A stretch of 64,000 bases of DNA from a virus: positions 1 through 64,000 of IMG/VR virus record IMGVR_UViG_3300044568_004391, one strand, 5' to 3'. Positions within the stretch are counted from its first letter, which is position 1. The number at the start of each line of letters is the position of its first letter. The translations under genes and the position numbers were made by a program. This document shows positions 1-64,000 of the stretch, one piece after another. Below the pieces are notes generated by a model. It searched no databases. It saw only the letters and a list, made by a program, of their open reading frames with translations, and was not told the origin of the DNA.

Positions 1-9
1 CATTTTCGT

Positions 10-279
10 TTGAACGATATAAAGTGTTTTGTCCATAATAATGAAGATGATAATTTTTTAAAAATACTTTTTTATGGATTTGAAGAAATAAAAAACTTTA
101 ATCTAAAATATGAAGATAGTGTAAAAAACTTTTCTATTGATAATTGGAGTGAAATTATTATAGACCATAAAAATTTAAATAATATAAATATTGAATATAA
201 TGGTAAAAATTATAATCTATTGGAAGATTTGAATAAAGTCAAAAATTCTAAATACATAATTAAGAAAAAAAATGATTAA
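10..279 (+). CDS. hypothetical protein, probably the 3' end of a gene starting before the window
   Basis: Open frame from the window edge with a TTG pseudo-start; stop overlaps the next ATG. Confidence 0.5.
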   Translation: MNDIKCFVHNNEDDNFLKILFYGFEEIKNFNLKYEDSVKNFSIDNWSEIIIDHKNLNNINIEYNGKNYNLLEDLNKVKNSKYIIKKKND

Positions 280-1117
280 CATAGAAATTACAAAGACAGA
301 TGGAAATCTAAGTTTTAAAGTGGAACTTGATAAATTTACAACTTCAATAATAGGTGAGGATAAAAATTTAAAAGTAAGATTTTGTAAACTAGGATGTGAA
401 GATTATTGGGAACATAATATAGGTCCTGGTGTTTGGGTTACATTTAATACAGGATGGGTTACTGTTTATGATCTACAATTAATTTGTGATGATGAGGTTA
501 TTTACGAACATAAATTTGATTTCTTACTTTATGGTTCTGATTTAGAAAAGTTTTTTAATTTATATTGTAAAATAAACAAAAATACACGAGGTATTGTTGT
601 TGGATCCCATGATGGAACATTTGGTCATTGGGTTTTTTCAGTATTGAATCAAGAAACTTCGGCAATAATCATTGAGGGTTCTAATGAACAATATTTGAAA
701 CTTAAGAAAATGTATTCTGATAAACCAAAAAACATATTAATCAACGAAATTGTAACCAAGGACGGTGAAGATGTTGTTTGGTATAAAGGTGGTGAAGGAT
801 ATACTGATTCAATTATTTCGGAAGTACCAAACAAGTATATGAAGCCCGAACAAATTTCATCTGAGCTAAGAAAAACTAAAACTTTAAATGAAATTATTGA
901 AAAATATAATTATCAAGAATATGATTGGTTACATACTGACTTAGAAGGTTATGACGACAAATTAATAATGTCTTTGAAATATTTACCTAGGATAATTATA
1001 TTTGAAAGTAATCACATAAAAGAAAATGAAGATTATGGATTACTTTGTAATTTTTTGAGGGAAAAAGGATATATGATCAGAGATTTTGACGGTGATACTT
1101 TAGCAATTAGAAATTGA
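272..1117 (+). CDS. FkbM-family SAM-dependent methyltransferase-like protein
   Basis: VVGSHDG SAM-binding-like loop, IIIEG, WLHTDLEGYD (FkbM KIDxEG-like), IIFE, terminal F..L...GY. Confidence 0.65.
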   Translation: MINIEITKTDGNLSFKVELDKFTTSIIGEDKNLKVRFCKLGCEDYWEHNIGPGVWVTFNTGWVTVYDLQLICDDEVIYEHKFDFLLYGSDLEKFFNLYCKINKNTRGIVVGSHDGTFGHWVFSVLNQETSAIIIEGSNEQYLKLKKMYSDKPKNILINEIVTKDGEDVVWYKGGEGYTDSIISEVPNKYMKPEQISSELRKTKTLNEIIEKYNYQEYDWLHTDLEGYDDKLIMSLKYLPRIIIFESNHIKENEDYGLLCNFLREKGYMIRDFDGDTLAIRN

Positions 1118-2064
1118 AATTTGTCTCAGCCCAACCCGACGTTCCGTACTTTCATTGGCAATGTGAAATCTATGGATATAATTTTCAAAGATTAGGTATT
1201 GATCCGAATGATATTGTGATGTTGTTTGGACTGCAGGGTGATGAACCTTCTGATGGTTTAAAAAAACTCGCCGAAAAATACAACGTTCACTTTTACAAGG
1301 ACACAAGAAACAGGAAATATTATCCACCCTCTCTGAAACCCCATCTTATATGGAAATATCTGAAGGATAACCCAACGGATAAGTTTTTTCTTCATGACTC
1401 TGACATACTTTTTAGAAAACTTCCCGATTTTTCAAGATTCAATGATGATAAAATTTATTTGAGTGATACAAAAAGTTATATAGGATATCAATATCTTTTG
1501 GATTGTTGTCAGAGATATAAAGAAAAATTCCCTCAGACTCAAGACAGGGAATTGATCAGATGGATGATGGATGAGGTTGGAATTCCGATTGATTTGATTG
1601 AAAAAATGGACGAAAATGCGGGAGGTGCTCAATATACATTCTCAAATCAAGATTGGAGAGTATGGAAGAAAATCGAAAGGGACGCTCAATCGATTTATGA
1701 TAAGATGACGATGTACCAAAAGGTATATCCGTTGTCAAACAGTCCTGTTCAGTTTTGGACCGCTGAGATGTGGGCGGTCTTATGGAATTTGTGGTTCTTT
1801 GAATATGAAACCAAAATCACCAAAGAACTTGATTTTTCTTGGGCTTCAGATAATAGACAATTGTTGATGACCAAGAATATATTCCACTGTGCAGGTGTTA
1901 CCAAAGAGACCAAAGAGGGTAAATTTTATAAGGGTGATTTTATTGAAAAAAACCCAATCGATTTACTAAAGAACGATTCAACTTATTTTGACTATGTGTC
2001 AACAAATTCTGCAAGTTTTTTTTATATTCAAGAAATGAAAGATTTTGTTAGGAAAATGGAATAA
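1114..2064 (+). CDS. glycosyltransferase resembling plant peptidyl-serine galactosyltransferase SGT1 / Hyp-arabinosyltransferase HPAT
   Basis: Ordered motifs YFHWQ, YPPSLKP, HDSD (DxD), GYQYLLDC, AGG, WTAEMW match recalled SGT1 motifs YFDWQ, YPAINKP, LDAD, YGYLVGC, VGG, WISEMY; TTG start. Confidence 0.7.
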   Translation: MKFVSAQPDVPYFHWQCEIYGYNFQRLGIDPNDIVMLFGLQGDEPSDGLKKLAEKYNVHFYKDTRNRKYYPPSLKPHLIWKYLKDNPTDKFFLHDSDILFRKLPDFSRFNDDKIYLSDTKSYIGYQYLLDCCQRYKEKFPQTQDRELIRWMMDEVGIPIDLIEKMDENAGGAQYTFSNQDWRVWKKIERDAQSIYDKMTMYQKVYPLSNSPVQFWTAEMWAVLWNLWFFEYETKITKELDFSWASDNRQLLMTKNIFHCAGVTKETKEGKFYKGDFIEKNPIDLLKNDSTYFDYVSTNSASFFYIQEMKDFVRKME

Positions 2065-2097
2065 AAAAATACTTATTAAGAAAACAATTCAATCTGA

Positions 2098-4311
2098 ATG
2101 GCATTAGTCAATTGTTATAGGTGGGAAAAGTGTACAGACTCTTCGTCGTACATATGGGTTTCTACCGCTTATACAAGTCCTGATAATGTCGTTTATTACA
2201 GTGGTGAATGTTATGAAGTAAATTATTCAGTTACTGATTTTCAAGAACAGGTAATAATTTCAGCAAGTACATTTTATTCTGATTGTCCTACTTGTTTATC
2301 TTTGAATCCCTCGGCAACACCGACTCCAACACAGACTCAAACACCAACAATAACACCAACCTTAACGAGAACTACTACACCGACACCAACCATAACAAGG
2401 ACTCTTACCCCTACTAAAACATCAACACCAACAGTTACTCCCACTATAACCCCTACTGTTACGTCAGGTTTGGTTTCTGCAATTTTTAGTAATTGTTGCA
2501 CTGGTGATCTGATATATGCATTAACATATCCTTGGATCAATACTAGTTCTGAAATTGTTGTTGTTAGTGGTGGGACTTGTTTCAGGTTTGTTGAATATGA
2601 TGGTAATAACAACGGTGTTGACTACTTAGTTGACTTACAATATGTAAGTTGTTCGTTTTGTTTGGGTAATTATCCCTGTTTTCCAACACCTACCCCTACA
2701 GTTACTCCAACCATAACACCTAGTCCTTTACCTTGTAGTGATACTTCTTTTATATCTACACTCAGTGATTGTTATGAGGATTTTTGTATCTCGAATTTGG
2801 AAGGTCCATTATCTGTCTATAACGGAACATATAATCTTATAACGGGTACTGAATTATATAATTTACCTTACTACGAAAATACAGGAGGTACAGGTTACGT
2901 TTATTTCAAAGTAAATAAATGGTGTTTGTCTGATACACCAGGAGGATCGTGTATCATACAAGGTCAAAATAATCCATTGGATCCATGTCCTGCATTCCAC
3001 GAGAGTTTTTTCTATTCAGGTATTTGTATAACAACAACTACAACTACAGACCCGTGTAATGTTATTGATTTCAATGCGGTTTTCAATTGTGAAACCCCAA
3101 TAAATACCGCAACATTAACCCCAACACCTACCCCAACTCCAAGTCCTACCCCTTATGTTGATCGTTGTAGAGATGTTGGATTGACCGCAATTACTTATAC
3201 CACCACCACAACTACACTTCCTGTAACATCACCAACACCCACACCAAGCCCTCAACCACCGATCACAATTAGTGGAACTGTTGATTTTGAAATCTGTTGT
3301 TCTGATTTCATTTGTCCGGAAGTTTATAAGTTAAGAAATTGTACATCGGGTGAAATATTCTATGTTTCTCAAAGACTAATCGACTCGAGTGAAACGTATG
3401 TCCAAACAGGTCAAACATTTGATGCGATTGTTAATGGTAATAGAATTTGTTATGAATATTTGGGAAGAGAGTTGGGATCACCAAACATTTATTTGGATGA
3501 AATACTTTCAATTTACAACGAATGTGATCTTTGTCTCGTAACACCCACACCAACAGTTACACCAACATTAACTCAGACACCAACTGTCACACCGACTTTA
3601 ACACAGACACCTACGGTTTCGAGTTCATTTAGTACAGTAACACCAAGTATTACAACTACCCCGTCAAAAACACCAAAACCGACATCTACACCTACACCTA
3701 CCGTAACACCAACTCCACCTCATAAAATCTATGTGTATCAAGCATGTTCACCTGTCACCACTGCTTATGATTTAGTAATTCAGACAGTCGAGGTGACGGG
3801 TGTTACTTTAAATCAAACATTCAGAACAGGATACAATCAACCATGTTTCCAATATCTTGGAGAATATAATTTAGGTGAGTACTTTGTTAATCCTCAACTC
3901 AATGCTTTCGAATATACAGGAAATTACTTTGGTAATATAAATCCTTATTATGTTTTTGAAAGTTGTAACCAATGTCAGAATCCATTCCAATTCTCAATAA
4001 GAAGAGGAAATACAAACAATAATACAATATACTCATACCAGTTAAGACAGTCATATGACCAAGTAAACTATACCTCTGTGAATCTTGGATTTTTCTTCGA
4101 AGGTTCTATGTACATAAGAGTACAAAATCCCACTTCATCACAGGCGGGTCCACCTGCAAAATTCACAACATTAAGAATTTACGATGATGACACAAACGAA
4201 TTGTTGAATACATATAATTTAAATAATGTAACTTCTTATGAATTCCCTTATACTTTATTAAGGAATATCAGAATTGAAGTAACAATAAACCAACCAACGT
4301 CAGAAGGATAA
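2098..4311 (+). CDS. Thr/Pro-repeat, Cys-module putative virion protein
   Basis: 737 aa; several TPTPT tracts separating ~60-aa modules that end in CxxC. Confidence 0.7.
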   Translation: MALVNCYRWEKCTDSSSYIWVSTAYTSPDNVVYYSGECYEVNYSVTDFQEQVIISASTFYSDCPTCLSLNPSATPTPTQTQTPTITPTLTRTTTPTPTITRTLTPTKTSTPTVTPTITPTVTSGLVSAIFSNCCTGDLIYALTYPWINTSSEIVVVSGGTCFRFVEYDGNNNGVDYLVDLQYVSCSFCLGNYPCFPTPTPTVTPTITPSPLPCSDTSFISTLSDCYEDFCISNLEGPLSVYNGTYNLITGTELYNLPYYENTGGTGYVYFKVNKWCLSDTPGGSCIIQGQNNPLDPCPAFHESFFYSGICITTTTTTDPCNVIDFNAVFNCETPINTATLTPTPTPTPSPTPYVDRCRDVGLTAITYTTTTTTLPVTSPTPTPSPQPPITISGTVDFEICCSDFICPEVYKLRNCTSGEIFYVSQRLIDSSETYVQTGQTFDAIVNGNRICYEYLGRELGSPNIYLDEILSIYNECDLCLVTPTPTVTPTLTQTPTVTPTLTQTPTVSSSFSTVTPSITTTPSKTPKPTSTPTPTVTPTPPHKIYVYQACSPVTTAYDLVIQTVEVTGVTLNQTFRTGYNQPCFQYLGEYNLGEYFVNPQLNAFEYTGNYFGNINPYYVFESCNQCQNPFQFSIRRGNTNNNTIYSYQLRQSYDQVNYTSVNLGFFFEGSMYIRVQNPTSSQAGPPAKFTTLRIYDDDTNELLNTYNLNNVTSYEFPYTLLRNIRIEVTINQPTSEG

Positions 4312-6312
4312 ATGCCGTATTTTCTAAATATATCACAAATATTAGGTACACCTCCTTTCAACGTTTATGTTTGTGACGAATTTGGTTCGAATTGTGAATT
4401 TATTGAGACAATAAATGAATCTGATTTACCATTTTCTTTCCAATTACCGTCGGCTTTTACAGAATCATCTTATTGTGTGTCAATTATTGATGATCTTGGT
4501 TGTGATATAAATAACTGTATTGCTGTAACACCAACTAATACACCGACCAATACTATTACACCCTCTATCACACCAACAATCACGGTGACTCCAAGTCAGA
4601 CAAGACCAATCGTTTATTATGCAGGTGTTGAGTGTTGTGATGGAACAATTATTCAATTATATGATATAAATGGAGATGATATAGTAAATGATGGTGAGTT
4701 TTTCTATTTATCAGGTTTTTCAGTTTCAGATCCAAGTCAGATTATAACAGGATGTTATGAAATAAGAACAACGTTGTCTGGTGGAACAATTTATGAGGTA
4801 GAAATTTACGGAGATGGATCTGCTTCACCATATACTGGTTGTTCGGCGTGTTTAACCGACAGAGTTTTGGCGTGTTCATTAACACCAACCCCAACAAACA
4901 CTGAAACACCAACTCCTACTCCAGGTTTGTCACCAACTCCGACACCTACGAATACTCAAACACCAACTGAGACTCCAACCGAGACACCCACAAATACACC
5001 TACAGTCACTCAAACACCGACCAATACACCTACAGTCACTGAAACACCGACTAACACACCTACGACAACTATAACACCAACAAATACAATCACGCCAACA
5101 ATCACAAAAACACCGACACAAACCCCGACAAATACGGTGACTCCAACAATTACTCCAACTCAAACAAGTACACCTGCAAATACTGTAACTCCTACTATTT
5201 CAGAAACACCTACAAATACCCCCACAAATACGGTTACTCCGACCCTGACACAAACGCCTACAAATACCCCCACAAATACGGTCACTCCAACCCTGACACA
5301 AACACCTACAAATACTCCAACGAATACTGTTACACAAACGGTTACTGAGACACCTACCAATACTCCAACTAATACTATTACACCTACTAATACTCAAACA
5401 CCGACTATTACACCTAGTATTACTGCAACAGTAACGTCAACAGTAACTCCAACAGTAACTCCAACTCCGACAAAGACAGTGACGCCAACAACAACTGTCA
5501 CACCCACAAGAACTGTAACACCAACTAATACTCCTCCACTCAACACCTACACTTTCCAATCTTGTGCAACAAAACTGAGACCTGACCTCATAGATGTTGT
5601 GTACAATTATTCGGCTTTTAATTTTACAACTAGTACAGTCTATTCAACAGGGAGTACAGTAGAGGTTTCTATACTCATCAGTGCAGGATGTCCGCTTTGT
5701 AAGTTTTCAGTAGATGAATGTTATTCTGTGATCACATATGACGCATCCAAACCAACCAAGCCTGCGAATTATACAGTAGGAACGACGGCAACATGTGGGG
5801 CTGGTAAGTGTGATTTAACATATATTGGATTACAAGAATGTGGGACTACTGATAAATTTTTGAGTTCGGCTAATATACCAAACTTAACTGCAAATACATG
5901 GACTGTGGGTAGTACCGCAAGAATACCAACAATACTACCGATTGCCCCAACATATCTATCAGGTCATGAATTCTCAGGAGTTTGTTTTCAGATAATAGCA
6001 CCTCAATCATCATTAAATCTATCACAGACTGGAATATTCGGAGATGAATGGGCACAGAATGAAAGTGGTTTCTTAAAAACTTCAAGTTGTGTGAGTACGA
6101 ACTGTGATTCATGTAGAGAAGATGTTATATTAGTCAATACTGATGATTCACCTCAGACGGTTAATTATACTTTATGTGATGGAGTTGCAACATCTTCGAC
6201 TATACCAGCAGGGAATCAAATTACACAAACATCTTGTATTAGTGTAGTTTCGTTTATGAATAATGCACCTGCTACAGGACAGGTATTCTTCTCTGGTGGT
6301 ACGGCATGTTAA
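4312..6312 (+). CDS. Thr/Pro-repeat, Cys-module putative virion protein
   Basis: 666 aa; ~220-aa TPT tract; N-terminus ([11 protein letters not shown]) paralogous to 6328..7272. Confidence 0.7.
5209..5320 (+). repeat. ~48-bp near-exact tandem repeat encoding [16 protein letters not shown]
   Basis: cctacaaatacccccacaaatacggt(t/c)actcc(g/a)accctgacacaaac repeated about 2.3 times. Confidence 0.75.
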
Positions 6313-6327
6313 TACTATTTATGTAAA

Positions 6328-7272
6328 ATGCAAGTAGAAATAACTAACATATCAGGACAGGAACCATACGACATTTTTGTGTGTGATATAGACGCATTGA
6401 ATTGTATTTGGATTGATAATATTTCTGATAGTCAATTACCATTTTATTTCGATATTCCAAGTATATTTCAAACTTATGGAAATAATTTTGTCGTGAAAAT
6501 GGTAGACTCCAATTTATGTCAGTTCACAACTACCTCTACCATGGCGTCACCTACTCCGACACCAACAAATACACAAACACCAACAATTACACCAACAAAT
6601 ACAGCGACACCTACCCTTACACCAACAAATACAGCGACACCTACCCTTACACCTACTAATACAGCGACACCTACCGTTACACCTACCTTTACGAGTACAT
6701 CTACACAAACACCTACACCTACCAAAACATCAACACCTACTACAACACAAACACCTACAGTAACTCCCACAATTACACCAACAATCACAACAACCCCAAC
6801 CAATACGATTACACCATCAGAAACGGCGACATCAACACCAACGCCAACTCTAACACCTACAACTACAGAAACACCCACAAATACTCCAACAAATACAGAG
6901 ACACCTACAAATACACCAACAAACACAGAGACACCTACAAACACTCCAACAATAACGCCTACCACATCAATTACACCAAGTATAACACCTACCATTTCTT
7001 TAACACCGAGTATAACACCTTCTCCGAGATGTGATTGTTATTCGGGAGTTACAATTACATTCGAATGTACTACTGGAATCTGTCCAGGAAGTGCTAATTT
7101 TGGTTTCTATGGTTGTGACCAAGAAACCTATGATGAAGTAACTGTGGATGTAAATGATTCATTACAAGTGAATAGGTGTATGTATTTACCTTCCTTGGAC
7201 GTAGTGTCATATATACCACCTCAATCTTCTTGGTCTTATAGTCTGAGTGGAGCAACAACATGTTGTGAATAA
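6328..7272 (+). CDS. Thr/Pro-repeat putative virion protein
   Basis: N-terminal [11 protein letters not shown] domain, ~160-aa TP tract, Cys-rich C-terminus. Confidence 0.7.
6591..6680 (+). repeat. 30-bp tandem repeat x3 ([10 protein letters not shown])
   Basis: accaacaaatacagcgacacctacccttac twice exactly plus one variant copy. Confidence 0.85.
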
Positions 7273-7284
7273 TGAATAAAGAAA

Positions 7285-8979
7285 ATGAGTATATTCAATA
7301 ACATAAACGACTGTTCACCAATAACGATTTTTCCTTTGGGTGTTGAATGTGTATCAACGAATACATCAACACCAATATCTACGGACGGATCTTTGAGTTT
7401 GAATATAACAGGAGGAACACCGCCTTATGATATTACTTGGAGTAATGGTGAATCTTCACCAACCATCTTGAATTTAGCCGCCGGATCATATTCTGCAACG
7501 ATTATTGATTACTATGGTGATTATACAGCATCAACTACTTGTGTTGTTGGATCCGAAACTTTTGATTTATACAAATTCACATCTTGTCCTGATAGTGCAA
7601 CAACAATCTATCTCAGTGCGACAACAACTAATTTGACCGTAGGTAAGATATATCAATTATCTAATTTTATTTCGGGGAGTTGTACAAATATAGTTTTAGA
7701 ATATACAGACTTCATACCCGTTGGATCGCCCGCACAACTTTCTTCACCTTTATATTTGGGGATGAAAAATTTTAGTAATGGAATCACAATTGAATATTAC
7801 TACTCTAATGGAAACATATATGAATACTCATATCCTTCTGTTACTTATTTGGGATCTTATATAAGTATTTTTAATGCTCCTTTACAATTACCGAGTAAAC
7901 AAGATTTAATCTGTAATGGTGTCACCTACGATTCATTTGATTCGACTTGGTTCGCTTATCCAAACATATCTTATTTGGGTAAAACATATACTTTATGGGT
8001 TTTAGCAACGGCAGGTGAATTGGCTAATTCTGAAGGAATTCAAACGGTAGTTTTCTGTTGTGATGACTCTTTGACTCCAAATTGTTGGACTTATTTGGGT
8101 CAGGAATATTATACGGGTCAAACTATATCAAATAACTCGAGCTATTTCTATGATTTTGATTCTTGTGTAGAATGTAATCCATCACTATCCGATGTTCCTG
8201 ACACTATTTGTTTGAATAAGGGAATTCAGACATCACCAACACCCACACCAACGATCACACCAACTCCAACCGTAACTCCAACTTTAACTGCTACACCCAC
8301 TGTCACACCGTCTATCACGCCAAGTACAAGTGCTAATAATCTTGTTTCCTTCTATTCATGTTGTGGATATCAATATTTCAACGTGAATACAACCGAAACG
8401 GTATTCCCAATCGTTCCTAATGTCGGTGACACTCAGATTGTTGTATTTACAAATGAATCATCTGCAAATCCATTCTTAAACAATAAGTGTTTCACAAGGG
8501 TTGCGTTCAATTCTTCATATACTCTGAAGAGTTTAAGTTCGGCAGGAGCGGTTGTCTTTGATAATACAATCTATGGATCTTGTGAAATTTGTGACGGGGT
8601 TTCTCCTTGTATTCCTCCATCACAATCCCAAACGCCTACGGTGACACCAACTCCTACGGTCACACCATCAATAACAGTTACATCCACTCCAACTCTTACT
8701 CCTTTCTTTACACCATCTAATACACCAACAAATACACCAACTCCAAGCTTAACCCCTACAATTTCATTAACACCTTCAATAACCCCTACCAATACTGGAA
8801 CCCCAACACAAACACCTTCTATAACACCAAGTTCTTCGGTTACACCAACTATAAGTCCAAGTCCGACAATAACTCCATCTATAACTCCAACAATTACTCC
8901 ATCCCCTCTCTTCTATTTACAACAGGAAAATGAATTCTATATCCTTCAAGAGGATGGAAGTAAAATAATTATCACCTAA
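7285..8979 (+). CDS. Thr/Pro-repeat virion protein with SprB-like repeat and C-terminal LQEDG motif
   Basis: DGSLSLNITGGTPPYDITWSNG (SprB-like), Cys modules, TP tracts, ends YILQEDGSKIIIT. Confidence 0.7.
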   Translation: MSIFNNINDCSPITIFPLGVECVSTNTSTPISTDGSLSLNITGGTPPYDITWSNGESSPTILNLAAGSYSATIIDYYGDYTASTTCVVGSETFDLYKFTSCPDSATTIYLSATTTNLTVGKIYQLSNFISGSCTNIVLEYTDFIPVGSPAQLSSPLYLGMKNFSNGITIEYYYSNGNIYEYSYPSVTYLGSYISIFNAPLQLPSKQDLICNGVTYDSFDSTWFAYPNISYLGKTYTLWVLATAGELANSEGIQTVVFCCDDSLTPNCWTYLGQEYYTGQTISNNSSYFYDFDSCVECNPSLSDVPDTICLNKGIQTSPTPTPTITPTPTVTPTLTATPTVTPSITPSTSANNLVSFYSCCGYQYFNVNTTETVFPIVPNVGDTQIVVFTNESSANPFLNNKCFTRVAFNSSYTLKSLSSAGAVVFDNTIYGSCEICDGVSPCIPPSQSQTPTVTPTPTVTPSITVTSTPTLTPFFTPSNTPTNTPTPSLTPTISLTPSITPTNTGTPTQTPSITPSSSVTPTISPSPTITPSITPTITPSPLFYLQQENEFYILQEDGSKIIIT

Positions 8980-8993
8980 AAATATTTATAATT

Positions 8994-9563
8994 ATGCCAG
9001 ATTTACCAATATCATCCTTACCTGAATTAACAGCATTGACGAACAATACAGAATTTGCTGTCGCTTCAAATGGGGTGACTTATAAAGTAAAATCCGTAAA
9101 TTTATCTTCAGGTAATTTGGTTGGGTCTTTTATTTCACTTTCATCTCAAACAGCATCTTCAACTACCGTTGCGTATTCAATGAGTGCTAACACAACAACC
9201 CTTTCAAGTGGAGTTACTGTGGTTGATGGGTCTAAATTTACGGTGGCTTCAGCAGGAACTTTTAATATTCAGTTTTCAGCACAAGTCGAATCTTCAGGTG
9301 GTGGTAATGCTCAGACTGTGGATATTTGGCTTTCCAAAAACGGATCAAATGTTGATTATACAAATACTCAAATTGTAGGTAACTCAAACAACGGTCGTAG
9401 TGTTGCTGCTTGGAACTTCGTTGAAACAAATACATCTGGTGGATTTTTCGAAATAAAATGGAGAGTGGATGATGTTAGATTAGGATTTGTTTATCAAGGA
9501 CCCAACACAAATCCTACAAGACCCGCAATTCCCTCTGTAATCGTAACCGTAACTCAAGTATAA
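8994..9563 (+). CDS. putative tail-fibre tip protein (C1q/BclA-like beta-sandwich)
   Basis: N-terminal ISSLP motif; FTVASAGTFNIQFSAQ...AAWNF...PSVIVTVTQV. Confidence 0.5.
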   Translation: MPDLPISSLPELTALTNNTEFAVASNGVTYKVKSVNLSSGNLVGSFISLSSQTASSTTVAYSMSANTTTLSSGVTVVDGSKFTVASAGTFNIQFSAQVESSGGGNAQTVDIWLSKNGSNVDYTNTQIVGNSNNGRSVAAWNFVETNTSGGFFEIKWRVDDVRLGFVYQGPNTNPTRPAIPSVIVTVTQV

Positions 9564-9986
9564 ATGTCAGATTTAACAATATCCCAACTCACGAGTGTTG
9601 GATCATTATCCAACCAAGCGTTCTTTCCATTGTCACAAGATGGATCCACATATAAAGTTGCTTTTAGTGCTTTGACCGATTCGATTTCGGGAACGAGTTC
9701 CAATAATTATGTAACAACTGGAATCACCACAAGTCAAACTTTGAGTTGGGACAAACAATATTGGGGAATTTCGGGTACTACAAATGTTGATGTTACTTTA
9801 CCTTCTTTGGCGGGTAAAAACGGATATTTTTTAATCGTAAAGGATGAGGCAGGAATTTGCGGAACATATAGAATTAGGATTACTCCAACAGATGGATTAA
9901 TTGATGGGAGTTCTTATGTTGATATGAACATAAACAATATGTCATTAACTATAATGACAAGAAATAATAATTGGTATATAATATGA
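9564..9986 (+). CDS. putative tail-fibre protein
   Basis: N-terminal ISQL motif; VTLP...IVKDEAG...IDG fibre-type repeat. Confidence 0.5.
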   Translation: MSDLTISQLTSVGSLSNQAFFPLSQDGSTYKVAFSALTDSISGTSSNNYVTTGITTSQTLSWDKQYWGISGTTNVDVTLPSLAGKNGYFLIVKDEAGICGTYRIRITPTDGLIDGSSYVDMNINNMSLTIMTRNNNWYII

Positions 9987-11194
9987 GCTACATTTTTAAC
10001 GATCAAATATCATATTCAGATTCAGTCAATTTGGATGCTTTTGGAAGACTTAGAGTCTCTGAATTGACAAGTTTAATTGAGATAAAATATGAACAGGATA
10101 AACTACCAAATCAAGTTGATGAGGTTGTTAATGGAAGTGCGACTTCTACCCTTGAAGCGGTAAACGCATGTGTAATAATGACTGTATCAACAACAGGCGA
10201 TTATGTCATTAGACAATCAAAAGAAAGAGGAATTTATCAACCTGGAAAAAGTCAGTTGTGTGAATTCAGTTTCTCGGATTTTGAATTGGATACCAATGTA
10301 ATTAAACGAGTTGGGTATTTTTCATCTTCAACTGCGGCAACATACGACTCACAATTTGATGGGTTTTTTCTTGAAAGTAATGGTATTAATAATGAAGTAT
10401 CATTTCAAATATGGAAGACAGGAACATTGATTTTGAGTGCGGCGACTGATACTTGGGATTCAAGTCAAGTAGATCCATCAACCATTGATTGGTCAAAAAC
10501 AAATTTGATGGTAGTAGATTTTCAGTGGTTGGGAGTAGGAAGAGTTAGATTTGGATTAAATTTGAGTGGAAATACTTATATCTTCAAAACAAACTCAGGA
10601 ACAAATAACCTTTCTGATGTTTATATGACATCACCTGATCAACCTATAAGATATGAAATTAGATCCTCTGGAGGAACTGGATCATTCCATCAAATATGTT
10701 CTACTATTAGTGATGAAGGAACAAGAAATACAATCAAAAGGACGGGATCATTATCTCAAATAAACACGGTCACCCTATCATCTTCGGGTACTAAATATCC
10801 TTTCATTGGGTTGAGAGCGTCTCCTATTTATGATCAAGTTACAATTCAGTTAACTAACTGCCAAGTACTCAACACATCAAATGATAACTTCTTAGTTACA
10901 GTTGAGATAAATCCAACCATTTCATCAGGTATGACATATTCAAGTGGAAATACTGCTGAATGGCAATACTCTTTAGGTAATGGTGCTCAGACTGTAACAT
11001 CGGATGGTGTGATTATTGCAGGATTCATCGGTGAAGCTGGAACTTCAGCAATAACTAATATAGAGTTAAATGAAAGTGAAATTAAACCTGGAAGAAAAAT
11101 TGATGGTACAGTAGACCAACTTTGGGTATGCATAACACCACTCGGGGCTGCCGCTACATTTATAGGTAGTACCAACTTTACATACGAAAAATAA
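9983..11194 (+). CDS. putative virion structural protein (DAFGRLRVS family)
   Basis: DAFGRLRVS and QWLGVGRVRFG motifs recalled from phage structural proteins; ATG at 9983 preferred. Confidence 0.55.
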   Translation: MSYIFNDQISYSDSVNLDAFGRLRVSELTSLIEIKYEQDKLPNQVDEVVNGSATSTLEAVNACVIMTVSTTGDYVIRQSKERGIYQPGKSQLCEFSFSDFELDTNVIKRVGYFSSSTAATYDSQFDGFFLESNGINNEVSFQIWKTGTLILSAATDTWDSSQVDPSTIDWSKTNLMVVDFQWLGVGRVRFGLNLSGNTYIFKTNSGTNNLSDVYMTSPDQPIRYEIRSSGGTGSFHQICSTISDEGTRNTIKRTGSLSQINTVTLSSSGTKYPFIGLRASPIYDQVTIQLTNCQVLNTSNDNFLVTVEINPTISSGMTYSSGNTAEWQYSLGNGAQTVTSDGVIIAGFIGEAGTSAITNIELNESEIKPGRKIDGTVDQLWVCITPLGAAATFIGSTNFTYEK

Positions 11195-12759
11195 TGGCAA
11201 CAAGTAGTTTATCCATATGTAATATTCAATTTGAAAAGTCATCCACGACTTTTAATGGGAAACCTACGTGGGTAAATACTGGTCAAAATTTAACAATAAA
11301 ATGGGATACTACCAATGATTGGTGGTATATAGAGGGTTGGTCTCCAGGTGAACAAATCTTGACAGGAAATACAATCGCACCTATTGGAGAGTGGATTCCT
11401 GTTGGACCGGCAGATTATTTTTATAGTTCTACGGGTGAAGCTTGTGCAGAATGTATTAGTTCATTTATTTGTTTGAGTGATGGAACCACACAATATGAAT
11501 TTGAGGTGACATCAGATATTGTCAATGGAAGAAACACTTGGACTTCAGGAAGTTATACCATACAATGGGATTCGATCAACGCATATTGGTTTGTTAATGG
11601 TTGGGATCAGGAGGGTCAGATAATAAATACAGTAAATATCGACAATCCATTGGGTGCATGGACACAAGTTGGATTGTCTGTACCCCAATCTTGGCTCGCA
11701 ACAAATGAGGCATGTCCTGAAGTTTCTTTTATATCTACAGTTAGTGTTAATAATGTGAGTTGTCAAGGATTCTGTAATGGTAATATTACGATTATACCTG
11801 AGGGAGGACAAAGTCCTTATTTATATTCAATAGACAACGGTATAACATTCCAAAATTCAAATATTTTTAATGGATTATGTGAAGGGACAGGTGAAATAAT
11901 TGTTAGGGATTCTAACGGAGTGGAAATTACTGTACCTTTTGTTTTATTGTACGATTCGGAGGTTTCAAGTTACACACTCAATTTAGTTGAATTTTCAATT
12001 TTATTGATTAATCAAAATAATTATAAGAAAAAACAATACAATTATAATATTGTTGTATCACCTTCTTTACCTTTTGGATCTTCCTTAACATTCAATATCA
12101 AGGGAAAGAATGTAGATACACTCAAAGAACCGGGATCTGCAAATTTCCAACATACATGGACAAAAATAGTGAATGGTGTAACTTCTGTAATACCTGAAAC
12201 AAGTTCACAATCCACATCAAAAACGAGAACTTGTGCTTCTGGACTTCAGAACGAAACAACTACAACTTACAATTATTCACAAAATTTATTAAGTTTAAAT
12301 TCTACAACACCATTTATTCAAGTAATTTGTGTTACAGATATTCAAATAGTGACCAATTCTTCAGATTCTTCTTGTCCAACTTATGCTGAAACAAAAACAA
12401 GTTTACAAGTTTCGAATGTAAAATTAAATAATGTACCTTGTTCAACAATCGTTGTACCACTTACTACGACTAACGAAGATATAATTTATTTACAAGGTAG
12501 TACTTTGTTGACCAATACTGCATTTTCAGTAATGTATTTAAACACACCCGAAGTTGACGGATATTGTGGTGATGCGTATCCTTCATATTCAAACATTATA
12601 TATACAGAACCAAATGTAACAACCTTGAATTCAGGAGTCGTTGTGTATAGTGATTCATCACTTAATAATTACGTACCTTTTGGAACTTACTTCCAACTAA
12701 ATGGTATAGTATATCAAGTTTTTCAAAATGGTTTCCTAACTGTTTATTGTAGTCAATAA
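11194..12759 (+). CDS. putative virion protein with duplicated Trp-rich module and SprB-like repeat
   Basis: Two NG..TW...TI.WD...W...GW...P.G.W modules; VSCQGFCNGNITI..EGGQSPYLYSIDNG. Confidence 0.55.
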   Translation: MATSSLSICNIQFEKSSTTFNGKPTWVNTGQNLTIKWDTTNDWWYIEGWSPGEQILTGNTIAPIGEWIPVGPADYFYSSTGEACAECISSFICLSDGTTQYEFEVTSDIVNGRNTWTSGSYTIQWDSINAYWFVNGWDQEGQIINTVNIDNPLGAWTQVGLSVPQSWLATNEACPEVSFISTVSVNNVSCQGFCNGNITIIPEGGQSPYLYSIDNGITFQNSNIFNGLCEGTGEIIVRDSNGVEITVPFVLLYDSEVSSYTLNLVEFSILLINQNNYKKKQYNYNIVVSPSLPFGSSLTFNIKGKNVDTLKEPGSANFQHTWTKIVNGVTSVIPETSSQSTSKTRTCASGLQNETTTTYNYSQNLLSLNSTTPFIQVICVTDIQIVTNSSDSSCPTYAETKTSLQVSNVKLNNVPCSTIVVPLTTTNEDIIYLQGSTLLTNTAFSVMYLNTPEVDGYCGDAYPSYSNIIYTEPNVTTLNSGVVVYSDSSLNNYVPFGTYFQLNGIVYQVFQNGFLTVYCSQ

Positions 12760-12796
12760 AAAGAGTGAATAATGAAAAATATTGTATTTATAGAAA

Positions 12797-14965
12797 ATGT
12801 CATATATAGTTAAAAATACAGGAGCAATTATTAATACACGTCTCACTGACGCGGGAAGAAGAAAATTATCTCAAGGTAATTTCAATATCTCTTATTTTCA
12901 AATTGGTGATTCCGAAGTTTGTTATAATTGTACGACCAGTTTGGATGAGTCAACACTTAATATCCTCACACCTCAATATAACGCACAAAATGATTCAGGT
13001 CTCCCTCAGAGTAATAAGGGTCACATAAAATATCCATTTTATCTTGATCCCACCTCAGGTACTACATGGGGAATACCTTTTGAAAATTCAGGAATTGATG
13101 ATTTTTTCAATCAGACGATTTCGAGAGGTCCATTTACAGGAAGTAGTTTCCAAACCTCCACTGCGTACACCACCAACTCTAATTACTCATTTTCTTTTTC
13201 AGGATTATCAGGATCAACAAATTTAGAAATTATATACAATGTTATTTGTGATTCTGATGAACTTCCCCAAGTAGGACAAATCTTAGCACTATTTTATGAC
13301 CCCAATGGTGGATCTGGTTGTGGATCTATAACTGGATCATATATGACAGAATTTTACACAATTACAGGTACTGGTACTACAAGTTTCTTTGTCGATAGAC
13401 CACTTCCAAATTATACCTTGTCGGGAATAAGTGGTGATGCAAAAATCTTTATATACCCGTCCGGGTATACTCCTTATTATGATTCTGTAACACCTGAATC
13501 ATATTGGCCTGATGAAGCATTTGCTTTTGATTTAAATTGTACGATCAGAGATGAAAGACCACTAGTTTGGAATCTTAATATTCCCTGGTCAGAGGATCCT
13601 GCGGGATTGTGGAGTTCTACTTTTGTTGGATACAACAATTTTGCAAGTAGAACTTATCTCGGAACAAAAGAATACTTGGGATATCAAACAAATTCAGCAC
13701 AAAGTGATACGGATTCAACATATTACTTTAATAGTTTTTCTGAAAAGATAATCCTTTCACCGAGTGATCAAAAAGCTATTGGTATTATTCATTATACAAA
13801 CAATGAAATCAATAACAACTATGGTGAGAAATTCGCAACTGAGCCATTCGACCCATCTGATTCGGGAGCGACAGGCCAAGCAAGAAATTTGAAAATCAAA
13901 ATGCCACTTCTTATGTGGCACAAAAATCCAAACAAAACCATTGGTGAAACATTCTATATTGACCCACCCGGTTTTGATGACTTGGATCTTTTGACGCCAT
14001 ACTATATCCGTTCAAATGTGAACAACAATATGAACGATCCAGGATTGAGGTACTATCACCTTTGGGATACACACGAAAATTCTACAGGTTATCCAAATAG
14101 AATTGGAAAAGTATGGCCCGACCTTAAGATTGTCACCATTGACGATGAGGAAATTTTGGCATCTATGTCTTGGATCTCAAAGAGAACTTGGACATTACCC
14201 GCCCCAAGATTATCTCTCACCGCACCAAACCTATGTAATGTTGATGCAGGTGATGATGTTGGTATTATGACAGGAACAGGTCAGACGATGTGGGTTACTT
14301 ATATCTTTGACAATGATTTTGGAACGGCGGGAATGAACTGTAACTATTTTACATCCGTTCAAGGAACCGATCCGAGTTGTCCGCCTGATACTGCGAATGT
14401 CGGAGTTAGATTCGGGGATGAATTCCCATTCTTAAATACCGATTTTGTCACCACCCCGTCGGGATTCTGTGCTAATGAATTCTATATCTTGGCTCAACTT
14501 GTCAATACGGGTGAAAGACCTGTTGCGGATGCGTGGAAACAGATTGACTTCACGGGTGATATTAGTTTGGTTAACGGATTGATTCCTGTAAGTGGAATTA
14601 CCGGTCAAACATTCTTTATTACTCAGGGTAATTACGATGCGGGAACCACATTCAATTTGAATAATTTTATTCCTTTGATTCAAAGTGGAACCACAAGACC
14701 TTATATCAACTTTGGTGATGAATACATTTTCTTCGGAAATGTGGAAACTGATATCCAAGCAACGGTATATGAGATGAGATATTATGTAAATCTACCTTAT
14801 AATCAATTTACTGTATCGACGAATCCCACGTTAAATGGTGATGATATTTACGTTACCGAAATTGGACTTTACGATTCTGACTATGATCTTATGTTTATTT
14901 CGAAGCTTGAATCTCCGCAATTAAGACAAGGGGTTCAACAATTCTTAATAAAGTACGATTTTTAA
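12797..14965 (+). CDS. tail/baseplate structural protein (tail-collar-fibre-like termini)
   Basis: N-terminal LTDAGRRKL..G and C-terminal VTEIGLYD.. Confidence 0.55.
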   Translation: MSYIVKNTGAIINTRLTDAGRRKLSQGNFNISYFQIGDSEVCYNCTTSLDESTLNILTPQYNAQNDSGLPQSNKGHIKYPFYLDPTSGTTWGIPFENSGIDDFFNQTISRGPFTGSSFQTSTAYTTNSNYSFSFSGLSGSTNLEIIYNVICDSDELPQVGQILALFYDPNGGSGCGSITGSYMTEFYTITGTGTTSFFVDRPLPNYTLSGISGDAKIFIYPSGYTPYYDSVTPESYWPDEAFAFDLNCTIRDERPLVWNLNIPWSEDPAGLWSSTFVGYNNFASRTYLGTKEYLGYQTNSAQSDTDSTYYFNSFSEKIILSPSDQKAIGIIHYTNNEINNNYGEKFATEPFDPSDSGATGQARNLKIKMPLLMWHKNPNKTIGETFYIDPPGFDDLDLLTPYYIRSNVNNNMNDPGLRYYHLWDTHENSTGYPNRIGKVWPDLKIVTIDDEEILASMSWISKRTWTLPAPRLSLTAPNLCNVDAGDDVGIMTGTGQTMWVTYIFDNDFGTAGMNCNYFTSVQGTDPSCPPDTANVGVRFGDEFPFLNTDFVTTPSGFCANEFYILAQLVNTGERPVADAWKQIDFTGDISLVNGLIPVSGITGQTFFITQGNYDAGTTFNLNNFIPLIQSGTTRPYINFGDEYIFFGNVETDIQATVYEMRYYVNLPYNQFTVSTNPTLNGDDIYVTEIGLYDSDYDLMFISKLESPQLRQGVQQFLIKYDF

Positions 14966-14972
14966 AATATTT

Positions 14973-15572
14973 ATGTCAAATCAATTAAAAAACAGCCCAA
15001 AGGTGCTTGGCCTTGATATATCAACGAAAACTATTGGATGGGCTCTCTTTGATATTCAACAGAAAAATTTATTGGAGTTAACTCATTTTACACCCCTCCT
15101 TAAACCAGAACCTGAAAATAAAATTGAAGCTCTTATTCATAAGACCCTTCTTTTTGAACAAAAGTTGGTCGGGTATAAGAATTTGGGTATTACCAAAGTG
15201 GTAATTGAAGAACCTCTTCTCAACTCCAACAACACTTATACTGTAGGAACTTTGTTGAGATATAATTCTATGATCACCAAATCTATATTTGATATTTTGG
15301 GATTGGTTCCTGAATATATCTCTACGTATGATTCAAGAAAATTTGCTTTTCCTGAATTGGTTAGAGAAAACGACAAAGGTAAAAAAGTATTGTTTGGAGG
15401 TTACCCAAAAGATATTGACAAGAAGATGTTAATTTGGGAACACGTTGCAAAACAAGAACCTCAAATCAAGTGGTTGTATACAAAAAACAACACTCTTAAG
15501 AAAGAAAACTTTGACCAAGCCGATGCGTATACTTGTGCTCTTGGTTATATGAGAAAAGAAAATATCTGGTAA
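14973..15572 (+). CDS. RuvC-like Holliday junction resolvase
   Basis: VLGLDIS, VVIEE and DQADA acidic catalytic motifs. Confidence 0.75.
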   Translation: MSNQLKNSPKVLGLDISTKTIGWALFDIQQKNLLELTHFTPLLKPEPENKIEALIHKTLLFEQKLVGYKNLGITKVVIEEPLLNSNNTYTVGTLLRYNSMITKSIFDILGLVPEYISTYDSRKFAFPELVRENDKGKKVLFGGYPKDIDKKMLIWEHVAKQEPQIKWLYTKNNTLKKENFDQADAYTCALGYMRKENIW

Positions 15573-15612
15573 ATTTTGATTTATTGAGTTTGGTTGATTA
15601 TATTTTTGTGTG

Positions 15613-16545
15613 ATGAACCCAGAATATGATTACCTTATCGATCTCCTAAATGGTATGTTGGGAAAGTCCCGTAAACACAACGAGGGTACGGGTCAGATTT
15701 CTTATGACTGTCCTGTGTGCTCGTATGACATCAAAGGACTTGAGCGTGGGGATGGGAAGGGAAACTTGGAGGTAAACTATTATAGAAATCTGTATCACTG
15801 CTGGTCTTGTGGGGAAACCAATGACACTCACGGTCACTTGGAACAACTTATAAAGACCTACGGGACCAAAGAAGATCTCAGGACTTATAACCTTTTAAGA
15901 TCAGACAAGAAAGAGATTGTTCAAAAAACCTACAGAAAACCGAAGTTACCCAAAGAGTTCGTTAAGTTCTCCGATCTTCACGACAGGCTCCCTATCAAAC
16001 GGCAATCCTTGAAATATCTGAAAGAGAGGGGTGTTACAGACCAAATGATCAAAGAGTTTAATCTTGGGGTGGCAACAGGTGGATCTTATGTTAATAGGAT
16101 TATAATCCCCTCCTATGACGAAAACAAGGAACTCAATTACTTTGTTGCAAGATCTTTTGTGGGTGATAAACTAAAATACAAAAACCCAACCTATCCAAAG
16201 GAAGAGATTATCTTCAATGAATCCAAAATCAATTGGTTCAATCCGATTTGGATTGTGGAAGGTCCGTTTGATTCTTTGTTTATTCCAAACTCCATTCCTA
16301 TTCTTGGAAAGGTGTTATCGGATAAACTATGGAATCTTTTATATAACAAAGCCACCAGTGTTGTCATCTGTTTGGATGAGGATGCGTGGGAGAATTCCAA
16401 AATGATGTATAATGTGTTAAATGGTGGAAAGCTTGAAGGGAAGGTAAGAATTGTTCACCTTCCAAAGAACAAAGATCTGGCTGATATTCGGGGACAAGTT
16501 CCTGAAGAATGTTGGGTGGATCCTGATAAATTATGGAAAAATTAA
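15613..16545 (+). CDS. DNA primase (Zn finger + TOPRIM)
   Basis: CPVC...HCWSC, YL.ERG, RIIIP, IVEGPFD, LDED. Confidence 0.85.
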   Translation: MNPEYDYLIDLLNGMLGKSRKHNEGTGQISYDCPVCSYDIKGLERGDGKGNLEVNYYRNLYHCWSCGETNDTHGHLEQLIKTYGTKEDLRTYNLLRSDKKEIVQKTYRKPKLPKEFVKFSDLHDRLPIKRQSLKYLKERGVTDQMIKEFNLGVATGGSYVNRIIIPSYDENKELNYFVARSFVGDKLKYKNPTYPKEEIIFNESKINWFNPIWIVEGPFDSLFIPNSIPILGKVLSDKLWNLLYNKATSVVICLDEDAWENSKMMYNVLNGGKLEGKVRIVHLPKNKDLADIRGQVPEECWVDPDKLWKN

Positions 16546-16548
16546 ATT

Positions 16549-17316
16549 ATGGATACAATATTAGAATTATCAAAGTTTAACTATATAAAATATTATGATG
16601 AACCTCACGAATATTTTATTGATGGAGTAAAACAAATTTCGGCGACACAATTTCTTGGTAAGTTCAAACCGAAGTTTGAAACCAATCAGATGGCCGAAGG
16701 GTATGCTAGACGGAGGGGGTTGGATAAAGAAAGTGTGATACGGGATTGGGATTTCAAACGAGAATTTTCAACGGTAAAGGGATCCGCATTTCACGAATAT
16801 GTTGAAAATTGGTATGGAAATAAGGTATTCCCTTATAACCAACGGATTGCCGAACAAAAGTTTGGGATTGATGTTGTCAGGGAAGCGTATGATAAATTGA
16901 TTGAGTTGTTTGAAAAATTCTATGAAGATTCCAAAGACAACTTAATTCCGGTAAAGTCCGAACTTGTGGTGGGAGATAGGGAATATGGAATTTGTGGTAT
17001 GGTTGACCAGTTGTTTTATAACAAAAAATATAACGAACTTCAGATTTGGGACTGGAAGACAAACAAGAAGATTGGAACCAAGAATGATTATGGTGAAAAG
17101 TTTTTGGAACCTTTAAACAATATGGATGTTTGTGAATTGAATACCTATAGCCTTCAATTAAATTTATATAAACATATTATTGAAAAGAACACAAACCTTA
17201 AGATTGGAAAACTTTATATCTGTTGGTTCCACGAAACAAACAAAAAGTATGAAGTAATTGAATGTAAGGATTTTTCAGAGGAAATAAACCAACTTGTAAA
17301 GTTAAACAAAATATGA
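16549..17316 (+). CDS. PD-(D/E)XK exonuclease (RecB/Cas4-like)
   Basis: GSAFH, SELVV, GMVDQL, IWDWKT, YSLQLNLY. Confidence 0.8.
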   Translation: MDTILELSKFNYIKYYDEPHEYFIDGVKQISATQFLGKFKPKFETNQMAEGYARRRGLDKESVIRDWDFKREFSTVKGSAFHEYVENWYGNKVFPYNQRIAEQKFGIDVVREAYDKLIELFEKFYEDSKDNLIPVKSELVVGDREYGICGMVDQLFYNKKYNELQIWDWKTNKKIGTKNDYGEKFLEPLNNMDVCELNTYSLQLNLYKHIIEKNTNLKIGKLYICWFHETNKKYEVIECKDFSEEINQLVKLNKI

Positions 17317-18218
17317 GATTATCAAATCACGTGGGTTCTACACCATTAATTCAACTTGGTGAGAAACTATTTGCAAAAGCTGAACTTATGAATCCGACGG
17401 GTTCAATTAAAGATCGCCCTGCGGCGTTCATCCTAAATCATGCCGAGAAATTGGACCTGATCGAACCCGGAGACACCATCATTGAGGCTTCTTCAGGAAA
17501 TATGGGAATATCTTTTGCTTGGCTCGCAGCTGAAAGAGGGTATCAATGTAAAATTGTGATGCCGTCCAATATGAGTGAAGAACGGAAAAAGACATTAAGA
17601 TATTATGGTGCTGAGGTTATTGAGGTGGGACCGGGTGATTTTGATGGGGCGATAAAACTCAGAGATGAACTTTCCGAAAAAAACGGATGGTTCAATCCGC
17701 AACAATTTAGTAATCAACTCAACATAAATTGTCATTACGAAAAGACCGGTCCCGAAATCATTTATCAAACACGAACTGACTTCAATTATAGATATCCATC
17801 CATCTCAGCATTTATTTCGGGAACTGGAACCGGTGGAACAATAATGGGTGTTGGAAAAAAATTAAGAGAATATATTTCCGATTTAAAATTAATTGCTGTT
17901 GAACCGGCAGAATCTGCGGTTATGAGTGGGGGTGAACCCGGACTTCACGGGATACAAGGGATCGGAGATGGAAGCAAATTTTTGGTTGATATGGATCAAA
18001 TTGATGAGGTGTTGATTGTTTCCACAAAGGATGCCAAAGAAAAAGCGATTCAAATTGCCAAAGAACATGGATTGTTTGTTGGGATCTCAGCGGCGGCAAA
18101 TGTTCTTGCATCAGAAAGATGGATCGAGAAAAATAATCCTGATTATCCTGTCATTACCATTTTGTGTGATAGAGGTGATAGATATTACAGCAGTCTTGAT
18201 GAATTGGATTTAATTTAA
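17313..18218 (+). CDS. cysK: cysteine synthase (PLP-dependent, CysK/CysM family)
   Basis: KAELMNPTGSIKDR, EASSGN, GTGTGGT, HGIQGIG, DRGDRYYS. Confidence 0.9.
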   Translation: MRLSNHVGSTPLIQLGEKLFAKAELMNPTGSIKDRPAAFILNHAEKLDLIEPGDTIIEASSGNMGISFAWLAAERGYQCKIVMPSNMSEERKKTLRYYGAEVIEVGPGDFDGAIKLRDELSEKNGWFNPQQFSNQLNINCHYEKTGPEIIYQTRTDFNYRYPSISAFISGTGTGGTIMGVGKKLREYISDLKLIAVEPAESAVMSGGEPGLHGIQGIGDGSKFLVDMDQIDEVLIVSTKDAKEKAIQIAKEHGLFVGISAAANVLASERWIEKNNPDYPVITILCDRGDRYYSSLDELDLI

Positions 18219-18229
18219 TATAATTGGAT

Positions 18230-19012
18230 ATGATTAATAAAATTATACATTTCTCGGATTTACATATCCGTCTATATAGGGATCACGATCTTTACCGGTC
18301 CATATTGGAAAGGAGTTTGGAGGAATGGAAAGAACATAAACCCGATCGTATTGTGTTCACAGGAGATTTGGTTCATTCCAAAAATCAGATGACACCCGAA
18401 CTGGTAAGTTTTGTTAGTTGGTTTTTGACAGAATGCTCAAAGATCACCAAGACAATTCTTCTAATCGGAAACCACGACTTCTTGGAAAACAACACTGACC
18501 GTATGGACGCTCTTTCACCGATCATTCAAAACCTACAGAATGACAATATTGTATATTACACTGAGAGGGGGGTTTATAACGATGAAAACATAAATTGGTG
18601 TGTTTATTCTTTGAAAGAACATAACCTTCCACCGATTATTGAACGAGAAAAAAACAAAGTTAATATCGGTCTATTTCATGGACCGATTCAAGGTCTGACC
18701 ACAGATCTTGGACATAAATTTGATGAGGGATTTGAACCTTCGAAGTTTGGTGGGTGTGACTTGGTGATGTGTGGTGATATTCATAAGAGACAGGTTTTTG
18801 ATATTCCAAACGGGAAGAAAGCATATATGGTGGGATCAACCATACAACAGAACTTTGGGGAAAATATCAACAATCACGGATATGGAGTATATGATGTTAA
18901 CGAAGATAAATACGAATTTTTTGAAGTTGAAAATCCAAGATTGTATTTGAACTTCAAAATCACATCAATCGAAGATATTGAACATGGGAGAGAAGAACTT
19001 GTTAACTGTTAA
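18230..19012 (+). CDS. sbcD: SbcD/Mre11-like metallophosphoesterase nuclease subunit
   Basis: SDLH, GDLVH, GNHD, GDIHKRQ. Confidence 0.85.
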   Translation: MINKIIHFSDLHIRLYRDHDLYRSILERSLEEWKEHKPDRIVFTGDLVHSKNQMTPELVSFVSWFLTECSKITKTILLIGNHDFLENNTDRMDALSPIIQNLQNDNIVYYTERGVYNDENINWCVYSLKEHNLPPIIEREKNKVNIGLFHGPIQGLTTDLGHKFDEGFEPSKFGGCDLVMCGDIHKRQVFDIPNGKKAYMVGSTIQQNFGENINNHGYGVYDVNEDKYEFFEVENPRLYLNFKITSIEDIEHGREELVNC

Positions 19013-19559
19013 TCTCAAGGAAAGTCAGAAGACAGACCTGATCAAATTTTGTAATCTGAATCAACTTGATATAGAAGAATTTATAACCTTCTGTTTTAAG
19101 AAGGGATATTATATTGAAAAATACGGAAGTTTAAATGAAAATGAAAATGAGGCATACTTAAACAAGAGAATTGAAGATTTGATGGTGGAACTTCAAAAAG
19201 AAAAATCAAAACCACCAAGGATTGAATACATCGAAGTTGAAAAAGTGGTAGAGAAAGAGGTTAAAGTTATTGACGACGATGAATTAAGTGAACTCAATAC
19301 CAAATTAAAAGATTTGGAGAAAGAAAATGAAGATTTGAAAAATAAACTTCAAAGTCATCAAGAAGATTTGGATCATAATGTGAAGTTAAACTCACAAGAA
19401 CTCAAAAATCTTCAAGATAAAGTTAACAATCTCAAAAGAGAACTCGTCATCAAAGACAGAGAACTTGAGAGATTAAATGAAAAAATAAACGACCTCGAAG
19501 ATCTTGCTCGGACAAAAGTTAAGTTCTTAAGGTCATCAAACTTAAACGAAGATTTATAA
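18978..19559 (+). CDS. coiled-coil hypothetical protein
   Basis: E/K/L-rich heptads; operonic position. Confidence 0.55.
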   Translation: MNMGEKNLLTVNLKESQKTDLIKFCNLNQLDIEEFITFCFKKGYYIEKYGSLNENENEAYLNKRIEDLMVELQKEKSKPPRIEYIEVEKVVEKEVKVIDDDELSELNTKLKDLEKENEDLKNKLQSHQEDLDHNVKLNSQELKNLQDKVNNLKRELVIKDRELERLNEKINDLEDLARTKVKFLRSSNLNEDL

Positions 19560-19891
19560 TGGAAATTTTAGTGTTGTTTTTTGTTGCGGCTTACGGGATG
19601 TCAAATATCTTGGTTTTTGGATCAATCTTTGATGGGATGAGGAGATTCATTTCAGATATGGGAGCACTACCTTATGTGGGTTTTTTATTTCAGTTTATTT
19701 CGGATTTGTTGGGGTGTATGATGTGTACTTCCACTTGGGTTGGATTCTTCTTTGGTTTATTTGTTATGTCACCATTTTTAATTTTGGTGGGTGTGGATCC
19801 AACATATTCATGGTTCTTTGATGGTATGTTAGCATCAGGTGCAGTATGGGCGATTAATTCAATCGTAGAATGGTTTGAGGAAAATAGATAA
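19559..19891 (+). CDS. membrane protein (DUF1360-like CxxCxxxW)
   Basis: Hydrophobic segments, LLGCMMCTSTW. Confidence 0.55.
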   Translation: MEILVLFFVAAYGMSNILVFGSIFDGMRRFISDMGALPYVGFLFQFISDLLGCMMCTSTWVGFFFGLFVMSPFLILVGVDPTYSWFFDGMLASGAVWAINSIVEWFEENR

Positions 19892-19911
19892 AACTTTTTA
19901 AATTAAAAAAA

Positions 19912-20130
19912 ATGCCAAAATCAAGAAAAAGGGGTGGTGAAAAAGCACACCGAGCAAGAGTTCAGACAAGAAACTCAAAATTACAAAACGCTCAAAATAA
20001 ATTCAATCAACTTCTCCGAGAGAATATGATGAAACAAATGGAGGAGATGAAACAAGAAAAACTTGAGGAACCACAAACCGAAACTTTTAGTTTGGGTGAA
20101 TTGAAACAAACAGAGCAGGATATTTATTGA
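19912..20130 (+). CDS. small protein with basic N-terminus
   Basis: MPKSRKRGG start after an A-rich leader. Confidence 0.6.
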   Translation: MPKSRKRGGEKAHRARVQTRNSKLQNAQNKFNQLLRENMMKQMEEMKQEKLEEPQTETFSLGELKQTEQDIY

Positions 20131-20142
20131 AAAATAAATTGA

Positions 20143-20376
20143 ATGTTTGAAAATAGATTATATTATATTTTAGATGTTTCTGAAGATAGTAAAATAGATT
20201 TTGATGAAATTTTACAGAAGGATTTAGACTCTTTGAGAAAAAGTCCTGATGGGAGTAGGTGTCTGATTAAAATAGAAGGTTCACCAAAGGGTTTTTTGAG
20301 TACAATCAACTCTTTGAGTGGACCTTTTACGCATTCTCAAATCAGAAATAAACTTAAAAATAAAAATTGGGATTAA
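20143..20376 (+). CDS. hypothetical protein
   Basis: ORF downstream of a TATTTAT motif. Confidence 0.55.
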   Translation: MFENRLYYILDVSEDSKIDFDEILQKDLDSLRKSPDGSRCLIKIEGSPKGFLSTINSLSGPFTHSQIRNKLKNKNWD

Positions 20377-20379
20377 CTC

Positions 20380-21426
20380 ATGCCTATTCCAAACGTAGTT
20401 CAATTTACGGGTAATACACCACCAGTATCCTCGTTCAAATACAACAATTTTTATTTGGGTGTTCAGAATCAAGATTATGGACCAACGAGTACTACTAATT
20501 TTTGGAATGGTATATCAGTTCCAAATGGAGGATATGTTATTTATTTGAACAAAGCAACTCAAGGACCTTCAATTTATGTTCCCGAAAACGAAGAGGATGC
20601 TTTCAATCTTATGAAGATGATTTATCCCGTACCTTTAAATCCACCTACTTCTTTTTATGATTATCTAATCCAAATATTTGGGGATAATACTCGGACTGAT
20701 GGTGTTATAATTAATAGAAACTATGAAAATATCATTACAGATAATTTATACATATCTATTGATCCAAGTTTTTATATGTGTACCGTTTATAGTGGAGGAA
20801 CACCACCAACTATTAAAAATATGGTTGTACCTAATTTAACAGAGACAAATAATAATCTAAACAATATGGCGGCCAAAAGTAGTGATTTTGGTGGTATTTT
20901 AAGTTTCGATGGTGCGGATGATAAAATATCTATTTTTGATTTTGGTTTTAATACACATCTCAGATTCAGTGGTGATGTAACTTATGAATTTTTTGTTAGG
21001 ATCAAAGAACTCACAGGTGGGACAATTCCGATGTATTACAAATCACCTGTTCACGAAGGATCGCTCAGTGCTAATTCGGCAAACAAATTGGTTTATTCCT
21101 ATGGTGACGGTACAACTGCTCAAACATTTACTTCAACAACAGCATTAACAAATAATAATTGGTATCATATAGTGTTGGTAAGGGATTTAACAGGTACTCC
21201 AAAAAAATTATATTGGTATATTAACGGATCGGAGGATAAAAATGAACCCGCAACTTATAGTAGTGCAGCGACGAGCTCTGAAAGTACAACAATATTCCAA
21301 AACGGTTTTAGTGGTCAAGAATTTGCTTTTGCCGATTTAGGTGTTTTAAGAATTTATAATTCAGCACTAACTGCTGCACAAGTATCACAAAATTTTAACG
21401 CACAAAAAGGTAGATTCGGATTTTAA
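20380..21426 (+). CDS. LamG/concanavalin-A-like domain virion protein
   Basis: FDGADD, WYHIVLV, YING, LRIYNSALTAAQVSQNFNA. Confidence 0.75.
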   Translation: MPIPNVVQFTGNTPPVSSFKYNNFYLGVQNQDYGPTSTTNFWNGISVPNGGYVIYLNKATQGPSIYVPENEEDAFNLMKMIYPVPLNPPTSFYDYLIQIFGDNTRTDGVIINRNYENIITDNLYISIDPSFYMCTVYSGGTPPTIKNMVVPNLTETNNNLNNMAAKSSDFGGILSFDGADDKISIFDFGFNTHLRFSGDVTYEFFVRIKELTGGTIPMYYKSPVHEGSLSANSANKLVYSYGDGTTAQTFTSTTALTNNNWYHIVLVRDLTGTPKKLYWYINGSEDKNEPATYSSAATSSESTTIFQNGFSGQEFAFADLGVLRIYNSALTAAQVSQNFNAQKGRFGF

Positions 21427-21444
21427 AATTGATTATAATTGGTC

Positions 21445-23841
21445 ATGTATGACTTATTTAATCAACCGAGACAACCCAACTTTACAATGATAGAACAATT
21501 ACAAGGAAAAAACTTGGAGAACCCAACCGTGCAAGTCGTTTGGGAAGATGATTCAGATAGTTTTTCTCAAGAGAGGATCAAGAGAATCAAATCGTATTTC
21601 CAACAGAAGTACAACACCAAAAATGTTAATGTTATTACCAAGATCAAAACCGCTGAAAATATAATTCAGGATGTTGATTTTTCCTTTAATATCACAGATG
21701 AAAACTTCCAAAGGAAGTTAATTACCGAATATCTTAATGAAGAAGACCAAGAATTTATTGATAAGATCACTAATTTTGATAAGTCGGTCAACAATGAAAT
21801 CTCCACTCAAGACAGGGAATATATCCCGTTTAAGAAGTGGTTCTTAAAAAAGATCTCATTCTCAAACTTTCTGTCTTATGGTGAGAACCAAGTATTGGAG
21901 TATTCAGATCTAAATGGTATCACGGTTGTTGAATCCAACCCACCCAACTTCGGAGGTAAAACTATTTTGAGTGTTGACCTTTTGTTGTTTTTGTTCTTCA
22001 ATACTACAACCAAGACTTCCAAGGCTGAGGATATCTTCAATAGATTCTCAAGTTCAGATAAAGTTTCTGTTACTGGCGAAATTGTTATTGATGGAGAGGA
22101 ATATGTGATTTCACGAACGATACAGAGGAGCAAGAAGAGGATGGGGGGTTATAATGTGAAGTCCGATCTTGAATTTTATAAAAGGTTCAAGGACGGATCT
22201 ATGATCAATATGACGGGTGAACAGAGAAGGGAAACGGAGGAGTTTATCAAGAAATCTATTGGTGGTGTTGATGACTTTTTGATGACCATTGTAACTACGG
22301 GATCTAACTTGGAGGGACTTATTGACTCTAAACCAACGGCACGAGGTGAGATCCTAACAAGATTTTTGGGGTTGGATATTCTTAAAGAGAAGGAAGAAAT
22401 AGCTAAGGGTATGTATTCCACTTTTAGTAAACAAATGCTTTCTAACATTTATAATATACAAAAACTCAAAGGGGAAATTGACAACTACAATGAACTTATT
22501 GACTCCAATAAAAAGGCGGTTGGTGACCTTGAAGTTAAGATCAAAGAATGTGAAGAAAGTTTGAAGAAGGGAAAAGATTTCAGGGACGACTTGGTTCAAA
22601 AGAGGAATACCCAAATCAACGAAGATCTTCAGAAGATGTCACAAAGTGAGATTGAACTTGAAATCACAAATTGTGATGTCAAGATTCAAAAACTTAAAAC
22701 TCAGATGGATGAGGTCTATGTTGTTGAACCGAATAAGTTTTATGATGAAAAATCTCACGACGATCTTGTCTCAGAACTCAATCAGTTGATTGCCTCAAAA
22801 CTATTTTTGGAAATTGAGATTGAGAATATGGAAAAAAGGATGACATCTTATTCCGACGGATTTGAATGTGAACATTGTGGATTAAAACTTATTGGATCTG
22901 ATATTTCCAAAACTTTGGAAGGAACCATCTCTGAAAAGAAGGAAGAGTTGGGTAGGATGAATTCAAAGATTGAAACTTGGCAACAAGAAGATTCGGGATG
23001 GAAAAAACTAAAGGAAGATTTTTCTGTTTATGAAAAGAACAAACTGATCAAAGCTCGTTATGAGATTGATATTGAAGGTGAAAACTTGAACAAGAATAAG
23101 TTTGAACAACTTCTTAAGGATTTTATAAAACAACAAAACGCCATCGAGGAAAACAAAAAGATTGATGCTTTGATGATCAAAGCGGATATGAGGATTGAAC
23201 AACTTGATTCTGAAAAGTTGGGTTATAACACAAGGAAAACCACTTTGTTAAACGAGAATGACAAATATGGTGAATCCATCAAGAAAAACCAAGATCTGAT
23301 TGTTAGAATTGAAGATGAGTTTGAAAAAGAAAAGGTATATAAGAAATATCTTGAGTTGTTTGGAAAGAATGGAATTTCCAAAATCATTATGAAGAAGATG
23401 ATTCCGGTTATTAATTCCGAACTTACTAGACTTCTTATGGATTCCGCTCACTTTAGGTTGGAGGTAATTGTAAACGACAAAAACGAGGTTGAGTTTTTGA
23501 TGGTGGACAACGAAACGCAAGTCAAAAAACTTATGGCTTCGGGTTCAGGTTATGAAAAAACAATTGCAAGTCTGGCTTTAAGATCAGTCTTGAGTAGGAT
23601 TTGTTCTTTACCGAAACCTGACGTGGTTGTCTTTGATGAGGTTTTTGGAAAGATCTCCAACGAAAACTTGGATATGGTTTTGGAATTCTTCACCAAGATC
23701 AAGAAATATTTTCCCAAGATTTTTATCATCTCTCACAACGAACTTATTAACCAGTGGGCGGACAATATCGTCAAGGTGGAAAAGAATGAAAATGTCTCAA
23801 GGGTAGTCAGTTCCAAGAATGTCTTATCCCGAATGGTCTAA
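21445..23841 (+). CDS. sbcC: SbcC/Rad50-like ATPase with N-terminal extension
   Basis: NFLSY, NFGGKT Walker A, CEHC hook, SGYEK signature, VFDE Walker B, IISH. Confidence 0.85.
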   Translation: MYDLFNQPRQPNFTMIEQLQGKNLENPTVQVVWEDDSDSFSQERIKRIKSYFQQKYNTKNVNVITKIKTAENIIQDVDFSFNITDENFQRKLITEYLNEEDQEFIDKITNFDKSVNNEISTQDREYIPFKKWFLKKISFSNFLSYGENQVLEYSDLNGITVVESNPPNFGGKTILSVDLLLFLFFNTTTKTSKAEDIFNRFSSSDKVSVTGEIVIDGEEYVISRTIQRSKKRMGGYNVKSDLEFYKRFKDGSMINMTGEQRRETEEFIKKSIGGVDDFLMTIVTTGSNLEGLIDSKPTARGEILTRFLGLDILKEKEEIAKGMYSTFSKQMLSNIYNIQKLKGEIDNYNELIDSNKKAVGDLEVKIKECEESLKKGKDFRDDLVQKRNTQINEDLQKMSQSEIELEITNCDVKIQKLKTQMDEVYVVEPNKFYDEKSHDDLVSELNQLIASKLFLEIEIENMEKRMTSYSDGFECEHCGLKLIGSDISKTLEGTISEKKEELGRMNSKIETWQQEDSGWKKLKEDFSVYEKNKLIKARYEIDIEGENLNKNKFEQLLKDFIKQQNAIEENKKIDALMIKADMRIEQLDSEKLGYNTRKTTLLNENDKYGESIKKNQDLIVRIEDEFEKEKVYKKYLELFGKNGISKIIMKKMIPVINSELTRLLMDSAHFRLEVIVNDKNEVEFLMVDNETQVKKLMASGSGYEKTIASLALRSVLSRICSLPKPDVVVFDEVFGKISNENLDMVLEFFTKIKKYFPKIFIISHNELINQWADNIVKVEKNENVSRVVSSKNVLSRMV

Positions 23842-23842
23842 A

Positions 23843-23874
23843 TTTGGTTTTTGGGGATTTATTCCTTATCTTTG
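23843..23874 (+). promoter_or_regulatory. Bacteroidota-type promoter
   Basis: TTTG-N20-TATCTTTG. Confidence 0.65.
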
Positions 23875-23892
23875 TAAAATGAATCAAACTTT

Positions 23893-24588
23893 ATGGAATT
23901 TCAGATTTTTGCTCTCGTACTATTATTTATTCCAATAGATTTTTTTTTCATTTATAAAATTTTTCACAAAACCAATATATCTATTAATAAGCCTAAGAGT
24001 ATGAATATTCCGACTCAATCATATATGGTAATCATTTTTGGTGATTTTCACCGAAAAGAACAAAAGATGTCCAATATAATTTATGCTCTTTCCCCGATGG
24101 CTGACTCCAAGAATATTAGATTTGTATATTCTGAATCACATCTTATAGTACACTTCACATCGAGTATGGAGTTTCCTGAACTTCAACGATTGGTTGACCT
24201 TGCCATCCACTCCGAGTGTGACCTTTACCTTTTCTTTAATTACAACGAAAAGTTCGCAGTGAAGATGCAACCCGAAATTTTTACCCACCTCTTCGATTGG
24301 AATAAAGATAGTGAGTCGGTAAATTTAGATCTTAGAGACAACAGCCTTTCAAAGATGGGTTTTGGTCCCAATAACGAGGACATCAAGATTATGATGATGG
24401 GTATTGATTTTGACCCTTTTGCTGGTCTACAAGAAACTTTGTTTAAAAAGCCCAAACCAAAGAAAGTTGAACTACCTTTGGACATGGACTCTATCCTTGA
24501 GAAGATCAGTAAGAGGGGTATTGATTCCCTAACCAAACGAGAAAAAGAATTCTTAAAAAACATTTCCAACAATAATGAAGAAAGTTGA
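23893..24588 (+). CDS. hypothetical protein with C-terminal DUF6576-like motif
   Basis: MDSILEKISKRGIDSLTKREKEFL; start could be 24001. Confidence 0.55.
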   Translation: MEFQIFALVLLFIPIDFFFIYKIFHKTNISINKPKSMNIPTQSYMVIIFGDFHRKEQKMSNIIYALSPMADSKNIRFVYSESHLIVHFTSSMEFPELQRLVDLAIHSECDLYLFFNYNEKFAVKMQPEIFTHLFDWNKDSESVNLDLRDNSLSKMGFGPNNEDIKIMMMGIDFDPFAGLQETLFKKPKPKKVELPLDMDSILEKISKRGIDSLTKREKEFLKNISNNNEES

Positions 24589-25384
24589 AACCAAAAACAC
24601 AGGGATTTCTATTAACCAAGAAGAAATCCAAACTTACTTGAAGGATCTTCGCAAGATTGATGTGATGACTCCTCAACGAGAAAAAGAACTTGCGGCTAAA
24701 ATCCTTGAAGGGAACTGTACCCAAAGGGAGATCAAAGAAATTGAACAAGAACTTATCGAGGGTAACCTTCGTTTTGTGATTACAGTTGCCAAACAATATC
24801 AAAATCAGGGTCTTGATATGGCTGACTTGATTGCTGAAGGTAATATCGGACTTATCAAAGCCATCAAAAACTTCGATTGGAGTAAGAACCTCAGGTTTAT
24901 CTCTTATGCTGTTTGGTGGATCCGTCAATCGATTCTTCAATCCTTGAATGAAAATGCCCGCACCATCCGACTACCTGTAAATGTGGTACAAGATCTTCAT
25001 CGAGCAAAGAAAGAGGCGGAGAACGGGATCAAAGAGTTGGAGGACAAATTCAATAGTCTTCCTTCCACTATATCACTCAATGACCATATCAATGATGAAG
25101 GTGATGGACTGATTGATCTTATTGAGAACCACGACTCCCTACGTCCTGACGAGTTTTTTGATGAGAAGGGAACCCTCAGGTCAAAGATGATCAATATGAT
25201 GCAAATCCTTGATGAACGGGAAAAACAAATAGTCGAGGACTATTTTGGTCTTTATGGAACACCTCGTACCTTGGAGGATATCGGAAACGATTTTTCTCTG
25301 ACCAAGGAACGTGTAAGACAGATTAAAGAGAAGGCTTTGAGAAAACTTCGTAATGAATCGTCTGTTCTTTTCGATTATTTGTAA
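24575..25384 (+). CDS. rpoD: sigma-70 family factor, Bacteroidota primary-sigma-like
   Basis: NLRFVITVAKQYQNQG, DLIAEGNIGLIKA, FISYAVWWIRQSILQ, LTKERVRQIKEKAL; no region 1.1. Confidence 0.9.
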   Translation: MKKVETKNTGISINQEEIQTYLKDLRKIDVMTPQREKELAAKILEGNCTQREIKEIEQELIEGNLRFVITVAKQYQNQGLDMADLIAEGNIGLIKAIKNFDWSKNLRFISYAVWWIRQSILQSLNENARTIRLPVNVVQDLHRAKKEAENGIKELEDKFNSLPSTISLNDHINDEGDGLIDLIENHDSLRPDEFFDEKGTLRSKMINMMQILDEREKQIVEDYFGLYGTPRTLEDIGNDFSLTKERVRQIKEKALRKLRNESSVLFDYL

Positions 25385-25413
25385 TATCATCTATTTATAT
25401 ATAAATTAAAGTC

Positions 25414-25698
25414 ATGAGTAAATTTAAAAACTACGTCGATTATGTGATTCTTTTTTTCGTGTTCATCACATTTGTTAGAACATGCGGAATCTCCAATAAG
25501 GTTGAAAAAAATACCGATGAAATTGAATCTATCAAAACAACTCTCACTGAGGTGAAGGATCAAAATGTAACACAAGAAGAACTTACAAATACATTAGAAA
25601 CAACAACATTTTGGCAGACCTTGAGAGTTGAGGAGATTTCAGATAAAGAAAAGATCTCCATAAACGCTCTCCAAGCAAAAGACAAAACAAATAAATAA
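25414..25698 (+). CDS. small membrane-anchored protein
   Basis: N-terminal hydrophobic helix followed by Cys. Confidence 0.55.
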   Translation: MSKFKNYVDYVILFFVFITFVRTCGISNKVEKNTDEIESIKTTLTEVKDQNVTQEELTNTLETTTFWQTLRVEEISDKEKISINALQAKDKTNK

Positions 25699-26444
25699 TG
25701 AGATCTTGGATCAGGAAAAATTTAAAAACCATCATCACAACGACATTCATCATCCCAATTTTACTGGTTGCATTTGTTTCAATATCCCATGTGACCACAT
25801 TCTATGAGTTATCCAACCCAATCACTTGGGCGATATATCTTTCATTGGCAATTGAGGTTGCAGCGTTGAGCGCTCTTGCCGCGGTCTCAGTGAAATTAGG
25901 AAACTTTGTTTATGTCCCCTTTGGAATTGTTACCCTCATTCAATTTGTGGGTAACATTTTCTTTTCATATAGTTACATAAATGAGACCTCACAGTATTTC
26001 TTGGATTGGATTGGTTTGGTTGGTCCAATTATCGAACCGATGGGTATTGAATCTGATGACATAGTAGGTCACAAAAGATTTTTATCGATTATTTCAGGAG
26101 GATTACTTCCTTTGATTTCTTTGACATTTATTCATATGTTGGTTAAGTATACCAATGAAAACAAACCTGATGCTATTAAGGAACCTATCCCCGTCAAAGA
26201 GATAGATATTGACGAACTATCCAAGTTGGCAGGAAAACAAGAAGTTTCGGATAATGATTTGGCTTACAAACCAACATCTGAAGATCTCGAAAAACTCGAG
26301 AAAATGTTAACCAAAGTTCAACCTGTTGAACCCGTGGTAGAACAACCCAATATCGAAGTAACAATCGAAGCTGTTCAACCCGTTCAACCTGAACAACCAC
26401 AAACCGATAATATAGAAGGGAAAAGATTAGTTTACTCAAAGTAA
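25698..26444 (+). CDS. multi-pass membrane protein (possible lysis protein)
   Basis: About 4 hydrophobic segments; directly upstream of the amidase-like gene. Confidence 0.5.
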   Translation: MRSWIRKNLKTIITTTFIIPILLVAFVSISHVTTFYELSNPITWAIYLSLAIEVAALSALAAVSVKLGNFVYVPFGIVTLIQFVGNIFFSYSYINETSQYFLDWIGLVGPIIEPMGIESDDIVGHKRFLSIISGGLLPLISLTFIHMLVKYTNENKPDAIKEPIPVKEIDIDELSKLAGKQEVSDNDLAYKPTSEDLEKLEKMLTKVQPVEPVVEQPNIEVTIEAVQPVQPEQPQTDNIEGKRLVYSK

Positions 26445-27040
26445 TGAAAATCAATAAGAAAAATATTCTAATTAGAAACTTTCGTGAGTCAGAAAAAACT
26501 CAAGTTATATTAACTCACACTTCAAGAAATTTCAAAGACTATCTTGAGTCCTTGAAAAATAGATACAACGGAAATTATCTAAAACTCCCACATTACATCA
26601 TCGAAAAGGGAGGTCAGGTTCATCAGATAGTTGAAGATAAAAAGGTTTCGGCTTTTTTTAGAAACAACAAAATAAATTCAAAAGTAATCGTAATCAGTTT
26701 GGAAAATTACGGATGGGTCAGGAAAAATCCATTATCCAATCAATATTCTAACTGGATCGGAGATTCTGTTTCACAAGTCCAAGAAAAGAAATGGAGAAAC
26801 CACAATTTTTGGGATAAGTATAGTGAAAAACAAATTCAATCTTTATCAGACCTTTTAAGATATTTATTTGATAAACATAAAATAGAATCGAACTTCGTAG
26901 GTCACAATGTGAAAATTGATGGTGTTGAAAATTTCAAAGGTGTTACATCACTGAGTAACTACGAGAGACGATCAACAAAATTAAATCCGTCTTTTGATTT
27001 TATAAATTTTAAAAAACAATTTGAAAATGAACCAATATGA
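26444..27040 (+). CDS. N-acetylmuramoyl-L-alanine amidase-like (Amidase_2) protein
   Basis: ILTHT, HYIIEKGGQVHQ, ISLEN, Y.EKQIQSL..LL, VGH. Confidence 0.65.
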   Translation: MKINKKNILIRNFRESEKTQVILTHTSRNFKDYLESLKNRYNGNYLKLPHYIIEKGGQVHQIVEDKKVSAFFRNNKINSKVIVISLENYGWVRKNPLSNQYSNWIGDSVSQVQEKKWRNHNFWDKYSEKQIQSLSDLLRYLFDKHKIESNFVGHNVKIDGVENFKGVTSLSNYERRSTKLNPSFDFINFKKQFENEPI

Positions 27041-27563
27041 TGAAATAAAGAAAATGTTGAAACTCTCTAAGGGGATGTTGATTGAGCAGGTTGAAGATGA
27101 GAGAATAAATATTGCCAAAGATATTGAAGACAGGATTGAAGATGATGTCAAGACAGAGAAATCTATGGACTTCGAACAAGAATATAGAGTTTCTGGTGGT
27201 TTGATTAGGATGTATGGTGACTCCAAACAGGAGACCGAAATTACCTCGTTGGAGAAAGAAACTTTCCAAGAAACGATGGAAGAGTTTGTCAGTGAAGTAA
27301 CTGAACTCGTTGATTTTGATACACTTATTCTTTATCCGAATACGGTCACATGGTCCGGCAAGATAATTGAATCCAATATAGAGTTTAATATGACTATCGG
27401 AGAAGAAAATGGTGTATACATAAACGGAGATATGATGAAACTAGATGATGAACTTGTCGGACTTATTGAAAAACTTAAGCAGTTTTATGTTAAATTTAAA
27501 ACGAAGTGGGGTAAAGTTCTCGGATCCAGAAAGAAGACCGGACCCGAAGAAGGAAATGAATGA
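27027..27563 (+). CDS. hypothetical protein
   Basis: Acidic ORF, operonic. Confidence 0.6.
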   Translation: MNQYDEIKKMLKLSKGMLIEQVEDERINIAKDIEDRIEDDVKTEKSMDFEQEYRVSGGLIRMYGDSKQETEITSLEKETFQETMEEFVSEVTELVDFDTLILYPNTVTWSGKIIESNIEFNMTIGEENGVYINGDMMKLDDELVGLIEKLKQFYVKFKTKWGKVLGSRKKTGPEEGNE

Positions 27564-28389
27564 AGAAAAAAAAATCAGGTTGACTGATTTGATCTCAATA
27601 ATCACAATTGTGGTGTTGGGATTTTTTCTTTTAAAAGGGTGTAACGAAGTTGAATATTATAAAGGTCTCAATGACCAAAACACAAAGGCATTAACCGATA
27701 CGGTTGAATACTACAAGGGTAGTTACACCAAGGCGATTTATATCGCAAACAACGAAAGGATGGCGGGAAAAATTGCGGAAAAAGATGAGGAGATACAGAT
27801 TCTTTTAGAAAAAATCAAAAAATTAAAAGCAAAACCTGGAACAGTTATTTACATAGAACCAAAATACAACAATAGTGTTGTTGTAAGTTCAAATCTACAA
27901 CAGGTGAATGATTCAACATATCAATTAACCTTTGCCGATACTAACTTGGTGAGGAGTATTAAAGGTAATGCAAGTATATTCCTTAAAAAACAAACAACTG
28001 AACAGATTGTTGGTAATGAATTAAACTTAACCAATAAATTTTCTCTTTATTTAGAGGAAGACAGTGGAGTTGTGGTAGAAGATAAATTGAATTTTGGATT
28101 GGGTATTTCACTTGTTGAATCGAAAGAAGGATATCAAGAAGTGGTTGTAACTCCACTCTCAAGAGTTGGTGATCAAATGGTGGAAATACCAAAAGATTTA
28201 TTGGATATTCCAATTATAAAAGGACTTAGGATCGAAAAACCACAAGAGGTTATTGAACCCGACTGGTTGGTTAGTTTTGGGTTTTCCGCGGCAGTCGGAA
28301 TAAATCCATTTAATCTCAGACCTGATTTTGTTATTGGACCATCTATTAGTATAGGGAAAAGAATTAATTTGAATTTCAATAAGAAATAA
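27556..28389 (+). CDS. membrane-anchored coiled-coil protein (possible spanin-like)
   Basis: TM helix ending LLKGC, then coiled coil; ATG at 27556 preferred over the ORF-track start. Confidence 0.45.
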   Translation: MNEEKKIRLTDLISIITIVVLGFFLLKGCNEVEYYKGLNDQNTKALTDTVEYYKGSYTKAIYIANNERMAGKIAEKDEEIQILLEKIKKLKAKPGTVIYIEPKYNNSVVVSSNLQQVNDSTYQLTFADTNLVRSIKGNASIFLKKQTTEQIVGNELNLTNKFSLYLEEDSGVVVEDKLNFGLGISLVESKEGYQEVVVTPLSRVGDQMVEIPKDLLDIPIIKGLRIEKPQEVIEPDWLVSFGFSAAVGINPFNLRPDFVIGPSISIGKRINLNFNKK

Positions 28390-29570
28390 TGAAAGAGATA
28401 ATAAAAAAGGTCCTTAAAGAAGCTGTAGGTGTTCCTGAAGGAATATATGAAGCGGCTGTGATTTTATACGATGAATTTTTAAAAAATATAGACACTAAAA
28501 TTAAACTTGACGAGGATGGGGAGTTTGAGTTTAATATTCCATTATCAGATCCGATTCAAATATCTGATATGATAGTAAACTCAGCCAAAATAGTATTGGA
28601 GATTATTTCAAAAGATGAAGAAATAGAAACCACATTGATTGGTGCGGGTGTCAAAGCCTCCGATCCCAAAGCAATGAGAGGGGTGGGTAAAAAAATCAAA
28701 TTAGATTTAATTCCAATAGAAAATTCAATAAGAATACAAATTAGTTTTGTGGTTAGTGAAGATAAATTGAATGATTTGAATAAAGAATTGAAGAACTTTA
28801 TTATTGAACCACAAAATAAGAATGTGATTATCCAAGATTTTACTCACGAACTCAAACATTTATATGATGAAGTAAAAAATAGAACGAAAGATTTTGAAGA
28901 ACTTGTGGACTATCAAAGTAGTGTAAGGTTTATTAAGGATCCAAGTATTCCTGTATGTGTTCCGATGAGACAAATGTTTTTCTTACTTTATTATTTCGAC
29001 GTAAATGAGAATTCTGTCAGAGCATCTGAACTTTATTCCATAATGAAAACAAATAATATAACGAAAGAAAAATTTTATGACGAATTCCTTAAAACTTACT
29101 TTTATGAGAATTTATCTATGGCAAGGAACTTTTCCAAAAACTCTTTGGTTGAGGAATTGAAAAATGATTATATGGGGTGTGTGAGTGACATTTACGAAAT
29201 GACTGAAGGACCTGAAACAGAAGACGATTATCAAAAAATAGAATATGTGTTGAATAAATTACCGATGGTTCTTGGTCACGTATCTTCAAACATGTGGCAA
29301 AACATATTTCACGTTTATTCATCAGCACTTGATAAAAAAGGTCCTTTCGAAAAGATGATGATGAAAGTATTGGGTATGGAATCCGAGTTCGATAAACTCG
29401 GAGAAAAATATTTTCCAAGATATATACAAAAATTAAAGAATTTTGCAGAAAATCCTGATAAAATGTATGATCTTATCGAAAAAAAGCTTAAATTTGCGTC
29501 AAATAAAGTTGCAAAGAAAATCGTAAAGGTGTATTCACTCCTACCAAGTGAAAACGAAATAAAAAACTAA
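28389..29570 (+). CDS. hypothetical protein with HExxH motif and N-terminal IIKKVLKE leader
   Basis: THELKH followed by a downstream E (NENSVR). Confidence 0.55.
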   Translation: MKEIIKKVLKEAVGVPEGIYEAAVILYDEFLKNIDTKIKLDEDGEFEFNIPLSDPIQISDMIVNSAKIVLEIISKDEEIETTLIGAGVKASDPKAMRGVGKKIKLDLIPIENSIRIQISFVVSEDKLNDLNKELKNFIIEPQNKNVIIQDFTHELKHLYDEVKNRTKDFEELVDYQSSVRFIKDPSIPVCVPMRQMFFLLYYFDVNENSVRASELYSIMKTNNITKEKFYDEFLKTYFYENLSMARNFSKNSLVEELKNDYMGCVSDIYEMTEGPETEDDYQKIEYVLNKLPMVLGHVSSNMWQNIFHVYSSALDKKGPFEKMMMKVLGMESEFDKLGEKYFPRYIQKLKNFAENPDKMYDLIEKKLKFASNKVAKKIVKVYSLLPSENEIKN

Positions 29571-29582
29571 AACCAAAATACA

Positions 29583-29717
29583 ATGTCAAACTACATCAAT
29601 TATGAATGGTATGTAAAACAATTCAAGGACCAAAGATTCGAGAAGAAAAATTATGACATGTACAAGAAGTTCTTCGAAGAATTGAATACTCCAAAGAATG
29701 AAAAAGAACCCTCCTAA
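29583..29717 (+). CDS. 44-aa hypothetical protein (not in ORF track)
   Basis: MSNYINYEWYVKQFKDQRFEKKNYDMYKKFFEELNTPKNEKEPS; stop lies in the terminator loop. Confidence 0.55.
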   Translation: MSNYINYEWYVKQFKDQRFEKKNYDMYKKFFEELNTPKNEKEPS

Positions 29718-29729
29718 GGAGGGTTTTTT
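29707..29729 (+). terminator. intrinsic terminator
   Basis: aaccctcc-taa-ggagggtt followed by a T run. Confidence 0.8.
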
Positions 29730-29765
29730 ATTATCCGTATATTTATCATTATAAATCAAATTATT

Positions 29766-30008
29766 ATGGCCTTAAGTAAGACAGAAAAAGATCAAATAGA
29801 GGTGATGATCCGAAAGGAAATCAAGGACTTTATGAATGCAAATACGGTCAAACAATTTGAAAATAAACTGATCGATGAGTTAAAAAAAGAAATCAAAAAC
29901 GGAAAATTGGATCGTGATATCAAGGGTATTGTCAGTGATGTTATGATTGATTTTTATCGTTTGATGTGGACAAAACGATCATTTTGGGAACCAGAATTAA
30001 GAAAATGA
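29766..30008 (+). CDS. hypothetical protein
   Basis: ORF downstream of a TATTTAT motif. Confidence 0.6.
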   Translation: MALSKTEKDQIEVMIRKEIKDFMNANTVKQFENKLIDELKKEIKNGKLDRDIKGIVSDVMIDFYRLMWTKRSFWEPELRK

Positions 30009-31084
30009 ATTTCAAACAACAATTCAGTAGTGCATTGACAAAAGCCATCGGAAAAGAAGGTGTTGGTAGAAAAGAGCCATGGGATTTATCAGACCAAAGT
30101 AAAACATTGTCTAAATTGAAAAGGATGATTAAGAACGGAGAAGAAGACGAAATGGAGGTTGAAGGTGAAATGGACGAAGCAACAGGGTCAGGAAGTGCGG
30201 GAGGATATTCGGCACCACTTTTTGGTACGGTCAAAAAAGAGAATGTTACAGAAATGACTACAACAAGTAGTTCGGGTGCTTACATATACTCAAACCCAAT
30301 AAGTAAAAACAAAAAAAAGTCGGAAAATAAGATAGAAACGAACGAAGCGACAACCGCTGCTGAAGTAGGTAGATACGGTGGACCGGCATTCTTAGCAAAA
30401 AACAAAAAGAATTGGAGAGGGAAAGCAAAACCTGCATTCCCCGATGGTAAGTTTGTTCAAGTCAAAGAAGAGTGTAAAACATTTCCATATTGTATTGAAG
30501 GTGGTTTGGAACATATCAATATGACTGAAAGTAAAAAATTGATAGAAGAGAAAAAAGGTGGATTATCAAAAGGAATGACATTAAAAGACATTGCAAAAAA
30601 ACATAATACAGAGTATAACGAAAATTATTACAAAAAACTCCAACAAGAATTTAAAAAGGGTACCAGAGTTGAAAAAGAACATACTGATGATCCAAAATTG
30701 GCACAAAGAATAGCAATGGATCATTTGGTTGAAGACCCCGAATACTACACCAAATTGAAAAAAATTGAGGAGGGAGATGGTAAAAAAGTTGAAGCTAAAG
30801 AAGCGACGACATCCGCATCATCAGGTGCCTATAGTGGTCCAGCATTTTTAGCAAAAAACAAAAAGAATTGGAGGGGAGGTGCAAAACCCATATATTCAGG
30901 TGGTCAGTTTGTTCAAGTTAAGAAAAGATGTAAAACATTTCCATATTGTAATCAAGGTGATATAAACGCACTTAAGTTAACTGAAAATAGATTGTTGGCC
31001 GAGGCGGTTGAAAATGTAAGTAAGAAAACAGGATTGAGTCAGGAAATGATTTTGAATATGATCCTGAAAGAAATTGGAAAATAA
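30005..31084 (+). CDS. internally repeated protein with DUF5661-like segment (putative head protein)
   Basis: Duplicated GPAFLAKNKKNWRG...CKTFPYC module; G..VEKEHTDD...IAMDHL.EDP.YY. Confidence 0.6.
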   Translation: MNFKQQFSSALTKAIGKEGVGRKEPWDLSDQSKTLSKLKRMIKNGEEDEMEVEGEMDEATGSGSAGGYSAPLFGTVKKENVTEMTTTSSSGAYIYSNPISKNKKKSENKIETNEATTAAEVGRYGGPAFLAKNKKNWRGKAKPAFPDGKFVQVKEECKTFPYCIEGGLEHINMTESKKLIEEKKGGLSKGMTLKDIAKKHNTEYNENYYKKLQQEFKKGTRVEKEHTDDPKLAQRIAMDHLVEDPEYYTKLKKIEEGDGKKVEAKEATTSASSGAYSGPAFLAKNKKNWRGGAKPIYSGGQFVQVKKRCKTFPYCNQGDINALKLTENRLLAEAVENVSKKTGLSQEMILNMILKEIGK

Positions 31085-32890
31085 ATGCCAACGGCTAGAC
31101 CATTTGCATATAACACAGGGTCACCTATACCCGGTACATTACAAATTGGTGATTTAGCAATTGGTGTTGACCCATTAGATTATTCAACAAACCCTGGTGG
31201 TGTTCAATGGTGGAATGGACCAGATGAAGACCTTGGATATGTAATTGCTCATCCGACGCCGGCAGGGAATCAACCAAACCCTCTTGGAATTCCAGCCTAC
31301 TTGGGATTTTGGAGATCTGAGTTTTTAACTGAAGCATCTTTTATTGGACTTGCTGAATATGTTTCCAACCAACACGGAGATCCACAAACATTTTTAACAG
31401 GATCAAGTGCTAAAACTTGGTTAAACAATAATGGTTATTGGACTTCATATGACGAGATTCAACCAATTGTTTATTTGGATTCGGGTAATAACTTATCATA
31501 TTCAGGATCTGGTAGTATATGGTACGATTTGGAGGGTGTTAGTAATAACGCAACATTAATAAATACACCAACATATTCATCAAGTTATCAAGGAATTTTA
31601 AGTTTTGATGATACATCATCTGAGTATGCAACAATACCTGACATTGGAGATTTAAATCAATGGACTGTTGAAGTTTGGTTTAGGATTTCTAAATCTTTGA
31701 CGGGTAAAGTATCCTCACTTGTCACCAATCAGTATAATTTATCAACTAAACTAAATTTCAGTGTTGGTACAAACAACGCACCAAGTAGTTATAATCTCGT
31801 TGTTGGTTTTTTTGATGGAGCATGGAGAAACACAACAGGGTTTGTTCCGAGTTTGAATACTTGGTATCAGGTTGTTGGAACTTATGATGGATCGGTATTA
31901 AGACAATATGTAAATGGAACTGCCTCGGGAGGTACATTAAACTACGCCGGAACACCACAGAGTGGTGGAGAGGTAAGATTGATGAGGAGGTGGGACTCAA
32001 CGGTTTCTTCGGGTAACTTAATTGCTGGTGATTTAGCGATTGTAAAAATTTATGATCAAGCTCTTAGTGACTCAGATATATTAGACAGTTATAATAGCAC
32101 ATACACAAGATTTGTAGATCTAACACCTACTCCTACTCCTACTGTAACACCTACTATAACACCGACCATAACTCCAACCCCAACACCTTCACCTTCACCT
32201 GCTGGAGGTATTGTAACAAGTAACTTATTTATGAAGTTAGATGCTACTAACTATACAAGTGGAACGTGGAATGATGAGACAGCCAACGGAAATAACGCAA
32301 CAATTAATGGTGCGACTTGGTTATCAGATGATGGTGGTATATTTGATTTGGATGGTCTAAATGATAACATAAGTATTCCACACAACTCATCCCTGTCACT
32401 ATCCACAACACAACAGAGGACAATTCAGGTGTGGGTCAAATTTGATACATTACCTGCACTTAACACACAAGGACAACCTGTTTTTGGTAAATTATCAAGT
32501 TCATTTGGTTTTGATGGGTATTGGGGTGGATTATTTTCTAACACAGGAACAATTAGAGTTGTGACTAATGGTACTGCGATTCAGAGAGTTACAACATCAA
32601 CCCTTACAATTACAACAGGAACTTGGTATCTTTATACTTTTATATCTCAGATAACTTCAACTTCAAATACAACTAAAGTATATATCAATACTACAGAATA
32701 TGGATCTACGGCACATGGATCAGATACATATACAGAAACAAACCCCTTATATCTTGGATATATAGGTGATGGTGTTTCATCACCATATTTAAATGGTAAA
32801 ATCGGGGCTTGTTATTTTTATACTTCAGGATTATCTTTATCTGATATTACAACAAATTATAACGCAACTAAATCAAAGTATGGTTTATAA
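31085..32890 (+). CDS. virion protein with two LamG-like domains joined by a TP linker
   Basis: LDSGNNLSYSGSG..W.DL, WYQVVGTYDG, central TPTPTPT linker, second LamG domain. Confidence 0.75.
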   Translation: MPTARPFAYNTGSPIPGTLQIGDLAIGVDPLDYSTNPGGVQWWNGPDEDLGYVIAHPTPAGNQPNPLGIPAYLGFWRSEFLTEASFIGLAEYVSNQHGDPQTFLTGSSAKTWLNNNGYWTSYDEIQPIVYLDSGNNLSYSGSGSIWYDLEGVSNNATLINTPTYSSSYQGILSFDDTSSEYATIPDIGDLNQWTVEVWFRISKSLTGKVSSLVTNQYNLSTKLNFSVGTNNAPSSYNLVVGFFDGAWRNTTGFVPSLNTWYQVVGTYDGSVLRQYVNGTASGGTLNYAGTPQSGGEVRLMRRWDSTVSSGNLIAGDLAIVKIYDQALSDSDILDSYNSTYTRFVDLTPTPTPTVTPTITPTITPTPTPSPSPAGGIVTSNLFMKLDATNYTSGTWNDETANGNNATINGATWLSDDGGIFDLDGLNDNISIPHNSSLSLSTTQQRTIQVWVKFDTLPALNTQGQPVFGKLSSSFGFDGYWGGLFSNTGTIRVVTNGTAIQRVTTSTLTITTGTWYLYTFISQITSTSNTTKVYINTTEYGSTAHGSDTYTETNPLYLGYIGDGVSSPYLNGKIGACYFYTSGLSLSDITTNYNATKSKYGL

Positions 32891-32933
32891 TTGAATTAAC
32901 CAACTTTGAATATATTTATTAATAAAAATCATA

Positions 32934-34130
32934 ATGAAAAATACAGAATTTGATAACCTCGTTGAAAGACTTCTCAATGAAGCTTTGGACGAAAAAATTG
33001 ATGAGATAAAGTCCAAATTGGAAGTTACGGAGAAAAAAGATGAAAAGTGGATTCAACGTATTGATATGAAGAGAGGATTCTTGAAGAAATACTGTGGTGG
33101 TGAAGTGACTTGTGACTGTGTTGAAAAGGCATTAAAAGAAGGTGGTAAACCAGCAAAACGAGCTAATCTTTACTTGAATATGAACTCTGATAAATGCAAG
33201 AGTTTGCAAAAAGAAAACGAAGCGGATAGATTGTTAACTAAATTGGTTGAAGTAATCAAAGAAGAATTAGGTGAGGAAGAGATGACTGAAGGAAATGCAT
33301 TTTCTGAAGCAAGATGTAAAGCAGGTTGTAAAGGAGGAAACGGAGCTAAGATAGAAGGATTTGATGGAAAAGTAGTTAAAGATTGGTCAGACGATGATAA
33401 AGAATCTTGTGGATGTAAAGATTTGAAGGAATCAAGAAAAAAGAAAATGAAGTTGACTGAAAATGAGTTGATTGATTTAATTGAAAGAATTGTTAAAGAA
33501 GAAAAGGCAAAAGGATTACAGGTTTACAACAAAGTTCACAATGAGGACGGAAAAGAAAATAAACAAGCACTTGATGCGGTTGCTAAAAAAATGAAGGACT
33601 ACACCAAAGATGGATCAAACGGTAAATTTGATATGGATCCCGTAATGTTCCCAAAAGGTAATTTGGAATTGAAAAAAGAGAAAGTTAAGAAGTATACACC
33701 ATCAGAGGCAGTTGAAGAGTATATTGAAGCGTTTGCGTATCCAGGACAAACAAACTTGAGATTTGATGAGATCAAACCTGATGATGAGTTAATTAAAAAA
33801 TATTTGGAGGGTGACTCAACAACAGGAAACGCACAGGTTGACAAAGATGGAAAACCACTTGGTAATGTTACACCTGATGAGGTAGGAAAGAGATTTAAGA
33901 AGAACTATGATGAAAATCTTTATGGTATTGAGCAAGCTGAAGGATCATACAAGAGAGTAACACAACCAGTGGATCTTGCAGGTGATAACACAAAAGATGG
34001 TAAATTACAAAAGAAATCAGACAAAGTTTTGACAAAATTAGAATCGGTTGAAGATAAGAAGGAGAAAAAATTGAACGAGGAACTTGAAAAGATTAAATCA
34101 ATCACAGGTTATAATCAGAAAACACAATAA
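32934..34130 (+). CDS. hypothetical protein (putative head-associated)
   Basis: K/E-rich; LVERLLNE and LTENELIDLIERIVKE motifs. Confidence 0.55.
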   Translation: MKNTEFDNLVERLLNEALDEKIDEIKSKLEVTEKKDEKWIQRIDMKRGFLKKYCGGEVTCDCVEKALKEGGKPAKRANLYLNMNSDKCKSLQKENEADRLLTKLVEVIKEELGEEEMTEGNAFSEARCKAGCKGGNGAKIEGFDGKVVKDWSDDDKESCGCKDLKESRKKKMKLTENELIDLIERIVKEEKAKGLQVYNKVHNEDGKENKQALDAVAKKMKDYTKDGSNGKFDMDPVMFPKGNLELKKEKVKKYTPSEAVEEYIEAFAYPGQTNLRFDEIKPDDELIKKYLEGDSTTGNAQVDKDGKPLGNVTPDEVGKRFKKNYDENLYGIEQAEGSYKRVTQPVDLAGDNTKDGKLQKKSDKVLTKLESVEDKKEKKLNEELEKIKSITGYNQKTQ

Positions 34131-34150
34131 GTTCAAATATAAATCTAAAT

Positions 34151-34182
34151 AAATATTCCCGACTTGATCGGGAATATTTTTT
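34151..34182 (+). terminator. intrinsic terminator
   Basis: aaatattcccga-cttga-tcgggaatattt followed by Ts. Confidence 0.8.
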
Positions 34183-34217
34183 ATGTATAATTTTTAATTG
34201 TTTATTAAAATTATATT

Positions 34218-34703
34218 ATGAGAGAAAAAGCAAGCATCGTGAACACATACGACGAGAGGGAACTTGAAATTTGGTACAAGGCAAATAATATAATTGACGA
34301 GTATTGTGAATTATTTGAAGATTTTATTATTGGACTCTATTTTATAATTGATAAGACGTATTTGGGTCCTGACTCAGAGGGTGGTGTTGAAACAAATATA
34401 GTCTTGAATGATCAGGATATCCGTAATCACTTCGATTGGTGTTGGAGAAAAAACATAGATAATTTCAGAAAAGAAAATATTTTCTTTGAAGAAGAAGGTG
34501 ATCACAAAACATACTTTAATCAGTTTTTCAATGAGACATACTATTACCAAAGTATGGTGGAAATCAAAGAAAGTATCCCTGTTTTTTTCTCTGAACTCTT
34601 TGAATATAAAACAGTAGATACTCAAATTAATTTACAAATGATTGTTGAGATCTACAAAAATCTATATAAGTCTTTACAAAAAACAAATAAACCTAATTTT
34701 TAA
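34218..34703 (+). CDS. hypothetical protein
   Basis: 161-aa ORF. Confidence 0.6.
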   Translation: MREKASIVNTYDERELEIWYKANNIIDEYCELFEDFIIGLYFIIDKTYLGPDSEGGVETNIVLNDQDIRNHFDWCWRKNIDNFRKENIFFEEEGDHKTYFNQFFNETYYYQSMVEIKESIPVFFSELFEYKTVDTQINLQMIVEIYKNLYKSLQKTNKPNF

Positions 34704-34731
34704 GTAAAATAAACCAAAACATTTTTAAAAA

Positions 34732-34914
34732 ATGGAAACATTAGAACAAATCAAGACCTTGGTTGAGAGCTTGAACAACGACGCAACAAAATTCTTTACC
34801 AGCGGAAACAAAAGTGCAGGTACAAGAGCTCGTAAAACTTCACAGGAGATCAAGGCTCTTCTTCAAACTTTGAGAGGTGAAATCTTGGAGGAAAGAAAAA
34901 AGGACAATGAGTAA
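34732..34914 (+). CDS. histone H1-like protein (Hc1 family)
   Basis: KFF..GNKSAGTRARK...EIK......R. Confidence 0.8.
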   Translation: METLEQIKTLVESLNNDATKFFTSGNKSAGTRARKTSQEIKALLQTLRGEILEERKKDNE

Positions 34915-35089
34915 TATTCAGTTTTTTTTTGATATGATTTTTTATTTTAGTTTGTTGTCAATCTTCAAACTTATATTTGAATTCGTATCGGCTTTGTTTG
35001 ATAGTCCACCCAAAAGGTTGAGACTATCAAACAATTCTCTTATATTTTATGGAGTAACCTTAAGTTACATTTTATCTTATTTAATATGA
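34907..35089 (+). CDS. small membrane protein
   Basis: Two hydrophobic segments; overlaps both neighbours. Confidence 0.5.
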   Translation: MSNIQFFFDMIFYFSLLSIFKLIFEFVSALFDSPPKRLRLSNNSLIFYGVTLSYILSYLI

Positions 35090-35472
35090 ACTACTTTTTT
35101 TTAGAAAACATTACATATTTTAATAAACTCACAAAGTTGGGAAATTATCTTTGTTTTGAATTTAATTTCCCAACTTCTTGGGAGGTAGACGGAGAACTTG
35201 TCTCTGCATTTAAACACGAATTGAAGAAGGGGGAGAAATTCTACTCACTTTCCCTTTGGACTGAGTTTTCTGATACGCAAGTTTTTTCTATGGAAGAAAC
35301 CGTATCAAAAATTATTAGATACAACAGAGAGTTAGAGGAGAAGGAAAGACTATTCAAGGAAAAGGTCAAAGAACTTCGTAGTATATTTTTGGAAGGAGAC
35401 TTGGATAGTTTGAAGAAGATCAAATTTGAAACAGAGGAATCCATAATAGAATCCGATGAGACGACAAAATGA
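35086..35472 (+). CDS. hypothetical protein
   Basis: Operonic ORF. Confidence 0.55.
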   Translation: MNYFFLENITYFNKLTKLGNYLCFEFNFPTSWEVDGELVSAFKHELKKGEKFYSLSLWTEFSDTQVFSMEETVSKIIRYNRELEEKERLFKEKVKELRSIFLEGDLDSLKKIKFETEESIIESDETTK

Positions 35473-35599
35473 TCTTGAAAGAGAAAGGAAGGATTTTATT
35501 GATTACATAAAGAAGATTGATAAGTCCGAAATTAAAAATACCACTATTGAACAAAATTTCACGTTATGGCAGAGGATAAAGAAGGTTATGGGATTTTGA
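35456..35599 (+). CDS. 47-aa hypothetical protein (not in ORF track)
   Basis: MRRQNDLERERKDFIDYIKK...TLWQRIKKVMGF fills the gap between neighbours. Confidence 0.5.
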   Translation: MRRQNDLERERKDFIDYIKKIDKSEIKNTTIEQNFTLWQRIKKVMGF

Positions 35600-35793
35600 T
35601 TCAGAATTTGGCTGAGGCTTCCGAAAAAATAGTGGAATCCTTTGATAGTGTCGGAAAGATTGAAATCATAGTAAAACTACCGGCAGAAGAGTTGGATAAA
35701 ATCAAAAAATACTTTGGTGAAATTTACCGGATCAATGATAAATATGAATTTGATTTCGGTGATACTAGTTATATTTTTGTCTTGGATAATTGA
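35566..35793 (+). CDS. hypothetical protein
   Basis: 75-aa ORF. Confidence 0.5.
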   Translation: MAEDKEGYGILIQNLAEASEKIVESFDSVGKIEIIVKLPAEELDKIKKYFGEIYRINDKYEFDFGDTSYIFVLDN

Positions 35794-36397
35794 TTACTTG
35801 TCTATAAAGTAATCCTCTGTCATACCCTTTTTCTTCTAACATATCATAAAGTTCTTTTCTCTGAACTTTGGAGTAGTCAGGAACACATATTGAGTGTTTC
35901 TTTGAACTCATTAAATCATCTTGGAGAATGGAGATTAACCTGTCGGCGTCTTCCATAGTTTTAAGTAAAAACAACTCCATATGATCTTCTGCTTGAAACA
36001 ATACTTTGTTATTCAAGGCAACGAAGCTCAACACGCCGGGAAATCTCTTCACATACTTCAATAGAAGGTCATAGGTGAAGTTTACACCTCTGTCATAACT
36101 CCTGATCACTTCTTCTTCGAAGTACTCTCTTTTCTCACATATAGAGAATTCAGAGTTGTCAAGATCTACTTCAACATTCCTTCCGTACTCATCAACATCA
36201 AATAATTTCTTTTGATTTTTTGGACACAACAAAACCAGTTCGTATTTATATTTTTTTCCGTTCTCAAATTGTTTTGGAAATTTAATGTTGTTATTGTCAA
36301 TTAATTTTTTAAATTTAGTTGACGCACCTTGATAACTCTTGTAGGTACGGATTACTTTTTTTAATTTTTTATTTCTAAATAAGACTATCTTATACAT
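35765..36397 (-). CDS. hypothetical protein
   Basis: Long minus-strand ORF; ATG at 36397 (MYKIVLF) avoids overlap with dnaJ. Confidence 0.6.
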   Translation of the reverse strand: MYKIVLFRNKKLKKVIRTYKSYQGASTKFKKLIDNNNIKFPKQFENGKKYKYELVLLCPKNQKKLFDVDEYGRNVEVDLDNSEFSICEKREYFEEEVIRSYDRGVNFTYDLLLKYVKRFPGVLSFVALNNKVLFQAEDHMELFLLKTMEDADRLISILQDDLMSSKKHSICVPDYSKVQRKELYDMLEEKGYDRGLLYRQVINYPRQKYN

Positions 36398-36400
36398 CCT

Positions 36401-37339
36401 ATGGAAGATTTTTATCAAATACTCGGTGTTGAAGAAAACGCGGATAGTACAACCATCAAACGTAAATACCGAGAGTTATCTAAAATATACCATCCCGACA
36501 AAAATCCTCAAGGGGAAGATATGTTTAAAAAAATATCAAACGCTTATGAGGTATTGTCTGACGAAAATAAAAGAAGAGATTATGACTTTAAAAGAAAGAA
36601 TCCATTTGCTGGACAAGGGGGGCCGGGTGGATTTGATCCGTTCATGGAATTCTTCCGAAATCAATCAAGACCTCAAGCACCACCTCGTCCACAACAGCAG
36701 ATGAATATAAGTGTTGGGGTTATTGATGCTTATCTCGGAAATGAAATTGATATGAATTATGCAAGGAATGTGATGTGTGGGTCTTGTAATGGAAGTGGGG
36801 GTGAGAAAAGACCTTGTCAAAACTGCGGATCTTCAGGTTTTATTGTAAGGGAAATTGGAAGTTCTTTCTTCAGACAACGAGTTCAACAACCTTGTCCTGT
36901 ATGTCAAGGGATGGGAAGTCAACTGGTGAATGCATGTTTCGATTGTGGAGGATCGGCAGTTAAGAGAGATATGACAAACTTCAGGATCAAATTACCAAAT
37001 CAAGTTAGTGAAGGACAAAAGATTCGGATGGCAGATGCTGGTGATTATAATCCACAATTCAATATGTATAATGAATTGATAGGTACTATTTCACTTGTTC
37101 CTCAGAATAATTTCAAATTAGAAGGAAAAAACTTTGTCTTTACAAAAGAAATTAACATTAACGATGTCAAAAACGATCCCCACATTATCATCCCACATCC
37201 CGATGGTGAGATGAAGATCAGAATACCAAACAATGGGTCAACAAAAACCCCCTTACGAATAAGGGGGAAGGGGTATGATCCGAACTCAAGTGATTTATTT
37301 GTAAAGTTAGAATTTTTTCTAAATGAATTAATCACTTAA
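36401..37339 (+). CDS. dnaJ: DnaJ chaperone
   Basis: J domain with HPD, G/F region, four CxxCxGx(G) repeats, C-terminal domain. Confidence 0.9.
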   Translation: MEDFYQILGVEENADSTTIKRKYRELSKIYHPDKNPQGEDMFKKISNAYEVLSDENKRRDYDFKRKNPFAGQGGPGGFDPFMEFFRNQSRPQAPPRPQQQMNISVGVIDAYLGNEIDMNYARNVMCGSCNGSGGEKRPCQNCGSSGFIVREIGSSFFRQRVQQPCPVCQGMGSQLVNACFDCGGSAVKRDMTNFRIKLPNQVSEGQKIRMADAGDYNPQFNMYNELIGTISLVPQNNFKLEGKNFVFTKEININDVKNDPHIIIPHPDGEMKIRIPNNGSTKTPLRIRGKGYDPNSSDLFVKLEFFLNELIT

Positions 37340-37361
37340 CATCGTATTTATAAATAAAACT

Positions 37362-37811
37362 TTGCCAGGATTTATAGGTCAAATCAACATTGAGGGAGGA
37401 ACCATTACAGGTTCGAGTTACACATACGACGTAATTGTAAAATCCTGCTCTGAAACTGTATGGGTTCAAATTGGTAATTCTGTTCCCTATTCTTCTTTTC
37501 CCGTTTTTTTTGATGTATTTCAAACGTTGGGTGAGACTTATTGTTATGACTATAATGTAATTGAAGAGAATTTTTTAGCTCAATGTGAGGGAACGGTGAA
37601 TTTCCCAACGCCAACACCAACAATAACCCCAACTATTACCCCTACGGTTTCAGTAACTCCGACAATAACACCTACACATACTAAAACTCCAACAAAAACA
37701 CCCACAGTTACACCAACGAGAACTCAAAATTACGATTGTAATGTTCTTGGAACTGAAAACATGGACAACTTATCGGCGGAAAATGGAGATGAATTATGTA
37801 CGCTTCCATGA
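37362..37811 (+). CDS. small Thr/Pro-repeat virion protein with C-terminal ENG motif
   Basis: TTG start after TATTTAT; TP tract; ends LGTENMDNLSAENGDELC. Confidence 0.6.
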   Translation: MPGFIGQINIEGGTITGSSYTYDVIVKSCSETVWVQIGNSVPYSSFPVFFDVFQTLGETYCYDYNVIEENFLAQCEGTVNFPTPTPTITPTITPTVSVTPTITPTHTKTPTKTPTVTPTRTQNYDCNVLGTENMDNLSAENGDELCTLP

Positions 37812-37835
37812 TAAACGAAAAAAATATAAATAAAA

Positions 37836-40415
37836 ATGCCCACAATCCCAATTTCCTCACTACCCAACTTTGATGAAAACAAGATAGGTACTTGGTTAGT
37901 TATTAATAACTCAGGTGAAACTGAAACCTTTAAAATTCGTAGAGAAGAATTTTTTACATTAAAATCCTATCTCAACGTTCAGGAAATGATTTCTGATCAG
38001 AATATAAATCTGAACGATTACACCGAAACTTATGGTTATTATTTACCCAATGATGGTGGTCAATTGGTTTATCTTATTAAAAATACTGGTACACCCGACG
38101 GTGGATCTGTAATTGAATTGGATAACGGACTATTCGCACATGCTCAATTACCATCTATCCTATCACCAATAATGTGGGGTGGGAAAGTCTTGGATAGTTC
38201 TACTTCTGCAGCAACAACTAACGTTTCTGCTGCTACTAATATGTTTGAATTCATTGCAACAGAAAATACAGCCACTCAAAGTAATGGTAAAAATAGTAGA
38301 AAAGTTAGATTCCCTCAAGGTAATTACTACGTCAACGGAACGATGGTGTTGCCTTCAAAGTTGGGTTCTGGGATCTATGATATTGATTTGAATGGTTGTA
38401 AAATTGTTGGTCTTTCAGCGGCTACGGATTACGCAATATTTCAAAGATTGAAAACCAATATGGATATTGAAACTTACGGATCTATACAAAATTCTTCAGG
38501 GGTTGAATATTTGAATGATAGGGTATTGATTTACAACGGAAATATATATGGACCAAATAGAAATTCAGGAACAATAGGGATTCAGATTCAATGTACCTAT
38601 ACTTCTTCGATTTCAAACATTAACTTTAGTAATTTAGGAACCGGATTGAGTCTTCAGTTTTGTTTGAATACTCAAATATATTCGAATATGTATACATCCT
38701 GTAATTATGGATCATATCTTAGTACTGGAGTTGGTTTTTGGAGTGGTGCAACATCTTCTAATAGTCAATGTAATGTTTCAACAATTAAACAAGATAGACA
38801 TTACTGTACTTATCCTTCACAGGCACCAATATTTATTGGAGGTTCGAGTGGAGTTTCTGTGATTGATTCAATAATAGAGGGTGGGGAAAGCGTCTATGGT
38901 ATTCATTTTAGTGGTATGAACTCAACTGTTGTTAAAGATTTCACAGTTGAAAGATTGCACTTAGAAGTTTCTGACTCAGGATCGAACCAAGGAATTACAG
39001 GTGCTGGAATATTCATTGATTCTCAAGCGGGCGGGGAGGTCAATATACATGGATTGTTTAGTCAATACTCTTACAGTACATTCAACAACGAAAAAAATGA
39101 TTATACAGGTACAACCAACGCAACACCTGGTACTTATATTTTGAGTCAAAGTGATGGTGATTTTACAACCAATGGATCTGGAACGAATTTAACATTTAAA
39201 GTTGTTGTTGGAGGAGGTGGAACAATAACCTCTTGGTCTTTGAGTGGTGATCCATTATCAAGCTCGGGATATAGTGCGGGTGATATTATAACAGTTCCAG
39301 CGGGTACATTCGGAGTGACATCAACTCAAGCTATATTCAAGGTAGATAGGAAAGATATTGATGAAAATGGTAGTATAAAGGCGGGTAATCCTGTTGTTGA
39401 TGCCTCAACATCGAACAGTTCTATGAGACTGAAGTTTCATAGTCTATATTGGCCAACCGGTACAAAAATAAAAGGACCCGTTAGTGATGGTATAGTTTTT
39501 TGGAATTTTGCAGGTTATATACCTGAACAAGTCGCCCAACAGGGTACAGGTTTGAGTAATACGGATTTGCAAGTGACTGATGAATATTGGGTTGCTTGGA
39601 AAAATGACAGTGGTGAGTATGCAGAAGAACAGTATTATAGAATATATTCTGACTCGGTAAATCAGGGTAAACTTGGATTGTCGACTGTTTCTTCATTATC
39701 AAGTTTCAATAGTGTAAATATCTTTCCTGATTTTAATAATCAAAATAAAAAAGCACTTTTTGGACCTAATTTCTTTGATTTCGGAGGAGTTGAATTTCGG
39801 TTTACAAACTCTAATTTGTTTACTGCATTTACAAATTCAGTGTCATTCAGGACAAATGGAGGTAATTTTGATATAACACCCACAGGTGGAGGAGATGTCA
39901 GACTTTTTGACAACGCATATAGATTACCAAAATTATCAGGTAAAACAAATACCACAATCATCAATGATGGATTAGGAACCACCTCATTCGGTTATTTAAG
40001 TGGTCAAATAATCAAAGAAACAATTCTCACGGCAACTACATCTCAATTACAAGAATTGACTGGATCTTTTGCCTTAGTGTCTAACGCTTCAATTACATTT
40101 ACCGCGACTAATACAACACATAAACTTTCGGTTCAAGCTCAAACCCTTAGTACTTCATCTAACAATGTATTTTTTGGTTTGAGTAATAATACGTCAAGTT
40201 ACACTACCTTAGGGGTAAAATATGAAAAATTGGTAAACGTTGCAACAGGACTTCAAAATAATAATGTTAAATGGGTGATTACTGATCTCGTAGTTGGGCA
40301 AAGTTATACGATTAACTTAGCTGGTAAGTTCACAGGTGGTGGTCAATCATATATTGTTTGGGGTGGTAATTCTTCGGGTGGTTATACTGATATAATTATA
40401 ACAATTGAACATTAA
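37836..40415 (+). CDS. tail fibre/tailspike-like protein with beta-helix (pectin-lyase-like) region
   Basis: N-terminal ISSLP; GYY..NDGG, VRFPQGNYYV, beta-helix-like repeats. Confidence 0.65.
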   Translation: MPTIPISSLPNFDENKIGTWLVINNSGETETFKIRREEFFTLKSYLNVQEMISDQNINLNDYTETYGYYLPNDGGQLVYLIKNTGTPDGGSVIELDNGLFAHAQLPSILSPIMWGGKVLDSSTSAATTNVSAATNMFEFIATENTATQSNGKNSRKVRFPQGNYYVNGTMVLPSKLGSGIYDIDLNGCKIVGLSAATDYAIFQRLKTNMDIETYGSIQNSSGVEYLNDRVLIYNGNIYGPNRNSGTIGIQIQCTYTSSISNINFSNLGTGLSLQFCLNTQIYSNMYTSCNYGSYLSTGVGFWSGATSSNSQCNVSTIKQDRHYCTYPSQAPIFIGGSSGVSVIDSIIEGGESVYGIHFSGMNSTVVKDFTVERLHLEVSDSGSNQGITGAGIFIDSQAGGEVNIHGLFSQYSYSTFNNEKNDYTGTTNATPGTYILSQSDGDFTTNGSGTNLTFKVVVGGGGTITSWSLSGDPLSSSGYSAGDIITVPAGTFGVTSTQAIFKVDRKDIDENGSIKAGNPVVDASTSNSSMRLKFHSLYWPTGTKIKGPVSDGIVFWNFAGYIPEQVAQQGTGLSNTDLQVTDEYWVAWKNDSGEYAEEQYYRIYSDSVNQGKLGLSTVSSLSSFNSVNIFPDFNNQNKKALFGPNFFDFGGVEFRFTNSNLFTAFTNSVSFRTNGGNFDITPTGGGDVRLFDNAYRLPKLSGKTNTTIINDGLGTTSFGYLSGQIIKETILTATTSQLQELTGSFALVSNASITFTATNTTHKLSVQAQTLSTSSNNVFFGLSNNTSSYTTLGVKYEKLVNVATGLQNNNVKWVITDLVVGQSYTINLAGKFTGGGQSYIVWGGNSSGGYTDIIITIEH

Positions 40416-40585
40416 TTAACCAACCATTGAATCATATCAACAGTTTCTTTTACACCGCAATAAAAGAGATAAAATGTAAAAGCGAATAAAAAGATTTGTT
40501 GAGGTTTTGAAAAAAATTCAGTAAGTGTCTGTTTTTGTTTATTCTTACACTTTTCACAAGGTTTTTTTTGATTTGAATTTGTCAT
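40412..40585 (-). CDS. small CxxC membrane protein
   Basis: MTNSNQKKPCEKCK plus a hydrophobic helix; start could be 40597. Confidence 0.5.
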   Translation of the reverse strand: MTNSNQKKPCEKCKNKQKQTLTEFFSKPQQIFLFAFTFYLFYCGVKETVDMIQWLVN

Positions 40586-40598
40586 AGTATTTATCATT

Positions 40599-40769
40599 AT
40601 GAAAGATATTATTAAAAGGGTTCTTCATACTTGGAAAGAAGAAACCACCGAAGAGAAATATAAAAAACCAAGGAAGTATAGTAAATCCTATTGTAAATCT
40701 ACACCTTGTTCGGAGATGGGGTTTTCACAAAAGGCATCTTGTAGACCATACAAAAATTGTTATAATTAA
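40599..40769 (+). CDS. 56-aa basic Cys-containing protein (not in ORF track)
   Basis: MKDIIKRVLHTWKEE...YCKSTPCSEMGFSQKASCRPYKNCYN after TATTTAT. Confidence 0.6.
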   Translation: MKDIIKRVLHTWKEETTEEKYKKPRKYSKSYCKSTPCSEMGFSQKASCRPYKNCYN

Positions 40770-40819
40770 TTTGCCTTTTTGGATTTTATTTCTTATACTT
40801 AAATCAAAATATTATCATC

Positions 40820-41662
40820 GTGTTATCCTATATTGGCGGTAAGAGCAAAATCGCACCCAAACTTATTATACCCAACATCCCAACGGATATTGAAACTTTT
40901 ATTGAGATCTTTGGTGGAATGTTTTGGACATTCTTCAATATGGATCTCAAAAAATATCCAAACCTTAATAGGGTTGTATATAACGACTTCAATCCTTTGA
41001 ATTATAACTTATTCAAGTGTGTTCAAAATCCATCTGAATTACTCAAAGCTATTAATTCGATTGATTGTCAAAAGGTTGGAGTTGAAGATACTCCCGAAAT
41101 CTTTAAAGAACAATTTGTTCAATTTCAATCTGAACTATTTAATAAGGAGTTGGTTATTTCGGATTGTGATTATGAACTTGCCGCGAAATATGTTTATATC
41201 TTAACACAAGTTTTCAGTGGATCAAAGCCTGAAACATCGAACTTTATTGACCTCAAAGGAAAATACAAATCCAAGTATTTGACCTTCCGTGATAAGTTGT
41301 CCAAACCTGATTGGATTGATCATTTCTTGAAGATCACAGATGTGGAGAACTTAGATTTTGAGTTGGCGGTAAAGAAATATGATTCGAAGTCAACCTACCT
41401 TTACTTGGACCCCCCCTATTGGAAAACAGAGAACTATTATTCCAATCACGATTTTGATAGGAATGACCATGAGAGACTAGCAAATATTTTGAAGGGTGTT
41501 GAAGGTAAGTTCTCTCTGTCTTATTATGACTTCCCACTTTTGTCGGAATGGTTTCCGAAGGATGAATACCGTTGGGAGTCACAGGAATTTGCGAAAGCTG
41601 CGGCAGCTAAGAAGGGTAAAAAGCAAAATAACGCTGTTGAGTTATTGATTATGAATTATTGA
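40820..41662 (+). CDS. Dam-like (D12 class) DNA adenine methyltransferase
   Basis: YIGGKSK, EIFGG, YND, YLDPPY, ELLIMNY. Confidence 0.85.
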   Translation: MLSYIGGKSKIAPKLIIPNIPTDIETFIEIFGGMFWTFFNMDLKKYPNLNRVVYNDFNPLNYNLFKCVQNPSELLKAINSIDCQKVGVEDTPEIFKEQFVQFQSELFNKELVISDCDYELAAKYVYILTQVFSGSKPETSNFIDLKGKYKSKYLTFRDKLSKPDWIDHFLKITDVENLDFELAVKKYDSKSTYLYLDPPYWKTENYYSNHDFDRNDHERLANILKGVEGKFSLSYYDFPLLSEWFPKDEYRWESQEFAKAAAAKKGKKQNNAVELLIMNY

Positions 41663-41687
41663 TATATTTATAATAAAAAATATCGAT

Positions 41688-43133
41688 ATGAAATTTGTTA
41701 AAATTTTAAAGCAACTCATTCTTGAGGCAAAAAACACAGAAGAACTATTAAACACTTATGCTTATGGTGAAAAAAAATCAGACAAAGGTAAGGTTAAAAG
41801 ATCTTTGATGACACCTGAGGAGTTGATGGTGATCATAGCTAATGACCCCACATCAAGGATTAAAGGTCTTCGACCAGAAAATGTTGTCAACCAATTATAT
41901 AACCCAACGATAAAAGATTCTCAAGATTATATTGATCTTGGTCTCGAAGCGGTTGAAAAACCTGGTGATTATACTGAATGGATCATCACACAGTTAAGGA
42001 AATTGGCGATCAAGGTGGACCAAGAGGTTCCATTCAAAGAAAACAGAGAAGCATTTGAAAGAGCCTATCAAAGGGCTAGACGTCTATTTTTTGAAGACCT
42101 ATTTAAAGTGAAACAGGATTTAATTAGATTTCATGCTAATAAAAAGACCGATAGGATTGAGAAAAAAGATATTAATCAATATGCTAACTTTGATGAATTG
42201 GAATCTGTTGTTGCATCACTACCACTAGAGACTGCAACAACAACAAGATCTGAAAGAAGAGAATCCAAAGTTCACCCTGGAGCTGAGATGGTTTTTGAAA
42301 GTCCAAATTGGGATATTATTAAAATTGAAAGACAAGACGAACTTGGAAGAGAGGCGGCTTGTTTCTATGGTGGAAATCAATTGAGAAAAGAAAGAGGAGA
42401 GACCAATTGGTGTACATCAGCACCAAATGCATCTGGACCTTTCAAAAATTACATCAGTAAAGGACCATTATTTGTTTTAATTCCAAAAGGTGGAAACACA
42501 ACGTTTGGCCCTAAAGATGTAGGAGATATTTCAGGTCTTCCTTCAAGAAGATATCAATTCCACTTTGAAGACAAACAATTTATGGATCCAGATGACAGTC
42601 AGATAGATTTGCTTGAATTTTTCGGACCGGGAGGAGAAATGGAAGAACTCAAAGAATTCTTCAGACCCTATTTTGGTAAAATATTCTTGAAGGGTGAAAA
42701 TACCAATAACAAAACTTTTAAATTGGAATATCCTTCAGGTGGAGCATCGAAGTATGCTGCAATTTATGGATTGGATACAATCATCGATTCTATTCCTGAT
42801 TCCATCACCACATTCGAAGTCATCAATAAAAGTAATACACCACTCGATCTAAAAATAGATGAAGATTTTGTGAAAAAATTCAGTAACTTAAAAGCACTTC
42901 ATTTACATAATGCGGTCTCATCACTCCCAAGTAATTTGGGTGATTTGAATCTTAAGTTCTTGGCAGTCACAAACTCAAAAAATATCGATGAAATCCCTCA
43001 ATCAGTTGACAGATTGGTTGAAGATGGAACTCTTACCTTAGCAAGTTTTGCCGGAAGCAATCCAAACTTGAAATTACCAGAAAAACTCCAAAAAGCTCTT
43101 GAAGATGGAGATATTATTGGTTATTTTGGATAA
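41688..43133 (+). CDS. KDINQY/WCT-family hypothetical protein with LRR-like C-terminus
   Basis: KKDINQY, ACFYG..TNWCTS, YQFHF; LxxLP-like repeats at the end. Confidence 0.6.
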   Translation: MKFVKILKQLILEAKNTEELLNTYAYGEKKSDKGKVKRSLMTPEELMVIIANDPTSRIKGLRPENVVNQLYNPTIKDSQDYIDLGLEAVEKPGDYTEWIITQLRKLAIKVDQEVPFKENREAFERAYQRARRLFFEDLFKVKQDLIRFHANKKTDRIEKKDINQYANFDELESVVASLPLETATTTRSERRESKVHPGAEMVFESPNWDIIKIERQDELGREAACFYGGNQLRKERGETNWCTSAPNASGPFKNYISKGPLFVLIPKGGNTTFGPKDVGDISGLPSRRYQFHFEDKQFMDPDDSQIDLLEFFGPGGEMEELKEFFRPYFGKIFLKGENTNNKTFKLEYPSGGASKYAAIYGLDTIIDSIPDSITTFEVINKSNTPLDLKIDEDFVKKFSNLKALHLHNAVSSLPSNLGDLNLKFLAVTNSKNIDEIPQSVDRLVEDGTLTLASFAGSNPNLKLPEKLQKALEDGDIIGYFG

Positions 43134-43144
43134 AAAAGGAACCT

Positions 43145-43423
43145 ATGAACATCGATTGCGAAATTTATATCAAAAATTTTGTAACATTTTTTAACAACAA
43201 CCCAAACGATCTTCGGAATCTGATTGGTGATGTCCAAAAGGACATTTTTTATGGTAAGGTAAGGGATATGGTTCACAAGAAATGTGATGAAGGTGAAGAG
43301 TATATCCTTACGCAACAAGAACTTTTGAAGATATTGGTTGATATTCACAATCAATATTCCAAACCCAAAGACCCCGAACCTTATGTTCAGATGACAAATT
43401 TCGGTCCGTTATTTTTGAATTAA
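43145..43423 (+). CDS. hypothetical protein
   Basis: 92-aa ORF. Confidence 0.55.
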   Translation: MNIDCEIYIKNFVTFFNNNPNDLRNLIGDVQKDIFYGKVRDMVHKKCDEGEEYILTQQELLKILVDIHNQYSKPKDPEPYVQMTNFGPLFLN

Positions 43424-43427
43424 ACCC

Positions 43428-44996
43428 ATGAAAAACTACGAGTCATTCTATTTCAAGAGTCTTGGGAACACATGTGCTTTGGAAAAAATTGAAAAGGACG
43501 AATTCTATACTCTATTCAAAGAACCTCTCCTTTTGACTAAGGTTTCTTTAAGTTGGGAGATCATTGATAATGATGATATGGTCAAACTGAAGATGTCCAT
43601 CTTCAACGAAAACAAAAGAATTGAGAGTGTATATTTTAGGAAAGAGATAAAAACTTTGGTTTTTATTTTTAAGAAAAAGACAGGTCTTTTCTATTTTGGT
43701 GAATATACAAAACCATTTAGAAAAAAGAAGATGGTCGGAACTATCAAAACTTTTCCTCAGGTATGTATGACTGACAAATTTATTGGTCAACTGAGGGTTC
43801 TTTTCAAGATGTTACAATCTTCCGATTGGAAGAAGTCTCAATTTGTGAAAGATTATGTTGTAGAATACAGAGGTATTTTGGAAGAATACCAAAACAAAGT
43901 ATTAGACTTCATTGGATACCCAAGAGAAAAGATGAGATTAACGGATTTCGTATTTCTTCTAAAACTTAGAAAGTATGATGTTAAGATTCCAAATAATTGG
44001 ACAACATTTGTTTATATGTACTTACATAAAAAAAATGTAAAATTGAACAATTATAATTTGGTTGATTGTTTCCTGATGAGAAACGATAAAATAGGAAATA
44101 TATATACCAAAAAATATAAAAAGTTTTTCAATACTGCTGACATTACTCCTTTAGATGCGATAAATATAGTCGGCAACCTTAGAATTCTGAAAAGTTTGGT
44201 CGGTCCGGATTATTTTAAAGAATATGATTTGAATGATTTAAAAGAAAATTTGCATGGTTTTTCGTTTTTTAGTAGTCAGTTCATTCAACACATAACAAAT
44301 CAGGATAGATTGAATATACATAGATATATCTTGAAGTCTTTAGAGGTTGGAAATCGTAATTTACTCTCTTTACATGATCACTTGGGTTATATTCATGAAT
44401 TACACGAAAGAATAGGCACAAGTCCAAGATTTGTATTTAAATCATTGGAGGAATTTGAGAATGAACACTATGAATTATCCAATATGGTTCATAAAATGAG
44501 AAATGGGTATATGGTTAGAAATTATGACCCTAAATTTGAAAAACTGTTTTATGATAGTTTTGATGGGTTTGAAGTTAAGTTATTGAAAAATTCAGATGAA
44601 TACGTTGAAGAATCAAACCATCAAAGAAACTGTGTAAAAACATACACAAAAGACAAAGATTGTTTCATTCTTTCCCTCAGAGATAGTGATAATAAAAGGA
44701 TTACTATTGAATATGAAAAAAGTTATAATGGGGTTATACGTAAACAAACTTACGGATTCGCAAATTCACAGGTGGATTTGAATATCTACGGAAAGGCATT
44801 ATCTACGTTGGATACAACAATAGAAAAGTATTTCAAAAAAACAGATGACTTCCAATATGAAATGATCACCAAAACAATAATAAACGAATTTTACCAATAT
44901 ACACATCCCCAAAAAATATCTTGGAAAAATTTGGAAAGGAAGGATTCTTATAGTATCTTTGAAGAAGAAAATTTCAACTTTACAACTAATTTTTAA
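43428..44996 (+). CDS. PcfJ-like domain protein
   Basis: H..L, EES.HQ.NCV.TY, ILSLR, RITIE, Q..G..N. Confidence 0.65.
   Translation: MKNYESFYFKSLGNTCALEKIEKDEFYTLFKEPLLLTKVSLSWEIIDNDDMVKLKMSIFNENKRIESVYFRKEIKTLVFIFKKKTGLFYFGEYTKPFRKKKMVGTIKTFPQVCMTDKFIGQLRVLFKMLQSSDWKKSQFVKDYVVEYRGILEEYQNKVLDFIGYPREKMRLTDFVFLLKLRKYDVKIPNNWTTFVYMYLHKKNVKLNNYNLVDCFLMRNDKIGNIYTKKYKKFFNTADITPLDAINIVGNLRILKSLVGPDYFKEYDLNDLKENLHGFSFFSSQFIQHITNQDRLNIHRYILKSLEVGNRNLLSLHDHLGYIHELHERIGTSPRFVFKSLEEFENEHYELSNMVHKMRNGYMVRNYDPKFEKLFYDSFDGFEVKLLKNSDEYVEESNHQRNCVKTYTKDKDCFILSLRDSDNKRITIEYEKSYNGVIRKQTYGFANSQVDLNIYGKALSTLDTTIEKYFKKTDDFQYEMITKTIINEFYQYTHPQKISWKNLERKDSYSIFEEENFNFTTNF
44930..44961 (+). promoter_or_regulatory. 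Bacteroidota-type promoter inside the 3' end of the PcfJ-like gene
   Basis: TTTG-N20-TATCTTTG upstream of the 45000 ORF. Confidence 0.55.
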
Positions 44997-44999
44997 ACC

Positions 45000-45143
45000 A
45001 TGAAAAAAGCAGGTTCAGCTCAAGCAGGTCAGTATGTCAGTCGTGGAAAAACTGACCGTCCGGGTATTCATTCGAAATGCCGCACATCAAATCATAAACG
45101 ATCCAAGAACTATAAAAAGACATATCGAGGTCAGGGTCGATAA
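45000..45143 (+). CDS. 47-aa basic protein ending YRGQGR (not in ORF track)
   Basis: MKKAGSAQAGQYVSRGKTDRPGIHSKCRTSNHKRSKNYKKTYRGQGR. Confidence 0.75.
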   Translation: MKKAGSAQAGQYVSRGKTDRPGIHSKCRTSNHKRSKNYKKTYRGQGR

Positions 45144-45460
45144 TGATTGAGTTTTCCGAAGTATTTCAAAGACTTTCAACAGAGTGGAACGAGGTTCCCT
45201 CTGTTTTTTATTTTCAAAACGTTGACAACGACTTTATTGGTGAATACTTAGAAAAGTCGGAAAAGGTTTTTGAGATCTCTGAATTTATAGGTTTAGAAAA
45301 ACAGATAAATGAAGTTTTACTTTCCATAAAGTCAACTTATAATATCTTTATAAAAAGAAATAAAGAACGTAATAATTTTGATATTTATTACATAACACAA
45401 AGATCAAAAGTAGATGAAGTTCTATTTCATATAAATTATAAACTAAGAAAAAAGAAATGA
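45143..45460 (+). CDS. hypothetical protein
   Basis: TAATG coupling to the upstream gene. Confidence 0.55.
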   Translation: MIEFSEVFQRLSTEWNEVPSVFYFQNVDNDFIGEYLEKSEKVFEISEFIGLEKQINEVLLSIKSTYNIFIKRNKERNNFDIYYITQRSKVDEVLFHINYKLRKKK

Positions 45461-45771
45461 TACAAGTTTTAACAAGAGAAGAAGTCCAACAAAAGTTGAG
45501 TAACAAGGAGACATTTATCCTCGATTTTTATGCTGACTGGTGTGGTCCATGCCGTATGTTGGGTCAAAATTTAACAGCTCTTTTGAGTGAGGAAAAAGAT
45601 TTTCCTATCTATAAATTCGATATTGAAGCGGACAGAGAATTTGCTGTCCAACACGGAGTTAGAAGTATTCCGTACATCAAATTCTTCAAAGAAGGTGAAG
45701 AGTTTAAACAAAGGGTGGGTATGGTTTCTAATCAGATCATAAAAGAAGAATATCAAAGTATGTTAAACTGA
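45457..45771 (+). CDS. trxA: thioredoxin
   Basis: DFYADWCGPC, VRSIP. Confidence 0.9.
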   Translation: MIQVLTREEVQQKLSNKETFILDFYADWCGPCRMLGQNLTALLSEEKDFPIYKFDIEADREFAVQHGVRSIPYIKFFKEGEEFKQRVGMVSNQIIKEEYQSMLN

Positions 45772-46130
45772 TGAATGGTAATTTAATTTTTGTTTACTCT
45801 ATGGAAGGTTGTCCTTGGTGTAAACTCCTTAAAGAAAAGTTGACAGAATCCAATATTGATTTTATTGATCGACCCATTGAAAAATACGATTATGAGTACG
45901 CTAAATTCAAAACCGTCACTAAGAACGATCTTGTTCCTGCGATGGTGATGATGAGGCTTCCACAAGTCCTCAAAGAAGATAGTAAGGCTGAAAAGTTAGT
46001 TTATCTCTGTCCTGACACGGACTTTAAAGACTTGGATGAAGCATTAACTAAAGTAATTGAATTTGTAAACTACCACGAACACGATCTTATTATCGACAAC
46101 GGGTCAAATAATGATCAAGTCGTTGATTAA
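45771..46130 (+). CDS. glutaredoxin-like protein
   Basis: YSMEGCPWC, VP motif. Confidence 0.75.
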   Translation: MNGNLIFVYSMEGCPWCKLLKEKLTESNIDFIDRPIEKYDYEYAKFKTVTKNDLVPAMVMMRLPQVLKEDSKAEKLVYLCPDTDFKDLDEALTKVIEFVNYHEHDLIIDNGSNNDQVVD

Positions 46131-46919
46131 TCTATCTTCAGTAATACTGTGAGTCATTTTGAAAGTCATTTCAGAGTGACTCATTTCTTTTTTATACTTT
46201 ATTCTGAAGGACTCAAAGTCGAAATCAAAGTAATCCTCAATTATATTTCTAACATACGATTCTGAATACATTAAATTATCGTAATTGACTATATCGAAAA
46301 GATCTGTTGATGTATTATATCTAAGTTGAATTATGTCATTGATATTATATCGAATTAATTCTTCTGCGATTTTATTAAGATAGTAAACAACTATCCTACC
46401 TGCTTTTGATGACAAACCGTGGTAACCATTTGAATTTTTAAATTTGGGGTTAGTCTTTACAACATATTCAGAGGTTAAAAGATGATTAGAACAATCATAT
46501 AGAGTAATACTACCATCTGTTTCAAAACTATATTTATCAAATCCATTACTCAGGAATTCAGATTCTAATATGGTTTCTTTTTTTGTTTTTGTAGTGTAAC
46601 CTCTATCACTAATATTCACGTAGAAATTAAATCTCTCGACTACTGAACCTACACCGTATTCGATATGATCTACAACACTCAAAGGGTGTTCTAATTCAAA
46701 GTCTTTACCATATTTCTCAAAAAACTTTTGAGATACTTCTCCCATATTTAATATTTCTTTACTGTCACAATTCCCTAAAACAAGGATCATTTTCGAAAAA
46801 GATAAACATTGGAGATCACATAACACTTTGTCATCCAAGAGTTCGAATTCGTCGACAACAAAGTCTACGAAGGTGTTGAGGAGGTGTATGTCTGAATATT
46901 TTGAATATACTAAATTCAT
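46104..46919 (-). CDS. degenerate S-adenosylmethionine synthetase (MetK)-like protein
   Basis: Pattern similarity to MetK N- and C-terminal domains (D...D, MILVLGN, HG..S...R...Y....IA, YFDF); catalytic motifs absent. Confidence 0.4.
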   Translation of the reverse strand: MNLVYSKYSDIHLLNTFVDFVVDEFELLDDKVLCDLQCLSFSKMILVLGNCDSKEILNMGEVSQKFFEKYGKDFELEHPLSVVDHIEYGVGSVVERFNFYVNISDRGYTTKTKKETILESEFLSNGFDKYSFETDGSITLYDCSNHLLTSEYVVKTNPKFKNSNGYHGLSSKAGRIVVYYLNKIAEELIRYNINDIIQLRYNTSTDLFDIVNYDNLMYSESYVRNIIEDYFDFDFESFRIKYKKEMSHSEMTFKMTHSITEDRLINDLIII

Positions 46920-46965
46920 GATTAATTTTTTATAAATTTATTTAATTTAAAATAAACTATAAATA

Positions 46966-46993
46966 GAAAATGGAGGACAATGTCCTCCATTTC
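46966..46993 (-). terminator. intrinsic terminator
   Basis: aaatggaggac-aat-gtcctccattt inverted repeat with T run on the minus strand. Confidence 0.7.
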
Positions 46994-47013
46994 ATAAATT
47001 AACCCAAGATCAA

Positions 47014-47151
47014 TTATTGAGCGTCGTTGGATTTATTGTAGTATTTCTCGACAGTCTTTTTGATAACGTCTTGGTTAGTTGACTCAGTTGTTACATTTTG
47101 TGTTTGAACATTCTGAGTTTGGTTTTGTTTATTTTTGCATCCGCAACCCAT
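47014..47151 (-). CDS. 45-aa MGCGCK protein (not in ORF track)
   Basis: MGCGCKNKQNQTQNVQ...VEKYYNKSNDAQ between a minus-strand TATTTATA and a terminator. Confidence 0.65.
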   Translation of the reverse strand: MGCGCKNKQNQTQNVQTQNVTTESTNQDVIKKTVEKYYNKSNDAQ

Positions 47152-47243
47152 TTTACAATTTTTTTTTGAGGTTTATATACCTATAAATATTAAGATCTTT
47201 CTTTTAAAGTGTAAATCCTTCATATTTATAAATAAAATTTAAT

Positions 47244-48770
47244 ATGAAATTTTATGATTTTTTGATACTAGAGAATGAGAAATTTAAACAAAAGTTTGAT
47301 TCGGGAAGGTATCGTAAAATAGAGAGTATTGCTCAAAGATCTTTAGATCAAAATGATATAATTGAATTTTTGGGTGAAAATTTAGATTCACTATACGGTG
47401 ATGAACAGTTATTTGAATTGAAGGATTTGATTGTCAATTTCAAACAAGTAAAAGAATTTTTGGATAAGAAGTCTTTGAAGGAGTATAGTTCTTCAGAAGA
47501 ATTGAAACAAGCATTGAATAATTTAAAGAAAGATATGTTAAATTTGAATACATCTGCTGATGTAATTAAAGTTTACGAAGATGAAAATTATGTTTTGGTT
47601 TATCCTGAAAACTTTACCTCCGCTAAATTATATGGGGGTCTGATCAATAATCCATATTCTGTTTCCAAAGATGAAATTAAGTATTTGAAAGAAAAATTAT
47701 ATGGTGTCACTTTCTATTTAATACCCAAAAATGGTAGTGAATTTACTTACAAAATAACATATAAATTTGGAGATGAGTTTATGATATTCGACAAGGGGGG
47801 TACAAGAATCGGAATAAATCGAATTGATAGATCTATTTTACAAAAATGTAGAGACTTTGTTTACGAAAAATTCAAAAAAATAGTTAATATCTTTGAAGAT
47901 GATTATTTGAAAGAAAAATATATTGCTCTTAATTTGGAAGGTATTGAACAAAAAGCTAAACAAAATCAAGACAAACTTAGACAAGAGGACGCCTGGTTTG
48001 GAACCGATATTGGAAACAGAGCAAAGGCGGCTTTCGAATATTCTAAGGATTATCGTAATGCTGGTTTTGAAGAATTACGTGATATTTACGACTTATATTG
48101 GGACGGTTATGCTGAGTTCAGTACAGAACCTGAAGGGGAGGGTGTGGTCTTCAGAGTTTTAAACCAAGAAGAAGCGGACAACGAATCACAACAATATTGG
48201 GAAAGTTATGTTGATGATGTTGATCCGACAGAGGCATTTAGTCGAAGTTATTTAAATCATTTTCTCGATGAAGAAAAAATCAAAGAATATTTTTGGTCAC
48301 TTATGGAGGACCAAATCAAAGATGATCTCGAATCGTATTTCGAAGTTGAAGAATTACCCATCAATTCATACGACCAAAGAAAAATTGATAGGTTAAAAAG
48401 TGAAAAAGATTCCCTTCAACAGGAAATAGATAATGAAGAGATGAGTGATGAGGACATTAAAAGTCATCAAGAAAGAATAGATGAAATTGATTTGGAAATT
48501 GAAGAGATAGAAGAAAATGCTGAAAGGGAACCAACCAGTAATCAGATCGAAGAAAAAATCGATGAAGAATGGTATGATGTATCAAGGGGAAGTTTGATCG
48601 ATTGGATTGAGGATATAGGGTTGGATTTAGGGGATTTTCTAGATACTGAAGCGTTAATCAAAAATTTAATAAGTGACGGTGAATATGGTTCATCATTATC
48701 TACATATGATGGTGATTACAACTATTATAATATGGACGGAAAGGATTATTATGCTTTTAGAATTTCATGA
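47244..48770 (+). CDS. hypothetical protein, divergent KDINQY/WCT-family N-terminus with acidic C-terminus
   Basis: KKSLKEYSS.EEL, VYEDENYVLVYP....A.LYG. Confidence 0.55.
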   Translation: MKFYDFLILENEKFKQKFDSGRYRKIESIAQRSLDQNDIIEFLGENLDSLYGDEQLFELKDLIVNFKQVKEFLDKKSLKEYSSSEELKQALNNLKKDMLNLNTSADVIKVYEDENYVLVYPENFTSAKLYGGLINNPYSVSKDEIKYLKEKLYGVTFYLIPKNGSEFTYKITYKFGDEFMIFDKGGTRIGINRIDRSILQKCRDFVYEKFKKIVNIFEDDYLKEKYIALNLEGIEQKAKQNQDKLRQEDAWFGTDIGNRAKAAFEYSKDYRNAGFEELRDIYDLYWDGYAEFSTEPEGEGVVFRVLNQEEADNESQQYWESYVDDVDPTEAFSRSYLNHFLDEEKIKEYFWSLMEDQIKDDLESYFEVEELPINSYDQRKIDRLKSEKDSLQQEIDNEEMSDEDIKSHQERIDEIDLEIEEIEENAEREPTSNQIEEKIDEEWYDVSRGSLIDWIEDIGLDLGDFLDTEALIKNLISDGEYGSSLSTYDGDYNYYNMDGKDYYAFRIS

Positions 48771-49756
48771 CAAAAAATACACTCATTAAAGAAGGAAGGA
48801 GAGAAGATATACTCACCAAAGACCCTGAACAATTCAGAGTACCTTCTGAACAAGAAGTAGATACTCCTTTTCATAAAAAAACAAATTATAAATACTTAAA
48901 TTGGGTCTTCGACCAGTATAACAAAAACGAAGATTATTCATTCGAAGAATTATCCAATATAGTGGAGAGGTTCGATAAGATAAGTAAAAACCTGACCAAA
49001 AAAGACATCAACCAATACAAGGATCTTGATGAACTTTTGAATATCTTCAAATTCTACGGATCGACCAAAGAAGAAAAAAAGTCGGGAAAAAAAGTATTAC
49101 TTGACACGGATGATTTTTTGGTTATTCGACCACTCACCCGTGAAGCATCATGTTATTATGGAGCCAACACCAAATGGTGTACCTCTGCAACTGCGGAGGG
49201 TAAGAACAAATTCGAACAGTATGCTTCCACTGGAAAGTTATATTATATCATATCAAGAAAACCTTTGGATATGAAAAATTGGAATAAGGTGGCGATATAT
49301 GTAGATGATTATTATGGTGGTGAAGTCTTCTATGATAATTTGGATGTCACCATGAACAAACAACAATCAGAAGACTATCTGTCAATTTTATCTTCAGATG
49401 TAATTGAATCCATAAGAAATGATTATTCAAGCGATGAAAATCAGGATAAATGGAGAAACCTAAAAAATGTTTTATACAATTATCCATATGTAAAATTTAA
49501 ATCCAACGGTCATGTAATTGGAATGTGGGGTGAAAATGATAAGTTGAATTTTATAATTGATGATGATGAGTTTTTTGGGATTGTGGATGGAAATAAAGTT
49601 GTTTTTTATTCACAGGACAAACCTATTGTTGAAGAAATAAAAATTGATAATTTTTTGAGATCGGCCGTTTACCGAAATGTAGGAATTCCATTTAAGAATT
49701 TGGTTTATTTATCTTTTGTAAATTTTCTTGTATCTTTTATAAAGAAAATCTATTAG
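48767..49756 (+). CDS. KDINQY/WCT-family hypothetical protein
   Basis: KKDINQY, LVIRPLT.EASCYYG.NTKWCTS. Confidence 0.6.
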   Translation: MTKNTLIKEGRREDILTKDPEQFRVPSEQEVDTPFHKKTNYKYLNWVFDQYNKNEDYSFEELSNIVERFDKISKNLTKKDINQYKDLDELLNIFKFYGSTKEEKKSGKKVLLDTDDFLVIRPLTREASCYYGANTKWCTSATAEGKNKFEQYASTGKLYYIISRKPLDMKNWNKVAIYVDDYYGGEVFYDNLDVTMNKQQSEDYLSILSSDVIESIRNDYSSDENQDKWRNLKNVLYNYPYVKFKSNGHVIGMWGENDKLNFIIDDDEFFGIVDGNKVVFYSQDKPIVEEIKIDNFLRSAVYRNVGIPFKNLVYLSFVNFLVSFIKKIY

Positions 49757-49758
49757 TC

Positions 49759-50451
49759 TTGAGAAAAGAAATGTATTTACCATACAACTGGATGTTCAAA
49801 TTACCAGTTGATCTCGAACATAAAAAATATGTTCTACTAGCCACATTTCAGAAATATGATAATGATTTTGATGAACTCAAAATTTATCCTACCTTCACTG
49901 AAATTAGTTTTCATTTTGCCGATGCGATGACCATATTGAATGATGGGAAATTCTTGGCATTCAAAAACGCATTTGAATATACCACTCATAACCTTCAGAT
50001 TGACGAACTACAAGCAGGAGAAGTTCCGAGAGAATTTTATAAGATGGATGACTTCAAAGAATACGTTGAATATTCTAAGTCAACACATATGAAATACTTT
50101 GGATTGTTTGAATCATTATGGAAAAAAGTAAATTGGAGCACCCAAGTCCTGACAAAAGAAAACTTCGACATGTTGTCGTTGGGGAAAGGTTATGTTGATT
50201 TGGTTTACAGAGGTGAAAATCTTTATTTTGTGTATGAAAGAAAGATGAAGTCCCCCAAATCGAATCAATACTATGTTGAAATAAAGGCAATTAAAGACCT
50301 CAACGAAAGGAATGAAATATTACCAGTTTTGGAAGTCAGGACTGATGATTTCTTTCCACTTAATGAGTCTGTATTACCCTGTCTTCAATCAAGGATTAAC
50401 CATATAATTGAAGAGACGTTGAGAATTGATATATTCAAAAAGGTAATATGA
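49759..50451 (+). CDS. hypothetical protein
   Basis: P.DLEHKKYVLL motif; start could be 49771. Confidence 0.6.
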   Translation: MRKEMYLPYNWMFKLPVDLEHKKYVLLATFQKYDNDFDELKIYPTFTEISFHFADAMTILNDGKFLAFKNAFEYTTHNLQIDELQAGEVPREFYKMDDFKEYVEYSKSTHMKYFGLFESLWKKVNWSTQVLTKENFDMLSLGKGYVDLVYRGENLYFVYERKMKSPKSNQYYVEIKAIKDLNERNEILPVLEVRTDDFFPLNESVLPCLQSRINHIIEETLRIDIFKKVI

Positions 50452-50849
50452 GAGAGTTAGATAAGGTTCCTTACGATGAGGAAACCGGCAAATTTTATAA
50501 ACATTTACTTACCTACGCATCAGAGGTTGGATCCATCAAGTTCGAGGTTCAAGATGTTTCGTTATGGAAAAGGAATGAATTGGAAAAGGTTAAGAACGTA
50601 TTCCAACAAGATCTCGTCGAGATAAATGAAAAAATTCAAAGATTAATGGATGATATTGTGTTGAATGATATGATCTATTCGAGCAATATGAACTTCGAGC
50701 CCATAGTCGGTCACACTTATCACCTTTATGAGAATAAAAAAGGTGAAAAATTTCTATCACTTATTGAACCGGAATTGTGGAATATGCCGTATCTTGGCAC
50801 CTACAAACTAAATTCAGACAGGAAATGGGTTTCAATAAAAAATTCTTGA
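50448..50849 (+). CDS. DUF2452-like protein
   Basis: FEPIVGHTYHLY...FLSLIEP..W. Confidence 0.7.
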   Translation: MRELDKVPYDEETGKFYKHLLTYASEVGSIKFEVQDVSLWKRNELEKVKNVFQQDLVEINEKIQRLMDDIVLNDMIYSSNMNFEPIVGHTYHLYENKKGEKFLSLIEPELWNMPYLGTYKLNSDRKWVSIKNS

Positions 50850-50983
50850 GTGAAGCGTCAATCAAGTCGAGGTTAGAGATGGGTATGAAATTAGAAAAAA
50901 TATTCCATGCCGACTGCTTGATTTTCACAGATGAATATTCCTATAATTTGTATGAGAACTACATTAATAACAAATGGGTATGA
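50825..50983 (+). CDS. small hypothetical protein
   Basis: MGFNKKFL start at 50825. Confidence 0.5.
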   Translation: MGFNKKFLSEASIKSRLEMGMKLEKIFHADCLIFTDEYSYNLYENYINNKWV

Positions 50984-51171
50984 ACTACGATAAAAAGTTG
51001 ATCAAAAAGTTGACAAGACCAATTCATATCACTTATATTAGTGACGTATATTTCAAAAACAATATGGATTTAGCTAGAAAAGAGATTCAATCAATGATCG
51101 ATGACGGACTTGTGGTTGAATCCAAATATGGAAAAGACTACTATGTATTAACGGCGAAGACAGATGGATAA
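50974..51171 (+). CDS. small hypothetical protein
   Basis: Operonic overlap with neighbours. Confidence 0.55.
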   Translation: MGMNYDKKLIKKLTRPIHITYISDVYFKNNMDLARKEIQSMIDDGLVVESKYGKDYYVLTAKTDG

Positions 51172-51400
51172 TAAAGAAATGGTGAATCACCCGAATCATT
51201 ATGGGGGTGAAAATAACATATACGAAGCGATTAAGGTCATAGACGCTTGGGAGTTGGGGTTCTCTTTGGGTAATACAGTAAAGTACATCTCAAGAGCGGG
51301 GAAGAAGAATTCTGACAAAGAATTAGAAGACCTTAAAAAAGCAAAATGGTATTTGGATCACCATATAAAAAACTTAGAAACCAAATTAAACAATCAATAA
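51164..51400 (+). CDS. DUF3310 family protein
   Basis: VNHPNHY, GN.VKYI.RAGKK, EDLKKA.WYL. Confidence 0.85.
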   Translation: MDNKEMVNHPNHYGGENNIYEAIKVIDAWELGFSLGNTVKYISRAGKKNSDKELEDLKKAKWYLDHHIKNLETKLNNQ

Positions 51401-51451
51401 AACCTATATAATTATTAGTTGTAATAAACCAAAAAAAAACAAGTAAAAAAA

Positions 51452-51658
51452 ATGAAAAACCTTCTTTTGATGGCTGCGATTCTTGGACTTGTATCATGTG
51501 GAACCGAAACAACTTGCGATTGTTCACCCGAATGCGCGGCGAAATGCCACGGGGATTCAGTCGTCGTTGACTCTGTCTCTTTGGACACCACAGGTATTGA
51601 GAACGTTGAAGAGCTCTTGGACACGTTGGAGACACTTCCAGCAGCGACACCCGAATAA
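51452..51658 (+). CDS. small lipoprotein
   Basis: MKNLLLMAAILGLVS-C lipobox; followed by a terminator. Confidence 0.7.
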   Translation: MKNLLLMAAILGLVSCGTETTCDCSPECAAKCHGDSVVVDSVSLDTTGIENVEELLDTLETLPAATPE

Positions 51659-51683
51659 TTTTTAACCATTCGGAAAAATTAAT

Positions 51684-51714
51684 TGAGGAGACCTTTTGGT
51701 TTCCTCATTTTTTT
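51684..51714 (+). terminator. intrinsic terminator overlapping the next promoter
   Basis: tgaggagacc-tttt-ggtttcctca plus T7. Confidence 0.75.
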
Positions 51715-51725
51715 GCTTATCTTTG
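51695..51725 (+). promoter_or_regulatory. Bacteroidota-type promoter
   Basis: TTTG-N19-TATCTTTG. Confidence 0.65.
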
Positions 51726-51745
51726 TGGTATCAAAAAACACACCC

Positions 51746-51982
51746 ATGATGACAATCGCTGAGATGCTTGCAGTTCAAAACCCGATGAAGTGGTCTGCAT
51801 TGGAAAACCCGATTGAACTCAGTCAGGTTTATATCAAATACGCTAGTCGGTGGGTAAATATGTCCGAGATCGAACGACTCATCGATCAGGAAACACCTGA
51901 AGAGTTCGAGTTCATTTTCACACGATCCGAAGACAAAGCAATCGTTGAGACCGTGATTGATATTTGGTCAACACTCAACTGA
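51746..51982 (+). CDS. hypothetical protein
   Basis: ATG at 51746 downstream of the promoter. Confidence 0.6.
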   Translation: MMTIAEMLAVQNPMKWSALENPIELSQVYIKYASRWVNMSEIERLIDQETPEEFEFIFTRSEDKAIVETVIDIWSTLN

Positions 51983-51993
51983 GTATAGATCGA

Positions 51994-52305
51994 TCACATG
52001 AAGTGTCTTTTAATCTTCTCGTGACTATATTCCATAATGACCTTCCTTACTTTGGGGAGGTCATTTTCATTTAGTTTCATTTTCTTGTTCAGATAATCAA
52101 TCATGTGAACTGTATCTGAATCCACGATTGTGTATTCGGATAAACCGATAGGTTTACTGGTGAAAGACTTCTTAGCTCTATCAAACCAAACCATAGAAAG
52201 GTTGGGAGATTCCAACTCTTCAAAAAACACACAATATCGTTGATCCTGTCTTTCAACGAAAACATTAAACTTTTCATCCAAGATTTTTATAATAGACTTC
52301 TTCAT
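51994..52305 (-). CDS. hypothetical protein
   Basis: 103-aa ORF starting MKKSIIKILDE. Confidence 0.55.
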   Translation of the reverse strand: MKKSIIKILDEKFNVFVERQDQRYCVFFEELESPNLSMVWFDRAKKSFTSKPIGLSEYTIVDSDTVHMIDYLNKKMKLNENDLPKVRKVIMEYSHEKIKRHFM

Positions 52306-52340
52306 ATTTATAAAATATAGTTTATTTAATATTTATCAAC

Positions 52341-52790
52341 ATGAAAATTTTAGATATCTTAAAAAGATTGATCAAGGAATATATTCATCCTGATGCTTCA
52401 GTTATATATGAAACAAAACTTAAAGGTAAGGATTTTATATTTTACGATAGTCCACACTTATATGAGATCAGAAAAGATTTTGGAACGGTTAGATTAAAAG
52501 ATATGTCATTGTTAATAGATATATGTAAGAGTACCGTGTTCAAGCTTTATACTCAGTACTATAGGATGAACAAACACTATAGAGAGATTGACGAGTACGA
52601 CCCCAAAAAAATCAGATTTGGAGTTGTAAAGAAGTTTGAAAATAAGGACGTGATGGTGATCATGCAGATTGAGAAGTTTGATAGAAAGGAGGGATTTATC
52701 ATCGTGGTGATAACAATCTTTGATGAGGAGGGTATAACACCAAGATCTTTGGAAAGAAATTATAATACAAGATTTTTCTTGGAAGTTTAA
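52341..52790 (+). CDS. hypothetical protein with ILKRLIKE leader
   Basis: Follows TATTTAT. Confidence 0.6.
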   Translation: MKILDILKRLIKEYIHPDASVIYETKLKGKDFIFYDSPHLYEIRKDFGTVRLKDMSLLIDICKSTVFKLYTQYYRMNKHYREIDEYDPKKIRFGVVKKFENKDVMVIMQIEKFDRKEGFIIVVITIFDEEGITPRSLERNYNTRFFLEV

Positions 52791-52809
52791 GAAAAACGCC
52801 TTATATTTG
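52778..52809 (+). promoter_or_regulatory. Bacteroidota-type promoter of ncRNA copy 1
   Basis: CTTG-N20-TATATTTG. Confidence 0.7.
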
Positions 52810-52814
52810 TACTG

Positions 52815-52949
52815 TTAACGATGGTTAACTGGTCGTCGGGAGTTTAAATCATTCGTACCGAGACGAGATTATAAAGGATGATTAAAGGTTGATGTACCTC
52901 GATCGGGATGATCAAAAACATTAAAGGACCTTCGGGTCCTTTTTTTTTT
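52815..52949 (+). ncRNA. novel structured pseudoknotted ncRNA, copy 1
   Basis: Own promoter and terminator, no long ORF, stems covary with copy 2. Confidence 0.75.
52923..52949 (+). terminator. intrinsic terminator with cUUCGg loop
   Basis: aaaggacc-ttcg-ggtccttt plus T run. Confidence 0.9.
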
Positions 52950-52957
52950 ATGTGTTT

Positions 52958-52989
52958 TTTGGAAGTTTAAGAAAAACGCCTTATATTTG
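52958..52989 (+). promoter_or_regulatory. Bacteroidota-type promoter of ncRNA copy 2
   Basis: TTTG-N20-TATATTTG. Confidence 0.75.
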
Positions 52990-52994
52990 TACTG

Positions 52995-53181
52995 TTAACG
53001 ATGGTTGACTGGTCGCCAGGAGTCTGATTGTCTGTACTGGGACGAGATTATAAAAGATGATCATCGGATATTGAGTTAATCCGTACAATCTCAACGTCAA
53101 GAACCTGGCGATTAGGTTCAGGGGTGATGTACCTCAATCCGATCGGATGGAACACATCGAAGGACCTTCGGGTCCTTTTTT
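52995..53181 (+). ncRNA. novel structured pseudoknotted ncRNA, copy 2 (with ~55-nt structured insert)
   Basis: Same core as copy 1 with compensatory changes; own promoter and terminator. Confidence 0.75.
53160..53181 (+). terminator. intrinsic terminator with cUUCGg loop
   Basis: aaggacc-ttcg-ggtcctt plus Ts. Confidence 0.9.
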
Positions 53182-53185
53182 CGTT

Positions 53186-53217
53186 TTTGGAAATTTAAAA
53201 ACTTCGCTTTATATTTG
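53186..53217 (+). promoter_or_regulatory. Bacteroidota-type promoter
   Basis: TTTG-N20-TATATTTG, related to the ncRNA promoters. Confidence 0.7.
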
Positions 53218-53238
53218 TCCTATAAATCCTTTTCACTC

Positions 53239-53358
53239 ATGACAAAAGCACAAGTTAAAATGATGATCGAAATGTCGGATCCTGATTTCGTTTACACGAT
53301 GTTGTTGGATCAGGAATTGGATGATCTTGCGGATTGGGTTGCGGACGAATATTTTTAA
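53239..53358 (+). CDS. 39-aa acidic protein (not in ORF track)
   Basis: MTKAQVKMMIEMSDPDFVYTMLLDQELDDLADWVADEYF, first ORF after the promoter. Confidence 0.6.
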   Translation: MTKAQVKMMIEMSDPDFVYTMLLDQELDDLADWVADEYF

Positions 53359-53359
53359 A

Positions 53360-53803
53360 ATGGAATGGACACACTATTTTCTCCAAATTGCGGAGACAGT
53401 TAAACTAAAATCAAAAGACCAACGCACACAGATAGGTGCGGTCATAGTTGGCGAGGATAATGAGATTGTATCCACGGGGTACAACTCATTTCCTCGTGGT
53501 ATTAATGATGATATTCAAGAACGACAAGAAAGACCCGAAAAATATTATTGGGTGGTTCATGCGGAAATGAATGCAATATTGAATGCTGCTCGTATTGGTA
53601 TGTCCACAAAAGATTGTACGATGTATCTTACTTGTGGTGTGCCGTGTTCAGATTGTTGCAGGGGAATAATTAACTCAGGAATCAAAAGAATATTTGTGAA
53701 GAGGGAAGACACCACCCGTAACCGTGAACATTGGGATGCTCACGCTGCTCGATCACGTGTGATGTTTGAAGAGAGTGGTGTCCAAGTTTGTTTTTACGAG
53801 TGA
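53360..53803 (+). CDS. dCMP deaminase (ComEB-like)
   Basis: GYN..PRG, HAEMNA, PCSDC; ATG at 53360. Confidence 0.9.
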   Translation: MEWTHYFLQIAETVKLKSKDQRTQIGAVIVGEDNEIVSTGYNSFPRGINDDIQERQERPEKYYWVVHAEMNAILNAARIGMSTKDCTMYLTCGVPCSDCCRGIINSGIKRIFVKREDTTRNREHWDAHAARSRVMFEESGVQVCFYE

Positions 53804-53822
53804 AATTTACTATTTTCTCAGC

Positions 53823-54413
53823 ATGAAAAATTACACAGATAAGGATGTCATCAGCATTCTTGAAAACAACTTTATATCACAACTGTCGAATACAGAATAT
53901 GGTAAAATGATTCAATGTGCTGCGGAAGAATACATCGAACATAGAGTCAATCAAATTGCGGGGGAACCTATTTTGGTAAATGTAACTGACTCCAAAGAGT
54001 TGATGGAAGAATTTCACTATCAAAACAACGGACCAGGTTTCGACAGACTAACCAAGAACGGTAAAAAAATCCAAATCAAATTCAGACAAGTCGATGGTAA
54101 TACACCATACACCAGACAAACTCACTTCTCAAATACAAGGAGACATAGCAAGAAAAACAAAGGGAATGGTGATCAAACCGGTATGATTGCTTATCGTAAT
54201 GATGAGTTTGATTTTGTTTTGGTCATTCTGTGTCATATCAAAGATGGGGTTAGAAAAAACTACAAAGAATGGTCATTTTCTCTAATACCTGTTGATGAAT
54301 TGGTAGATGTTAACAATAGTCCATTTTTACTTGCGAGTATACCTTCAGATAGACTTTACAAATACAAATGTGATGATATTTATATGTTAACAACAAAACT
54401 CAAGGAACTATGA
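53823..54413 (+). CDS. putative PD-(D/E)XK restriction endonuclease
   Basis: AE(E), PGFD...KIQIK, FDFVL; ATGA overlap with the MTase gene. Confidence 0.5.
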   Translation: MKNYTDKDVISILENNFISQLSNTEYGKMIQCAAEEYIEHRVNQIAGEPILVNVTDSKELMEEFHYQNNGPGFDRLTKNGKKIQIKFRQVDGNTPYTRQTHFSNTRRHSKKNKGNGDQTGMIAYRNDEFDFVLVILCHIKDGVRKNYKEWSFSLIPVDELVDVNNSPFLLASIPSDRLYKYKCDDIYMLTTKLKEL

Positions 54414-55336
54414 ACCAATATATCGTAGGTGATAATATAAACGAATTAATTCGATTAAGGGAGAATAGTTCTATTGTGGATTTGATCTACTTCGATCCAC
54501 CATATAACACAGGAAGAGATTTCGACGATTTCAATGATAAGTACGAAACATATCAATCCTATCGAGAAGATTTTATCAAACCGAGGTTGGAGATTATGAT
54601 TGATTTACTTTCAGATAATGGTGTTATAGTTGTACATGTCGAACCATCGGTTTCTCACCATATCAGAATAGCATTGGATGACGTTTTCGGTGAGAAAAAC
54701 TTTGTCAACGAAATTGTATGGAAAAGCGGTGGGAACAAGAAGTCCACAAAGAAGTTGATGAGATTTCATGACACCATCATCGTTTATTCCAAGAAATCCA
54801 AATACACCTATAATCCTCAATACCTTCCTTATGACGAGGATTACAGAAAAACTAATACCATCAAAAAGGATGATAAAGGTGAATACACGACATCGGCCGC
54901 TCACAACTCACAACCTAATGTAGTCAAAAGACCAAATTTAAGGTATGAGTGGAACGGACACCACAAACAATGGTGGTGGTCTGAAGAAAGAATGAGAGAA
55001 TTACACTCACAGGATAGATTGGAATACAATGAAAACGGAGTGCCAAGGGTAAAAAAATACTTGAAAGAAATGGACGGTATTCCCGTAAGAGATTTGTGGC
55101 TGGATATAAATCAAATACAGGGTAATGAAAAGCTTGATTATGCAACTCAGAAACCAGTCAAGTTACTCGAAAGGATTGTAAAGATGTTTTCAAACGAAGG
55201 TGATTTGGTCTTGGATCCATTTGCAGGTTCAGGAACCACAGGAAGAGCTTGTATTAATACCAAAAGGAATTACATCATGTTGGACATAAATCCGAAGGGT
55301 AGGGAGATATTCGAAGAATCTATAAAATCAAATTAG
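54410..55336 (+). CDS. beta-class N6/N4 DNA methyltransferase
   Basis: DLIYFDPPY, NEIVW, TQKP..LLERI, LDPFAGSGTT. Confidence 0.9.
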   Translation: MNQYIVGDNINELIRLRENSSIVDLIYFDPPYNTGRDFDDFNDKYETYQSYREDFIKPRLEIMIDLLSDNGVIVVHVEPSVSHHIRIALDDVFGEKNFVNEIVWKSGGNKKSTKKLMRFHDTIIVYSKKSKYTYNPQYLPYDEDYRKTNTIKKDDKGEYTTSAAHNSQPNVVKRPNLRYEWNGHHKQWWWSEERMRELHSQDRLEYNENGVPRVKKYLKEMDGIPVRDLWLDINQIQGNEKLDYATQKPVKLLERIVKMFSNEGDLVLDPFAGSGTTGRACINTKRNYIMLDINPKGREIFEESIKSN

Positions 55337-55384
55337 CTGAATTTATTTTAGAAATCATCAAACACGGAAGTATATGAACTTAAC

Positions 55385-55428
55385 AAAGTTTTGTTTTAGG
55401 ACAAAACTTAATTATCTTTGTAATCATG
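55385..55428 (+). promoter_or_regulatory. promoter/stem-loop element, copy A
   Basis: aagttttgt-N6-acaaaactt inverted repeat overlapping TTTG-N19-TATCTTTG; ATG 5 nt downstream. Confidence 0.75.
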
Positions 55429-56904
55429 GGAACTCAAGAACTCTATAAGTCAGTCAACGAGAAAGACGTTGAAAATCTCTATCGTCACACCTTGATGAAG
55501 AAATTCAAGGATATGGAGATCACATCACCTTTTGGGTGTGACGGATTTGCAGTATCCAAACAACATAAGATCCGTACTCTTCTTGAGTTCAAAGATGACT
55601 TGAACTTGAATTCGAAATTGGAACAGTCCAAAGTTTTGGCTCAGGCAATCTACTACGTCAAAAAGTTTTACGATAAGGGTCAAATTCCTCCTTCCACAAT
55701 CTTTGTTGGTGATCGTAATGAATGTTTGGCTCTTCACGTCAACAGTCTTTTGAAATACCTTGAGATGGATTTGGATTGGTCGATTGCACCATCTTCCGCT
55801 CACAAAAATGTGGAACTGATTTCCATGTTGATGGATGACCAAGAAGTTTGTCCATTTGTATTCAACTCAGATCACTTCGAACAGTGTATCGACAAGATCA
55901 AAGACCTTACGGATAACATTCAACGTAAAGTAATTGTAACCGATAAAAATATCACTGAGGTCTTTCGTTATTTTGAGGAAAAGATCCTGACCAAAACTTG
56001 TAAACTCTCAACCAACGAGAAGGCAAACCTCTTTGTTCAGCTCTTAGTGAACAACGTAGACAACTATCTCCATCCGTTCGATAAAAGGAAGATGGTTGTA
56101 ACCAAGAGTTTCGGTGAGATTCCTATCGTGTCTCGTGAATCCTTTGTTTCTTTCTTTTCTCACTTTGCGTCTTCGTACTCTCCATCTCAAAAACATAAAT
56201 TGACCGCTGTGGTTGACCGAATTGTTGAGGATGTAACTCGTCGTAAACAAGGTGAGTTCTTCACACCGGCAATTTGGGTTGACAAAGCTCACGAGTACAT
56301 CGCTTCTGTATATGGTGACGATTGGAAAGAAAAGTATGTCGTTTGGGATCCTGCATGGGGAACAGGTAATCTGACCCGTGACTATAAGTTTAAGGAACTG
56401 TACGCTTCAACCTTGAATCAATCTGACATCGATACTGCTAATCAGATGGGGTACAATCCTGAAGCGATGAAGTTTCAGTACGATTTCTTGAATGATGACT
56501 ACGAAAAACTTCCTAAAGGACTTAGGGTTGCTATTGAGGAAGGTCGTCAAATCATTGTGTTGATGAATCCGCCTTATGGTCGAGCATCGAATGGTCGTAT
56601 TGCCGATGGTTCATCGAGAACGGGTATTGCTATGACGAGTTTGCGTGATGAAATGTTGAACGAAGATTATGGTAAATCTGTTCAACAACTTTACACACAA
56701 TTCATGTATAAGTGTAAAAAATATGGTATGAATATTTGTATGTTCTCAAAACCTAATTTCGCAACTGCACCATCATTTGATAAATTTAGAAAAAACTTTA
56801 TGTTAGAGTATGACTTTAGTGGTGGTTTTGTAATGGACGCTTCTGAATTCGCTGACGTAAAATCTTGGCCTTTAACCTTTACTATTTTATCGTTTAAGAA
56901 ATAA
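55426..56904 (+). CDS. fused nuclease plus gamma-class N6-adenine MTase (Type IIG/IIB-like RM subunit)
   Basis: N-terminal E...CDG...LLEFK...QA..Y; GEFFTP, WDPAWGTGNL, MNPPY. Confidence 0.8.
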   Translation: MGTQELYKSVNEKDVENLYRHTLMKKFKDMEITSPFGCDGFAVSKQHKIRTLLEFKDDLNLNSKLEQSKVLAQAIYYVKKFYDKGQIPPSTIFVGDRNECLALHVNSLLKYLEMDLDWSIAPSSAHKNVELISMLMDDQEVCPFVFNSDHFEQCIDKIKDLTDNIQRKVIVTDKNITEVFRYFEEKILTKTCKLSTNEKANLFVQLLVNNVDNYLHPFDKRKMVVTKSFGEIPIVSRESFVSFFSHFASSYSPSQKHKLTAVVDRIVEDVTRRKQGEFFTPAIWVDKAHEYIASVYGDDWKEKYVVWDPAWGTGNLTRDYKFKELYASTLNQSDIDTANQMGYNPEAMKFQYDFLNDDYEKLPKGLRVAIEEGRQIIVLMNPPYGRASNGRIADGSSRTGIAMTSLRDEMLNEDYGKSVQQLYTQFMYKCKKYGMNICMFSKPNFATAPSFDKFRKNFMLEYDFSGGFVMDASEFADVKSWPLTFTILSFKK

Positions 56905-56937
56905 ATTGTATATTTGTATTAACAAAAAGAATAAATT

Positions 56938-57846
56938 ATGTTTGATTACGACATCTTAAAGGTTAATGACTTTAACATTCAAAAAGAAGGGGTTAAGAAA
57001 TATTACAGTACTGATGGTTTACGAACTATTAAAGAATGGTATAAAGATGAGGATAGTCCTTCAATAGATTTCCCTGGTTGTTCTAGTGTGTTTAATTTGA
57101 CCAAATCAAATAAATCAACAATTAGAGAGAATAGTGTTGGGTATTTTTATTCTGATAGTAATTCAGTTGAAAAAAACTCACTGAATGTCGGGTTATTTAC
57201 TATGGGGTTTTCTCATGGTCAGGGTAATTCGGTAACTAAGAATAACTTTGTTAAAGTTACCGCATCATTTTCTGCTCGTAGACTCATAGTTCCAAATTGG
57301 ATTAATGAAAAAGACGAATATCTTTGGCCAAATGAAGTTCATGAACAATTTGAACAATTTAATTACGATTCATTGGTTTATTCACTATTTAACAATGCGT
57401 CATATCAATCATCTCTTCGTCAAGTAACCTACAAAGGTAAATTGTGGGATATCAAGAACGAGTTCTTTTGGATGTCCGCAGAACGGATGAAGGAGTTGGC
57501 TGACAACAACGGGTATGATAATCTTTACAACGACGCAAGGACTTCACCCAACCGTCACGTTTACAACCTGTTGTTTGGTGAGGAAAGGATCTACGATAAA
57601 CTCTCTCCTGATGCCAAAGCTGTCTTGGACAAAGCAACAGAACTCGTGGAGAAGTCTATCAAGATGAGGATGATCATGTCCAACGATGAGAACCACCTTG
57701 ACTCATGGGATGCAGGATATGCTCAACTAAAACTTGTTTGGAAGGAGTACTTCTCTGATGACTTCAAGGAGTTCCGTCAACTTTACAAGAATATGGAAGA
57801 CCGCATGAGACCTTTGGTTTACGAACTAGGTTTCCTTATGAAGTGA
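56938..57846 (+). CDS. putative specificity/C-terminal subunit of the preceding RM enzyme
   Basis: 33 nt after the MTase stop; TATATTTG at 56909-56916; inferred from position. Confidence 0.5.
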   Translation: MFDYDILKVNDFNIQKEGVKKYYSTDGLRTIKEWYKDEDSPSIDFPGCSSVFNLTKSNKSTIRENSVGYFYSDSNSVEKNSLNVGLFTMGFSHGQGNSVTKNNFVKVTASFSARRLIVPNWINEKDEYLWPNEVHEQFEQFNYDSLVYSLFNNASYQSSLRQVTYKGKLWDIKNEFFWMSAERMKELADNNGYDNLYNDARTSPNRHVYNLLFGEERIYDKLSPDAKAVLDKATELVEKSIKMRMIMSNDENHLDSWDAGYAQLKLVWKEYFSDDFKEFRQLYKNMEDRMRPLVYELGFLMK

Positions 57847-57860
57847 TATAAAAACCAAAG

Positions 57861-57904
57861 AAAGTTTTGTTTTACGACAAAACTTTTTTATCTTTGTAGT
57901 TATG
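57861..57904 (+). promoter_or_regulatory. promoter/stem-loop element, copy B
   Basis: 39/44 nt identical to 55385-55428. Confidence 0.75.
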
Positions 57905-58162
57905 AAAACTATCACAGAAAAAACGCTGAAGAAATTTGGATTTCAGAAGGAGGAAAGTTATGACACTAACGACGGGGTTCCTGACTTTTACTATTACACC
58001 TTGGATATTGGAAGTCTTTCTTTGATTACCAATACGGATGATATGGCAAAAACTGATGGTTGGATTGTTGAAATCTTTGATCACGGTGACTTTACCGTTT
58101 GTCACAAGAAAGAACTGAAGAAACTTATCAACTCACTTTATTGTATTTTGGACGTAGAATGA
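57902..58162 (+). CDS. hypothetical protein
   Basis: ITEK.L.KFGF start; follows promoter. Confidence 0.6.
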   Translation: MKTITEKTLKKFGFQKEESYDTNDGVPDFYYYTLDIGSLSLITNTDDMAKTDGWIVEIFDHGDFTVCHKKELKKLINSLYCILDVE

Positions 58163-58626
58163 ATCACTTCAGATTTTTATCGGTATACAATTCACCGTTT
58201 GTTCGCCCGAAGATCAAATGGTATTTTGGTAAGGTCGCCGTCGGTGTGCCGTATTCTCTTCCGAGAAAACGGTTCGGATTTGACTTTGTTGATCTCGGAT
58301 GGAAAACCAAATGGGATAAGGACGATTTCAGGTTTGAATGGAATCCGATGATCTCGTTTGTATTTTGGAAATGGCAGGTTGCATTGTCCTTTGTTCCTGA
58401 CAATATGGATACATATTGGGAAGCTTGGCTTTATTATGAACTCAGGACCGACAAGACCAAATCCAAGATGGAAAGACTAGCTCAATGCCGAGTTAAATTT
58501 CCGATTACCAACACGACATACAATGGAAATAAAAAATATATCATTGATTGGTATGATTTTATCTTGAAGGAAAAATATCTCGTCGATCATGAGTATAGTC
58601 GCATTTTCAAAAACTCGAAAAAATAA
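58159..58626 (+). CDS. Trp-rich hypothetical protein
   Basis: ATGA overlap; GWKTKW motif. Confidence 0.6.
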   Translation: MNHFRFLSVYNSPFVRPKIKWYFGKVAVGVPYSLPRKRFGFDFVDLGWKTKWDKDDFRFEWNPMISFVFWKWQVALSFVPDNMDTYWEAWLYYELRTDKTKSKMERLAQCRVKFPITNTTYNGNKKYIIDWYDFILKEKYLVDHEYSRIFKNSKK

Positions 58627-58637
58627 AACTTATAAAT

Positions 58638-58880
58638 ATGAGCACTTGGAATCATAGGGTATTGGCCCAAAAAGAAGGAGATGGAATTTACTTTCAGATC
58701 CACGAAGTATATTATGACAAAGAAGGAAAACCTGATGGGTTTACCAAAGAGGGAATTAGTGTTGGTGGAGATAGTTTGGAAAGTCTGAGTTGGGTTTTGG
58801 AACGAATGAAAGAATGTCTTGACAAACCTGTATTATCCTATAGTGATTTTCCGAATGAATTTAATAGTGAAAAAAAATGA
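58638..58880 (+). CDS. hypothetical phage protein
   Basis: WNHRV...IHEVYY motif. Confidence 0.65.
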   Translation: MSTWNHRVLAQKEGDGIYFQIHEVYYDKEGKPDGFTKEGISVGGDSLESLSWVLERMKECLDKPVLSYSDFPNEFNSEKK

Positions 58881-59095
58881 AACAAAGAACCGCAATGCAA
58901 ACCTTGATTCATGAGATAAGCAAATCTCCAATCTCAAATCTGTCTATTTTAAATCTGATTGAAGATTTGCAACTGCTTGAGATGGAAAAGGAACAGATTA
59001 TGGGTGCTTACGATGCCTATGCCGGATTTGCGGTCTGGGGACTTCCTACAGCAGAGGACTACTACAACGAAACCTTTACTACCGACGAGAAATGA
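58877..59095 (+). CDS. hypothetical phage protein
   Basis: MEKEQI..AY...AE.YYNETF. Confidence 0.65.
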   Translation: MKQRTAMQTLIHEISKSPISNLSILNLIEDLQLLEMEKEQIMGAYDAYAGFAVWGLPTAEDYYNETFTTDEK

Positions 59096-59286
59096 AAGTT
59101 CATGTTGTAACTGCTCAGAACGTATATCAGGGAAACCAACACTCTTATGTGGTCGGGGTATATGATAATTTTGAGGATGCTAAAAAATCAATTGATATTG
59201 AAGAAATGAATAGAGGTGGGAAGTATGAATGTAGGATCGATGATTTTACACTCAATACTATACCTGAAGAACTAACTAGTGATTAA
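59092..59286 (+). CDS. hypothetical protein
   Basis: ATGA overlap. Confidence 0.55.
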   Translation: MKVHVVTAQNVYQGNQHSYVVGVYDNFEDAKKSIDIEEMNRGGKYECRIDDFTLNTIPEELTSD

Positions 59287-59287
59287 G

Positions 59288-59578
59288 ATGAATAAGAACT
59301 CAGAAAGATACAGGCTTATACTCCACGAGAATTTCAACGATAAAGGTGTGATTGACAGTAAGTATTACACAATCCAAAAGAGAAAAAATATTTTGGGGTT
59401 TTCTTATTGGAAAGACATCAAATCTCAAAAAATAATCAGAGGTAAATTTTTTGAATTTAAAACAACGTTTATGTCGTTGAAAGATGCTCAAAAATTTATT
59501 GATGATGTTTTGTCTCGTGATGTTCCAAGAGATAAAACATTGAAAACGATTATCTATAATAAAACTAAAAAAAATTAA
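59288..59578 (+). CDS. hypothetical protein
   Basis: Operonic ORF. Confidence 0.5.
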   Translation: MNKNSERYRLILHENFNDKGVIDSKYYTIQKRKNILGFSYWKDIKSQKIIRGKFFEFKTTFMSLKDAQKFIDDVLSRDVPRDKTLKTIIYNKTKKN

Positions 59579-59580
59579 AT

Positions 59581-59748
59581 ATGTCTGAAGTTAATCATAG
59601 TTTATATGAAATATTGCATGATTTATTTCTCGATGCTTATGAGTTGGGTGTAGTTGCAAAGGATATGAATGAAATAGATTATATAAATTTTCGTAAAGAA
59701 TCTATCAACAAATCAATTCAAGAAATAAATAATACTTTAAATAAATAA
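59581..59748 (+). CDS. 55-aa hypothetical protein (not in ORF track)
   Basis: MSEVNHSLYEILHDLFLDAY... fills the gap. Confidence 0.5.
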   Translation: MSEVNHSLYEILHDLFLDAYELGVVAKDMNEIDYINFRKESINKSIQEINNTLNK

Positions 59749-59758
59749 AAAACAAAAT

Positions 59759-59983
59759 ATGAAAGCAACTCTGAAGTTTGATTTACCAGAAGATGATCGT
59801 GATTTCCGAATGGCAACCACAGGTAATTCGATGCATACTGTTTTACGGGAAATGGATGTATGGTTGAGGTGTAAAACAAAATATGCACCCGATTCCACGA
59901 GTCAGGATACAATTGATGCGTATGAACGTAGTAGAGAAAGACTTTACCAACTATTGGATCAGTATAATATAGATTTAGAATGA
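59759..59983 (+). CDS. hypothetical phage protein
   Basis: MKATLKFDLPED start. Confidence 0.65.
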   Translation: MKATLKFDLPEDDRDFRMATTGNSMHTVLREMDVWLRCKTKYAPDSTSQDTIDAYERSRERLYQLLDQYNIDLE

Positions 59984-60405
59984 AAAGAATCTACTTAGAC
60001 GACATCAGAACACCGAAACCTGAAACGGGTGATTGGGTCGTTGTTAGAAACTATGATGAGTTTGTAAAGGCTGTAACTTTGATTGGTTTACGGAACATCA
60101 GTTTGATATCTTTAGATCATGATTTGGATGAATCGGCTATGAAAGAATGGTATAATAGTGTTTATCACAACTACACTTTAGATTATAATAACATTACCGA
60201 TAAAACAGGAATGGATTGTGCCAAATGGTTGGTTGAACAATGGTTGAATGGAGAACCTGTAGTACAGGTAATGATCCATTCAGCCAATGCTGTTGGTGGT
60301 GATAACATGATGGGATTTATTAACAACTACAAACATATTCATCGTTTACCTCAGGACTGTAATAGGTGGGTAGTACCTCATGATATGGAAACAATAATTG
60401 AATAA
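59980..60405 (+). CDS. cyclic-phosphate-processing receiver-like domain protein
   Basis: IYLDD.R.P, ISLDHDL, TG.DCAKWL, IHSAN..G. Confidence 0.7.
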   Translation: MKRIYLDDIRTPKPETGDWVVVRNYDEFVKAVTLIGLRNISLISLDHDLDESAMKEWYNSVYHNYTLDYNNITDKTGMDCAKWLVEQWLNGEPVVQVMIHSANAVGGDNMMGFINNYKHIHRLPQDCNRWVVPHDMETIIE

Positions 60406-61504
60406 TATGAATAATTTAGATAAACAATATCAAGTGCTCCTTCAAGACATTCTTGATAATGGAGTAGAGAAAAAAGATCGTACAGGAACAGGAACCATCT
60501 CAGTTTTTGGTAGACAGATCCGTCATAAGATGAGTGATGGATTTCCACTTCTCACAACCAAGAAGATGGCATTCAAAACTATGGTAACTGAGTTGTTATG
60601 GTTTTTGAGAGGTGATACTAATATCAAATATCTTGTTGACAATAATTGTCATATTTGGGATGGTGATGCTTACAAAAACTATACAAAGTCATTTCTTGGT
60701 TATGAAGATATACCATCTCAAGAATGGTTTATAAATGAAATCAAAAGCAACACAGAATTTGCTAAACGATTTGGTGAACTCGGGCCCGTGTATGGTAAGC
60801 AATGGAGAAGGTGGGAAATAAACGAACCTAAAAATATAGTAAAAACAGAAAATGTTACTTGGCCATATGAACCAAACCCACATACATATCAACAAAGAGT
60901 TGGTTCATTTAAGATAACACAGATAGACCAAATCGCAAACCTAATCAACGGTCTGAAAACAAATCCAGACTCAAGACGATTGATGGTTAATGCTTGGAAT
61001 GTAGGTGAGATTGACCAAATGGTTCTTCCACCTTGTCATTATGGATTTCAAGTTTATACAAGAGAGTTGAGTTTGAATGAGAAATGGGAACAATATACTA
61101 AATCAGGACTAAATATAGAAATAAATGGAACACCATTAGAATTAAAACATATGGGAACTCCATTCTATCCTAAATTATTACCACAACGAGCAATCTCTTT
61201 AATGTGGAATCAACGTAGCTGTGATATTTTTCTCGGAATTCCATTTAATATTGCTTCTTACGGATTATTACTTGAAATAATCGCTAAAGAAGTTAATATG
61301 ATACCTGATGAGTTGATTGGTAATTTAGGCGATGTTCACTTGTATTCTAACCACATTGAGCAAGCTAAAGAACAGATTGGTAGAGAACCATTTCAACTAC
61401 CTAAATTAACTTTAGAACACAGTAGTTTAGATCCTGTTGAGTTAGTTTACAAGTTGGAAGATTATCAATCACACCCAACCATCAAAGCACCTTTATCCAA
61501 TTAA
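60398..61504 (+). CDS. thyA: thymidylate synthase
   Basis: DRTGTGT, FPLLTTKK, ELLWFL.G, DSRR..V.AWN, PPCH, QRSCD.FLG.PFNIASY. Confidence 0.95.
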   Translation: MNNMNNLDKQYQVLLQDILDNGVEKKDRTGTGTISVFGRQIRHKMSDGFPLLTTKKMAFKTMVTELLWFLRGDTNIKYLVDNNCHIWDGDAYKNYTKSFLGYEDIPSQEWFINEIKSNTEFAKRFGELGPVYGKQWRRWEINEPKNIVKTENVTWPYEPNPHTYQQRVGSFKITQIDQIANLINGLKTNPDSRRLMVNAWNVGEIDQMVLPPCHYGFQVYTRELSLNEKWEQYTKSGLNIEINGTPLELKHMGTPFYPKLLPQRAISLMWNQRSCDIFLGIPFNIASYGLLLEIIAKEVNMIPDELIGNLGDVHLYSNHIEQAKEQIGREPFQLPKLTLEHSSLDPVELVYKLEDYQSHPTIKAPLSN

Positions 61505-61506
61505 TT

Positions 61507-61947
61507 ATGATCTTAGTTTGGTTTTTTATTATCCTTTATGGGTTTGTTCTCTTGTTCAGGTTCATGGACTTTATTACCTCACCCATCTATATAATTCATG
61601 GGATGTTCAATAAGAGTAGGTTGGTCAGACAAGATGCATTTAAAGGTTCATTTAGACTGATGAAAGGTATTTTATGGATTTCAATTCCGATTCTTATCTT
61701 TTACTACGACTTCAACAGTAGTAACAAAGAAATGAACTGGTTTGAGTTTTTGTTGTTTATTATTGCTCTTGTGATTTTTTTATACCCCTCCCGTTTGGAG
61801 CCAATGATTTTTAGGTTCTTGAGTATGTTTTATAGTTATGAGGAGATGTTGAATGGGGTTAATAGTATGAAAATAGGAAGCGGTAGTGAGGACAAAAGTA
61901 TCATCAGAAAATATGAGATATTGGAAAAACTCAAACCAAAAGTTTGA
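61507..61947 (+). CDS. membrane protein
   Basis: Three hydrophobic segments. Confidence 0.55.
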   Translation: MILVWFFIILYGFVLLFRFMDFITSPIYIIHGMFNKSRLVRQDAFKGSFRLMKGILWISIPILIFYYDFNSSNKEMNWFEFLLFIIALVIFLYPSRLEPMIFRFLSMFYSYEEMLNGVNSMKIGSGSEDKSIIRKYEILEKLKPKV

Positions 61948-61980
61948 GTTTTCATTTTTTTTACTTTATTATTAAGAACA

Positions 61981-62877
61981 ATGAATGAATATATTAATCA
62001 AATAGTTTGTGACAACAGCGTTCATTTTATGAGAAATATAATGAATGAGAATTCGATTGATCTTATTATTACCAGTCCACCATACGGCGTTGGTATTGAT
62101 TATGACAGTTGGGATGATGATGAGGAGTTTGAGGATTACAAAAACTTTTCAAGGGAATGGTTGACCGAGGCTTACAGGGTTTTAAAATCTGATGGTAGAA
62201 TTTGTTTGAATATCCCATATGAAATCAATAGACAGAAGAAGGGTGGAAGGATCTTTTTCGCCTCTGAGATTTGGCAGATTATGAAGGAGATCGGATTTGG
62301 TTTCTTTGGTATTGTGGATTTGGAGGAGAGTTCACCACATAGAAGTAAAACTACTGCGTGGGGATCTTGGATGAGTCCTTCAGCTCCTTATATCTATAAC
62401 CCAAAAGAGTGTGTCATCTTGGCATATAAGAACTTATCCAAGAAACAGGTTAAGGGTACACCTGAGTGGCAGGGTGAATATCAGAGGGTTCCAAGTGAAA
62501 AGATTGAGGGTGAGTTCAGAAATAAGTTGGTTTATGATGAGAAGGACAAGAAGGATTTTATGGAACTTGTATTTGGTCAATGGAATTATTTTGCCGATAC
62601 AAGATCTTTGACCAAGGCGACCTTCAGTTTGGATATTCCTTGGAAAGCAATTAAGATCTTGTCATATAAAGAAGATATTATCTTTGATCCATTTAATGGT
62701 AGTGGAACCACGTGTTTGGCGGCGGAGAAACTCGGAAGAAAATGGATTGGATGTGAAATCAGTGAAAACTATTGTGAGGTGGCAAGAAAAAGAATTAAAG
62801 AATATCAGGCAGAAAGAAGCGCTGCCAAAACCTTATTTTGTGATGAAATTAAAACTGGAAGATTTTTGGACATATGA
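61981..62877 (+). CDS. beta-class N4/N6 DNA methyltransferase
   Basis: ITSPPY, ATF, DPFNGSGTT, IGCEIS. Confidence 0.9.
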   Translation: MNEYINQIVCDNSVHFMRNIMNENSIDLIITSPPYGVGIDYDSWDDDEEFEDYKNFSREWLTEAYRVLKSDGRICLNIPYEINRQKKGGRIFFASEIWQIMKEIGFGFFGIVDLEESSPHRSKTTAWGSWMSPSAPYIYNPKECVILAYKNLSKKQVKGTPEWQGEYQRVPSEKIEGEFRNKLVYDEKDKKDFMELVFGQWNYFADTRSLTKATFSLDIPWKAIKILSYKEDIIFDPFNGSGTTCLAAEKLGRKWIGCEISENYCEVARKRIKEYQAERSAAKTLFCDEIKTGRFLDI

Positions 62878-64000
62878 TAAAGAGATATAATTATTACAAC
62901 GAAGATCTGTATCGGATCGCAATTGACGAAGGGGTAAAGACCACTTCACAAGGGATTCTTTATTTCCCCACCGGCAAGTTCACGGGACGATCTCCCAAAG
63001 ACAGATATTTCTGTGATGGAGAATATGTTGATAAGGTGATAGACAAATCAAGGGAAATCAACCAAATCATATCAAGGGAAACTTATTCTAAACTCAAGAA
63101 TTCTTTGGAAGAACATATCAAGAATTCACCTGTGGAATATAAAACTTCAAGGGTAGTTTGTTATCATAAGAAGTTTCATACTTTGGTTGACCTTCATACC
63201 ACCCATGCATGGGCGAACATATTCTTCAATAATATGACCATCAATGCGACGGGGATACAAGCGGAAGGTGGAGGATTTTTTACCAAGTGGAAGGTTCTTC
63301 ACGGACCGGAGTTTGTTCCCCAAGAAACATACGAAGATCTTAAAAACCCAAACTTTGTCATCATAGATTTTGAGGATAAAACCATCATTATCGGTGGAAC
63401 CAGTTATACCGGTGAGATAAAGAAAAGCATCTTTACCGTTTTAAATACTATCTTTATTGATCACGGAGTTCTTCCGATGCATTGTTCGGCAAATGCAAAC
63501 TCCAAAAATGGAAAAGGGGTTAATCTATTTTTTGGTTTATCGGGAACAGGGAAGACAACTTTATCTTCGGATCCAAATAAGTTTTTTATCGGAGACGATG
63601 AACACGGATGGTTTGAAGATCATATCTTCAACTTCGAGGGAGGATGTTACGCAAAACTTATTAACCTCAAGAAAGAAAACGAACCAATCATTTGGGACTC
63701 CATTCATTCTCCTGATAGATTCAATCATACCAACTGTTCTTTGATGGAGAATATCGTCGTGGACGATGAGAATAACCCCGACTTTTCGGATTCATCAATT
63801 ACGGAGAATATCAGAGCATCATATTCATTGGGACAACTTCCTGAAGAGTTTATGGTAGATGATTTAGGGCTTGGAAAGAATGTCAAAAATATCTTCTTCT
63901 TATCTTTTGATGCTTTTGGTGTCTTACCTCCGATTTCAAAACTTGATTTGGATGACGCAGCAAGATTCTTCAAGATGGGATATACTTCCAAAGTGGCGGG
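62874..64000 (+). CDS. pckA: ATP-dependent phosphoenolpyruvate carboxykinase, 3'-truncated by the window (not in ORF track)
   Basis: TGRSPKD, YTGEIKK, PMHCSAN, FGLSGTGKTTLS, IGDDEHGW, NFEGGCYAK, DAFGVLPP, GYTSKVA. Confidence 0.95.
   Translation, partial: MIKRYNYYNEDLYRIAIDEGVKTTSQGILYFPTGKFTGRSPKDRYFCDGEYVDKVIDKSREINQIISRETYSKLKNSLEEHIKNSPVEYKTSRVVCYHKKFHTLVDLHTTHAWANIFFNNMTINATGIQAEGGGFFTKWKVLHGPEFVPQETYEDLKNPNFVIIDFEDKTIIIGGTSYTGEIKKSIFTVLNTIFIDHGVLPMHCSANANSKNGKGVNLFFGLSGTGKTTLSSDPNKFFIGDDEHGWFEDHIFNFEGGCYAKLINLKKENEPIIWDSIHSPDRFNHTNCSLMENIVVDDENNPDFSDSSITENIRASYSLGQLPEEFMVDDLGLGKNVKNIFFLSFDAFGVLPPISKLDLDDAARFFKMGYTSKVA

Follow-up and report, generated by a model that had tools for sequence, protein, structure and literature searches.

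A phage glycosyltransferase family, phrog_4417, that probably O-glycosylates threonine-rich tracts in structural proteins of the same phage

The glycosyltransferase of phage family phrog_4417 is best explained as an enzyme that O-glycosylates Thr/Ser tracts in structural proteins encoded by the same phage, a reading that we regard as fairly probable. The enzyme was found in the window, the whole analyzed stretch of 64,000 nucleotides, which is part of the genome of a large, uncultured phage; this genome was scanned over its 151,984 bp (~152 kb). Since the glycosyltransferase and Thr tracts co-occur and co-vary, protein O-glycosylation of Thr tracts by this enzyme is likely, and the phages that carry it probably sugar-coat their own particles. 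It is less certain that the linkers of the window phage itself serve as substrates. The features of the window on which the analysis is based are as follows.

272–1117, + strand: FkbM-family methyltransferase of 281 aa (Pfam PF05050, 27.0 bits against a cut-off of 22.7)
1114–2064, + strand: soluble GT-A fold glycosyltransferase of phrog_4417, 316 aa, TTG start, candidate peptidyl-Thr O-glycosyltransferase
2098–4311, + strand: 737-aa protein with five Cys-rich globular modules (phrog_15511, E 9e-23), candidate substrate
4312–6312, + strand: 666-aa protein with a conserved N-module of ~72 aa, candidate substrate
6328–7272, + strand: 314-aa protein consisting of an N-module, a 159-residue tract and an 82-aa Cys-rich C-module, candidate substrate
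7285–8979, + strand: 564-aa protein with an Ig-like N-terminal module (aa ~15–90, motif GGTPPY..W), candidate substrate
9971–11194, + strand: virion structural protein (phrog_1645, E 8e-48), context for the module
31085–32890, + strand: 601-aa protein, the C-terminal part of which matches a virion structural protein family (phrog_8510, E 5e-27)
37362–37811, + strand: 149-aa protein, aa 83–121 of which form a 39-residue (Thr-Xaa)n tract

The stop of the methyltransferase gene and the start of the glycosyltransferase gene share 4 nt. No homolog of the FkbM methyltransferase was found in ~150 related loci inspected, and it is therefore not a conserved partner of the glycosyltransferase. In one long relative of the glycosyltransferase, P0270, FkbM and glycosyltransferase domains are fused in a single protein.

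The original prediction listed six motifs in the product of ORF 1114–2064, and all of them are present in the given order: YFHWQ (residues 12–16), YPPSLKP (70–76), HDSD (94–97), GYQYLLDC (124–131), AGG (169–171) and WTAEMW (215–220). They form the conserved core of phrog_4417. In an alignment of 65 diverse members with a mean column identity of 28%, the columns W15, Q16, Y70, D95, D97, Y122, Y127, G171, Q213, W215, M219 and W220 are invariant or nearly so. The coincidence of the motifs with conserved columns shows that they are not chance strings. The DxD motif is H94-D95-S96-D97, with D97 invariant and D95 conserved to at least 90%, and in the model it follows the fourth strand (residues 90–93). 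The predicted structure is confident (pLDDT 92) and consists of a single Rossmann-like alpha/beta/alpha domain of the GT-A fold, so that the protein can confidently be placed, on the basis of this model, in the GT-A superfamily of nucleotide-sugar glycosyltransferases. No membrane segment is present in the enzyme (maximum Kyte-Doolittle mean over 19 residues 0.71), and neither the enzyme nor the Thr-rich proteins contain signal or transmembrane segments.

The nearest structural neighbors are retaining enzymes of GT8, GT24 and GT77: glycogenin (score 14.8), AgtA (14.2), LgtC (13.6), GlyE (13.2), LARGE1 (13.1) and UGGT (13.1). Inverting GT2- and GT31-type chains score lower, at 9–10.7 or less. 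The Pfam GT8 profile (PF01501, Glyco_transf_8) did not match the window protein at E <= 0.1, nor any of the 65 relatives at E <= 1. In GT8-like enzymes the C-terminal His of a motif of the HxxGxxKPW type completes the metal site. The residues H258, G261 and K273, which are invariant in the 65-sequence alignment, lie at a comparable position and may correspond to it. The product of ORF 1114–2064 would thus be a soluble, cytoplasmic, metal-dependent enzyme of GT8-like type with retaining chemistry. We propose that the enzyme uses a nucleotide-sugar donor and attaches the sugar to the hydroxyls of Thr, and also of Ser, in low-complexity Thr-rich tracts of the phage's structural proteins, before or during assembly of the particle. 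In small Firmicutes phages the major capsid and major tail proteins would carry these tracts as short C-terminal poly-Thr tags. In the window phage and its clade they would take the form of long linkers, either (Thr-Xaa)n or poly-Thr, within fibre-like, multi-domain proteins with Ig-like and Cys-rich modules that are encoded beside the enzyme.

At least 77 carriers of the family are sequenced in the phage collection, and at 50% identity it forms ~800 clusters; it is unannotated as to function. The association with Thr tracts was followed in ten characterized lineages that carry the gene: phiFL1A, Enterococcus 4995_1, Staphylococcus SA2, Arcanobacterium TPWB06, Lacticaseibacillus R3.3 and PLE3, Lactococcus P1046, Clostridium phiCTP1, the Lb. 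plantarum myovirus Semele and Chryseobacterium MA9V-3. Poly-Thr/Ser tracts occur in all ten, on a capsid, tail or adjacent protein, and are often encoded by the gene next to the glycosyltransferase. [quoted passage not shown] The siphoviruses carry the glycosyltransferase gene directly after the MCP gene or between the MTP gene and the tail chaperones; a phage glycosyltransferase is thus encoded beside MCP and MTP genes whose products end in poly-Thr tags.

A natural experiment is provided by 27 IMG/VR loci with phiFL1A-type MTPs. All 12 glycosyltransferase-positive loci encode a poly-Thr tail on the MTP, 11 of them also a tract on the MCP, whereas none of the 15 negative loci has any tract. 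Three of the negative records are 90–100% complete, and the gene is absent from them genome-wide. In an MTP tree calculated with the tail left out, gene and tract switch at the same four places, at least three of which lie on supported branches. Independent pairs agree in direction in 3/3 cases, although three pairs give only p = 0.25. The Thr tract is likewise found on the capsid protein in 37/37 glycosyltransferase-positive loci with R3.3-type capsids. In the clade of the window phage, Thr/Pro-rich ORFs lie within 10 kb of the glycosyltransferase gene, usually directly downstream, in 76 of 80 loci, and in the remaining four the sequence ends early on that side; these loci are related and syntenic and count as roughly one observation.

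These results also bear on the nature of the acceptor. An enzyme of this fold might act on a host envelope polysaccharide, a teichoic acid or a lipid-linked glycan, perhaps together with a glycan-biosynthesis cluster located far from it at ~107–119 kb of the same genome, in which case the link to Thr tracts would be indirect. LARGE1, the LOS enzyme LgtC and the O-antigen enzyme WbbM are among the structural neighbors, and the genome also encodes GT2, GT10-like and GT11 enzymes as well as nucleotide-sugar tailoring enzymes. Furthermore, the domain is frequently fused to polysaccharide-type GT2 and GT4 domains. However, the gene lies within the head or tail morphogenesis modules of 36–40-kb siphoviruses, adjoining the tagged protein, and is gained and lost together with the poly-Thr tag of that protein; an indirect link leaves the loss of tags with the gene unexplained. 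The enzyme also has no membrane segment. In line with the main proposal, the domain is joined in other proteins to PF11397, which is the family of Skp1-type Hyp GlcNAc-transferases, and to protein O-FucT, besides GT2, GT6, GT32-like and methyltransferase domains. We consider a non-protein acceptor improbable. Glycosylation of the phage DNA as a hypermodification against restriction is more improbable by far. DNA-modifying phage glycosyltransferases are well known, and a DNA methyltransferase is encoded in the window (40820–41662), but DNA glucosyltransferases do not appear among the structural neighbors, late structural operons house the gene, which co-varies with protein tags, and no hydroxymethyl-pyrimidine pathway was found in the inspected regions of the small temperate Firmicutes carriers. 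Protein Thr is the acceptor that we favor.

Exactly six Thr/Pro-rich ORFs, starting at 2098, 4312, 6328, 7285, 31085 and 37362, were found in the whole genome. All six lie in the window, the first four directly 3′ of the glycosyltransferase gene, in the same direction and with gaps of 0–33 nt; the scan therefore agrees with the four following genes and two distant ones noticed originally. The tracts had been described as TP repeats. Thr-rich and periodic they are, but the period is strictly (Thr/Ser-Xaa)n, and Pro occupies only ~45% of the Xaa positions, the remainder being N, V, I, L, Q and others. Together the tracts comprise 720 residues with 326 Thr and 42 Ser at the in-phase positions, and all four Thr codons are in use. 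In the product of ORF 2098–4311, which contains 32 Cys, linkers at aa 72–122, 197–209, 337–351 and 482–539 join the modules, and two T6 runs occur at aa 312 and 368; its third domain has homologs in 56 related loci. The (Thr-Xaa)n stretches of ORF 4312–6312 total 238 residues, with a longest run of 117 (aa 291–407). Its N-module is present in 60 related loci and shares 35% identity with that of ORF 6328–7272, which holds the longest uninterrupted tract of all (159 residues, aa 74–232). ORF 7285–8979 has linkers at aa 317–349, 446–472 and 476–540, and its Ig-like module is usual in the gene immediately 3′ of the glycosyltransferase in relatives. The product of ORF 31085–32890 contains a single 25-residue linker (aa 347–371), and the match of ORF 37362–37811 to phrog_15511 (E 5e-6) is restricted to the tract. 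The Thr-rich proteins of the window are candidate virion components, as judged from context: the phrog_1645 neighbor, the phrog_8510 match in ORF 31085 and the Ig-like N-module in ORF 7285. If they are glycosylated, the products would lie on the virion surface, where they might form the stiff, protease-resistant stalks envisaged originally.

The enzyme might be a protein O-glycosyltransferase and yet leave these tracts alone. They would then be unmodified flexible linkers between domains, and the targets would be short poly-Thr runs, such as the T6 runs of ORF 2098, or another protein. Among phage contigs of at least 30 kb, only 2/32 records with in-frame (TP)n repeats encode the glycosyltransferase, both being kin of the window phage, and 0/5 of the near-complete ones do; for records with runs of nine or more Thr the count is 2/18. 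One R3.3-type phage, L114, is 100% complete and lacks the gene, yet has a poly-Thr tail on its tail protein. Thr-rich tracts thus often exist without the enzyme and may be plain linkers. The co-occurrence check suggested with the original prediction accordingly gave a strong result from enzyme to tracts and a poor one in the converse direction. (TP)n linkers are common in phages without the glycosyltransferase, and its tight partner elsewhere is poly-Thr, not TP: the co-variation was demonstrated for poly-Thr tails, whereas the window tracts are of the (Thr-Xaa)n type. Many relatives in the clade, moreover, have true poly-Thr runs in the gene immediately 3′ of the glycosyltransferase. Against unmodified linkers stands the confinement of all six such ORFs to the window, four of them right behind the enzyme. 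In addition, runs as long as 159 residues have Thr or Ser at every in-phase position together with a freely varying Xaa, a pattern that suggests selection for the hydroxyl residue and not for Pro-driven stiffness. We therefore judge unmodified linkers rather unlikely, and glycosylation of the (Thr-Xaa)n linkers, beyond the short Thr runs, remains part of the proposal favored here.

Should O-glycosylation of Thr tracts be confirmed, phages with self-glycosylated particles could be recognized by one unannotated gene family. Its carriers include phages of Enterococcus faecalis, Staphylococcus, Lactococcus and Lacticaseibacillus that have been studied well, and culturable phages make the question directly testable. 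Virion glycans could also influence stability, mucus adherence and adsorption, which is relevant to phage therapy and dairy fermentation, and the enzyme, paired with a short poly-Thr tag, would offer a compact and transferable means of O-glycosylating chosen sites in bacteria. A broader and rather doubtful reading, offered tentatively, is that phrog_4417 starts a widespread phage self-glycosylation. Bacillota, Bacteroidota and Actinomycetota phages would use a portable pair, the enzyme and a poly-Thr or (Thr-Xaa)n "glyco-tag", to cover their capsids, tails and fibres with O-glycans. In jumbo phages such as that of the window, a nucleotide-sugar and multi-glycosyltransferase cluster of the phage would extend the glycan to a host-independent, mucin-like coat, and the family would be a viral branch of the GT95/GT96 lineage from which the extensin glycosyltransferases of plants arose.

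The enzyme was originally described as SGT1/HPAT-like. HPAT (GT95, PF23452) and SGT1 (GT96, peptidyl-serine alpha-galactosyltransferase) are plant and algal enzymes that glycosylate extensins. The HPAT profile did not match the window protein even at a per-genome E of 10. It is, however, the only Pfam family that recurs among the relatives (3/65 at E <= 1); the best of them, P0238, reaches 21.9 bits against a cut-off of 23.9 (E 1.3e-4), collinear over profile positions 9–230 of 307, and PF23452 is found on 10% of the members of a related Atlas cluster. The link to plant HPAT is real but below threshold. Plant SGT1 was said in the original prediction to carry YFDWQ, YPAINKP, LDAD, VGG and WISEMY in the order of the corresponding phage motifs. 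For SGT1, a profile search among proteins of 707–2015 aa returned only phage and bacterial fusions, a weak result, as the search needs shared words. HPAT and SGT1 resemble the phage enzyme, as proposed, in acting on Pro-rich, hydroxyl-rich low-complexity tracts of proteins. They glycosylate Hyp, or Ser within Ser-Hyp4 motifs; the phage enzyme would glycosylate Thr. HPAT is a Golgi enzyme with a type II membrane anchor, which the phage enzyme lacks.

Retaining GT-A enzymes of the GT8 type that act on proteins include glycogenin, GlyE (pneumococcal serine-rich-repeat protein PsrP), AgtA (Skp1 glycan) and UGGT (GT24). Sequence identity to these is only 6–12%, and there is no Pfam GT8 match; GlyE, moreover, extends an existing GlcNAc rather than starting on the peptide. 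Autonomous glycosylation is also found in giant viruses, with A064R of PBCV-1 (two glycosyltransferase domains and a methyltransferase) and the fibril glycans of mimivirus. The PBCV-1 glycans are N-linked at atypical sites. These viruses have eukaryotic hosts, and nothing connects the distant 107–119 kb cluster of the phage with the glycosyltransferase at 1114.

The pairing of enzyme and substrate had been thought to be without a known description in phages, but it is not wholly unprecedented. In the mycobacteriophages Che8, Corndog and Myrna, phage-encoded glycosyltransferases modify the capsid and tail-tube proteins of the same phage (Freeman et al. 2023, Cell Host Microbe, as cited in PMC12363180 and PMC11256854), and the virion glycans are stated to influence recognition by antibodies (as cited in PMC12363180). 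The enzymes in question are gp108–110 of Che8, gp38 of Corndog and the glycosyltransferase of Myrna. Glycosylation has been demonstrated in these phages and is proposed for the phrog_4417 carriers, the hosts of which are Bacillota and Bacteroidota rather than Actinomycetota. The candidate substrates of the window phage are long linkers in fibre-like proteins and differ from the capsid and tail proteins of the mycobacteriophages, whereas in the Firmicutes carriers the tagged proteins are also the major capsid and major tail proteins.

The record whose first 64 kb make up the window is a single sequence of 151,984 bp with a mean G+C of about 35%. Its completeness was estimated by CheckV at about 52%, and thus the genome is probably part of a jumbo phage. 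In a megablast search, the first 12 kb matched nothing in the phage collection. The original prediction had proposed that a glycosyltransferase gene (GT), recognised by a series of short motifs running from YFHWQ to WTAEMW, is followed directly by four Thr/Pro-rich genes, with two more at 31085 and 37362. The ORF and its motifs are present as described, and a whole-genome scan confirmed the Thr/Pro-rich ORFs, of which the entire genome contains exactly six:

1114-2064, predicted glycosyltransferase GT, 316 aa
2098-4311, Thr/Pro-rich ORF following GT
4312-6312, Thr/Pro-rich ORF following GT
6328-7272, Thr/Pro-rich ORF following GT
7285-8979, Thr/Pro-rich ORF following GT
31085-32890, further Thr/Pro-rich ORF
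37362-37811, further Thr/Pro-rich ORF

The four ORFs following GT are co-directional and tightly packed. Promoter and terminator scans of positions 1-12000 gave counts equal to the shuffled expectation, so operon boundaries cannot be claimed. The start of GT is overlapped by an FkbM methyltransferase gene, which was rejected as a conserved partner because no homolog occurs in about 150 related loci. The "structural" region of the window (14973-23841 and 40820-41662) is a mosaic in which genes for a RuvC-like resolvase, a primase, an exonuclease, an SbcC-like nuclease and a DNA methyltransferase are mixed among matches to virion structural families.

The product of GT belongs to the family phrog_4417 of unknown function (E 4e-67) and has no match in Pfam or NCBIfam. 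Its relatives number 1174 in the 90%-clustered protein set, and the family has 799 representatives at 50% identity. In the phage collection it is carried by 77 records, every one labelled hypothetical, with Lactobacillus, Enterococcus, Staphylococcus, Lactococcus, Clostridium, Chryseobacterium and Arcanobacterium as hosts. Conservation was assessed in an alignment of 32 relatives (48-90% identity) and in one of 65 diverse representatives (28% mean column identity). The columns that are invariant, or nearly so, are W15, Q16, Y70, D95, D97, Y122, Y127, G171, Q213, W215, M219, W220, H258, G261 and K273, and the predicted motifs coincide with such columns in both alignments. The AlphaFold2 model (pLDDT 92.4, pTM 0.90) has a GT-A fold, the DxD motif (D95/D97) comes after a beta-strand as expected of a GT-A enzyme, and among solved structures the closest are those of retaining GT-A enzymes. 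Sequence searches against solved structures, with a single or a diverse profile, gave only chance-level matches, and the BFVD matches are uncharacterised family members such as Lactobacillus phage LP65 Orf49. As the sequence contains no hydrophobic segment, GT is predicted to be a soluble, cytoplasmic enzyme. In the metagenome relatives P0155, P0148, P0159, P0270, P0276, P0292, P0283 and P0287, the GT domain is fused to other domains, namely PF11397 (Skp1-type GlcNAc-transferase), protein O-fucosyltransferase with F5/8-type-C, GT2, GT4, GT6, GT32-like PF04488, FkbM or Methyltransf_24 methyltransferases and, once, radical-SAM/SPASM. P0155 is labelled by NCBI as originating from a Bacteroidota MAG.

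The predicted likeness of GT to the plant SGT1/HPAT enzymes was borne out in part. HPAT (PF23452) is the sole Pfam family that recurs among 65 GT relatives (3 members), and feature-based look-ups retrieved a related cluster in which 10% of the members carry HPAT. The relative P0238 (E 2.5e-37 to the window GT) aligns collinearly with the HPAT profile over positions 9-230 of 307, but its 21.9 bits lie just below the cut-off of 23.9 bits. The window GT itself did not match HPAT, either in the library scan or in a search of its own genome at E <= 10, and when long proteins were searched with a profile, the matches were all phage and bacterial fusions, plant SGT1 not being among them. The relation can be read as a distant one at the superfamily level, not as membership.

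The tracts of the six candidate substrates, 720 residues in all, are strictly periodic, with a longest uninterrupted run of 159 residues. Every in-phase position is Thr or Ser, all four Thr codons being in use, whereas Pro occupies only about 45% of the alternate positions. The tracts predicted as TP repeats are thus Thr-rich and periodic but are better written as (Thr/Ser-Xaa)n; conservation in them falls on the hydroxyl residue rather than on the TP dipeptide. Signal peptides and transmembrane segments are absent from all six proteins. The proteins are modular. The Ig-like N-module of ORF 7285 is found again in 77 related loci, where it is mostly encoded immediately after GT, and the N-module common to ORFs 4312 and 6328 is found in 52-60 loci. 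The Cys-rich modules at the distal end vary and mostly lack homologs in related loci, whereas the N-modules are conserved. The fold predicted for residues 1-316 of ORF 7285 is confident only at residues ~15-90, the remainder having pLDDT below 50. The modules between the Thr linkers in 2098-8979 are unusually Cys-rich for cytoplasmically made proteins, with 32, 25, 11 and 18 Cys in ORFs 2098, 4312, 6328 and 7285, respectively, and many show a recurring C...C-x-x-C ending ahead of each linker. Genes neighbouring the candidate substrates match virion structural families, and the module layout suits fibre-like or decoration proteins, which would be located on the virion.

Within the clade of the window phage (GT 44-51% identical), 76 of 80 IMG/VR loci carry Thr/Pro- or poly-Thr-rich ORFs within 10 kb, mostly directly downstream of GT; in the other four the sequence is cut off on that side. 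Being syntenic kin, these loci amount to about one observation, and more weight attaches to independent lineages. In each of the ten characterized carriers inspected, poly-Thr/Ser tracts occur on structural proteins:

Poly-Thr/Ser tracts in characterized phages carrying GT (MCP, major capsid protein; MTP, major tail protein)
phiFL1A: C-termini of MCP and MTP
Enterococcus 4995_1: capsid C-terminus, GT being the next gene
Staphylococcus SA2 (L083:19117-19930): MTP C-terminus and an overlapping poly-Thr ORF directly upstream of GT
Arcanobacterium TPWB06 (L402:9164-9926): MTP C-terminus and an overlapping poly-Thr ORF directly upstream of GT
R3.3: capsid and tail proteins
PLE3: capsid and tail proteins, and a 125-aa poly-Thr protein adjoining GT
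Lactococcus P1046: capsid protein and the gene immediately upstream of GT
phiCTP1: two head-module proteins
Semele (myovirus): 120-aa ORF immediately upstream of GT
Chryseobacterium MA9V-3: two upstream ORFs

In siphoviruses the GT gene lies immediately after the capsid gene or between the MTP and the tail chaperones. The short ORF that overlaps the MTP end in SA2 and TPWB06 is in another frame and almost wholly poly-Thr; from its sequence, it looks like a frameshift-extended tail-tube variant with a much longer tag. Short codas specific to each lineage close the poly-Thr tags (C-termini in loci L002, L084, L401, L403, L404 and L087-L151): TQA, TQG or TQR in Enterococcus phages, SHA in Lacticaseibacillus phages, HHD in P1046 and TSK in PLE3. 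GT-negative relatives of the tagged proteins end straight after the conserved ...GETTGDY.. core.

Covariation of enzyme and tract was followed in 27 loci retrieved with the phiFL1A MTP, minus its tail, as the query. The MTP carries a poly-Thr tail in all 12 GT-positive loci, 11 of which have one also on the MCP, and none of the 15 GT-negative loci contains any such tract. Of the GT-negative records, three with a completeness of 90-100% have no GT anywhere in the genome. On an MTP tree built with the tail removed, GT and the poly-Thr tail change state together at four points, of which three or more lie on well-supported branches; the independent pairs agree (3/3), but their number does not suffice for a sign test (p = 0.25). 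Among R3.3-type capsid relatives, the capsid tract is present in 37 of 37 GT-positive loci. One R3.3-type genome (L114, IMG/VR 3300044857_000298, 100% complete; 9995-11116) has neither the Thr tail on its capsid protein nor a GT gene beside it, the tail being replaced by a C-terminal extension that is ~70 aa longer and, by eye, Ig-like in sequence. The MTP of this phage still ends in a poly-Thr tail, though the genome is without GT. GT-negative kin of the window phage were sought with the virion protein 9971-11194, and no close relatives were found.

The co-occurrence expected by the original prediction holds from enzyme to tract, but the converse fails. Among 32 phage records that are 30 kb or longer and contain in-frame (TP)n repeats, only 2 encode GT, both kin of the window phage, and GT is absent from all five near-complete records in this set; it is present in 2 of 18 records with runs of at least 9 Thr. 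Thus GT is nearly always accompanied by Thr tracts, whereas Thr tracts often occur without GT. Such a one-way association is expected if GT needs the tracts as its substrates and the tracts can also act as simple linkers or be modified by other enzymes. It follows that the (Thr-Xaa)n linkers of the window are candidate targets only.

A large glycan-biosynthesis cluster lies outside the window, at ~107-119 kb of the record:

Genes of the cluster (G000:C1:107051-118659, L399) and of its surroundings
Two GT2 genes with three GT2 domains: a 463-aa double GT2 and a 244-aa GT2
Fucosyltransferase-like genes: GT10-like, GT11 and a weak FUT8-like ORF
Two DegT/EryC1 aminotransferases
Three NAD epimerase/dehydratases, with a fourth at 75517-76449 (L400)
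One hexapeptide acetyltransferase
A split TPP E1/transketolase-like pair
M43 metallopeptidases at 74098-75501 and 119616-121724

The cluster and the repeated fusions of the GT domain to glycosyltransferase and methyltransferase domains would fit multi-step glycan assembly; no tie between the cluster and the GT of the window is apparent.

We propose that ORF 1114-2064 probably encodes a soluble retaining-type GT-A enzyme that O-glycosylates the Thr-rich tracts of phage structural proteins. The chances that the long linkers of the window are themselves substrates are roughly balanced. The interpretation first put forward is supported in part: the enzyme is associated with the tracts, but the HPAT likeness is partial and the tracts do not in turn predict the enzyme. 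The literature searched contained no account of this GT family, of its pairing with poly-Thr tags or of any phage enzyme resembling HPAT. [quoted passage not shown] 2023, as cited in PMC12363180 and PMC11256854).

Follow-up and report, generated by a model that had tools for sequence, protein, structure and literature searches.

A very probably new family of modular, pseudoknotted RNAs encoded in tandem units by an uncultured aquatic phage

The stretch of DNA analysed here (the window) comprises the first 64 kb of a 151,984-bp IMG/VR record with a GC content of 34% and a CheckV completeness of 52%; its source is an uncultured aquatic phage with Bacteroidota-type promoters that also carries a GOLLD RNA. 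Two head-to-tail units, each extending from a promoter to a terminator, lie on the plus strand at 52779-52950 (copy 1) and 52959-53183 (copy 2). The order of the genes around them is conserved in related phages: an SbcC-like ATPase, a DNA methyltransferase, a protein of 149 or 172 aa, the RNA and a deaminase, with T5orf172 and LOG-like genes sometimes inserted. In the window, the gene directly upstream of the RNA encodes a 149-aa protein (52341-52790; homologues at L053:5883-6401 and others), and its final codons are overlapped by the -33 part of the copy 1 promoter. Downstream of the RNA genes come a strongly acidic ORF of 39 aa (53239-53358, plus strand; 77-98% conservation in relatives), served by a promoter of its own, and then a dCMP deaminase gene (53360-53803, plus strand; 147 aa). 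The phage deaminase shares less than 60% identity with its counterpart in any deposited phage (46% at best) and matches the deaminase (catalytic) domain of the PADLOC dCTPase model.

Both units begin with the same promoter sequence, of the Bacteroidota -33/-7 type, consisting of TTGGAA, a 17-nt spacer and TATATT extended to TATATTTG (52779-52809 in copy 1, 52959-52989 in copy 2), and a third promoter of this type (53187-53215, plus strand) serves the acidic ORF and the deaminase gene. The window contains exactly two copies of the 35-nt promoter core, against an expectation of 0, and the Bacteroidota promoter motif TTTG-N17-23-TAnnTTTG is found at 40 sites in the genome, against 8.8 +/- 2.8 in shuffled sequences. 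Each unit ends in an intrinsic terminator with an 8-bp GC-rich stem, a UUCG loop and a T run (52923-52950 in copy 1, with the hairpin at 52923-52942; 53159-53183 in copy 2, with the hairpin at 53159-53178); the region contains six terminator-like sites, against 0.6 in shuffles. The two copies are 81% identical over the aligned columns, and a 56-nt block is present in copy 2 only. The tandem units with a common promoter and UUCG terminator described in the initial annotation are, thus, confirmed. These signals fit a separate transcription of each unit from host-type promoters, with predicted RNA sizes of about 135 nt (copy 1) and 190 nt (copy 2).

The RNA is made up of two modules, M1 and M2. 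M1 (about 70 nt) comprises a 6-bp hairpin, P0, and an H-type pseudoknot, PK1. In copy 1, P0 (52814-52829) has two GUUAAC strands around a GAUG loop, and its stem covaries across relatives, which display stems such as GUCAAU/AUUGAC, GUUGAC/GUCGAC and GUCAG/CUGAC (with their loops, GUUAAC-GAUG-GUUGAC, GUCAAU-GAAG-AUUGAC, GUUGAC-GAUU-GUCGAC and GUCAG-UGUAGU-CUGAC). PK1 of this copy (52832-52883) is formed by stem S1 (52832-52839, with G52835 bulged, paired with 52858-52864) and stem S2 (52847-52854 with 52876-52883), and 52865-52875 constitutes the A-rich loop L3. In copy 2, M1 occupies 52994-53063, with P0 at 52994-99/53004-09, S1 at 53012-19 (G53015 bulged) with 53037-43, and S2 at 53025-33 with 53055-63, all of these elements, like those of copy 1, being on the plus strand. 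S1 follows the pattern GUC-N-NCRG with CYGN-GAC. S2 is formed between the S1 loop and the strand beyond the A-rich loop, the length of which is 11-19 nt, and its sequence is wholly different among types (AAUCAUUC/GGAUGAUU, UGAUUGUCU/AGAUGAUCA, CCACCGU/AUGGUGG, CAACCAUU/AAUGGUUG and AAUCGUUU/AGACGAUU). The invariant bases of the module are ACUGGU, GUAC and GACGAG, and the strictly conserved unpaired ones are GAGU, GUA and GACGAG.

In a MAFFT alignment of 11 M1 sequences, all cells were paired and five pairs were doubly changed; the covariance model built from these sequences recovered both of the divergent types that had been left out (E 1e-8 to 1e-11) and found nothing on chance loci. In an alignment of 21 distinct sequences, which was fitted to S2 and not to S1, 98.7% of cells were paired (S1, 100%; S2, 97.6%) and 7 of the 15 pairs had double changes, two in S1 and five in S2. 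The covariation score was 0.432, against 0.244 in shuffles, with none of 500 shuffles reaching it, and pairing dropped to 34-43% when the partner strands were slid. Cognate S2 strands had a mean pairing energy of -8.7 kcal/mol, against -4.5 for non-cognate combinations. The pairing of the loop with the downstream strand that the initial annotation had proposed at 52847-54/52876-83 and 53025-33/53055-63 is, thus, present and covarying. The stem closing this loop was correctly described in its upper 4 bp, which covary in both copies through two compensatory pairs; the lower part, drawn as UCG/CGA with a GA bulge, does not hold for two types from L009, which read UUC and UCA. All 21 distinct sequences are accommodated by the register GUC-N-NNNG/CNNN-GAC, in which the 5' strand carries a 1-nt bulge.

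M2 (about 96 nt) consists of a pseudoknot, PK2, a hairpin, HP3, and a further pseudoknot, PK3, enclosing hairpin HP5. It is complete in copy 2 (53065-53158, plus strand), in which the P2a stem lies at 53065-69/53079-83, PK2 at 53071-75/53090-94, HP3 at 53101-06/53114-19, HP4 at 53121-25/53131-35, PK3 at 53126-30/53154-58 and HP5 at 53137-40/53145-48. Copy 1 has a partial M2 with PK3 only (52886-52922, plus strand), in which HP4 (52886-89/52896-99) is followed by HP5 (52901-04/52910-13) and loop 52891-95 pairs with tail 52918-22. PK2 is formed by the P2a loop and a downstream strand (UUGAG/CUCAA, CUGAG/CUCAG or UGGAG/CUCCA), and the HP3 stem varies between GAACC/GGUUC and GAACU/AGUUC. The HP4 stem reads GGGU/ACCU, and its loop pairs with the 3' tail to give PK3, which is compensated stepwise across types, from GAUGU/ACAUC in the window to GAUGU/ACAUU in L013 and AAUGU/ACAUU in L044, with GUGAA/UUCAC in L020 and L053. 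HP5, between HP4 and the tail, is represented by AUCC/GGAU, UCCG/CGGA and AACC/GGUU. In the alignment of 14 M2 sequences, 93.9% of cells were paired, the unpaired cells being those of visibly misaligned rows, and 7 of the 27 pairs were doubly changed; the covariation score was reached by none of 500 shuffles, and the slid controls gave 27-54% pairing.

The hairpin with a GAUGU loop and the short hairpin following it that had been noticed in the initial annotation are real, and correspond to HP4 and HP5. The long-range pairing of the 5' GAUGGUU with the 3' end, by contrast, is mismatched in both copies: GAUG is the tetraloop of the covarying P0, and the partner of the 3' tail, ACAUY, is the GAUGU loop of HP4. 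The idea of a pseudoknotted architecture stands, but instead of a single pseudoknot closed by a helix between the 5' and 3' ends, the RNA has two autonomous modules with three pseudoknots. The supposed insertion in copy 2 is also to be read differently; the 56-nt block is ancestral module content (PK2 and HP3) that was lost from copy 1.

The helices of both window copies were all verified base by base. PK1 is an H-type pseudoknot, as are, on the evidence of covariation, PK2 and PK3. G-U pairs are frequent in the helices and would be A-C mismatches on the opposite strand, which identifies the plus-strand transcript as the folded molecule. Minimum free energy (MFE) folding of single sequences was uninformative for copy 1 (z -0.69) and gave a z of -2.61 for copy 2. 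The MFE fold of copy 2 includes a 12-bp helix between 53012-53023 and 53105-53116 (the 5' strand of S1 and the HP3 loop region), which was rejected because relatives do not have it and retain the local HP3 hairpin instead; it may be due to chance or be a lineage-specific alternative conformer. Covariance models and metagenomic relatives had been named beforehand as the check to be made, and the covariation score was above that of all 500 shuffles for both modules; the proposal of a structured, pseudoknotted non-coding RNA with genuine compensatory changes is, thus, supported across about 28 contigs and not merely by two copies. Folds so well supported by covariation are rare among small phage RNAs, and here three covarying pseudoknots lie within less than 170 nt; the M1/M2 family is a compact and tractable model for structure probing and pull-downs.

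The approximately 28 metagenomic and viral contigs with related units, found by DNA pattern scans and by look-up through the small downstream ORF, belong to one low-GC phage lineage. Near-identical phages carry both copies (the window, L014 and L015), copy 2 only (L001, L002, L013 and L044) or copy 1 only (L022), and strongly differing versions occur in more distant phages (L009, with versions a and b, L012, L017, L020, L028, L053, L061, L067 and L071). The modules are combined in various ways: M1 alone (L061, L067), M1-M2 (window copy 2, L001, L028, L071, L009a), M1-M2-M2 (L053), M2-M2-M1 (L020), M2-M1 (L024), M1 with the PK3 part (window copy 1) and M1 with PK2 and HP3 (L009b, L041). This variation in order and number indicates that each module is an autonomous unit, and the gain and loss of units among near-identical phages is explained by the identical promoters and terminators, which are substrates for unequal recombination. 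RNA domains are, thus, shuffled, duplicated and deleted here as protein domains are, pointing to independent binding or functional units.

Searches beyond these contigs were negative. No further M1 or M2 copy was found in the 152-kb record with nhmmer, blastn or both covariance models; the PK2 and HP3-PK3 patterns retrieved only the known contigs and chance matches from IMG/VR, and in 185,579 bacterial and archaeal genomes the M1 pattern matched nothing but GC-rich coding sequence, by chance. A blastn search of the RNA region against 50,697 phage records matched terminators alone, and these records contain no close genome and no cultured member of the lineage.

The RNA region has no plus-strand ORF of at least 25 aa between 52790 and 53147. 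An 8-codon ORF, MV(N/D)WS(S/P)GV, opens both copies (52821-52847 and 53001-53027), with its stop kept as TAA or TGA; a conserved peptide was rejected, given that the frame or length is altered in relatives, and the mini-ORF probably arises by coincidence from the P0/S1 sequence. None of the 4227 models of Rfam 15, which include tRNA, tmRNA, riboswitches, ribozymes, ToxI and phage motifs, matched the window at the gathering threshold; relaxing the cut-off to an E value of 10 brought up nothing but terminator look-alikes (9-21 bits), and riboswitch and ribozyme models remained unmatched. ARAGORN found no tRNA or tmRNA genes in the window. Both methods detect known RNAs elsewhere in this genome (GOLLD and a tRNA cluster), so the blank at the RNA locus is meaningful, and the initial view that the RNA lies outside known families is upheld. 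No description of the M1/M2 RNA was found in the literature; the motif could be among the 8,495 candidate structured RNAs, all unnamed, that have been catalogued from IMG/VR (PMC10690425). The M1/M2 RNAs are, thus, very probably a real and new structured RNA family, which closes a gap in Rfam.

As to function, the two units would, on the reading preferred here (with a probability of roughly 0.4), be two genes for stand-alone small RNAs of a previously undescribed family. An alternative is that the RNA is a cis-acting leader of the dCMP deaminase operon, in which the structured RNA and the terminator form an attenuator, with read-through controlled either through autoregulation by a bound protein or through an action of the RNA itself on the polymerase, as in put-like processive antitermination. 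The location between promoter and terminator is compatible with the latter, and the RNA is found upstream of the dCMP deaminase gene, in constant orientation, in all contigs but L041. Only 15-22 nt separate the terminator T run from the deaminase ATG in L017, L020, L024 and L067, which leaves no space for a promoter, and to judge from this spacing the RNA is there also a putative 5' leader with an attenuator. The position and orientation upstream of the deaminase may reflect a cis role or merely the gene order of the lineage; synteny kept within a single narrow lineage argues only weakly for a functional link. A leader role seems unlikely as a general explanation, however, given that the window, L009 and L061 carry a full promoter 3' of the terminator, that both window units are complete promoter-to-terminator cassettes, and that the module order relative to the terminator is variable, the neighbour of the terminator being M1, M2 or a truncated M2 depending on the contig. 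In addition, L041 (740-925) contains a unit of the L009b type (M1, PK2 and HP3) in a contig of 45% GC, with distinct flanks and a distinct terminator and with a compensated P0 (GUCAC/GUGAC), and no co-oriented gene of at least 50 aa is present in the remaining 1.4 kb of this contig, the genes downstream being convergent. Either horizontal transfer or a chimeric assembly could account for this unit; the downstream genes include a weak GNAT-type match, below the Pfam cut-off. The RNAs are, then, most likely stand-alone small RNAs that double as an attenuating leader in some phages.

Small aptamers such as SAM-II and preQ1-II typically contain pseudoknots in which the junction bases are invariant and one loop is A-rich, features also found in the M1 pseudoknot; a terminator follows the RNA, and the neighbouring gene is one of nucleotide metabolism. 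Tandem aptamers of a metabolite-sensing riboswitch, controlling termination via a nucleotide-related ligand, are nonetheless quite improbable, as no conserved pairing that competes with the terminator stem, or alternates between an aptamer strand and the terminator, was found across relatives, the terminator stems differ (GGACC, GAGACC, GAGACUC, GAGGCUC) while the modules stay constant, the module abutting the terminator varies among contigs, and Rfam riboswitch models were unmatched even at E values of up to 10. The lack of a conserved antiterminator, together with the copy in an unrelated genome facing convergent genes, makes an RNA acting in trans likelier than a riboswitch. The M1 topology, in which a hairpin loop pairs downstream, is also that of pistol ribozymes, and the strict conservation of the unpaired GAGU, GUA and GACGAG, together with the frequency of small ribozymes in phage DNA, in which they are common, could be taken to favour a self-cleaving or otherwise catalytic RNA. 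This possibility is very improbable: no Rfam ribozyme model was matched, no processing-related context was seen, and to our knowledge the conserved bases of M1 match no nameable ribozyme core. More improbable still is a DNA-level cassette driving recombination or gene shuffling, like the PeSL elements of T4-type phages, with the RNA as a by-product. The 48-bp identical promoters and near-identical terminators do flank units that are gained or lost among near-identical phages, and the locus is an insertion hot spot (the T5orf172 gene and other genes), but such a cassette accounts for copy-number variation and not for conservation, and the compensatory changes in eight helices, G-U intermediates included, imply that selection acts on the plus-strand RNA in its folded form. 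As the sole explanation, a DNA cassette is already disfavoured by the covariation statistics.

For stand-alone small RNAs, an action in trans on a protein may tentatively be proposed. The RNA would be made early, by the host RNA polymerase, each module would be a high-affinity protein-binding site, and the number of modules would set the dose of a decoy or inhibitor. Compact pseudoknots with invariant unpaired bases, strong early-type promoters and variable dosage place the RNA closer to protein-binding decoys or sponges and type III antitoxins than to base-pairing sRNAs and riboswitches, and an early protein-binding decoy or inhibitor is our best guess. The modular behaviour also points to a dosage-sensitive role early in infection, the profile expected of decoys against host factors or defences. 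The conserved junction nucleotides would serve just as well in a catalytic core or in a pocket for a ligand.

The type III antitoxins (ToxI, CptI, TenpI) and phage pseudo-ToxI decoys resemble the locus in having a promoter, repeated pseudoknot RNA units, a terminator and a protein gene, and in a number of RNA units that differs from phage to phage; a role as a decoy would be a further parallel. However, type III antitoxins consist of identical repeats of 34-45 nt, whereas the units described here are 70-100 nt long, of two unrelated kinds and present in one to three copies, and the gene downstream of type III antitoxins encodes an endoribonuclease (ToxN/AbiQ/CptN/TenpN), whereas here the RNA is followed by the 39-aa ORF, the dCMP deaminase or T5orf172. 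Neither tandem short identical repeats nor an adjacent downstream toxin gene is present at the locus, and no Rfam match was obtained. M1 shares its S1-L1-S2-L2-S1'-L3-S2' topology, a U-rich L1 and an A-rich L3 with the classical H-type pseudoknots of telomerase RNA, the SAM-II and preQ1-II riboswitches and luteovirus frameshift signals, but it shows no sequence or model similarity to these, lies outside coding regions and has no expression platform. GOLLD is likewise a structured orphan phage RNA known from environmental sequence data; the M1/M2 RNA is much smaller, modular and unrelated in sequence, and the GOLLD locus lies about 18 kb away in this genome.

The AvcID system provides an example of a deoxycytidylate deaminase inhibited by an RNA, the AvcI sRNA, and no terminator has been reported between avcI and avcD (PMC10511110). 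As in that system, a non-coding RNA gene lies directly 5' of a deaminase gene in the phages, and a dCMP/dCTP deaminase, the phage's own or a host enzyme of the AvcD type, is a candidate target suggested solely by this gene order; a deaminase as target is improbable. AvcI-like RNAs lie immediately 5' of a two-domain AvcD of about 500-600 aa, and the phage neighbour, a dCMP deaminase of 147 aa, has a single domain. Neither covariance model detected M1 or M2 beside the AvcD-like genes carried by 7 of 401 sampled Bacteroidota genomes; the idea survives this result, given the small sample and that AvcI sequences are not conserved. The more specific proposal, that the modules inhibit cytidine-nucleotide deaminases as RNAs functionally analogous to AvcI or, alternatively, that M1 is a new class of ribozyme or aptamer, appears distinctly unlikely. 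As inhibitors, early-made modules would keep a host dCTP/dCMP-deaminase defence silent after the shut-off of host transcription or, alternatively, would gate the phage's own deaminase; the former, if true, would be the first case of an RNA countering nucleotide-depletion immunity.

The upstream protein comes in a 149-aa or a 172-aa type with the same order of predicted secondary structures, and a tblastn search with the 149-aa protein against deposited phages found nothing. AF2 models of the two were modest (pLDDT 59 and 69). The top fold matches of the 172-aa type were RNase toxins of the RelE/ParE/BrnT/CdiA-CT/RegB-like kind, at Z scores of up to 5.6, below the noise bar, and those of the 149-aa type were nucleotidyltransferase-like, at Z scores of up to 4.5, too weak to use; Foldseek, a PDB profile search, PADLOC and the ESM Atlas yielded no usable match for either. 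The C-terminus common to both types, ...FLE(V/N)*, is due to the overlap with the -33 element of the RNA promoter. A gene with a T5orf172/MUG113 domain lies between the RNA and the deaminase in L053 (6749-8307), L028, L061 and L071, with a LOG-like (Lysine_decarbox) gene following it in L053; the T5orf172 gene starts within about 5 nt of a TATATTTG box, which would give it an almost leaderless mRNA. Elsewhere in the 151,984-bp record (G000), the GOLLD RNA (RF02032; 263.9 bits, full model length) is located at 71346-71746 (L093:7346-7746), about 7.3 kb past the end of the window, and a tRNA cluster, with 13 genes according to ARAGORN and 14 Rfam matches, extends over approximately 127-152 kb (L096, L097), all on the minus strand.
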